Virus record (IMG/VR): IMGVR_UViG_3300033067_002307
Location: 1 to 35,452 of that record
Source of the DNA: a virus
Lineage: Duplodnaviria > Caudoviricetes
Reading direction: 5' to 3' (one strand)
Length of the DNA stretch: 35,452 bases
The notes under the pieces were generated by a model that was not told the DNA's origin, did no database searches, and saw only the letters and a list, made by a program, of their open reading frames with translations. The translations under genes and the position numbers were made by a program. Positions 1 to 35,452 of this stretch are shown in pieces. Positions within the stretch are counted from its first letter, which is position 1. Every line of letters begins with the position of its first letter.

Positions 1-566
1 AAATCAAACTTTCGGAGAGTCACCCAAGAATTTGCATTCGAGTTGAGCGCTAAATCAACGCCCATGACTTTATAAAAATCATTGGGAAGAGCAAAGCGAT
101 CATTCACACCGTCGGTCGTAATAGATGCCGTGGTTAAATAATAATCTTGATAGGTGTTTGTAATCAGATCATAGAGCTCGAAATAACTTTGGTTGATGTA
201 TCGAGTCCACTCGGCCTTTGTGACAAAATTTGAATTCTCTCGATCGGCTCTTTGCTGAGCGAGCAATCTAATTTGTTGAAGCGAGAGAAACCCAGATCTC
301 GAGGGAACAATATTCCCAGCGTTTGAATAAATACTCGTTCCGTCTGCGTTTGTCGCAGCGACTTGGTAATAGTAAAGCGTGTTCACCGTCACCGAGGTGT
401 CGAGATACGTCGGCACTGAAACCGTCGCTAAAAATGAATAAGTAATATTATCGGTGCTTCGATTGACCGTGTAACTGGTTGCGCCCGCCGAAGCATCCCA
501 GGTCACAAGAACCTGGCCGTTGGCTTGCTGCAAAAACGCATTTTGCGGAATGCCGGGAATCGCCAT
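1..566 (-). CDS. Head-tail adaptor / tail tubular protein A-like with N-terminal fibronectin type III domain (partial, runs off left edge; absent from ORF track)
   Basis: Manual translation from ATG 566 (SD AAGGAG): MAIPGIPQNAFLQQANGQVLVTWDASAGATSYTVNRSTD...YLDTSVTVNTLYYYQVAATNADGTS (FN3 pattern W..Y..Y.Y.V.A.N..G.S), then LQQIRLLAQQRADRENSNFV..EW..YIN...ELYDL...FALPNDFYKVMGVD (adaptor-like). Follows the capsid genes. Confidence 0.75.
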   Translation of the reverse strand, partial: MAIPGIPQNAFLQQANGQVLVTWDASAGATSYTVNRSTDNITYSFLATVSVPTYLDTSVTVNTLYYYQVAATNADGTSIYSNAGNIVPSRSGFLSLQQIRLLAQQRADRENSNFVTKAEWTRYINQSYFELYDLITNTYQDYYLTTASITTDGVNDRFALPNDFYKVMGVDLALNSNANSWVTLRKFD

Positions 567-574
567 GACAGCTC

Positions 575-601
575 CTTAAAGAAGGGGGCCGAAGCCCCCT
601 A
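575..601 (-). terminator. Rho-independent terminator after capsid/decoration genes
   Basis: Minus strand AGGGGGC-TTCG-GCCCCCT-TCTTT: GC stem with cUUCGg tetraloop and a pyrimidine tail. Confidence 0.75.
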
Positions 602-605
602 TCAA

Positions 606-989
606 TTAATAAACGACAGAACTGTTTTTAACGGTGATCGCCATGAAAATGACTTCGCCGTTTGCTGGGTCCGTAGCCGTACCAGCCGAGTTTGCAAACA
701 CAACCGTCAAAGATCCCGTGGTGATGTTGTTTGTTTTCACTCGGAAGTTCGGAGCTGCAGGAGCTGATGCACTCACAAGGAAAGTCACATCAAATTGAAG
801 TAATCGAGCCCAGGTGTCTCGAAGGGTGATCGTATAATCACCGGCAGAGTTTCGAACAATGCCTGAAATAAAAGAACCACCAAAGTTAAGCGTGGGAGCG
901 CCTGCTGCGCCAATTGTCACTTGAGCAAAAATTCCCGAGGTTGCCGCTTCGGTTGAGTATTGAATGTTTCGGAGATATCTATTCGCCAT
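606..989 (-). CDS. Putative capsid decoration / minor capsid protein
   Basis: 127 aa, beta-rich, Ala/Thr/Gly-rich, with a RNSAGDYTITL motif. Directly downstream of the major capsid gene. Confidence 0.55.
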   Translation of the reverse strand: MANRYLRNIQYSTEAATSGIFAQVTIGAAGAPTLNFGGSFISGIVRNSAGDYTITLRDTWARLLQFDVTFLVSASAPAAPNFRVKTNNITTGSLTVVFANSAGTATDPANGEVIFMAITVKNSSVVY

Positions 990-1108
990 TTGAAATATCC
1001 TTTTAGTTACCAGGTTCTAACGCCTGGAGGGCAGATTCTTAGCAGTCAGTGGCAGCCCCCCGCATGACTGGAATACGATTCATCCGCATTCAACCCCGAT
1101 CAAATGTC

Positions 1109-1146
1109 TAAAAATAAAGAGGGCCCCTATTGCTAGGAGCCCCCAC
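1109..1146 (-). terminator. Rho-independent terminator after major capsid gene
   Basis: Minus strand GGGGGCTCCTA-GCAA-TAGGGGCCCTC-TTTATTTTT. Confidence 0.75.
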
Positions 1147-1168
1147 CAGTCGGAGTGTTTACAAGAAA

Positions 1169-2461
1169 TTATGCAGACACAGAGACGACGCAGTTCCATC
1201 CGGGAGCGTTGCAAATCAGGTTGGCATAGTAACCAATTCGGATTTCCAAAGCATCGGCGGCACCAACACGAAGCGCCTCGAGGCCTTCCATGCCGTAGGT
1301 CAACACATGGGGAACTCGACCCAACGATCGCAGCTTCCATGTGTCCATGCTCAAAAGGTAAGCCTTTTGGCTGGGGCATGAGCGGTCCGGCACCACCGTG
1401 ATAGGTCCATAAGGTGCGTGGATTCGAATACCAGCGAACGCAATCGCCGCTTCTTCGTGTTTCACATCGACGTATTGAACCTTAGCGCCCAAGGATTTTT
1501 CCAAGGCTGCGTAGGTCGCAAATGTACAGAAACACATATCAGGAGCGCCACCTTCACGAGCGACAAGAGCCGCAGCGTCAACGAGAGCTTCTTCAATGGT
1601 TTGAGTTGAACCGTCATAGCGAACACCGGCCAAACGAACAGGGTCAGCCGATCGGTCAACGCCCCAGAACGAATCACCGCCAGCAGGAGCGGTTGCAGGC
1701 AACCACGCTTGAAGACCAGCGACCTTTTGAGCATTTCCGTTTGAGATCGCCAATGATCCAGATGCAAACACAACGTCACCTTGAACAGCGAGGTTCAAGA
1801 AGGTTGTAGACCAGTTGGTAGGAGTACCGGCAGCGCCACCAGCGGTAGCGGAGACAGTAACCGTTCCAGCAGTTCGGTTAACAGCGATCACGTATCCAAG
1901 GTTACCACCCGTTGAAATGGTAGGAGTGGTTCCAGAGACACTGTAAGAAACCAAGGTTTGACCAACTTCAAAGTTCACGACGTCCGAAGCGTTAACCAGG
2001 GTAATAACGCCAGTCGAAATCGCAGAGATTTGACCACGTCGTCCTGATCCATCACCGAACAAGTCGAGAGCTAGATCGTTAGAAATATTTCGGAAGCCCG
2101 TATCCATGTTGAGTTTGGCAGCATCAACGAACGCGCCAGCATCGTCTTTAGTAGCTTCGAGCAATTCATTGGTAATGGTCACCAATTGATAGTTCGAAAC
2201 ACGATAGACGAAGAAGCTCGCCATGATGGTTTGGGTTTGGTTGGTTTGAGCTGTTGAGAAGCTCGCAGAACGTCCTTGAGGAGTTCCATAAACCAAGGGA
2301 ACCGGAATGTATTTACCGGCAAATCCAGTGGGTGATTCGTCTTTGGCAATGAGAGCCAAAAACGGGTTTTTCTTGTACACGAGGTCCTTCATGTAATCGT
2401 CGCCAGTGTAGAGCTCCTTGAGAGAAGCAACCTGGTTCGACGCTGTGTTATATGTTGGCAT
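1169..2461 (-). CDS. Major capsid protein (HK97 fold, probably with an inserted beta domain)
   Basis: 430 aa, follows the scaffold gene, strong SD (AAAGGA), N-terminal LKELY...NPFLALI..., C-terminal EIRIGYYANLICNAPG. Confidence 0.85.
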   Translation of the reverse strand: MPTYNTASNQVASLKELYTGDDYMKDLVYKKNPFLALIAKDESPTGFAGKYIPVPLVYGTPQGRSASFSTAQTNQTQTIMASFFVYRVSNYQLVTITNELLEATKDDAGAFVDAAKLNMDTGFRNISNDLALDLFGDGSGRRGQISAISTGVITLVNASDVVNFEVGQTLVSYSVSGTTPTISTGGNLGYVIAVNRTAGTVTVSATAGGAAGTPTNWSTTFLNLAVQGDVVFASGSLAISNGNAQKVAGLQAWLPATAPAGGDSFWGVDRSADPVRLAGVRYDGSTQTIEEALVDAAALVAREGGAPDMCFCTFATYAALEKSLGAKVQYVDVKHEEAAIAFAGIRIHAPYGPITVVPDRSCPSQKAYLLSMDTWKLRSLGRVPHVLTYGMEGLEALRVGAADALEIRIGYYANLICNAPGWNCVVSVSA

Positions 2462-2485
2462 TGTTTAAATTCCTTTTGTTAATTG

Positions 2486-3355
2486 TTATTTGAGTTCGCC
2501 TTTGAAAGCGGCAATCGCTCTTTCGCGTCGCTGCTTATCAGTCAGTGGCTGCGTTGAAGCTCCAATCGAATGAGTCAGAGTCTTCATTGTTTGCCCCTGA
2601 GGCTTTTGTTCCGGTTCCACCGGAGGTGGTGGCATAAATTTCGTTTTGATTTTGGGCAGCGATGCAATCTTCTCGGCCTGCGCCACTAAATAATCTTCAA
2701 CGTCTTTACATGCCTGTTCGATCGACATCAGCTCACCCGTTGAATTGAAAGTTTCTTGAATCAGTTCTACGACGGCTTCTTCTGCGCCCATCTCTCGGAT
2801 GGTTTCAAAATTAGCATCGGACTGAACAAGTCCTTTTACTTCTCCGGTGATCTGTTTAACCGCCTGTTCGTAAGAACGTTTTTGCTGCTCCTCGATTGTC
2901 GTCAGTGCTTTTGACTGCCCTTCTTCAAGCTTCTGAAGTTTAGCCTTAAGTTCATTGATGACTTCGTCTTGCGGTGACGGTCCGTTCAGGATGGCGTTTG
3001 TCAGATGGTCATACGAGATCCCCATCTCACGAATAAATTCTACTGGGTTTCTTTGCGCCTTTTCGAGCAGTTCGCTTTTCGAAAGATACGACGATTTCAT
3101 CGCTTCTTGCTCTCGCTTTATGGCATCACGTTCAGCCCTAATGCGTTGAGCTTCGGCTTGAATCGCCCTCTCCTTCCTCGCGATCTGTGCGAATCTTTGG
3201 GAAAGTTTGGCGTCATCCTGAGTAGCAGATTTCTCTGCTGTGACCTCGGCCCCTGCTGCTTCTGGTGCCTTGGCTGTCTCACTTACGTTTAGTTGTCTAT
3301 TTTGCGGTGCGACCGCACTCGTGGGTGTCCCTTGCGGAACAATGGATACTGACAT
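2486..3355 (-). CDS. Capsid scaffolding protein
   Basis: 289 aa, charged coiled-coil, between portal and capsid genes, C-terminal amphipathic helix (RRERAIAAFKGELK). Confidence 0.75.
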   Translation of the reverse strand: MSVSIVPQGTPTSAVAPQNRQLNVSETAKAPEAAGAEVTAEKSATQDDAKLSQRFAQIARKERAIQAEAQRIRAERDAIKREQEAMKSSYLSKSELLEKAQRNPVEFIREMGISYDHLTNAILNGPSPQDEVINELKAKLQKLEEGQSKALTTIEEQQKRSYEQAVKQITGEVKGLVQSDANFETIREMGAEEAVVELIQETFNSTGELMSIEQACKDVEDYLVAQAEKIASLPKIKTKFMPPPPVEPEQKPQGQTMKTLTHSIGASTQPLTDKQRRERAIAAFKGELK

Positions 3356-3399
3356 GGTCTGCTCCTTGTCTTTGATTTGTCTTCAGCTTCTTAAAATCT

Positions 3400-5298
3400 T
3401 TATTGGGGAACATTCGGCAGTAATGGCGATGTAGGCGGAGCTTGCGGAACAGCCGTGGGAGTCGGTTGAGGTCCCGGCGCCGGTGGCTGAGCTGCCTGTT
3501 GAAGTGCCATTAATTGCGTAAAGAATGTTCTAAGTTTTTCGGCCTTGGATTCTTCCAGATTGGCCGCAACGTAAAGATTGTAATACTGACGAACAATGTC
3601 AGTCGCTAAATTCAAATCCATGAAGGGATCAGGAGGAGTGTATTTACCGCTCTCAACGATCTCATCCATGATCTTAAGGATTCTCTCCTCAGAAGAGTTT
3701 GCCAGACGATCAATCTGCTCAATGTCCGGATAACCAAGAAGACGTCTTGCTTCAGGAATGGTGATCATCCCCGATTGAGCCATCTCAGCAACCTTCTCAA
3801 GTCGTCCGGCTGGATCTTTAGGTAAACTCGATTGATCAAAGACTTGAATGACGAATGGGTCTTTTAAAAGATCGGCTTTTGGAAGATCGATCTCTTTTGT
3901 TCCGTCTTTGTTTGGGAATACGGTTTGATATTTACCTTCTCGATCAGCGATCTCTTTGGCTTTATCGACAATTTGATAAGCGAGATCGATGTAGAAGTTC
4001 ACATAACGACGAGCAAGAACAGTGAATCTATCCGATTGAAGATCATCATAGCTTCTAATGGCTTCTCCAGAGTTTAACCCTGCTGGCTTTTGAGCCTGAG
4101 CGGCAAGAGCTGAAACACCTGATTGTTGATAGGCGTATTGAACGAGTCTTTGAAGCTGAGCGTAAACCTCGGCGGGCATACACGGAGCGACTTCGTAAAC
4201 GGGCTTAGTGCCTCTATATTTTACAATCGCACCGATTTGATTGTTCAAATGGGCAGAGACAATCTTTGAGCCGTCTTCCACAAATACACGTGGAACACCG
4301 ACCAAGTTGATCGCGCTTGAGATCGTCATCAAAAGTTTATTGATTTCAATCTGAGTTCCCATGAGTTGTTCTGAAAGGCCTTGGCCCCAGAATCCAAGCA
4401 TCCGTGGTGAGTAATGAAGGAAGACAAACGGGAATGAATCCTTTTCGTAGTCCTCATCTAAGAGGAGTCCACCTGAGCAGGCTATTGTATGGCGGCCATC
4501 ATCTGCATCTGGGCCTGATCGCAAGTGCCAAGCTTCGACGACCATGACCTGATCGGAGACGGTTTTTGATGAATCCGAAGAGGTCTCCGGATAGGCTTGC
4601 TCACTGGCGGCGATTTGAGATTTGTACTGCGGAAAGTGGTTTTGCAAGACGGAGCGATCAACGAGCTTGAACTGATAGAGCTGTCTTGGATCACCATACA
4701 AAGACTCATTGGGATCAACGAGCAACTCAGTATAAAGCACGCGCTCAACAGCCACTCTTTTGTTTCGGTCTTCATAAATTTTTACGCATCCTGTTCCAAG
4801 AACCCCAGCATCTCTTAAACACTGTTCACCTAATTGATAGGCTTTTACCTGATGAAACTCACCGCCAATAAAGTTATTGAGCTGTTTTGCAAGGTTTCTA
4901 GTCTTATAGTCCGCTCCATTCGTAAGGAATGTGGGAGACGGTCTTTGCTGAGTGATTCTTGAGACGAGCGTATCAACACAACTTTGAACAACGTTCATCG
5001 TCGGGCGATCAAGCGGTAAAGCCTGACCAGAAGCCATCTTCGCTAAGCCGGTTCCCACCGTTCCGAAGAGTGGAAGGTTGCCGTACATCTTGGCGAAGAC
5101 GGAGCTTTGTCGGTAACGATACTGCTGTTGATCTTTTAAGAAGGTCGCGGTGGCTAAGACCTGTTGAGCAAGATCGCTTTTATCTCTCGCAGAAGCTTCC
5201 CACCACTTATAGGCAGCTCCAACCATTTCAGGATTGGGCTTTGTTCGAACTGTAATTGTTTCGCGTTCACCTTGTTTGCGTGGTGTGATCTTCGCCAT
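3400..5298 (-). CDS. Portal protein (P22-like)
   Basis: 632 aa, NVVQSCVDTLVSRI, G.GCVKIY and FWGQGLSEQL motifs, Pro/Gln-rich tail. Between terminase and scaffold genes. Confidence 0.85.
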   Translation of the reverse strand: MAKITPRKQGERETITVRTKPNPEMVGAAYKWWEASARDKSDLAQQVLATATFLKDQQQYRYRQSSVFAKMYGNLPLFGTVGTGLAKMASGQALPLDRPTMNVVQSCVDTLVSRITQQRPSPTFLTNGADYKTRNLAKQLNNFIGGEFHQVKAYQLGEQCLRDAGVLGTGCVKIYEDRNKRVAVERVLYTELLVDPNESLYGDPRQLYQFKLVDRSVLQNHFPQYKSQIAASEQAYPETSSDSSKTVSDQVMVVEAWHLRSGPDADDGRHTIACSGGLLLDEDYEKDSFPFVFLHYSPRMLGFWGQGLSEQLMGTQIEINKLLMTISSAINLVGVPRVFVEDGSKIVSAHLNNQIGAIVKYRGTKPVYEVAPCMPAEVYAQLQRLVQYAYQQSGVSALAAQAQKPAGLNSGEAIRSYDDLQSDRFTVLARRYVNFYIDLAYQIVDKAKEIADREGKYQTVFPNKDGTKEIDLPKADLLKDPFVIQVFDQSSLPKDPAGRLEKVAEMAQSGMITIPEARRLLGYPDIEQIDRLANSSEERILKIMDEIVESGKYTPPDPFMDLNLATDIVRQYYNLYVAANLEESKAEKLRTFFTQLMALQQAAQPPAPGPQPTPTAVPQAPPTSPLLPNVPQ

Positions 5299-5510
5299 TA
5301 GACGTTCCCCTCAGCGGAAGACCAAAACAAAGCATCTTCGGGTGTGTAAGAAGGCGCCGTGATCTCAGTGCCAGTTGATGGCTCACCCTTTGTCATGAAA
5401 GTGGAATCGTCGAAACTGAGCTCAAAAGCTCCAGATCGAAACGATTTCACTTTGTTTTTGCGTAAAATAGTTAGAATTTTGTGCAGATCTTTAGTGTTTT
5501 TGACTTCCAC
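5298..5510 (-). CDS. Small hypothetical protein coupled to portal
   Basis: 70 aa; stop overlaps the portal ATG. Confidence 0.6.
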   Translation of the reverse strand: MEVKNTKDLHKILTILRKNKVKSFRSGAFELSFDDSTFMTKGEPSTGTEITAPSYTPEDALFWSSAEGNV

Positions 5511-5526
5511 ACCTACGATGAGGTGT

Positions 5527-6003
5527 CTATCGACCCAGTATATGCCCGCGATAAAGTCTGTTCATCACTTTCGTGAGAATTCCTTTTCGTGGGTCTTGAG
5601 AATCCGTGCCATCAACTTCTCGATAATCATCGGAAGGCATACGAGCATTTTCTTCCCAGATTTCAGAGTCTTCATCTTCAGGGCTTAAGAAATCGATATC
5701 AGAGGTGTCGTTATCTCCGAGATCAGAGATCCCACCATGAGCCATTTTCTTAGCCATGATACCTTTAACAATAGATTTGGGCTCTCCCATCATTCCACCG
5801 CAGGAAAATTTAGGAGTCTCGCTTGATTCATTGCCGTCGTAAACGGTGTCCTCATCATCAAGAGGCATGAACTTAGGAGCTTTCGCCATGATGACAGTCT
5901 TGTCATAACCACGGCCCATGTTTTCAGGATTCACCATGCCACCGGAGGCCATTTTTTTAGCCATTCGTTTTAAGCCGTAAGCAATTGATAGATTAGGTTT
6001 CAT
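5527..6003 (-). CDS. Hypothetical protein with repeated MAxGG motifs, possible internal head protein
   Basis: 158 aa, acidic and low-complexity; KKMASGGMV, KFSCGGMM, KKMAHGGI. Confidence 0.6.
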   Translation of the reverse strand: MKPNLSIAYGLKRMAKKMASGGMVNPENMGRGYDKTVIMAKAPKFMPLDDEDTVYDGNESSETPKFSCGGMMGEPKSIVKGIMAKKMAHGGISDLGDNDTSDIDFLSPEDEDSEIWEENARMPSDDYREVDGTDSQDPRKGILTKVMNRLYRGHILGR

Positions 6004-6260
6004 GATTCCATCCCTTCTTCTTCGGTGTGTTCGCCTTCTTCATGAGGCTGGCTATCGCAGATTTCAAACGCCGATTGAAGCGCTTGAGCAACAGCGGTTG
6101 CGTCTTTTGTAGCAATGGCCCTGAGGAGATCTTCAGCGGCTGATACGAGCCCAGCGTTTTCTTCGCCCTCTTCGCCTTCGGTTTCAATCTTACCATCGGG
6201 TTTACGAGACGCGATGATAACGGACGCCATTTTTTTCGGATTCATGAAAGGTAATCCCAT
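6000..6260 (-). CDS. Small acidic hypothetical protein
   Basis: 86 aa, ATGA overlap with the next gene, between terL and portal. Confidence 0.65.
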   Translation of the reverse strand: MGLPFMNPKKMASVIIASRKPDGKIETEGEEGEENAGLVSAAEDLLRAIATKDATAVAQALQSAFEICDSQPHEEGEHTEEEGMES

Positions 6261-6278
6261 ACACTTTCGTTCAGGTGT

Positions 6279-7706
6279 CTAAAATGTGGAGCCACGGAAT
6301 ATGGGCTCATAAGCTTCAGACTCTTCAAGGGCTTTGAAGTGCTCTTCTGCGGCCTTTTCCATTTCAGAGACTTCTCGCTCGGCCCATTCGGGAGAGCCGT
6401 ACTTAGGAAGCTCAATAGGCTGTTGATAAGCATAGGCTGGTGATTCTCTGAAGGCGTAGAGCACGGCGTCGACGATATCGCTATGGAAGGAATCTTTGAC
6501 CCTAATCTTATCAGGCGTTGATTTTGATCGATCGACTTCGAGAAGATAGGAGTCATGGGCGAATCGAGAGTCTTTGTGAGCTTTGAATACCCCACGACGA
6601 AGGGCATCGTTCAAAAGCGAATAGTTTTCCATTTTCCTGGTTTTCTCGGCAGCTTCGACTGGAATGCCGAATCGTTTCCTAAACTCCTCGGCGATCTTTT
6701 TACCGAGTCCCCCCTCGTCTATGACCATTTTGTGGGCTGGGTACTTTTGGGAAAGGTTGGCGATGATCTCTGCGAGCTTGGAGATATCGAGCTTAGACTT
6801 TACGACTTCCTCAACAAGGTACGTGTGCTTGGAATCGTCCGAGTAGGCGAGTACCGCGACGGCGTCAGCGTCAACGAAGCCAATATCAATTCCAAAGATG
6901 TAGTGAAAGCCCGACTTCGTTTGCGGAAGAATATCAAAGTGATTCCTATCCGCAGAGTAGTTGAGGAGGAGTGATTCTGTATCGATGATCCATTTACCGA
7001 ACCATTCCCTTTGGATGGTGGGGTCATCGATGGTTACACCTCTTCGTTTGAGCTCGCGGTCTAAAAGGGCGGCATGGCTCATCCCTGATGTTTTTTGAAT
7101 GAACGGGTTATCAAAGAAGTTCCAGGAGTGGGCCGACCATGTATCGATATGCGCCGATTTATGGAAGTAGCCGGACGGTACCGGGCCAGGGGTGCCAATG
7201 AGGTTTAGAGTTCCCGCATAGTCCATAAGGGCCGGCGTGATGACGTCGTCGACGAGTTCTTCGATGTATGGGGGGAAGGACTGGCACTCATCAACATAGA
7301 CAAGTTTTAAGGCCAATCCTCTGAACTTATTTATTTCAGATTTGTCGTTAGCGCCAGAGAGATAGATGACAGACCCATTGTCGAATTTGATGGAGAGCTC
7401 GCCTTGATCGACTTTGGCTTGGATTGAATATTCCCGAAGGATCGTCAGAAGAGTTGGCCATATAATTTTCTTAGCGTTGTTTCGACTCAGGGTGATGTAA
7501 AGGCAGACGGATTTAGAATAGTTCGTAGCTTCATGAATCATATGAGCTGCGCAGGCTGTGGTTTTCCCTGATCGTCGAGAGCATACGGCGACCTTAAAGG
7601 GAGCTGGGTCGCTGATGAATAATCCCTGTTTTGGGAATAGGAATTTTTTAAGGCTGAACCTTGTTTTTTTAAGCCAGGTTTCTATGAGGAGGCGCGTGTC
7701 ATTCAT
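6279..7706 (-). CDS. terL: Terminase large subunit
   Basis: Walker A (CSRRSGKT), Walker B (VYVDE), coupling motif GTP, nuclease motifs GIDIG and HSDIVDAVLYAFR. Confidence 0.95.
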   Translation of the reverse strand: MNDTRLLIETWLKKTRFSLKKFLFPKQGLFISDPAPFKVAVCSRRSGKTTACAAHMIHEATNYSKSVCLYITLSRNNAKKIIWPTLLTILREYSIQAKVDQGELSIKFDNGSVIYLSGANDKSEINKFRGLALKLVYVDECQSFPPYIEELVDDVITPALMDYAGTLNLIGTPGPVPSGYFHKSAHIDTWSAHSWNFFDNPFIQKTSGMSHAALLDRELKRRGVTIDDPTIQREWFGKWIIDTESLLLNYSADRNHFDILPQTKSGFHYIFGIDIGFVDADAVAVLAYSDDSKHTYLVEEVVKSKLDISKLAEIIANLSQKYPAHKMVIDEGGLGKKIAEEFRKRFGIPVEAAEKTRKMENYSLLNDALRRGVFKAHKDSRFAHDSYLLEVDRSKSTPDKIRVKDSFHSDIVDAVLYAFRESPAYAYQQPIELPKYGSPEWAEREVSEMEKAAEEHFKALEESEAYEPIFRGSTF

Positions 7707-8079
7707 CTAACCGCTCTTTGACGAGAGAGGTGAGTTCTTCCATGGAAAGGTTTTCGTAAGGATTAGAGATCTCAACTCGTTCTTTTACTTTTCCAATGAG
7801 TCGATCAAGGAGAGCATTCATTCTGAGCTGATCCCCTTTGTTAATGGCTTGAAGCATGATGGAAAGGACCATGGCTTCGAGGCCCGTCATGTTTGGATTG
7901 GAGCGGGCTTCTTTGAGTTGAGAGACTGGAAGGTTGATGTATTTATTAAAGATCGTTTCAAGCTCTGTTTGAGTCATGCGCTTAAAACCCTTCACATCAT
8001 CGGGCAAGCGAGGTCGACCTGGTCCACCCTTATAACCGGGTTTAAAGTCTCTACCTCCCGTTTTAGTTCCTTTGGCCAT
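7699..8079 (-). CDS. terS: Terminase small subunit
   Basis: Overlaps the terL start; N-terminal KGTKTGGRDFKPG..GGPGRP and C-terminal A..GD...LLDRLIGK, typical of TerS. Confidence 0.75.
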   Translation of the reverse strand: MAKGTKTGGRDFKPGYKGGPGRPRLPDDVKGFKRMTQTELETIFNKYINLPVSQLKEARSNPNMTGLEAMVLSIMLQAINKGDQLRMNALLDRLIGKVKERVEISNPYENLSMEELTSLVKERLDE

Positions 8080-8290
8080 GGCTTTTACCTCGCATTTTTA
8101 TGGGGGTTATATCGATTTTGAATCAATGATATAATGATATCATGATTGTTTATGATTACAGCAAAGAACGGATGGGCAAATTGAGATCGGAAACAGCTTT
8201 TGAGCTTGTGTTTGAATTTGAAACTCATCCAAAGAAAGTTGTGATTCCCCGGGCTATTTTTTTGAGTCCTCTTTGCCATATTAAAGAGAT

Positions 8291-9172
8291 TCATGAGTCT
8301 AAGGCCTCTTTAAATTCCATTGAATAATTATTGATCCCTTCTTTGATTGTAAGATCATTTCGAAGAATAGGCCTGTTTTTTTCAAAGGGTGAATAATCCA
8401 CATGGTGATGCCAGCGACCGTATTTCATCACTAATTTTGAGACGTCTGGGTGCATTTCACAGAGCATTTTACTTTTAGGATAAGTCCCCTCTTTGGCATA
8501 AAAGGCGTCTGTATTACCCCCTTTGAGGACTTGAGTGCGTACTTTTTTTTGAAGGAACGCATTGAATTGAATTGTACAATAGCCCGCTTTTAATATTCTT
8601 AAGGAGATATCCGTATCTTCGTTATATCGGCCTCTCCATTGGTAGGGGCATGAGTTCTTGATCAAATTACAGCTATAAATACGCGTATTGAGCAAATAAG
8701 GTTTCCGCTTGTATCTACGTGGAACAAAGAATGAGTAGTTAGGCCCCGCCATCAAAACATTGGTATAGCGAAGACAGAAGTCCTCCATGGCTTTAAACAG
8801 GGCTGGGCTTTTACATTTTACCCGAAGGTTTTTATTAAGGCGCTCAAATCCGTTGATGTTATCATCCATGACCCAATGCCATTCATGACCATTTTTTATG
8901 GAATGATCCCATGCAAAGTTTCGTGCAGCTCCTGGGCCCTTGCTTTTCTGATATCCGAGAAGATCGAACGTGTCGTAGTTGTCCTGATATTTTTTATCTA
9001 AAATCAAGAGTCGTTCCTTGGGTATAACGGAGGCATATTGATCAAATTCCTGCTCTTCAATCACCACAAATGGGGCAATTCCCATTTCATCCAAAGATTT
9101 ATATGTGAGTCTAGAGTCCCATCGACCCTTGGAAACAATATAAATAGGGAATTGCGGGAGAAGTTCACTCAT
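8291..9172 (-). CDS. GT-A fold glycosyltransferase, TET-associated (TAGT)/GREB1-like phage family
   Basis: Motifs IYIVSKGR, ARN..WDHS, WVMDDNI, WRGRYNEDTDISL, GGNT..FY, GRWHHHVDY. Confidence 0.75.
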   Translation of the reverse strand: MSELLPQFPIYIVSKGRWDSRLTYKSLDEMGIAPFVVIEEQEFDQYASVIPKERLLILDKKYQDNYDTFDLLGYQKSKGPGAARNFAWDHSIKNGHEWHWVMDDNINGFERLNKNLRVKCKSPALFKAMEDFCLRYTNVLMAGPNYSFFVPRRYKRKPYLLNTRIYSCNLIKNSCPYQWRGRYNEDTDISLRILKAGYCTIQFNAFLQKKVRTQVLKGGNTDAFYAKEGTYPKSKMLCEMHPDVSKLVMKYGRWHHHVDYSPFEKNRPILRNDLTIKEGINNYSMEFKEALDS

Positions 9173-9788
9173 AGCTTTTTGCTTTTAAATTCTCGCGTTT
9201 GACTTCAGGAAACCAAATAGAACGTGTTTTGGTGGTTATTTTTTGCTTGATGATTCTACTGAATTGTTCAAGAGCCTCTTGGTCGACAAAATGGATGGTC
9301 ATCTTATGAAATCCGAATGCATCGGGCTGATCATATTCGGGCATGTCAGACCAGTCGTCATGCTTGCTTGAGACTTCTTTATCTGAGTAATTAAGAAAAA
9401 AGTTTTTTAAGCCAAGCATTTTGATATCTAAATCTGGCCCCAAATCTGGGATATCGGTATTGATCTCTGCAAAATTTAGCTCAGCCCAAGAGGCGATAGC
9501 ATTATCAGCTTGAACGTCAGCGTATTCTTGATCTGATGATTCATAGTCTTGATAGACGACAGGAACTTGTTTCCATTTTTTTTTGAATGCCGCTGCAATA
9601 CGACCGTGACCTGAAGTGACGCATCCTGAAAGTGTCGAGACCTTGATGGCGTATCGCCAGCCTTGATACTCAATGATTTCAGCGAGGCGCTCTATCTGAT
9701 CTTCCGGGTGCTTATTTCGATTCTTAGGATGATATTTCAGCTCCGAAGGATCGATCAGGGCGTCGTATTTGCAGTGTATTTTAGGCAT
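9165..9788 (-). CDS. ParB/Srx-like N-terminal domain protein (DNA-modification associated)
   Basis: HPKNRNKH..QI..L...I...GW, SGHGR..AA, ADN...SW are ParB-N signatures. Overlaps the glycosyltransferase gene. Confidence 0.8.
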   Translation of the reverse strand: MPKIHCKYDALIDPSELKYHPKNRNKHPEDQIERLAEIIEYQGWRYAIKVSTLSGCVTSGHGRIAAAFKKKWKQVPVVYQDYESSDQEYADVQADNAIASWAELNFAEINTDIPDLGPDLDIKMLGLKNFFLNYSDKEVSSKHDDWSDMPEYDQPDAFGFHKMTIHFVDQEALEQFSRIIKQKITTKTRSIWFPEVKRENLKAKSYE

Positions 9789-9790
9789 GT

Positions 9791-10042
9791 TTAATCCGCG
9801 AGTAGGGCTGCGTTTAGGTTGCCAATTCCGATGACGGCTTTCTTCCCTTTGATTTCGAGAAGGATGCCGTGGTCACAGAAGGAGGCTTTTACGCCTGGGC
9901 AGGTGGTTTGGTTAATCGATCTCAGGCCTGAAATAAATCCAGGGATAGAGACGGCCTCATGAAGAACGAGGTTTGTGATTTCAGTGGTGTGATCGATTTT
10001 TATTTTTTTGATGGGTTCAACTTTAGGCGCTGGGCTTGTCAT
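9791..10042 (-). CDS. Hypothetical protein
   Basis: 83 aa ORF tiled in the operon. Confidence 0.6.
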   Translation of the reverse strand: MTSPAPKVEPIKKIKIDHTTEITNLVLHEAVSIPGFISGLRSINQTTCPGVKASFCDHGILLEIKGKKAVIGIGNLNAALLAD

Positions 10043-10214
10043 CTTGGGTCTCCTTGTTAAGTTCGGCGGCTTGTTTATTGAAGTCTTCGAGCTTGAGCAT
10101 GATTTCGTTCATTTGAGCTTGGTTGATGTGCTGCTTGAAGAGAAGTTCACCGAGGGCGGCGCAGTGTTGGGTGTATGTTTTTTGGAGTTCTTCTTTAGTG
10201 AGTTTCTCGGACAT
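10023..10214 (-). CDS. Small coiled-coil hypothetical protein (start reassigned to ATG 10214)
   Basis: MSEKLTKEELQK..., SD AAAGGA upstream. Confidence 0.6.
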   Translation of the reverse strand: MSEKLTKEELQKTYTQHCAALGELLFKQHINQAQMNEIMLKLEDFNKQAAELNKETQDDKPSA

Positions 10215-10225
10215 AGTTTTTCCTT

Positions 10226-10651
10226 TCAGAAGGGTTTGTAGTTCCATTTTTTGGTTTTAAAGATTGAGAAGCCGACTTTTGTCAGATGGGAGACGTAATC
10301 GATATCTGTGGGCGTGATTTGTTTTGCGATTCCGATAGTGCGCCAGACGGGTTTAACCCAGACCCAGTGAAGGGTGGTTTTGTGTTCTGTTTTTTCAAAG
10401 ACGGAGTAGCCGAGAATGATTTCAGGGTCTTCTTTGAGACAGGCGATAATGCATTCACAGTGAGGGCGTTGGAAGAGGTCGTTGAGGTTTGTGCGGGCCA
10501 TTTCGTAGTAGCTGGGTTGAGAGAGAGGGTTGAGCCAGTCGTTACCGTGGAGATAGCCTTGAAGCCAGGTGGAGTAGATAAAGGGAACATCAGACGGTTG
10601 AGATTTTCTGGTCGCGATGAGCGATTTGCGATCAACGGTTTGCGGTTCCAT
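10226..10651 (-). CDS. GNAT-family acetyltransferase-like protein
   Basis: R.....D..FI...W start, ILGYSV strand, and LHWVWVKPVWRTIGIAK (acetyl-CoA motif A, R..G.A). Confidence 0.65.
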   Translation of the reverse strand: MEPQTVDRKSLIATRKSQPSDVPFIYSTWLQGYLHGNDWLNPLSQPSYYEMARTNLNDLFQRPHCECIIACLKEDPEIILGYSVFEKTEHKTTLHWVWVKPVWRTIGIAKQITPTDIDYVSHLTKVGFSIFKTKKWNYKPF

Positions 10652-10679
10652 GTGTACTCCTTACAGCTTCTATGTACGG

Positions 10680-11102
10680 TTAAGTGTCTATTTCAGAGGA
10701 GACGGTGACGCGCATGATAGCGACGAGGCGGTCGACGATGCCGTTGATCTTGTCTTTGTTTATTTTTTGGCGATGGAAGCGTTTTTTGAGGATAGTGGCT
10801 GATTCTCTGAATGATTTACCGTTCGTGTGAAGTTCCCAGATCGCTTTATCAAGTCTGGTTTCAAAAGGGTGATGGTGAAGGAAGATTCCACAGAGTCGGT
10901 AGTAGGTTTCTTTGGATTCGAATGTGGTGGGATCATAGCGAGACGAGAAGACGGTTGAGTCGAATGTTTTGAGAAGGCCGTGTTTTTCGGTTTCTATGTC
11001 TTTGAAGCCTTCGTCTCTGAGTTTTTGGTACCATTTTTTCTTTAGGGCGTTGAATTCATCGGGATCAATTGGGTTCAGCGGGTGCGTCTGTTTTTCCCTC
11101 AT
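10680..11102 (-). CDS. Putative transcription regulator with C-terminal sigma-region-4-like HTH (start reassigned to ATG 11102)
   Basis: DKAIWELHTNGKSFRESATIL pattern; near the head of the late operon. Confidence 0.5.
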   Translation of the reverse strand: MREKQTHPLNPIDPDEFNALKKKWYQKLRDEGFKDIETEKHGLLKTFDSTVFSSRYDPTTFESKETYYRLCGIFLHHHPFETRLDKAIWELHTNGKSFRESATILKKRFHRQKINKDKINGIVDRLVAIMRVTVSSEIDT

Positions 11103-11397
11103 CCTGAGCGGCCTTCTCTTTCTCGAGGCGTTCAAGTTCCAATTTCTTGCACTCTTGTATTTTGTGATAAGCCATTTCATTCGCGATAGATTTTTTTAGA
11201 GATTTTACGAAAAATTCGATGGGCTTGCTGTCGGTGGTGGGATCGAGGTGCATGATCATGGCGGCGACTGCGTGTTGGTTATTGAGGGTATTAGGGACCC
11301 CAGCGAGTTCGATGACTTGATCGCAGAAGGCATCGAGGTCGAGTTTAGTTTGGGGTAATTTTTTAGGGAATTTGAGCCGGAATAGGTCAAAAATCAT
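11065..11397 (-). CDS. Hypothetical protein, first gene of leftward operon
   Basis: 110 aa ORF directly after the divergent intergenic region. Confidence 0.6.
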   Translation of the reverse strand: MIFDLFRLKFPKKLPQTKLDLDAFCDQVIELAGVPNTLNNQHAVAAMIMHLDPTTDSKPIEFFVKSLKKSIANEMAYHKIQECKKLELERLEKEKAAQDEGKTDAPAEPN

Positions 11398-11474
11398 TAA
11401 TAGAATGCTGAATAATTGATGAAATCAGGTCAATTATTAGTTTTTCCTTCTGTTTTTAAAGGGTTAGGGGGGTA

Positions 11475-11503
11475 TTGATCTTTAAATGATATCATGATAT
11501 CTT
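11475..11503 (+). promoter_or_regulatory. Sigma70-like promoter overlapped by a perfect 14-bp palindrome
   Basis: TTGATC-17 nt-TATCTT with extended TG; GATATCATGATATC at 11488-11501. Confidence 0.55.
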
Positions 11504-11525
11504 TAAATCATAGAAGGAGATCGGC

Positions 11526-11771
11526 ATGAATACTCAAAAGAAGCTTACAAAGAACGATAAAATAAAGATCCTTGCGGATTTTAAAGCAGATCAGGCTTTG
11601 ATCGCCGCCGCCAATAAACGAATTCAAGAACTGAAAGATCAAATCAAGGCAGATATTGAAGCCGGTGTTTACGGAGATTTCGCCCTCAGTTTTGAAAAAC
11701 GAGAAGTAAAGTCCTATCAAGTTGAGGCCCGGGTGGACCTCATTATTAAGGTTCAGGAGATCAAATCATGA
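11526..11771 (+). CDS. Hypothetical early protein (coiled-coil plus beta hairpin)
   Basis: 81 aa, SD AAGGAG, ATGA overlap with the next gene. Confidence 0.7.
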   Translation: MNTQKKLTKNDKIKILADFKADQALIAAANKRIQELKDQIKADIEAGVYGDFALSFEKREVKSYQVEARVDLIIKVQEIKS

Positions 11772-12118
11772 GCCCATTACTACCAAGCTTACTGATCTGT
11801 TTATTTGTGAGCGGTTGTTCAGCCTCTCGGCCTGCCTGTCGAACGGTAGCCGAAGAACCGGTCTCAACCTGTAGGGCGGATGCCAAATGCGTAGGGCGGA
11901 ACGGATGGAACGCTGTAGCGACCATTTTAGCAGGTGTGGGATCTAAGAAGGGTGAAAAAAACTCAGTTACCGCTAGAGAAGAACAGTGCGTTCAAAACGA
12001 CTTAGACGCTCAACGGGCTAACTACTACGGCTCTCGAGGGATTATAGATCCACAAAGACCCCAACGATGCACCTCAACACGAGTATCAGACGACGAAGTC
12101 GTCACGGAGTGCAGATGA
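11768..12118 (+). CDS. Cys-rich lipoprotein
   Basis: Hydrophobic leader with lipobox VSGC and 6 further Cys. Confidence 0.6.
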   Translation: MSPLLPSLLICLFVSGCSASRPACRTVAEEPVSTCRADAKCVGRNGWNAVATILAGVGSKKGEKNSVTAREEQCVQNDLDAQRANYYGSRGIIDPQRPQRCTSTRVSDDEVVTECR

Positions 12119-12321
12119 AAAAACACAAACACAATAAGAACTGTCTCAACGTTATGGCCATGAAGGAATTTTGTAAGGTGATGCTTCAGGCCTCAATCGA
12201 CGCTTACGATCAAGACCTACTCTTTGGGCCGAACCCACAAGATCACGTTTTAAAAATAGGGAAGGCTATTTTAGAAAACCAAAAGCTTGTTCATAAAAAA
12301 CCAAAGGCCAAGAAAAAATGA
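12115..12321 (+). CDS. Hypothetical protein (start ATG 12115)
   Basis: ATGA overlaps on both sides, SD GGAG. Confidence 0.55.
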   Translation: MKKHKHNKNCLNVMAMKEFCKVMLQASIDAYDQDLLFGPNPQDHVLKIGKAILENQKLVHKKPKAKKK

Positions 12322-12503
12322 ATCGATTTGAAGACTATTCAAAACAGGAGCGTATCGAAATGAGAGCTTTTGAAGAATATATTATTCAACACGAAGTCGA
12401 GGCCCGGCTTGTTTTAAAACAAAAACTAAATAAAGAACCCACGATTGAAGAGGTTGAAGCCCTTCTCTCTGAGTGGTTCAATGAGGACTGGAATGGCGAA
12501 TAA
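12318..12503 (+). CDS. Hypothetical protein
   Basis: 61 aa, coupled ORF. Confidence 0.55.
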   Translation: MNRFEDYSKQERIEMRAFEEYIIQHEVEARLVLKQKLNKEPTIEEVEALLSEWFNEDWNGE

Positions 12504-12630
12504 ATCAAAAGCAATTTTAATTCGAATCACGGAAGAAGATCGAAAGCTTTTAAAGATTCTTTGTGCGGAGAAGTCCACGAGTGCTCAACAGCTTATTTAT
12601 TCGATGATTCAGAAGATTCTGAAGCGTTAG
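12493..12630 (+). CDS. Ribbon-helix-helix DNA-binding protein (start ATG 12493)
   Basis: MANKSKAILIRITEEDRKLLKILCAEKSTSAQQLI: alternating beta strand plus two helices; SD GAGG. Confidence 0.7.
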   Translation: MANKSKAILIRITEEDRKLLKILCAEKSTSAQQLIYSMIQKILKR

Positions 12631-12842
12631 CCCAACTTCCCACAATGTTTGCACATAAACTCTATTTTAAACTCATCTTTATCAGGGTGGTGTAGTTTTA
12701 TGTTCTGGAATTCGTGAAAACCGCTTCCACAGATGATTGTTTTGTTAGCGAAGAGTTTGAGCCAGATGAGTTTGCAAGAATACCAGAGGGCGATGCAGAG
12801 GCATGTGATTTTAAGAATATGCAAAGTCTGGTCAGGGGTCAT
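12627..12842 (-). CDS. Small membrane protein with C-terminal CxxC
   Basis: N-terminal hydrophobic helix, C...H...CKHCG. Confidence 0.5.
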   Translation of the reverse strand: MTPDQTLHILKITCLCIALWYSCKLIWLKLFANKTIICGSGFHEFQNIKLHHPDKDEFKIEFMCKHCGKLG

Positions 12843-13138
12843 TCCATGCTTTCTATTTTTTCAAGGGCCTCTTTAGCTCTTCTGCCTTCTTCGCCCGCTT
12901 GATAATAGGGCCCAGATATTGTTGGAATGGTTCGAGGTACATGCTCACCATCGGAATAAAATCGTAAAGCATGTTTCGCAATCTCAAGTTGAGCCCAAGC
13001 TTTGCGGAGTTCTTTGCAAAGTGATGGAACAGATTGTATCAGGGCGTCTACTTCTGGATATTGAGGAAAACACATCGGAAATAGTTTGTAGGGCATGTAT
13101 ATTTTTTCAATCTCATCGAGCTCTTTCGGTGTCATCAT
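12839..13138 (-). CDS. Hypothetical protein
   Basis: ALRFYSD...G.RAKEALEKI motif, common in small phage proteins. Confidence 0.6.
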   Translation of the reverse strand: MMTPKELDEIEKIYMPYKLFPMCFPQYPEVDALIQSVPSLCKELRKAWAQLEIAKHALRFYSDGEHVPRTIPTISGPYYQAGEEGRRAKEALEKIESME

Positions 13139-13148
13139 AATCTCTCAG

Positions 13149-13337
13149 TCATCGCGAGCCCCACTTAGGCAAAACAATTGGTTTTCGTAAGCGAATGTAA
13201 AGATACAAAGAAATGGCAACAATCCAGTTGATTGGAATTATAAAATAAACAGTAGAATGACAATTGTGTCGCAGATAAGCGGGTCCCATATACCACGGTA
13301 CAAAATCAGTGGGAGACACTTCAATTTTAAATTTCAT
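13149..13337 (-). CDS. Small membrane protein
   Basis: 62 aa, SD GGGAG, hydrophobic IIPINWIVAISLYLY. Confidence 0.55.
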   Translation of the reverse strand: MKFKIEVSPTDFVPWYMGPAYLRHNCHSTVYFIIPINWIVAISLYLYIRLRKPIVLPKWGSR

Positions 13338-13415
13338 AGCTCTCCCTTACTCACCTCACGATTAAGAGAATCATCACGATAAAAACAATGCACAAGATTT
13401 GAGAATGCTCTTCGG

Positions 13416-13727
13416 TCATTTTTTGGCCTTGCTCATTTCAAGCCAGGCATCGTCATAAGCAAAAGCACCGCCATTAAACACTCTGGGAATATAGCGAATG
13501 GTTTGCAAATCAAGTCTTCTGTTCTCAGGGTGTTTCATGAAAGCCACAACGTTATTTGTCGCATACACTTTAGCCCGATCTTGTTTGCGATTGATAAACA
13601 CCACAAACTCACCCGGCTTTAACTTTTTACAATCGATTTTATGTTCAAGCGCGGCGAGAGAAAGCCCGTCATGTTGCCCTCGAAGATCTGCGTTTTGAAA
13701 TATTCGGATGACACGATTTGATTTCAT
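13416..13727 (-). CDS. IS66 TnpB (Orf2)-like accessory protein, divergent
   Basis: ADLRGQHDGL...PGEFVVFINRKQDRAKVY resembles the IS66 Orf2 consensus as I recall it, DMR.G.DGL...G..FVF.NR..DR.K.L; 103 aa. Confidence 0.7.
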   Translation of the reverse strand: MKSNRVIRIFQNADLRGQHDGLSLAALEHKIDCKKLKPGEFVVFINRKQDRAKVYATNNVVAFMKHPENRRLDLQTIRYIPRVFNGGAFAYDDAWLEMSKAKK

Positions 13728-14032
13728 GCCGCAAACACCTCATGAATTTGCTTCAAGGCTTCCGCATCATTGCAAATCACAACCATAAATTTAGAATTTG
13801 AAACCGCTGGTAAAATCATCGGAGCTGAAAGACGTTTCGAATATTTTCGTTTTTCGACTTTTACAAACCTCTTTGTCTGATCGCCAAAATCAGGACCATA
13901 ATTCCCAAGGTTTGAAACACTAAATGATTTTCCCGTGATTGTTTTGAATCCCTCTTTGTTGAGAGTCTCTACAATCTGACGAGTCCCGATTCCATTTGAT
14001 TTTAGTTTTCGTGCGCGTTCTTGCCATTTCAT
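13724..14032 (-). CDS. HTH protein resembling IS66 TnpA (Orf1)
   Basis: N-terminal HTH-like (GIGTRQIVETLNKEG), FVKVE linker, C-terminal strand-helix (FMVVICNDAEALKQI), ATGA overlap with the TnpB-like gene. Confidence 0.55.
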   Translation of the reverse strand: MKWQERARKLKSNGIGTRQIVETLNKEGFKTITGKSFSVSNLGNYGPDFGDQTKRFVKVEKRKYSKRLSAPMILPAVSNSKFMVVICNDAEALKQIHEVFAA

Positions 14033-14044
14033 GCCGATTCTCCT

Positions 14045-14690
14045 CTTAGCTCTCCAACGTCGAGGTAAAACTATCCATAGATCATGATGCTATTTAATTC
14101 AATTGATTCTCATAGAAAGGGGGGCCCTTCTTAAGCGAAGATTCCATTTTGATAAAACCCGGGGAAGCTGAGATCCCCGAATCAATCCAAACCCTGTATT
14201 TGTATCATCGGGCTGTGAAAATTCGACTCATCCCCCGCCCATAAACAAGCATGGTTTGAATCACACGCCCGTATTTCAGGCATGGCCCGAGAGTATTTAA
14301 ATCTATGAGATGCCTCAATATGTTGAAGGACATTTCACTCTACCGCCCGGCATCACCCAGACTTTAGCCCTTCGCACCTCGAATAGACTTAAGAGATACC
14401 TCTCAAGCTTTGTGGCTACTTATCGACAGTCTTCTCAAACTGCCGCTGATTCGACCCTTCCACTCAAATTCTGGGCCCGGCACTTCTTGGAATCAGTCCC
14501 CCCGGTAATGCCTAATCCATTCTTAACCCGCTGGTTTTACCTCTCGTTAAAAATTTTGCTTGAAGTTTATGATGGAGGAAGTAATTCTAACCTCACATCA
14601 TAAACTTTATAGCGAAGTTAGAATCCCCCGAATCACCGAAGACTTTCAACCGTTTTCTTGAGCTCGGGGGATTTTTTTTGTTGAATCTCT
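14045..14690. ncRNA. Candidate large structured non-coding RNA / replication-control region
   Basis: Largest gap between confident genes in a densely tiled genome; multiple hairpins and long-range complementarities (see findings). Family not recognised. Confidence 0.45.
14622..14679 (+). terminator. Terminator-like stem AATCCCCCGA/TCGGGGGATT plus T run
   Basis: 10-bp perfect stem (14622-14631/14664-14673), 32-nt loop, T8 tail. Confidence 0.5.
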
Positions 14691-14719
14691 AAAAAACATT
14701 CGATAGATCCAAACTCGGC

Positions 14720-15589
14720 ATGATAGAAAAACTTCCGGTTCTTGTTACTTCTAATTTTGAGCCCCACTGGCTGACGATTTCGAACGATCTCTATCATGCC
14801 GATAAGTCTTCAATTTCAGCTAGTGGGCTCAAGCATCTCCTTAAAAGCCCGGCTCATTTCAAATACGAATGGATGAAATCACCTAAAGAACAAACCCCCG
14901 CTCAACGCATGGGGGAACTATTTCACGCCGCCATTCTTGAACCTGAGCGATTCCGCGAAAACATGGTGATTCAACCCGACTTCAACCGAAGAACAAACGC
15001 AGGGAAAGCCGCCGAAGCCGACTTCCTTTCAAAGCTCCCTGAAACAGCAATTGTCGTGAGCGAGGATGACTACCACTGGCTTTGCGGAGCGATCGAATCC
15101 GTTTACTCCCACCCCATCGCAAGAGGCGCTCTCAGAGGCGGTGAGAGAGAACTAACCGGAGTGTTTAGAGACCCCGAAACTGGGCTCAAATGCCGTATAC
15201 GCCCCGACTTAATCATCCGCGATAAAAACATCATTCTCGACGTAAAGACCTGCCAGGACGCCTCTCAGCGCGCTGTAGAGCGTGTTATCTGGCAATACGC
15301 CTACGATCTTCAGGCGGCTTTCTACCTTCACGGTTCACAGATCATTGAACAGAAGGTTTATGATACCTACCTCTGGTTATTCGTTGAAAAAACCGCTCCC
15401 TACGTTACAACCCTTTGGAAAGCTGATCAGGCCTGGCTTGAAATCGGCTCTCAACGAATGAAACGTTCCCTCCATAAACTGACAAGCTCAATTGAGGCCG
15501 GGGAGTTCCCAGGTTATCAGAATGAAGCCGAATGGATCTCTCCGCCCGATTGGGCCATGAAAGGACTCGACGATGGAATCTTCACATAA
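14720..15589 (+). CDS. RecE/exonuclease VIII-like PD-(D/E)XK nuclease (DUF3799-like)
   Basis: YHA...IS.SGLK.L..SP, G..FH.AILEP, KCRIRPD...DVKT, Y.YDLQAAFY, FVEK. Confidence 0.9.
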   Translation: MIEKLPVLVTSNFEPHWLTISNDLYHADKSSISASGLKHLLKSPAHFKYEWMKSPKEQTPAQRMGELFHAAILEPERFRENMVIQPDFNRRTNAGKAAEADFLSKLPETAIVVSEDDYHWLCGAIESVYSHPIARGALRGGERELTGVFRDPETGLKCRIRPDLIIRDKNIILDVKTCQDASQRAVERVIWQYAYDLQAAFYLHGSQIIEQKVYDTYLWLFVEKTAPYVTTLWKADQAWLEIGSQRMKRSLHKLTSSIEAGEFPGYQNEAEWISPPDWAMKGLDDGIFT

Positions 15590-16283
15590 ACAACTCGACC
15601 GACAACTCGCTCAAATCACAAATTCTCTTTTAAAATCTTTGGCAGAAGCAAAATTAGAATTCCCTGCCTTTGATAAAAAGGGAAAAAACCCTCATTTCAA
15701 GTCTGATTTTATTACGCTCGGGCAAATTCAAAGTTCGGTTACATCCATTCTCGCCAAACACAAGCTCGTCATCACTCAGCACGTCGGCGAAAACGCTTGC
15801 ACCACAATTTTAAATCATTTTGAGACTGGCGAATCTCTTGAGTGCTCCATCCCTCTCATTATTTCAAAAAATGATATGCAAGGCTTGGGCTCTGCCATCA
15901 CCTACGCTCGCCGATACGGCCTCATGACTCTTCTCGGAATTGCTGAATGGATTGAACCGCCCCCCGCAAAAGAAGGTGAGCCCGGTTATGATGACGATGG
16001 AAATGAAAATTCTTTGCAACAAAAAACGGGCGTCTATCGAGTGAACGTTGAAGGATCTAGTCACAACGGAAAAACTTTAGACGAAGTCGGAAGCGAAGGA
16101 ATCGTTAAAGCTCTTGATCATTGGAAAACAAGATTTGCCGCAAGCAAAGATAAACCCACCGGGAACGTTAAAGAATTCATGGAGGAGGCTGAGAAGTGGC
16201 TTGCCGAAACGGGACGAAAAACTCTTAACACTCAATTGAAACAAGATGGCCGCGGTCTCACTCCTCCTCCTCTTAAGAAGTGA
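15573..16283 (+). CDS. erf: ERF-family single-strand annealing protein
   Basis: K...NPHFKS, Q.LGSAITYARRY.L and DDDGN are ERF signatures. Confidence 0.9.
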   Translation: MESSHKQLDRQLAQITNSLLKSLAEAKLEFPAFDKKGKNPHFKSDFITLGQIQSSVTSILAKHKLVITQHVGENACTTILNHFETGESLECSIPLIISKNDMQGLGSAITYARRYGLMTLLGIAEWIEPPPAKEGEPGYDDDGNENSLQQKTGVYRVNVEGSSHNGKTLDEVGSEGIVKALDHWKTRFAASKDKPTGNVKEFMEEAEKWLAETGRKTLNTQLKQDGRGLTPPPLKK

Positions 16284-16319
16284 TGGTAAAGTGAATACAA
16301 AACTCGATAAAATAGGGAC

Positions 16320-16631
16320 GTGGCCGAGAAAGACATTCAAAGAGAGATTCTCGACTTTCTTCTCGCTCATCCCAAAGTTACGCTGGTCTTCCAAAATGAT
16401 CACCGAAATCAACGAGCCCGTAAATTTGGCGCTGTCGGTAAATATAGACCTAAAGGTCTCCCCGATATCATCGGCTGCCTTAGCAACGGCCAATTCCTTG
16501 CGATCGAGGTCAAAGACACTCTTGGCCGCGTATCGGAAGAGCAATGCGGAATCCTTAGAAGAATTTCTGATGGCGGAGGCCTTGCTGGCGTTTGCCGATC
16601 AATCGAGGATGCAAGCAGGCTACTGGGATGA
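16320..16631 (+). CDS. VRR-NUC domain nuclease
   Basis: E.DIQ..I, KGLPDI...IEVK...GR.S.EQ, V.RS.ED. Confidence 0.85.
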   Translation: MAEKDIQREILDFLLAHPKVTLVFQNDHRNQRARKFGAVGKYRPKGLPDIIGCLSNGQFLAIEVKDTLGRVSEEQCGILRRISDGGGLAGVCRSIEDASRLLG

Positions 16632-16876
16632 AATTTCGAAAAGCCTCGCACTGTGCATTGCCTCCGAAAACGAAATGCGAAATCTGCGGAGATCCGGGTG
16701 AGTGGGACCATATCAGAAGTCGAGGCGCCGGAGGTGGGAATGAAACATCCAACATCCAAAGTCTCTGCCGAGCTCATCACACCGAACGTCATCGCATCGG
16801 CATCAAATCATTCACTCAAAAATATCATCGCCCTATTTCGTTCGAAGGAATCTATCCAAGGAGGTCTGATCTATGA
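16628..16876 (+). CDS. HNH-type Zn-binding protein (DUF968/NinG-like; start ATG 16628)
   Basis: CEICG...DHIRSRGAGG...N..SLCRAHH.ERH. Confidence 0.75.
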   Translation: MKFRKASHCALPPKTKCEICGDPGEWDHIRSRGAGGGNETSNIQSLCRAHHTERHRIGIKSFTQKYHRPISFEGIYPRRSDL

Positions 16877-17079
16877 ATGAACTCACCGTCAAAAATATCC
16901 GAGCCCGATTAAAAGATTGGAAAAATTTAGACGTCTCACCTCGAGACGCTCAATACGTCCCCATTCTTGAAAGCCAAAGAGAAAAAATGATCGTCAGTAT
17001 CGATTATCTCCTTTCTCATTTCGACCCAACCGAAGAGACTGAAAAAAACAATTTCGACGTCAACGAGATCGGCTGCTAA
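16873..17079 (+). CDS. Hypothetical protein
   Basis: 68 aa, SD GGAGG, coupled. Confidence 0.6.
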   Translation: MNELTVKNIRARLKDWKNLDVSPRDAQYVPILESQREKMIVSIDYLLSHFDPTEETEKNNFDVNEIGC

Positions 17080-17324
17080 TGGCTGGCTCTGTTTTCGAAT
17101 ATTGGAAGCCCTCTGAACTTCAAGAAAAAATGAGTTCAACGGCAAGAAAGGGTCACACCGTAAATCCATTTGATCGCGGCAACGGTCCCGGTTGGAATAT
17201 GAGTCAAATTAGAAAATCCGTCGGACTTAAATCAGATCAAGCCGAGCGCCTTTGTCTTCGATGCCAAAAAATGTTCATGAGTTTTTCAAAGGGTGAGCGG
17301 ATGTGCAAGAAGTGCAAAGAATAG
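17079..17324 (+). CDS. Small zinc-ribbon protein
   Basis: CLRC...F.S.....RMCKKC. Confidence 0.65.
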   Translation: MAGSVFEYWKPSELQEKMSSTARKGHTVNPFDRGNGPGWNMSQIRKSVGLKSDQAERLCLRCQKMFMSFSKGERMCKKCKE

Positions 17325-17326
17325 CT

Positions 17327-17355
17327 TCCCGAGTTTTCGCAACGCTCGGGATTTG
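17327..17355. terminator. Hairpin between convergent early and lysis units
   Basis: TCCCGAG/CTCGGGA stem at 17327-17351; U-tail is weak. Confidence 0.4.
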
Positions 17356-17401
17356 GTCCACGACACGCGTGGTTAACTCGTGTGACAGATCGGAGAGACG
17401 A

Positions 17402-17689
17402 TCACTTACACTTCGCGACTTTGGCCTCTAAATCCGTGACGTAATCTAAAAGCTTTTCAGAATCTCTCGGCGATAGCCCAAAATATTTATTCGCATCTCT
17501 CGCTTCAACTTGAAGATCATTCCCATCGGGATCAGTACACAAGAAAGCATTTCGATCAGATGAAAAAAAACAAAGCGTCAGCGGAGGTCTTTTAGGACCA
17601 CACGAACTAAGGGTGATTCCAGCCAGCGCTAAGATGATGAGCAGCAGACTGGATCTCTTCAGGTGTTTTTGCTTGGGCAAGTTTGTCAT
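17402..17689 (-). CDS. Outer-membrane spanin (Rz1-like lipoprotein)
   Basis: Basic n-region, hydrophobic h-region, lipobox LSSC, extra Cys residues; overlaps the upstream gene in another frame. Confidence 0.65.
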   Translation of the reverse strand: MTNLPKQKHLKRSSLLLIILALAGITLSSCGPKRPPLTLCFFSSDRNAFLCTDPDGNDLQVEARDANKYFGLSPRDSEKLLDYVTDLEAKVAKCK

Positions 17690-17822
17690 AAGCCTCTCTT
17701 ATCTTTGCCTGATTCTGCTCAATACGATCAAGCCGAGCCGCAATCTGCAAACCCTCAAAAAATTCGATGAGCTTAGGTAAAGCGGCGAGCCCATTCAAAG
17801 CAGCAGTAATTAAACTAAGCAA
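17607..17822 (-). CDS. Inner-membrane spanin (Rz-like; probable TTG start 17822)
   Basis: Hydrophobic N-terminus (LSLITAALNGLAALP) then coiled coil; overlapped Rz/Rz1 architecture. Confidence 0.55.
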   Translation of the reverse strand: MLSLITAALNGLAALPKLIEFFEGLQIAARLDRIEQNQAKIREAYDKLAQAKTPEEIQSAAHHLSAGWNHP

Positions 17823-18372
17823 TTGGTCCCCAGCCCCTTCCTTGAGCAATTCTACATATCGTACTAATGCTTACGCCATATTTTTTTGAAAGAACTCGGC
17901 CGCCGAATTTTCTGTCGTATTTAATATATTGTTTTCTTATTTTGTTAACATCTTTCAAATCAAGCTTAGCCATGGGGTGTTTTTCGCCTGTGCAATCCGT
18001 TCCGTGCAGCTTCCTATGAGACGTATTTAATTTATGGGTTCCATATATTAAATTATCTATCTTATTGTTTTGAGGATTCCCGTCGACATGGCAAACAATA
18101 CATCCTTTGGGTGGCGGCCCCACAAACTCATTTAAAACCATCCGGTGTATTGATTTGTAAAATTTTTTGCCATTTTTCCTAAAACATATTCTTAAATATC
18201 CGCCGCGAACAACAAGCCCCTTCAAAAAAAACGGCTTACGATTCAAGTCAATAAAAGCTTCGGTGCCAGAACGCCTGCCAAAACGTTTTTTTTGAAATCT
18301 ATGAGTTTTTATTTTTCCGTAGTTTGAAACAAAATATCCATCAAACCCAGTTACCGGGCGCCACTCTTCCAT
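17815..18372 (-). CDS. NUMOD4-HNH homing endonuclease
   Basis: EEWRPV.G...Y.VSN.G.I (NUMOD4), HR.V...F.G..P....CH.DGNP.NN..DNL (HNH), C-terminal HTH. Confidence 0.9.
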   Translation of the reverse strand: MEEWRPVTGFDGYFVSNYGKIKTHRFQKKRFGRRSGTEAFIDLNRKPFFLKGLVVRGGYLRICFRKNGKKFYKSIHRMVLNEFVGPPPKGCIVCHVDGNPQNNKIDNLIYGTHKLNTSHRKLHGTDCTGEKHPMAKLDLKDVNKIRKQYIKYDRKFGGRVLSKKYGVSISTICRIAQGRGWGPIA

Positions 18373-18424
18373 ATGGACATTTTAATGGCCGCCACGGCTT
18401 ATGAAAACATTTTTAACGCGAACA

Positions 18425-18604
18425 TTAGAGCTGGGCGATCGCATCGATTTGTCGAATTTTGTCTTCCAACATCGAAATTCTCGCAACGGCTGCGTCCAAT
18501 TGCGCTTGAATCTCCCCCATATCAGGGCAAACCACATCGCTCATGGCGGCAACGTCCACTTTTAATGCTTCAATTTTTTCCAAAACAATAGCTTTATCGA
18601 TCAT
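18425..18604 (-). CDS. 59-aa coiled-coil protein (below the ORF-track cut-off)
   Basis: SD GAGGAG; MIDKAIVLEKIEALKVDVAAMSDVVCPDMGEIQAQLDAAVARISMLEDKIRQIDAIAQL. Confidence 0.6.
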   Translation of the reverse strand: MIDKAIVLEKIEALKVDVAAMSDVVCPDMGEIQAQLDAAVARISMLEDKIRQIDAIAQL

Positions 18605-18677
18605 CTCAATCTCCTCAAAAAAATAAATTAGAACCCTATATGGATGGTGATTTGTCTAGACGCCTACTCGTAAGTGA

Positions 18678-19607
18678 ATGCCTTCTATTATTAAAAAACG
18701 AAGAATCCTTTCTTATGGAGGCTTAACGCTACCGTCCGTTGGACCCTTTGCAACATCTCCAAAACTGGTGGCAAGTTCACTTCCTAATTGGACGATTACA
18801 ACAAATACGTCGTGCCCATTGCACACCCGAGCTAACCCTCTCAAGTACAACACCATCGACTTTGCTGGCGCGACTCCGAAAACTCTGTACCCCTACACAT
18901 CGGCCATTTTTATTCGCTGTAATCTTTTGGTGAGGACCGGCGCTGTTTTTACTCAAATCTTTAATGGTGGAAATGGCGGTTACGGATTTGACGAAGGTTC
19001 AATTGGAGGCGATGGAAGTTCTGGCGGTGGTGCAGGAGCAGAAGCCTTTACCGATGCAGGTAATGGTGGATCGGGTGACGACGGAATTCCTTCAGATACT
19101 ATTCCCGGCGGTCTTGGTTACGGAAACATCTATAATTTTGATTACGCATTTTATCCGCAAGGTGGTGACGGCGGAGATGGCGGCTTTGGTCTTTCCGGTG
19201 GAAATTTTGGCCTTCGCGGCTTCAAAGGCAACGGATACGGAGGCGGCGGCGGCGGTGGTGGCGGAGACTCTTCTGGAGTCAGGGGAGCAGGAGGCGGTGG
19301 AGCGGGCGGCCTCACAGTCATTGTCGCGAACGAATCTCGTGGCGCTATTTTTTTTGACGTCAGTGGTGGCGGAGGCGGAAATGGCGATGCAACCACAGGC
19401 GGAGGCGGCGGAGGTGGATCTGGAGCCATATATCTAGCCTTCAAGAAATACGACGGCCTCATCACAGCACTCGCTGCAGGAGGTACAGGCGGATTTGGAT
19501 ACATCAACGGAAACAACGGAGCCTCTGGAACAATCGCAATTTACGAAATCGGTAGAGACAATTCACTCACAGCCAGAACCCTGGCGAGTACTTGGAATAA
19601 TTTATAA
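18678..19607 (+). CDS. Glycine-rich (polyglycine II-type) adhesin-like protein
   Basis: Repeated GGGGxGG blocks alternating with short beta strands (LTVIVA, AIYLAF, TIAIYE), reminiscent of gp38-type adhesins. Confidence 0.6.
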   Translation: MPSIIKKRRILSYGGLTLPSVGPFATSPKLVASSLPNWTITTNTSCPLHTRANPLKYNTIDFAGATPKTLYPYTSAIFIRCNLLVRTGAVFTQIFNGGNGGYGFDEGSIGGDGSSGGGAGAEAFTDAGNGGSGDDGIPSDTIPGGLGYGNIYNFDYAFYPQGGDGGDGGFGLSGGNFGLRGFKGNGYGGGGGGGGGDSSGVRGAGGGGAGGLTVIVANESRGAIFFDVSGGGGGNGDATTGGGGGGGSGAIYLAFKKYDGLITALAAGGTGGFGYINGNNGASGTIAIYEIGRDNSLTARTLASTWNNL

Positions 19608-19619
19608 AGGAGACAAATT

Positions 19620-19832
19620 ATGGCAACACTTGGAACGATTACTTACGGAACCGCAGGACTTACACTCACCATCAAAGATTCAGATGTTGAAGGTGGCTTT
19701 GCTTCTTTTACACTCGGAGGCGCTGGCCTTGGTGGACAAGAATTTACATTTGAAGCCGCTCAAACTGAAGTTCAAAAAACATTTCGAATGATTGGAGCGG
19801 TTCTTCAACTTAAAGCAGCCCAGTCGCTCTAA
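19620..19832 (+). CDS. Small hypothetical protein
   Basis: 70 aa, SD AAGGAG, TAATG coupling to the next gene. Confidence 0.7.
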   Translation: MATLGTITYGTAGLTLTIKDSDVEGGFASFTLGGAGLGGQEFTFEAAQTEVQKTFRMIGAVLQLKAAQSL

Positions 19833-21058
19833 TGCCTTCAATTATAAAAAAACGAAGAATAAGTGGGGGTCTTTTAGATCCAGCCGTTGCTCTTTATTTT
19901 GCACGCGGAGTCATTACAAACCCCACTGAAAAGGCCGCCGTCATCACTTTGATCAGGGGCCTTAAGTCTTCTGGAATTTATAACAAACTAGATCGTCTAT
20001 GGCTAATGAGCCCAACCTCTGAAGCAGCTGGCCTGTTAGATTTCATCACGCTTACGAGCATGACCAATAACTTCGCCACGCATGGATCAACGGGCTTTAC
20101 CTTTAACGGAACAACAGCGTGGCTTAATACAAATTACCAGCCAGCCTCATCTTCAAAACTTACAGCTAACGACTGCTCTTTTGGAGTCAACGTGTACTCA
20201 GGCACTCCATCCGGCACAAAATCACTTTTGGGATGCACAGATAGTTTCGTTCCAAACTCAATTCGTATTAATGCAGCCGTTTCTGGTGCTAATCTCGTCT
20301 GGACTTATTCAGCCCCAAGTAGCTCGCAAGGGGCTAGCTATACCGCCCAAACATCCACCGATATGATTGGATTTCGAGTGGCCTCCAGAACAAGTAGCAC
20401 CCTCGTCAACGCCTACCAAAATGGATGCGCTTCTCTCGCTAATTCAACCACAGCCAACACAGCCACCCTTTCAGCAGCTACTTTTGCATTGGGTGCGTTT
20501 TATAATGATGGGCTGGGTTCTGCAGGAAACTTCTTTAGCGGAGTTCTAAACCTTGGTTTTATAGCAAAAGGTTTATCAACTGCTGAAATTCAAACTTTTG
20601 ATGAACTTCAATCAGCTTATCAAAACGCCTTGGGTCGCTATGCTTACGCTCCCTCATCAGCGACGTATTTTTCTAATCAATCCATTACAGCGTTTTACGA
20701 AAAATATGCAGCAAACCGATGGATTGCTGAGATGCAAGCTCGAAATATCTGGGCCAAAATGTCGAGAGTCTATCTCTTTAGCCAAACGAGTGCAGCAGCC
20801 GCGAGAGCCTGTGCCAAAACAAACAACTCTTTGACCGTCGTTAACGGAGCGTCTTGGAACAATGCTGGCTATAATACAAATGGAGTAACGGATCTTTTGA
20901 GATTTGATGCGGCCACCAGCACGTTTACTGAAATCACGGCGACAAGTTCTCATATGTTTTCAATGTTTTCAGACCCGGCCACTTACCCAACTAATTCATA
21001 CATGGGCAATGATAACCTAACCGACGCCTATGCTCTGACGGGAGACCTTGCCATATGA
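19832..21058 (+). CDS. Lectin-like (ConA/LamG-like) protein with 1.5 internal repeats
   Basis: F.FNGT.AWL.T...SFGV...SRT.....AYQNG...LG....GLS..E....Y..ALGR, followed by the start of a second copy. Confidence 0.55.
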   Translation: MPSIIKKRRISGGLLDPAVALYFARGVITNPTEKAAVITLIRGLKSSGIYNKLDRLWLMSPTSEAAGLLDFITLTSMTNNFATHGSTGFTFNGTTAWLNTNYQPASSSKLTANDCSFGVNVYSGTPSGTKSLLGCTDSFVPNSIRINAAVSGANLVWTYSAPSSSQGASYTAQTSTDMIGFRVASRTSSTLVNAYQNGCASLANSTTANTATLSAATFALGAFYNDGLGSAGNFFSGVLNLGFIAKGLSTAEIQTFDELQSAYQNALGRYAYAPSSATYFSNQSITAFYEKYAANRWIAEMQARNIWAKMSRVYLFSQTSAAAARACAKTNNSLTVVNGASWNNAGYNTNGVTDLLRFDAATSTFTEITATSSHMFSMFSDPATYPTNSYMGNDNLTDAYALTGDLAI

Positions 21059-21414
21059 GTGTGATTCCAATTGGCGTTTCGTCTTTTACTTTTATTCGAC
21101 AATCGGCGGCTCAATCTCCGGGCGTAGGATATTATCACTCCTTTAGTGGAAGCCGGGCTTCTTCGACGAGCATCAAGTTTTTTTACGATGGCATTCTTGT
21201 CACGACAAACACAACTCTCGATACTGGATCGGTCCCAACCTGGAAAGCAGGAATTGGTGCCGTTACGGCTACTGACTCAACACAAACCAATTACAGCGCA
21301 TTGACCTCGATCTGCACCGCTTCATTAGGCTCAAGCTTAACGGATACAGAGCACGCACAACTTTACGCTGCCAGCGTTCTTTATAACAAAGCCTTAGGAA
21401 GGTTTATCCCATGA
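21055..21414 (+). CDS. C-terminal half of the second lectin-like repeat
   Basis: SRASSTSIKFFYDG...GIGA...LG.SLT.TE...Y.KALGR parallels the end of repeat 1; ATGA overlap. Confidence 0.55.
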   Translation: MSVIPIGVSSFTFIRQSAAQSPGVGYYHSFSGSRASSTSIKFFYDGILVTTNTTLDTGSVPTWKAGIGAVTATDSTQTNYSALTSICTASLGSSLTDTEHAQLYAASVLYNKALGRFIP

Positions 21415-21821
21415 GTAACATCTTTGTTCCGCCCAAAAGATTTCCCAATTATTTTGAAATGATTTTAATTCCTAACGAAAACGTCGAATCTCTTAAGATC
21501 GCGCCGACAGAACAGAACCTGCAAACAGAGATTTGTCCTATTCAGGGCGGAGACAACGTTTTTCGTCTGCCAGCATCTGTGTTTGATTCCGAATACTGGT
21601 CGCAGGAACAAAAGGACTTGCTCGTTACACTCTGCGGAGGCCCGGCTTTTGGCTCTATTCAAGAACTAGAATCTGATATTTTTTGTGGCCCGCTTGGAAT
21701 TCACACAATGAACGATTTGAATGCAGAGCAAATCAACCGCTTAGAAGAGATTCAAAATGGAGATAGGGCTGGACGTCTTCTTGGAAAACGATTCGCCCTG
21801 ACCGAAATGAAAAAGTCTTAA
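21411..21821 (+). CDS. Hypothetical protein, last gene of antisense cassette (possible assembly chaperone)
   Basis: 136 aa, ATGA overlap; chaperone role inferred from position only. Confidence 0.55.
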   Translation: MSNIFVPPKRFPNYFEMILIPNENVESLKIAPTEQNLQTEICPIQGGDNVFRLPASVFDSEYWSQEQKDLLVTLCGGPAFGSIQELESDIFCGPLGIHTMNDLNAEQINRLEEIQNGDRAGRLLGKRFALTEMKKS

Positions 21822-21970
21822 GCTGGGGTTTTTCCGCCAACGTTTTTCAAAACGTTGATGATCGCTTCCATAATTGAATTTGATTTCAACGCAGGAATCA
21901 GCGCAATCGTTTCAGAAACGACAAGTAAACAGGTTGCAATTTGAGCCCAGTGTTCGACGATAAATGACAT
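21818..21970 (-). CDS. Small holin-like membrane protein (50 aa, absent from ORF track)
   Basis: SD GGGGAG; MSFIVEHWAQIATCLLVVSETIALIPALKSNSIMEAIINVLKNVGGKTPA, with the SE..ALIP..KSNSI pattern. Confidence 0.6.
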   Translation of the reverse strand: MSFIVEHWAQIATCLLVVSETIALIPALKSNSIMEAIINVLKNVGGKTPA

Positions 21971-22036
21971 AAGATCTCCCCTTATTATTGTTACTTTAAG
22001 TGTATTGATTCTCAGAATCCGTGCAATAATTTATTT

Positions 22037-22267
22037 GTGTCAAAGACTCCAATTGAGCATTGGATGCGACTCTCCGATCGACAAACTCTTAAAGAGCTTC
22101 GTAAAATGTGCGGCCTGCCACCCCTCACCGAAAAGTGGGTGAAATGTATCTATTGCGACCATCAAGTCCTCTCTCAATTCATCGGTAAAAGGCGTCAGCA
22201 ATTTATTTGCTATAACTGCACCCGCACACAAGAAGACGGAGGAATGCCCACTCACAAACTAGGGTAA
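22037..22267 (+). CDS. Small zinc-ribbon protein, antisense within the lysis cassette
   Basis: LRKMCGL...KCIYC...S......FICYNC. Confidence 0.55.
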   Translation: MSKTPIEHWMRLSDRQTLKELRKMCGLPPLTEKWVKCIYCDHQVLSQFIGKRRQQFICYNCTRTQEDGGMPTHKLG

Positions 22268-22651
22268 GAAGAATCTCTTGAGAGATTTTGGCGGAACCGT
22301 TTGCACATGAATCCACGTCGGAGTCGAATCAAAATCCTCACACCAAAACCCAATAGACTCTAAAGCTTGCAGGCCCTCTTCCGTTAAACACCAATTTTTA
22401 ATGACTTTATCCCAATCTTTTAAATCGGCTGCTCTTCCGAGAAGATGCTGAGACTTGAGCTTCGGTGGTTTTCCCATCGCTTGATAAATCTCAATCTGCT
22501 TTTGCATACTCCTTAAGCCAGAAGTCACAATGAGAGCATGAGGACACAATCCTTGAAATTGATTCAATCGATCTAAAAGATGCGCAAGGTTTTCATCCAC
22601 ATCGGGAGTCGTCGGGTATTCATTAGGATTCAAATCTTTTAACTCAATCAT
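22259..22651 (-). CDS. Endolysin, peptidase M15 family
   Basis: TSGLRS, SQH..G.A.D and W.H Zn-binding motifs. Confidence 0.85.
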   Translation of the reverse strand: MIELKDLNPNEYPTTPDVDENLAHLLDRLNQFQGLCPHALIVTSGLRSMQKQIEIYQAMGKPPKLKSQHLLGRAADLKDWDKVIKNWCLTEEGLQALESIGFWCEDFDSTPTWIHVQTVPPKSLKRFFLP

Positions 22652-22983
22652 GAGTCGCGCTTTTGCTTATAATTTTTGAGTTTTGGATAGTGCTCAAAAT
22701 TAGCAATGATCTGACGTGTATCAATCGCCTCATCCGTAATGTCCGACAAAATTTGCTGGGTGACCTCATGACGCCGTTGATGCTCATCAAGCCTCTCGTG
22801 GACTCTCTCAATCTCTGAGAGCATTTCATCCATAGCAAGAGTGAGCCTCTTAACAGCATCCGTATTTTCCTTGATCGTTTGCGGAAGCTTTAACCAATAA
22901 AAAATGGCGGCCAAGAGTAAGGCCGAAATAATCGGCCCTAAGATCGGCATGAAATCATGAAGTGGCATCCCCTCAACTCCCAC
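22648..22983 (-). CDS. Holin-like single-TM coiled-coil protein
   Basis: One TM segment (ILGPIISALLLAAIFYWL), immediately upstream of the endolysin. Confidence 0.5.
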   Translation of the reverse strand: MGVEGMPLHDFMPILGPIISALLLAAIFYWLKLPQTIKENTDAVKRLTLAMDEMLSEIERVHERLDEHQRRHEVTQQILSDITDEAIDTRQIIANFEHYPKLKNYKQKRDS

Positions 22984-22985
22984 TC

Positions 22986-23522
22986 TTAATCCTGCATAAA
23001 CTTAAACGTAAAGCTCACATCCGTTGTGCTCGCAAACGTCGATGCAGACTTAATCACAGCCAGACAATAAATACTTTGGTCTGCCGCCGCTGCAGCTTGT
23101 TTCATGAGAATGTTGAGGTTTGCCGCTTCTGCAATCGAGAAGCTTGTCGCCGCCGTATAAGTAAACGAGCAACTCACCGTCCCAATAATCTTTGTGATTT
23201 CAGTCGTCGCAATACTCAACGCCGCCTTATCCGCACTCGCAATCGTTGGGCTTGAGCTAAAGAAAATAAAATCAAAGGCCGAGTTTGTGTTGTTTTTATC
23301 ACTCGTCAAAATGCTGGTGAGATAAACTTTTCCAATCGATTTAGGACCGGGACCAGCAGGATTTTGAGTCGTTTGCGTATCAATATCTCGAAAAATATTT
23401 CGAAACGCAGACGTCAAATTCATGATGGAACCAAAACGATTGCCAGAAGCATACGCAGACGCTGCCGTGATCGTTGGTGTTGCTGTGATGGAATCATCAA
23501 GTCCGATAACTTCTGCAATCAT
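22986..23522 (-). CDS. Putative virion structural protein (beta-sandwich)
   Basis: Ala/Thr/Ser-rich, located in the structural operon. Confidence 0.5.
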   Translation of the reverse strand: MIAEVIGLDDSITATPTITAASAYASGNRFGSIMNLTSAFRNIFRDIDTQTTQNPAGPGPKSIGKVYLTSILTSDKNNTNSAFDFIFFSSSPTIASADKAALSIATTEITKIIGTVSCSFTYTAATSFSIAEAANLNILMKQAAAAADQSIYCLAVIKSASTFASTTDVSFTFKFMQD

Positions 23523-23986
23523 CGCGCTCTCCTTGCTCGAATTTGTGCTTTGTATTGAGGTTGGCCAGTACTAAATGAACACGCGCCCTTCATGTAAATT
23601 GTCGTAGTAGATGCAAGGCTGATACGAATCGGAGTAACCCCTAAAGTCGAATGTGAAGACGCTGATGGTACAGCCGTTGAAGCATATTCAAACGATTGGT
23701 TAGGAGCAGCATTCCCCGTTGTGGTTCCGATACCAGCCACGACAAACGTCATGCCGGTAGCTGCATTTAAAGAATAATCCACATATCCCGAAACGTCCCA
23801 ATCACCAGCCGTTAGCGCCACCGATGTTGCATCAAAATAAACGCCCGTCGCTCCCGTGTTGGTATAGGCCGAGACTGTTGCCGATAGGGTTTCTCCGATC
23901 AGACCCGCGCCAGCTGCGTTGTTCGTGGTAGTCCCAAAGAGGTTGGCCGTTGTTTGCCCAGGATATTTTATATACTGATCAGGCAT
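23519..23986 (-). CDS. Putative fibre/spike tip protein
   Basis: GTTTNN.A.AG.IGE and SVALTAGDWDV...ARR motifs, seen at C-termini of phage fibre proteins. Confidence 0.55.
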   Translation of the reverse strand: MPDQYIKYPGQTTANLFGTTTNNAAGAGLIGETLSATVSAYTNTGATGVYFDATSVALTAGDWDVSGYVDYSLNAATGMTFVVAGIGTTTGNAAPNQSFEYASTAVPSASSHSTLGVTPIRISLASTTTIYMKGACSFSTGQPQYKAQIRARRAR

Positions 23987-23987
23987 C

Positions 23988-24362
23988 TTAAATCGCCTTT
24001 CCGGTAATGTAGCCGTTCAACGTTCCGGTTCCCGCTGAAAACGTATAAACAACTCGGATATAAGCCCCACCCAACTGGTTCAGCTCTAAAAATATATTTG
24101 AAGCCGCACCCGAAAGTGTCGGAGTCGAAGGAAGCGTTAAAGCATTCCACGTTCCGGCGTTCACAACCGTTCCGTTCGATGCCAGATAGTCATTTGAAAT
24201 CTGAACAGCAAAAGTTCCCGTCGGTGTTCCGGTCGCAATCAGCTGAATTGAAATGTTATCCAGATAGCGAATATCGGTGACGGTGCTTGTCTGATTGGCT
24301 GTTAAAGCCACCGCATTATAGATCTTAAACGGTGGTAGAAAGTTTTTTGAGTTCCCGGCCAT
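23988..24362 (-). CDS. Putative virion structural/spike protein (start reassigned to ATG 24362)
   Basis: SD AGGAGG before MAGNSK; GTPTGTFAVQISND...W...YIRVVYT jelly-roll pattern. Confidence 0.55.
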   Translation of the reverse strand: MAGNSKNFLPPFKIYNAVALTANQTSTVTDIRYLDNISIQLIATGTPTGTFAVQISNDYLASNGTVVNAGTWNALTLPSTPTLSGAASNIFLELNQLGGAYIRVVYTFSAGTGTLNGYITGKAI

Positions 24363-24421
24363 AAGTGCCCTCCTGTTGGGTTCGGGCGAGTTATTCGCCC
24401 TAGTCACTTACGGCTAACTGT

Positions 24422-27292
24422 CTAGTAATGCCCGCCAGCCTCTCGTCGAGCCATCCCTGGCATCGCCTGCTTCGCAAGCTTCCCTAAATTCTTAGGCCCT
24501 GACTGAGATTGAACCCGAGCCTGGTCTTGCTGATCCTTTGAAACGCCAGGACTCATCGATTGAATCTTTGTGATCGCTTCCGGTGTCATCGTCGAATCAA
24601 GCGGCTGTCCCATAAAAATGGCCATATTCATTCTAACGTCATACGGAATGGTTTCACCGTTTTGATGAGCATCTGAGATCTTATTAAACATCGCACCCTT
24701 CATGGCTTTATAAAGCGAAGGATAGAACGATGCTAATGTCGTGACGTCCTGAGGCTGTAGGGTCTTATCAGAGATGTGCTTCAAAACAATAAGAGGGCTT
24801 TGAGCGATATCGATTTTTCGTTCGTACTCAGCCTTTTGACCTGCCGTTTGAACTGGCTTTGAATCTAATAGAGCGTTTCTAGGCTCTACGTCGGGCGGCC
24901 TCATTTGAGCGAGTTGGTTGAGAGCATTTGTTCTCGCCATCTCAACCGAGACGCCGTGTTGAGGCATATAGCCAGGAATCTTGTTCGGCTGCTCTAAGGT
25001 TTTCATCGGGTTCAATTGGTATTCTTTGACCTGCTTATCGAGCTTGCTTCGAGAGCTTTCATTAGGAATCAACTGGCTAGGAAGCACAACAGATCCAGAT
25101 TTGATCAGCTTTGAAATCGCCTTATCGGTAACCTCTGCTCCTCGTGTTCCCGTTTCGATTAGATTTATCATGGCCTTGAAAGCGCCGGCATCAACAGGCT
25201 TTTCAGAGCCTAAGAATTTGAGCAAACCAAGCCGAACCGCATCAGGAGCCGCTTGAAGCTGTTTACTTAATAACCCAACAGCCGCACCCACAATGGGATT
25301 ATGAGAAGCAATCGCCGTTACCATTCCGGTTCCAACGGCCAACTTATCCGAAAGCCATCCCTCAACTCCCTGAGGAGTTCCGCTCTTCCCTATTTTTTCA
25401 GGGAGAGCTTTGACTAACTTTTCAGCCGCTTCAATAGACGCCAACTGTTCTCGAGTGAATGTTGCTTCTCTCAAGTCCGTATTCATCCCACGAACAATTT
25501 TGGCGAGCTTGTTGATATCGAGATAAGTTCCGCTCGGACCTTCTTTAACAGACTGGCGAACGACTGAATCAATTCGATAATTATTTAAAATACCCTTCCA
25601 CGCATCAGGTAGAAGCTCTTGAAGCCCGGCATCATTCTTTGGCAAAAGCCGGTTAAGAACTTTTTCGGGAGCCATTCCTTTTAAATTATAAAGAAAGCTA
25701 TCAGCTCCACGATAATTACCTAAATGAAGACGATCATCAAGACCGTCTAAATACTTCATAAACTGTGAATACTTTTGTTTGGCATCTGTAAAATAGGCAA
25801 GCTCAGCCTCTGCCTTACCACTTGATTTAAAGGCGGACTCGAGGGCGTCCATTCGTGCCTCTTCAAAATACGGGCGCACGTTTCGCTTCAAATCCCACAG
25901 CTGATTTTGATGAAACTCTGCAAGTCTGTTTGATTCAAACTTTCGAAGCTGCTCAAGCGTCTGAATATTATCCATGCTCTTAATCATTGCCATGAGCTTC
26001 TTAGAAGCTTCTAGGTTTGGATCGGCTAGATAACCCTCTCGCTCCGCCATGGCCATTAGATTTTGTTTTAGCTTCGTAATGGTGCCCGGCTCTTTTGTGA
26101 ACGATTGAACCGCTTCGTCAGCTGACAAATAAGGATTTTTTTGAGTCTTTAAAATCGGACGGTCTTGAGGCAAATCAATGTTTTTATAAGTCTCTTCAAT
26201 CTTCTGCCAATTGCCGGCGTTTTTCTTCATGCCCTGAATGGTTTTTTCCATTTCAGTAACAAGCTCTGTCCCCGTTTTATTAGGAGAAAAATCGTGAACC
26301 GTTTCCAGGGTCTCTTTGCCAAGCTTCCCCGATAAGTTCTTCTGAAGATTATCAACAAACGCGGCCTTATTGGCTTGAGCTTCAAGCGCAGAGCCCGTGT
26401 TGCTTTCAAACAATCTTAACCACTGATTCTGCAGTACTGGATCACCAGAAAATGCCGCCTTAATTTCAGGGAATTGCTCTGCTAAATCGGGAGCCATCTT
26501 TTGAATGGCCGCAGACATTTCTGTCGGAAGCTCAACAGCTGAGCCGTTCGTTTTGTCTTGAATGGCTTTTAGAATCTTTGCAGTCTTTGACCCGGCGACC
26601 GCATCCCAAAGTGGGCTAATTGTTCCAAGGCCTCCTCCAAAAGCTCCGCCTAAAACACCGGCTAAACCAATATTCGCAACCGCTGCTTCTACGCTAAACG
26701 GAGCATCGCTCATCACGGCCTTGTGATATTCATCGCCAACTTGAAAGGCAGCAGTTTCAGCAGCTCCCTTAACAGCAGCAGATCCAACCTTGGCCGCCAT
26801 TCCAATAGGCTGAGCTAAACCAACCGCTTCAGTCGCCGACTTACCAAGTTTTTCAAGGATAGCGCCTTCACCAAAACCACCACTGCCAATAAGACCTGCA
26901 GCTGCACCCGCAAACTTAGCGACAGGATTTAAATTCTCTTCACGAGCTTTGATCGCTTCTTTATCAGCGCCGAATTGAATTTGAAGTGGCGTCGACAAAC
27001 CAAACGTTGCCGCTCTTCCAGCCTCTTCAAGAGTTCCTAAAAGCTGTTGAGGTAAACTCGAATATTTTTGTTGATCGAGATATTGCTTAACCTCATCGTC
27101 AGAAGCGACTTCAAACCCATTTTGCTGAGCCTCTGCAAGCTGTGAAATGGGCAAAGATCCAATCTCACCCGTATCGCTTTTAACGTTTACAACTTGAGGA
27201 GCTTCAACCTGTGCTACTGGCGCGGCCTGATGCATCTCCTCTGGTGGTGTGATATTCCCACCAACCAGGTTAAGAGGTAGTTCGCCATCCAT
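24422..27292 (-). CDS. Large internal virion / DNA ejection protein
   Basis: 956 aa, helical, Gly/Ala-rich hydrophobic stretches, ATFGLS motif; third of three large genes after the nozzle. Confidence 0.65.
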   Translation of the reverse strand: MDGELPLNLVGGNITPPEEMHQAAPVAQVEAPQVVNVKSDTGEIGSLPISQLAEAQQNGFEVASDDEVKQYLDQQKYSSLPQQLLGTLEEAGRAATFGLSTPLQIQFGADKEAIKAREENLNPVAKFAGAAAGLIGSGGFGEGAILEKLGKSATEAVGLAQPIGMAAKVGSAAVKGAAETAAFQVGDEYHKAVMSDAPFSVEAAVANIGLAGVLGGAFGGGLGTISPLWDAVAGSKTAKILKAIQDKTNGSAVELPTEMSAAIQKMAPDLAEQFPEIKAAFSGDPVLQNQWLRLFESNTGSALEAQANKAAFVDNLQKNLSGKLGKETLETVHDFSPNKTGTELVTEMEKTIQGMKKNAGNWQKIEETYKNIDLPQDRPILKTQKNPYLSADEAVQSFTKEPGTITKLKQNLMAMAEREGYLADPNLEASKKLMAMIKSMDNIQTLEQLRKFESNRLAEFHQNQLWDLKRNVRPYFEEARMDALESAFKSSGKAEAELAYFTDAKQKYSQFMKYLDGLDDRLHLGNYRGADSFLYNLKGMAPEKVLNRLLPKNDAGLQELLPDAWKGILNNYRIDSVVRQSVKEGPSGTYLDINKLAKIVRGMNTDLREATFTREQLASIEAAEKLVKALPEKIGKSGTPQGVEGWLSDKLAVGTGMVTAIASHNPIVGAAVGLLSKQLQAAPDAVRLGLLKFLGSEKPVDAGAFKAMINLIETGTRGAEVTDKAISKLIKSGSVVLPSQLIPNESSRSKLDKQVKEYQLNPMKTLEQPNKIPGYMPQHGVSVEMARTNALNQLAQMRPPDVEPRNALLDSKPVQTAGQKAEYERKIDIAQSPLIVLKHISDKTLQPQDVTTLASFYPSLYKAMKGAMFNKISDAHQNGETIPYDVRMNMAIFMGQPLDSTMTPEAITKIQSMSPGVSKDQQDQARVQSQSGPKNLGKLAKQAMPGMARREAGGHY

Positions 27293-29082
27293 TATCGACC
27301 CCCAGCTAAAACGGGCGCACCCAACTGAAATTTGTCTTGGCCCTGGCTGTTGTATCTCTCGGTCGGAGCAACCATCATTTTTTGAACCATTCCATAGACC
27401 ATAGGATTCGATTGAATCGTAGGCGCGTTCAATTTTTGATTAAAGATATCTTCAACCGATCTTAGGCCTTTTAAGAACGTTTGTTCGTTCGCCAACAAAC
27501 TTGGAAGCAGATTGGTTGTTTGTTCAACCTCAGCGTCAGAAACTTTTCCAGAGATCATTCTCGCAAGTTCCATGGGAATTTGAGCCTTAATTTGTGACAT
27601 ACGAACGCGAGATTGTGGGTTCACATTTCCGCCGAGCGTATTGAGATCATAATACTCTCGCATAAGTTTCGTGGCGTTTTGCTTTGCCTTAAATCTCTCT
27701 TGGAGTTCTCCAAGCTCTTCAAAAGCCTTGGGCTGATCTTTGGGGTCCATCATCATTTTGATCGCCAGAGCAGGATTACCCTGTCCGCCAGTTTGAAGGC
27801 CTTGCATCATCGCCTGTCGAGCGGCGACAGCTTGAATCGTTTGCGCCTTCTCTTCCATTAACTTACCAATCGCCATTTTAGCGTTGGCCATCGCCAAAGG
27901 AGTTCCAGACTTAGCGGCAGCCGATTGAATCTGACTTGCCAGAATGTCTTGAAGCTGAATTCTCGTCATCGCCGTAGCATCATAGACGTTTTTGAACTGA
28001 GCTAAATTCGCGTTAAGAAGAGTTCTTGCGTTTTCACCCTCATGCTCTTGGGTTTTGATATCTCTCTCAATTTGAGCATTTAAATATTGAAGAGCAGGGT
28101 TTTCTGTTCTTGTGATTCCAGCACCTGCGCCGCCAAGGAGAGCACCAATGCCAGACCATATTTTTTCGCCCGTCGACATGCTGTTGATATATCGATTCGG
28201 GTCAATGTGGTTTTGCTGAACGGCTTGAATAAAACTTTGGTTTTGCTTTTGAAGCATCCCCAACTGATTTTTATAAATATTTAAAGCCTGTTCTTGAGAC
28301 TTAATATTTAAATCATACGCACGAGCCTTTGCTTGCTCTGCTTGAGCCGTAGCCGCCGCCGCATCATTTAATCCCTGAATTTGTTCGCCAACTCCACTAA
28401 CAGTCATATTAGCAGCTGCATTGTATCCATAAGGATCAGCGTTTTGCGGAGCTTGGGGAGCTTGTTGGCCTTCGGTCATGGCCGCATTCGCCGTAGCCGG
28501 AACTTGAGCTTGAGCCTCAGGCATTTGAGCACCCGGGCTCATGGGCAAACCATATTGAGACGCAACTTGATTAAACTTAGCCGCAGCTTCTGCTTTTTTC
28601 TTCATGGCTTCGGCCTGATTTGTTGCCGCAGCTTCTTGCTGAGATTTCATCTCTTGAAATGCGTTCAATCGTTTTTCGGGATCAACATCAGGATTTAAAA
28701 CAGCAAACTTTCTCTCATCGAAAGTCCCGTTGCTGAAATACTCTTTGCCGGGTGCTGCCTGAGGCGGAGGCTGAACAGATGCCCCACCACTCACAACGGG
28801 AGCCATATAATCCATGGAATTTTGAGGAGGCGCGTTGTTTACATTCACCACAACAGGCTGTTGAGGCTGTGATGCGACTTGATCGGGCTGAGACGAGACC
28901 TGATTAGGGTCTTCAACCATTCCTTGATCTGCCATGTTCAAAGGAAGCGATGAAAGCTGAGCTCTCATCCTTGGCGAAATGCCAGACTTGGCAACATTGA
29001 TCTCGTGCCCATCTGGATGTTTAAGAGTCGCTGAAATTTTATCTTCACGAATCTTCTTAAAGTTTTTAAAATCCATTCTCAT
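27292..29082 (-). CDS. Internal virion / DNA ejection protein
   Basis: 596 aa, Gln/Ala/Met-rich, with an IWSGIGALLGGAGAG segment. Confidence 0.6.
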   Translation of the reverse strand: MRMDFKNFKKIREDKISATLKHPDGHEINVAKSGISPRMRAQLSSLPLNMADQGMVEDPNQVSSQPDQVASQPQQPVVVNVNNAPPQNSMDYMAPVVSGGASVQPPPQAAPGKEYFSNGTFDERKFAVLNPDVDPEKRLNAFQEMKSQQEAAATNQAEAMKKKAEAAAKFNQVASQYGLPMSPGAQMPEAQAQVPATANAAMTEGQQAPQAPQNADPYGYNAAANMTVSGVGEQIQGLNDAAAATAQAEQAKARAYDLNIKSQEQALNIYKNQLGMLQKQNQSFIQAVQQNHIDPNRYINSMSTGEKIWSGIGALLGGAGAGITRTENPALQYLNAQIERDIKTQEHEGENARTLLNANLAQFKNVYDATAMTRIQLQDILASQIQSAAAKSGTPLAMANAKMAIGKLMEEKAQTIQAVAARQAMMQGLQTGGQGNPALAIKMMMDPKDQPKAFEELGELQERFKAKQNATKLMREYYDLNTLGGNVNPQSRVRMSQIKAQIPMELARMISGKVSDAEVEQTTNLLPSLLANEQTFLKGLRSVEDIFNQKLNAPTIQSNPMVYGMVQKMMVAPTERYNSQGQDKFQLGAPVLAGGR

Positions 29083-30338
29083 TTCTTGCCCCTTTTCATC
29101 GATTGTTTAGCAAGAATCGCCTCCACAAAAGCTTTCGCCTTATCGGGAGCGTTCGGATCTAGAGTGACAGACCGTGGAAGTACGATTTCTTTAGGGCTCA
29201 AAAGTGCTGGCACCTTATCGTTTTTCAGAGAATCGCCAGATACTTTTGCTTTGCCCGGGACGACGGCGCCTTGATTTAAAAACAAAGAGCCAATTGTTGA
29301 GGCGGCTTTGCCTAAAGTATCACCAATTGAACTACCAGCAGATTTCATAGGAGATTGTGGCGCCGCCGCGATAGGCGCTGCCATCATCGGAGCAGGAGCT
29401 GGCGCGGATTGATCATCGTTTGCCCAACCCTTTAAAAATCTTTCAGCAAATCCAACCTCTCCACCATCAGCATAGGAGTGAACAAGCCCACCATTGTATC
29501 CGGTCGTAACAGGAGGAGCATCGTTGCCCTCTGGTTTTTTATCGGGTGTTCCCAAAAATTTACCAACGATATCGGCCCCAGATTTAGCAAGGCCCCCGAC
29601 AAAATCCTGTTGACCACGCTGAGCGCCAGAAGCCATTCCAGCGTTGGCTGCGTTTGTGCTACCCGCGTTTGAAACACGCGCATTATTGTAAGCTGCCATC
29701 GCATTTAAAAGCTGTTGCTGATTCGCCAAGTTCCCTTGAGCTAATCCCATCGTAGCGCCACCGAGATTTTGAATCTGATTACCCGCCACGCCCTGCATCG
29801 CATTTTGTTGGCCTTGCAGAAGTTGCTGAGCCGCTAATTGTTGCTGAGCTCTCATGAGAGCGCCTTGGCCCACAGCTTGTTGCTGAATATTTGCACCCTG
29901 CATTCCAGCTTGTCGTGCGATCAATCCAGGATTAGCCGCAGAGCCTCTTTGCCCAGCCATCAGAGCAGCTTGAGCCGCAACGTTTTGGCCTGTCGTATTT
30001 GCTAATTGAGCGAGAGCAGGATTCGGGCCTTCGCCTTGAGCTTGTAAGCCCAACTGATTTGCTAAAGCCTGTTGCTGATTAAAAACATTGGATTGATTGG
30101 TGATTCCACCTTGAGACTGAAGAGCGTTCAAGAAAGCTTGTTGCTGATCAAGAGCACCTAAAGATCGCCTTTTCTGACCGTTGATATCTTCGAGTGAGAC
30201 GGATTGATCGAGATTAAGAGGGTTAAATTCAGCGTTGGCACCTCCGCCACCACCAAGACCGAAGACATCTTTAACGCCTCCGACTACTCCTCCGACCACA
30301 TCACCAATTGCGCCAACGGCATCTCCGATAAAACCCAT
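29079..30338 (-). CDS. Internal virion / pilot (ejection) protein
   Basis: Gly-rich amphipathic N-terminus, Gln/Ala-rich body, C-terminal GDS..ND.VPA.LSP.E.VLP motif. Confidence 0.6.
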   Translation of the reverse strand: MGFIGDAVGAIGDVVGGVVGGVKDVFGLGGGGGANAEFNPLNLDQSVSLEDINGQKRRSLGALDQQQAFLNALQSQGGITNQSNVFNQQQALANQLGLQAQGEGPNPALAQLANTTGQNVAAQAALMAGQRGSAANPGLIARQAGMQGANIQQQAVGQGALMRAQQQLAAQQLLQGQQNAMQGVAGNQIQNLGGATMGLAQGNLANQQQLLNAMAAYNNARVSNAGSTNAANAGMASGAQRGQQDFVGGLAKSGADIVGKFLGTPDKKPEGNDAPPVTTGYNGGLVHSYADGGEVGFAERFLKGWANDDQSAPAPAPMMAAPIAAAPQSPMKSAGSSIGDTLGKAASTIGSLFLNQGAVVPGKAKVSGDSLKNDKVPALLSPKEIVLPRSVTLDPNAPDKAKAFVEAILAKQSMKRGKK

Positions 30339-30377
30339 GCTTTTAACTCCTTAAAATGAAGCGCAAAAGCATCGTGA

Positions 30378-30794
30378 TTAGAGCCGCAGATCGATAAGGC
30401 TTTCCTTCATCCGCTCAAATCCGTGCTTTCTGCTTCTCACTAAAGTGCAAATGTCTGACGACCAAGCCACAATTCGAATCAAATTAATCGAATACGCCTC
30501 ATGGATGATTCCCTTCACAGCCGCATCAATCGCCATATTCCGCTCGTGCCTTCGAATACTAGGATCAACAATAAGACCGTCTACTAAACCCATTCGGCCC
30601 TCAACAAGCCTTAAGAAGGCCGCTGCCCGTGGGATATTATTAATCTGAGCGAGAACGCCAATTTGAGGGAGTGCGTGAACGAGATTCGGGCTCATTCCGT
30701 GGCCATGAAGCCACCCGGTAATCACTTCCTGATTCTCATCGGCCCGATATCGGCTAACCGACGGAGTTAGCAGCTTTGATTCTCGGATAGACAC
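30378..30794 (-). CDS. GNAT-fold virion assembly protein (position of T7 gp13 / P22 gp14)
   Basis: AAAFL...DGLIVDP.....R...HGF pattern; between nozzle and ejection genes. Confidence 0.55.
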   Translation of the reverse strand: MSIRESKLLTPSVSRYRADENQEVITGWLHGHGMSPNLVHALPQIGVLAQINNIPRAAAFLRLVEGRMGLVDGLIVDPSIRRHERNMAIDAAVKGIIHEAYSINLIRIVAWSSDICTLVRSRKHGFERMKESLIDLRL

Positions 30795-33700
30795 CCTTCA
30801 CTCCCACAATCAAATTCATCCCCGATAAAGTAAAGCCAGCACCAGCAGCAACGCCATAAGAAGGATCATAGACCTCCTCAATCGTGACCTGAATGGCTTG
30901 GCACTTCTGGGTTTGAAGGAAAACTCTCCACTGCTCTAACGTGCCAGGCCCACCGAAAGGACTTGTTCCGCCATAAAGAGAATCACCACCATAGTTTGGT
31001 GTGTAGTTATCAGGATTGATCACCGTCGATTGTGTGAAGCTATCGTTGTAATCATAGGCAATCGAAACAATCAGCTTATGCGGGCTCAGATACGATCCCA
31101 ACAGAGTTAAGAAGTAAGCCCGCTGAAACCCTTGAAGCCCAGCGATATTGATCCAACCCGTTTTGATCTTCATGGTCACAGGTCGAGATCCGTCGAGATA
31201 AGAACCCGACAGCTCCTGAAGAACCGCCCCAAAAGAATCAATCGTAGTTTGAAGATTTTGAAACAGACACGAACTTTGAATCGCGGTCGCTGTATACGTG
31301 AACCATTGCTTAAAGAAGTAGTCGTACACAAGTACATCGCCAGAACTCATCGTGAATCGAACCTGGTTTGTGCTAGGAATCGTCAGAGCGCTTGTGACGG
31401 TGTACGAATTATAAGCCTCAACAGCCGCGCCAATATAAACGGTGTTTAAATCTCTCGTGAGAATCCAGATGCCCTTGTCTGACTGAAAAATAATTCCGTC
31501 AGGTGTAAAGACAATCGACTTGGGATTTGTTGTTCCAACAGTCGATGAAATAAAAACAAACTCTGAAAAGTCATCATTGAGACCCGTGAGATCAGGGCCA
31601 TTTCCGGTCATGTAATAAAGCGCGTTCTTCTTAAAAACGATCATCTTATCATCCATGGCTGAAAGAGCTGTGATCGGTCCCGTATTCCCTTGAGCTGAAA
31701 TTGTAGGAGCTAAATAGCGAGTTAATAAATCGCTAAACTCAACAGGAGTATTCTCGATAACCGGCTTAGAAAACCAAACAAGGTTTCTATCCTCCGCATC
31801 GACTAAAAATAGTCTGGTTTTAAAGAGAGTGGCCGCACAAGACGCAGGTGCTCCGATATCTTCGACGACTCCGCCCGTTGTATACAGAATGGAATTCCCG
31901 ACGATGCTTGCATCCGCGAGCGTATCCGTAAACGCAATTGAATCCGTGAAGGGATCGTTAAACGTTGGCGCTGAAATTGAAGTCACTTGATAAAATGTTT
32001 GCTGAGCGACACTCCAACGATAAATAACGATTTTAATCGCATTTAAAGTCTTCGCGGTCATTCTCATACAAGGGACGTTGACGACGACGGAGCCGGTTGT
32101 ACCCGCACCCGTGGTGGTAACTCCAAAAGGTATGCTAGGAGCAGATCTAAAAATATTCCCGTTATTATCGGCCCACTCATACAGAGCAGTGTAGTAATAA
32201 GCGTTTGTGTTAGTGGCGCCGTCTGGCTTTGCGGCCATGGCTCCACCAAGGGCGTTCCACACGCACTCAACATAATCGGGGTAAAGATGAAAACCTTGTT
32301 CAACCAAACTGGACCCATCAAACGCATACGTAATCCCCCCGGTCATGTGGAGATTCCCACCGACTTCAGAAGTGACCATGTTGGACGTGGTAAAATTAAT
32401 TGTACCAAGCTTGATACCGAGTTGAGCGTAAACGCCATTCACGCTCGCCCCTCGAGTCTTATTCACCGGAACGACGAGATCTTTATAAAGAAATGAAAAA
32501 TAGGCCGTCGATCCGATCATTGAAACGCTTGAGAGCCCTTTTGTCAGATATCCAGCTCCGTTTTGATAAGCAAACTTAGCTCCTATGTTCCCATTCTCAT
32601 CGATTAAAAAATAAGTCGGCTGATTATTGCTTCCATACGTTCCGACAAAATACGAAGTATTGTTATAACGAAACGCTTTAGCGGCGAGGCCGCATCCAAG
32701 CTTAATGACGACTTTTCCACCAACCGCTCCAGCCCGTGGGATGACCCGCGAATTAACGGCGTCTGTTTGTGCGAGCGTTCCATACGTGAAAGCTCCTGTC
32801 GTCTCATAGAAGACTTTTCCAAGTTGATTGGCTGCCGTCACAGTGATGTTTGTCATTTGACCAACAGCTAAGAATTCAAACTGAGTAGGCGCTCGAATAA
32901 TACTGAGATTGTTATCGAGTACGGCCCATTTTCCAGTCGTGGCTGCTGAGTTATATTTTGCGACGTAAATTTCAGGTGTTCCCGTTGTGAAATCAGCACC
33001 GATGCCGACAAGTGTTGTGGGCTCTACTGCAAAAACAGTTGTGCCACCTTGAGTGAGAGTCGCGGAAAGGCTTGTGACCCTTAAATCACCGCCGCCACCA
33101 TTGCCCGCAAAAGCAATGTAAAGAACGTTGTTCGCAACAATTCCATCAAAGGCGCCTTGAGCACCCGAGTTGGAATAATTTGTACTAAGATTTGTTGCGA
33201 CCGTGACCGTGGCCGGAGCTGTGATAGTAATCGCGATGTATTGAAGCGTGTTGGCCGCCGTCGACGGGAAGACGATTACAAAATAGTTATTCAGCGTAAA
33301 AACTCGAGGAGTTCCATTCGCTGTTGAAATAGATGTGGGAGCGACGACGACTTGCTGAGTCGCTGTGTCCACAATTGTATATTTATAAGTGGTTGTGGTT
33401 CCCACGTCCGTATAAACGCAGCAGGTTAATCCTGTTGAAGAGATCGCTACGTCGCACTGCTGTTGATTCGCATTGTTTGAAACCAAAGCCGCAGATGTAA
33501 TATCAGTTGCTGTGATCGTTCCTTTATTCACCCATTGCTGAGCACCGGTTGAATACGATGCCAAGCTTGTTCCAAGCGCCGTAAGCCCGCCATTATAAGT
33601 CGTGAGATAAGAATAAGTCCCCGATGGAAGCGCTGGCAAAGACGCAAACCCATTTCGTTTTTGAAACAACCCAGCTTTTGAAAAGTTACAATTCTTAAGC

Positions 33701-33795
33701 TCTAAAAACCTGCCCAAGCTGATTTGCTTAGGATCTGTTTTTGTATCCACTCCGAGAGCGAAATTGATGGGCACGGGTTGTTTTTGTAATGCCAT
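30754..33795 (-). CDS. Tail nozzle / tubular protein B (P22 gp10-like, beta-propeller)
   Basis: 1013 aa, all-beta; RLFL...VWFS, ITAL....MIVFK, G...P.SIV....IIF.S.KGIW, YDY...W, KTGWI. Confidence 0.75.
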   Translation of the reverse strand: MALQKQPVPINFALGVDTKTDPKQISLGRFLELKNCNFSKAGLFQKRNGFASLPALPSGTYSYLTTYNGGLTALGTSLASYSTGAQQWVNKGTITATDITSAALVSNNANQQQCDVAISSTGLTCCVYTDVGTTTTYKYTIVDTATQQVVVAPTSISTANGTPRVFTLNNYFVIVFPSTAANTLQYIAITITAPATVTVATNLSTNYSNSGAQGAFDGIVANNVLYIAFAGNGGGGDLRVTSLSATLTQGGTTVFAVEPTTLVGIGADFTTGTPEIYVAKYNSAATTGKWAVLDNNLSIIRAPTQFEFLAVGQMTNITVTAANQLGKVFYETTGAFTYGTLAQTDAVNSRVIPRAGAVGGKVVIKLGCGLAAKAFRYNNTSYFVGTYGSNNQPTYFLIDENGNIGAKFAYQNGAGYLTKGLSSVSMIGSTAYFSFLYKDLVVPVNKTRGASVNGVYAQLGIKLGTINFTTSNMVTSEVGGNLHMTGGITYAFDGSSLVEQGFHLYPDYVECVWNALGGAMAAKPDGATNTNAYYYTALYEWADNNGNIFRSAPSIPFGVTTTGAGTTGSVVVNVPCMRMTAKTLNAIKIVIYRWSVAQQTFYQVTSISAPTFNDPFTDSIAFTDTLADASIVGNSILYTTGGVVEDIGAPASCAATLFKTRLFLVDAEDRNLVWFSKPVIENTPVEFSDLLTRYLAPTISAQGNTGPITALSAMDDKMIVFKKNALYYMTGNGPDLTGLNDDFSEFVFISSTVGTTNPKSIVFTPDGIIFQSDKGIWILTRDLNTVYIGAAVEAYNSYTVTSALTIPSTNQVRFTMSSGDVLVYDYFFKQWFTYTATAIQSSCLFQNLQTTIDSFGAVLQELSGSYLDGSRPVTMKIKTGWINIAGLQGFQRAYFLTLLGSYLSPHKLIVSIAYDYNDSFTQSTVINPDNYTPNYGGDSLYGGTSPFGGPGTLEQWRVFLQTQKCQAIQVTIEEVYDPSYGVAAGAGFTLSGMNLIVGVKGVYPRIKAANSVG

Positions 33796-33796
33796 G

Positions 33797-34882
33797 TTAA
33801 ATCTCGTATACGACTAGTCGTGATGTGTTGACGGTCGCTGTTCCGGTTCCGCTTGCATTCATGAGTTGTAATTTATAGGTGCGAGCCCCAGCCGCCGCTC
33901 CCGTATCAATCCAGAAAACACTTCCACACGGAATCGCCGTAGATCCGCCACCATTTAAAACCGTACTGTCAGCCGAAAAGTTTGTGCCATCTCTTAAGAC
34001 TCGAACTCGAGCTTGAGCGGTGCTTGCTGAGAGCGTGATGTTGCCTCCTACAGCGCCAGGAGTATCGGCCGGAACCATCCCCACAAAAATAGGTCGAGCC
34101 CCACTCACTGTGATCGTCACGGATAGGTTTGTGATATCTGCGTAAACGGCTGTTGTGCTGTTAAACACACCAGAGCTTGCGCTGATCGCAACACCAAGAA
34201 GACCTACCGTGGTTCCGTTGGCCCTGGTGACCCCCTGTTGAATTGTATTTGAACTTACAGTCCCTAAATTCCCTGATGAGTCACAGCTTAACCACTGAGT
34301 TGATCCAGGAAGTGCAGTCAAAAGTGTTAGCGAATAAGCCGCCGCCAAAGACGATGGCGATTGAATTGTGATTCCATTTGCCGAGGCAACGTTCGTCTCT
34401 CGAATCGTCACGGCTCCGTTATCCATCGCTGCGTATTTATTTGCATCGGCTTGCCAGACAAATTTTGTATTGGCCGCAACATAAGTCGCAGATGCAGGTG
34501 CCGTAAGAGATCCAATGGAGCCAGGAGATCCGGCAACACCACCGGCTTGAGTAATACGAACCTTATTTCCAGATCCATCGTTGAAATAAAGATCACCATT
34601 TACAACGTTCACGCAGTTCAAATCAGTACCCAATGCCAGAACCGCAGCGTTTGAAATAAACCGTGAAGATCGAATGCTTGTGAGGTTGTTTGAACCAATC
34701 GAAAGGTCTGTGTTGATATTCAAACCACTCGGAGTAATTTTAACGCCATTCCCAGAGGTGTGATCATGAGCATCAATGATCGAAAGCGATGCGTTTAAGT
34801 GTGTTGCGTAATCCGGTCCAGGATCTGATCCTACCGTCGGGAGAATCAGCGCCATGTTTGAAGTTAGTGTATATGTCGGCAT
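33797..34882 (-). CDS. Tail fibre/spike protein
   Basis: N-terminal LP.VG...GP.YA..LN.....ID.HDH..G.G attachment region; C-terminal beta-sandwich (TYKLQ...LVVYEI). Confidence 0.6.
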   Translation of the reverse strand: MPTYTLTSNMALILPTVGSDPGPDYATHLNASLSIIDAHDHTSGNGVKITPSGLNINTDLSIGSNNLTSIRSSRFISNAAVLALGTDLNCVNVVNGDLYFNDGSGNKVRITQAGGVAGSPGSIGSLTAPASATYVAANTKFVWQADANKYAAMDNGAVTIRETNVASANGITIQSPSSLAAAYSLTLLTALPGSTQWLSCDSSGNLGTVSSNTIQQGVTRANGTTVGLLGVAISASSGVFNSTTAVYADITNLSVTITVSGARPIFVGMVPADTPGAVGGNITLSASTAQARVRVLRDGTNFSADSTVLNGGGSTAIPCGSVFWIDTGAAAGARTYKLQLMNASGTGTATVNTSRLVVYEI

Positions 34883-34890
34883 AAGAACTC

Positions 34891-35388
34891 CTAATAAACA
34901 ATTTGTTTCGTGGCTCGGATAAACGCTCTCTCAAGAATCCGATTTGTAATCGTTCCCCCAGTCACAGCGATTCTTCCACGAAGTTTTATTCGCCCACCCG
35001 GCCATGTGATGAACTGTTGAAAGCTGGTGGTATTTGATCCCTGTGTCGCGCTGTTGAGCGGAATTCCACAAAACGATCCGTCTTGTATTTGAGTGTTGCT
35101 CATATCGAACAGAGCTACGTTCAACTGTGCTGATGTATAGGCAACCGTGTAGTTAATCGTCGCTATCGTTCCAAAAGTGATTAAATACTTTGCCGCCGGG
35201 AGATCTAAATAAATATCCTGAATATCTGACGTCGTCGCGTCGGCAACAATCGTTTGCTTTGCTGAATAGACGAACGGATCATTCTGCATCTGTTGGAACG
35301 CGAGCAGAAGTGGGTTCAAGTGACTCGCCCAATGATTCTGCATCATTTGAAACGGAAGGCTATCATCCTGAAACTGCGGTAACGTCAA
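34891..35388 (-). CDS. Putative tail-associated structural protein (probable TTG start 35388)
   Basis: TTG overlaps the upstream TGA; short helix then beta-sandwich. Confidence 0.55.
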   Translation of the reverse strand: MTLPQFQDDSLPFQMMQNHWASHLNPLLLAFQQMQNDPFVYSAKQTIVADATTSDIQDIYLDLPAAKYLITFGTIATINYTVAYTSAQLNVALFDMSNTQIQDGSFCGIPLNSATQGSNTTSFQQFITWPGGRIKLRGRIAVTGGTITNRILERAFIRATKQIVY

Positions 35389-35452
35389 TTGCCACCCCAA
35401 GACCCGTCATATCCAGGCCCACCAGATCCATTGAATCTTTGAGAGATCGTTC
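35385..35452 (-). CDS. C-terminal fragment of a gene running in from the right edge (probably the adaptor that starts at 566)
   Basis: Open frame TISQRFNGSGGPGYDGSWGGN-stop; gene order adaptor, fibre, nozzle. Confidence 0.5.
   Translation of the reverse strand, partial: TISQRFNGSGGPGYDGSWGGN

Follow-up and report, generated by a model that had tools for sequence, protein, structure and literature searches.

A transposase-free phage relative of the IS66 tnpA/tnpB gene pair

What does a gene pair that resembles the helper genes of an insertion sequence do in a phage genome without the transposase? IS66 elements have the layout tnpABC (PMC6778807), and the extra ORFs of IS21 and IS66 are described as mostly of unknown role and probably regulatory (PMC3281130). 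The window studied here is a whole viral record of 35,452 nt, about 80% complete. In it, a first-pass annotation had pointed out an orphan tnpA/tnpB-like pair, thought to be co-opted by the phage and possibly to work with a structured non-coding region beside it. We conclude that the pair is not an IS66 element, and no RNA involvement is shown. With a probability of about 0.93, it is a selected, transposase-free phage module.

The gene pair and its surroundings

The two genes overlap in an ATGA at 13724-13727 and are thereby coupled, as had been described, and both motifs that had been picked out, DLR..HDGL and FVVFINRKQDR.K, are found in the 103-aa TnpB-like protein. Where a strong SD had been proposed for both ORFs, SD-like motifs are present, GAGGAG ahead of the partner gene and GAGGTG ahead of the TnpB-like start at 13727. 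A common early start motif is likewise present: CGGC-ATGA stands at the start codons of four putative early genes (11526, 13727, 14032 and 14720, with the CGGC at 11522, 13731, 14036 and 14716), and a post hoc test gives P ~7e-4 for at least four of 48 ATG starts. The motif is private to the phage of the window (1 of 58 loci).

Taken alone, the TnpB-like protein matches PF05717 with E 0.004 (17.5 bits, cut-off 26.6) and NF033819 with E 0.002 (about 18 bits, cut-off 50). This single-sequence match is weak and below the cut-offs. The N-terminus of the partner matches PF07508, a serine-recombinase-type HTH, at residues 9-42 (E 0.003), and the ESM Atlas places the HTH with clusters of stand-alone recombinase-type domains (0.92). 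The layout consists of this HTH (about residues 2-45), a basic linker KRKYSKR and a C-terminal strand-helix. The TnpA-like architecture that had been read into this first ORF stands as regards an HTH and a terminal strand-helix; the HTH is of recombinase type and not HTH_Tnp_1, and the FVKVE counted as part of the architecture falls in a variable linker.

Table 1 Coordinates of features in the window
Feature	Position	Strand	Remarks
SU10-type capsid and portal, terminase	window		family matches
TET-associated glycosyltransferase (PF20691, E 4e-42), ParB-like and GNAT-like genes	8291-10651	-	adjoin terminase
Ribbon-helix-helix protein (PF23807, E 2e-5)	12445-12630	+	where rightward and leftward small-gene runs converge
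TnpB (IS66 Orf2)-like protein, 103 aa, net charge +9	13416-13727	-	phage family member
TnpA-like partner, 102 aa, net charge +10	13724-14032	-	ATGA-coupled to TnpB-like gene
Stretch with minus-only folding	14033-14530	-	z -4.2 on -, 0.1 on +
SD-like GAGGAG ahead of partner start	14040-14045	-	precedes CGGC-ATGA
Long hairpin, G-U pairs favour + strand	14552-14619	+	fold
Long hairpin followed by U run, terminator-like	14620-14681	+	reading of the fold; the consensus scan did not list it
Exonuclease VIII-like gene	14720-15589	+	recombination module, divergent from pair
ERF annealing protein	15573-16283	+	recombination module
VRR-NUC	16320-16631	+	recombination module

The pair comes first in a leftward run of small ORFs, and the recombination module diverges from it across a gap of 687 nt (Table 1). 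Upstream of the pair, an operator search gave only 7-bp near-palindromes, which are obtainable by chance, and a consensus scan for promoters and terminators gave counts equal to those of shuffles. Compared to cultured phages, the terminase finds matches of only 25-27%.

A few observations concern other parts of the record. The exonuclease start codon has no SD and falls within a perfect 13-bp inverted repeat (14715-14802, fold z -5.0 on the + strand), of which one arm contains the codon and the other encodes a LYHAD stretch; translational control, or a true start elsewhere, are possible. The genes at 8291-10651 likely form a DNA base-modification module. Long ORFs of 309, 408, 956, 596, 419, 1013 and 361 aa, at 18678-21821 (+) and 24422-34882 (-), have no PHROG match. 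Just 3' of the TnpB-like stop, a 44-nt intergenic piece (13381-13424), possibly a small promoter or signal, is also present on an otherwise unlike contig (run X5).

Relatives of the pair and signs of selection

Word-based searches for homologues found almost nothing. Five pattern scans led to 134 loci, of which 48 were discarded as chance matches. When L001 and the window are counted in, the family HMM was passed by 88 ORFs, of which 69 are distinct. Loci L001, L025, L126 and L167 are identical in sequence to the window and do not count as independent. A profile of the TnpB-like protein and one close homologue was run on clusters at 50% identity, with 1.84 billion representatives in all; 504 clusters matched at E<=1e-3, and 236 did so at E<=1e-10. 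The family alignment comprises 149 rows, namely the query and 148 of the 150 clusters listed, two large repeat proteins being omitted. Its consensus reads DLRxGHxGL...LxxGExVxFxN...K...IPxxF; N46 is invariant and H19, L22, L36, G39, F44, K53, P81 and F84 are nearly so. Pfam, NCBIfam and PHROGs hardly register this family. PF05717 is matched weakly (E<=0.05) by 95 of the 149 aligned members, at best with E 1.4e-5, and any PHROG by two.

Profile comparison against canonical TnpB by hhalign gives probabilities of 95.2% (18 sequences) and 95.9% (37 sequences), with E between 3e-8 and 6e-9 over residues 6-70, compared to 0.3% and 1.2% for crossed controls. The proposed likeness to IS66 Orf2 is thus recovered as a remote match of the core, and the profiles point to a remote homologue of IS66 TnpB, a relationship that is firm only at the family level. 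A quick tree built from 66 members of the family and 37 canonical TnpBs has a single branch that splits the two groups (SH-aLRT 99); the tree is unrooted, its canonical TnpBs come nearly all from two phyla, and the direction of transfer is not readable from it.

The AlphaFold model of the TnpB-like protein is a confident alpha/beta domain (pLDDT 90.7). Foldseek found no match to it at E<=0.001 in the PDB and BFVD, and no solved structure related by sequence was found. The best VIA hit, the SH2 domain of SPT6 (Z 4.4, rmsd 3.2, 68 aligned), was set aside as a weak common arrangement. For the partner model, structure search returned generic HTH matches only (Z up to 5.7), with Bxb1 in the top row of Foldseek (rmsd 2.4 over 49 columns, E 4).

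Where do these genes reside? In 185,579 species genomes, scanned with a pattern that captures 77 of the 149 family members, ten matches included two true ones, both on contigs with phage-type genes. A further 300 genomes from the phylum of one true match gave none, and the cultured phages searched held no family member. L033, from a bin labelled Emcibacteraceae, lies on a contig with portal and terminase, and L029 on one with a D5-type primase-helicase; these contigs may be misbinned phage instead of prophage. Among the large neighbours in the relatives are terminases, portals, primase-helicases, ligases and annealing proteins. A large serine integrase stands about 240 nt downstream of the pair in L110 (6486-8093) and L112 (4330-5937), so that some carriers of the pair are probably temperate.

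The partner is conserved along with the TnpB-like gene, and the pair comes back in dozens of other sequences from uncultured phages. It reaches at least 14 bits in 58 of the 63 loci with at least 400 nt upstream, being adjacent in 52 and separated by one gene in six. Since the profile was built from 35 hand-picked partners, the fair test is that on the loci outside this set, where 23 of 28 have a partner (17 of 22 after removal of near-duplicates); about four non-partner ORFs among 3891 scored reach 14 bits. The five loci below the threshold have candidates by eye, which are adjacent in L008 and L080, one gene up and cut by the contig end in L082, and, as the sole candidate, 4 kb away in L020. 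In L006 (5539-5900) the partner occupies two frames, one with an HTH-like piece and the other with the C-terminal piece; a frameshift, an error or recoding is possible.

Across the family the partner is laid out as HTH, basic linker, strand and strand-helix, with tandem HTHs in some members and a plain helix in place of the terminal strand-helix in nine (e.g. L015, L088, L023). The type of HTH is exchanged between loci. HTH_Tnp_1 is matched by 16 of 64 upstream ORFs scanned (68 less four near-duplicates), six of these above cut-off; eight match only another HTH and two, including the partner in the window, match Recombinase. Recombinase-type partners are those of L001 and L019 and, by eye, L116 and L080. 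Within the 35 profile partners, IS3-type HTH matches occur in eight, NF047595 is matched by four and NF047593 by three. Compared to canonical TnpA by profile, the HTH scores 93% probability and the C-terminal part 0.5% (hhalign), its layout being similar by eye. Both proteins are basic throughout the family, with median net charges of +9 and +11.

None of this comes with a transposase. Neither PF03050 nor PF13007 is matched anywhere in the 35 kb of the record, about 80% complete; PF03050 is also absent from all 24 related records searched, 11 of them at least 90% complete and none of them among 18 metagenome loci outside the reach of this search, and PF13007 does not pass its cut-off in any of 19, compared to a detection of PF03050 in 5 of 14 control genomes. 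No transposase family was found among 78 of the 79 neighbouring ORFs of at least 300 aa (one duplicate was omitted). The absence of TnpC noted for the window therefore extends to the related records searched. Similarly, no paired IS66 ends had been seen, and the sequence upstream of the pair indeed lacks the end motif, nor does any terminal repeat pair there exceed a shuffled control. This motif, the GTAAG with which the terminal inverted repeats of IS66 start, was validated on canonical control loci; in the 800 nt upstream, 12 of 15 canonical loci have it versus 1 of 62 family loci, and in 40 loci the best terminal repeat pairs equal those of a shuffled control. The family loci thus offer no ends at which the 8-bp target duplication of IS66 could be read.

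Selection was gauged by dN/dS, as had been proposed. In the three informative close pairs the ratio is 0.06, 0.12 and 0.19 for the TnpB-like gene; for the partner, close pairs give 0.10, 0.19 and about 0.6, the last resting on few changes. In distant pairs the synonymous sites are saturated, and pairs that are nearly identical carry no information. With dN below dS in the informative comparisons, the pair is under purifying selection in close pairs. Because the family is diverse, the partner is conserved, transposase and ends are lacking, and dN is below dS, the earlier argument for co-option over decay is well supported. A diverse, selected and transposase-free pair implies a job that is independent of TnpC.

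Possible roles and the non-coding region

What might this job be? Our leaning, held at a little short of even odds, is that the two proteins work jointly in early regulation, acting on DNA of the phage itself. The partner would bind DNA through its HTH and basic linker, and its C-terminal strand-helix may pair in trans with itself or with the TnpB-like protein. The HTH protein would pick the site, at which the TnpB-like protein would supply a constant function, and the resulting nucleoprotein assembly at an early control region could repress or time early transcription. In the phage of the window, it would form at the divergent gap before the exonuclease-ERF operon. That one subunit stays constant while the HTH of the other is exchanged suggests a division into address and effector. 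In the AlphaFold monomer of the partner, residues 81-88 are confident yet unpaired. Co-variation of the two proteins is slight, with a Mantel rho of 0.19 that 30 of 1000 permutations reach, before any correction for kinship. A complex prediction from the TnpB-like alignment and the last 48 residues of the partner speaks neither for nor against a complex (score 0.02, controls not folded).

The pair often has recombination genes nearby. In 14 of 35 loci, an ssDNA-annealing gene, recognised by annotation in 12 and by clustering in two, lies within about 3.7 kb of the pair. The 35 comprise the window and 34 non-redundant loci for which 2.5 kb upstream was available; out of 199 ORFs selected there, 150 were compared to PHROGs, and the large ones were scanned separately. 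This closeness weakens to P 0.04 at an expected rate of 25%, with kinship uncorrected. Lambdoid phages keep early regulators near recombination genes, and the closeness fits a regulator and a recombination helper equally well.

We consider it rather doubtful that the pair is such a helper, binding phage DNA, bending or protecting it or its ends, and then passing it on either to the phage's exonuclease and annealing protein or to repair enzymes of the host. TnpA and TnpB may assist TnpC in a similar way. Transposition of IS679 reportedly needs all three genes. Besides the general closeness, there are five loci (L011, L021, L045, L076, L080) in which the annealing gene shares the strand of the TnpB-like gene and ends less than 500 nt from the start of the latter. 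However, 21 of the 35 loci have no annealing gene within the distance considered, and the annealing proteins are ERF, RecT and Sak4-like ones, of families unrelated to one another. A sliding-clamp motif is reported for IS66 TnpB or TnpC (PMC3971601), but a clamp-like motif is found in only 1 of 69 TnpB-like proteins and 0 of 62 partner C-termini.

A broader proposal, which we regard as possible though far from probable, is that TnpA/TnpB is an autonomous two-part DNA-targeting module, native to many uncultured phages and maybe recruited by IS66. With similar reserve, this module would consist of a swappable HTH address and a conserved effector, which has a fold unmatched in the PDB and may have a D-R-H-N-K active site. 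On conservation, the invariant polar residues H19, N46 and K53 could equally mark such a site, and those common to both branches (D14, R16, G21, L22, F44, N46, K53) are candidates for mutagenesis. If the proposal is true, working out the version in phages would show what the IS66 helpers do biochemically. IS66 is a common insertion-sequence family, and the natural HTH swaps in phages could test the partner as the effector's address.

It is unlikely that the pair serves as a toxin-antitoxin or host-takeover system, with the TnpB-like protein as an enzyme, perhaps a nuclease acting through D14, R16, H19, N46 and K53, restrained by its HTH partner. The order of an HTH gene followed by a coupled small gene, the sizes and the invariant polar residues would agree with it. 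Antitoxin tails are usually acidic, though, and both proteins are strongly basic; a gene is inserted between the two in six loci by score and in L082, and L020 has no adjacent partner. D14, R16, N46 and K53 are common to IS66 TnpB, for which we know of no reported toxicity. Pfam and NCBIfam toxin families match neither the protein nor its family. In sum, nothing was found in support of a nuclease or toxin activity, and this reading fits poorly.

The first-pass annotation had further raised the idea of an RNA-protein system, linked to a structured element of about 650 nt directly upstream. The non-coding stretch measures 687 nt (14033-14719) and does fold better than shuffles (z -5.9 on the + strand, -5.5 on the - strand). 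It is not one unit, however, and falls into two strand-opposed parts: for the two long hairpins at 14552-14675 the + strand gives the best fold (z -7.5), and the stretch 14033-14530, likely a divergent control region or 5' leader, folds on the other strand only. The terminator-like hairpin points to the exonuclease gene, away from the pair.

Homologues of the region are lacking. Rfam gives no match (best E 1.2), nhmmer finds only copies of the window's own genome in the fetched loci (best other E 0.43), and none was found in 50,697 phage records. Relatives of the exonuclease are all at most 35% identical and have no copy of the region beside them. Of 45 other loci with at least 900 nt available upstream of the partner, seven have at least 500 nt free of ORFs of at least 100 aa. 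In 37 of 46 loci, an ORF of at least 60 aa ends within 150 nt of the partner or overlaps it, a criterion that also counts spurious ORFs and misjudges the window itself. When the gaps of six relatives were folded, L062 (695-nt gap) reached z -3.1 and the others stayed above -2.4.

Reads of a close strain in runs X4 and X5 cover 14168-14788 and most of the recombination genes; they do not cover 13604-14037 and are uninformative there. Nine substitutions fall in the region, of which two turn a predicted G-U into an A-U pair, four break a pair and three are unpaired; no two-sided compensatory change is among them. Loose read ends at 14168 in both runs include the complement of 14107-14121 and may reflect just a remodelled hairpin. 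A 97-aa ORF (14310-14603) was rejected as a gene: it has no SD and no family match, and in the close strain all three changed codons differ at first or second positions, compared to eight of eight third-position changes in the exonuclease.

It is very improbable that the pair acts with a structured RNA of 14033-14719, for instance as an antiterminator at 14620-14681. The folding, the terminator-like hairpin directly before the exonuclease gene, the basic nature of both proteins, the two G-U to A-U variants and the single relative L062 speak for it. Against it stand the lack of Rfam matches and homologues, the ORFs close to most partners (subject to the spurious ones counted), a strand preference of the strongest hairpins opposite to the pair, and substitutions of which four of nine break a predicted pair and none compensates. 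The conserved linkage that had been anticipated is not seen, and its absence is what the first-pass annotation itself had named as refuting its idea. With homologues of the region absent elsewhere and no comparable gap in most relatives, the RNA-protein system is unsupported. The folded region is best read as the phage's own control region, a leader with terminator-like hairpins and not an RNA subunit, and it possibly holds a binding site.

Finally, we give next to no credit to the pair being a neutral relic left by IS66 after loss of its transposase, for which the single-sequence scores under the family cut-offs could be cited, given that the family, with its hundreds of clusters, stands on a deep branch of its own, is under purifying selection, has no ends and has no member found beside TnpC. 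A small remainder of probability goes to functions other than those considered here.

Comparison with known systems

Our literature search, outside of which lay subscription journals and bioRxiv supplements, brought up no description of TnpA/TnpB pairs that phages carry without a transposase. The pair is a real and widespread phage variant of the IS66 helper pair, and apparently an undescribed one. It shares with IS66 the order and coupling of tnpA and tnpB (ATGA here, adjacent in 52 of 63 loci), the TnpB core D-x-R-x-G-x-x-G-L and F-x-N-x6-K, and the HTH_Tnp_1 of TnpA in a quarter of the partners (16 of 64). Unlike IS66, it has neither TnpC nor GTAAG-type ends and is found, in the viral records examined, as one copy within phage early regions. 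H19, LxxG and IPxxF of the phage family stand in place of F/I, DP and WD..KRLE.GRF.WP of canonical IS66 TnpB, and the C-terminal domain of the partner is shorter than that of TnpA, with a varying type of HTH.

Residues 9-42 of the partner resemble the DNA-binding domain of large serine recombinases such as Bxb1 and phiC31 (PF07508), but the catalytic resolvase domain is absent and the HTH is fused to a TnpA-like tail. OrfA of IS3 is a small accessory regulator of its insertion sequence. The partner also recalls Arc of IS605, a small DNA-binding accessory protein that is reported to repress the genes of its element (bioRxiv 10.64898/2026.09.24.754181). Unlike the phage partner, Arc and OrfA stay within transposons and have no TnpB_IS66-like companion. 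With type II toxin-antitoxin operons, the pair has in common two small coupled genes with the HTH protein first; it differs in that no toxin family matches, both proteins are basic and insertions between the genes are tolerated.
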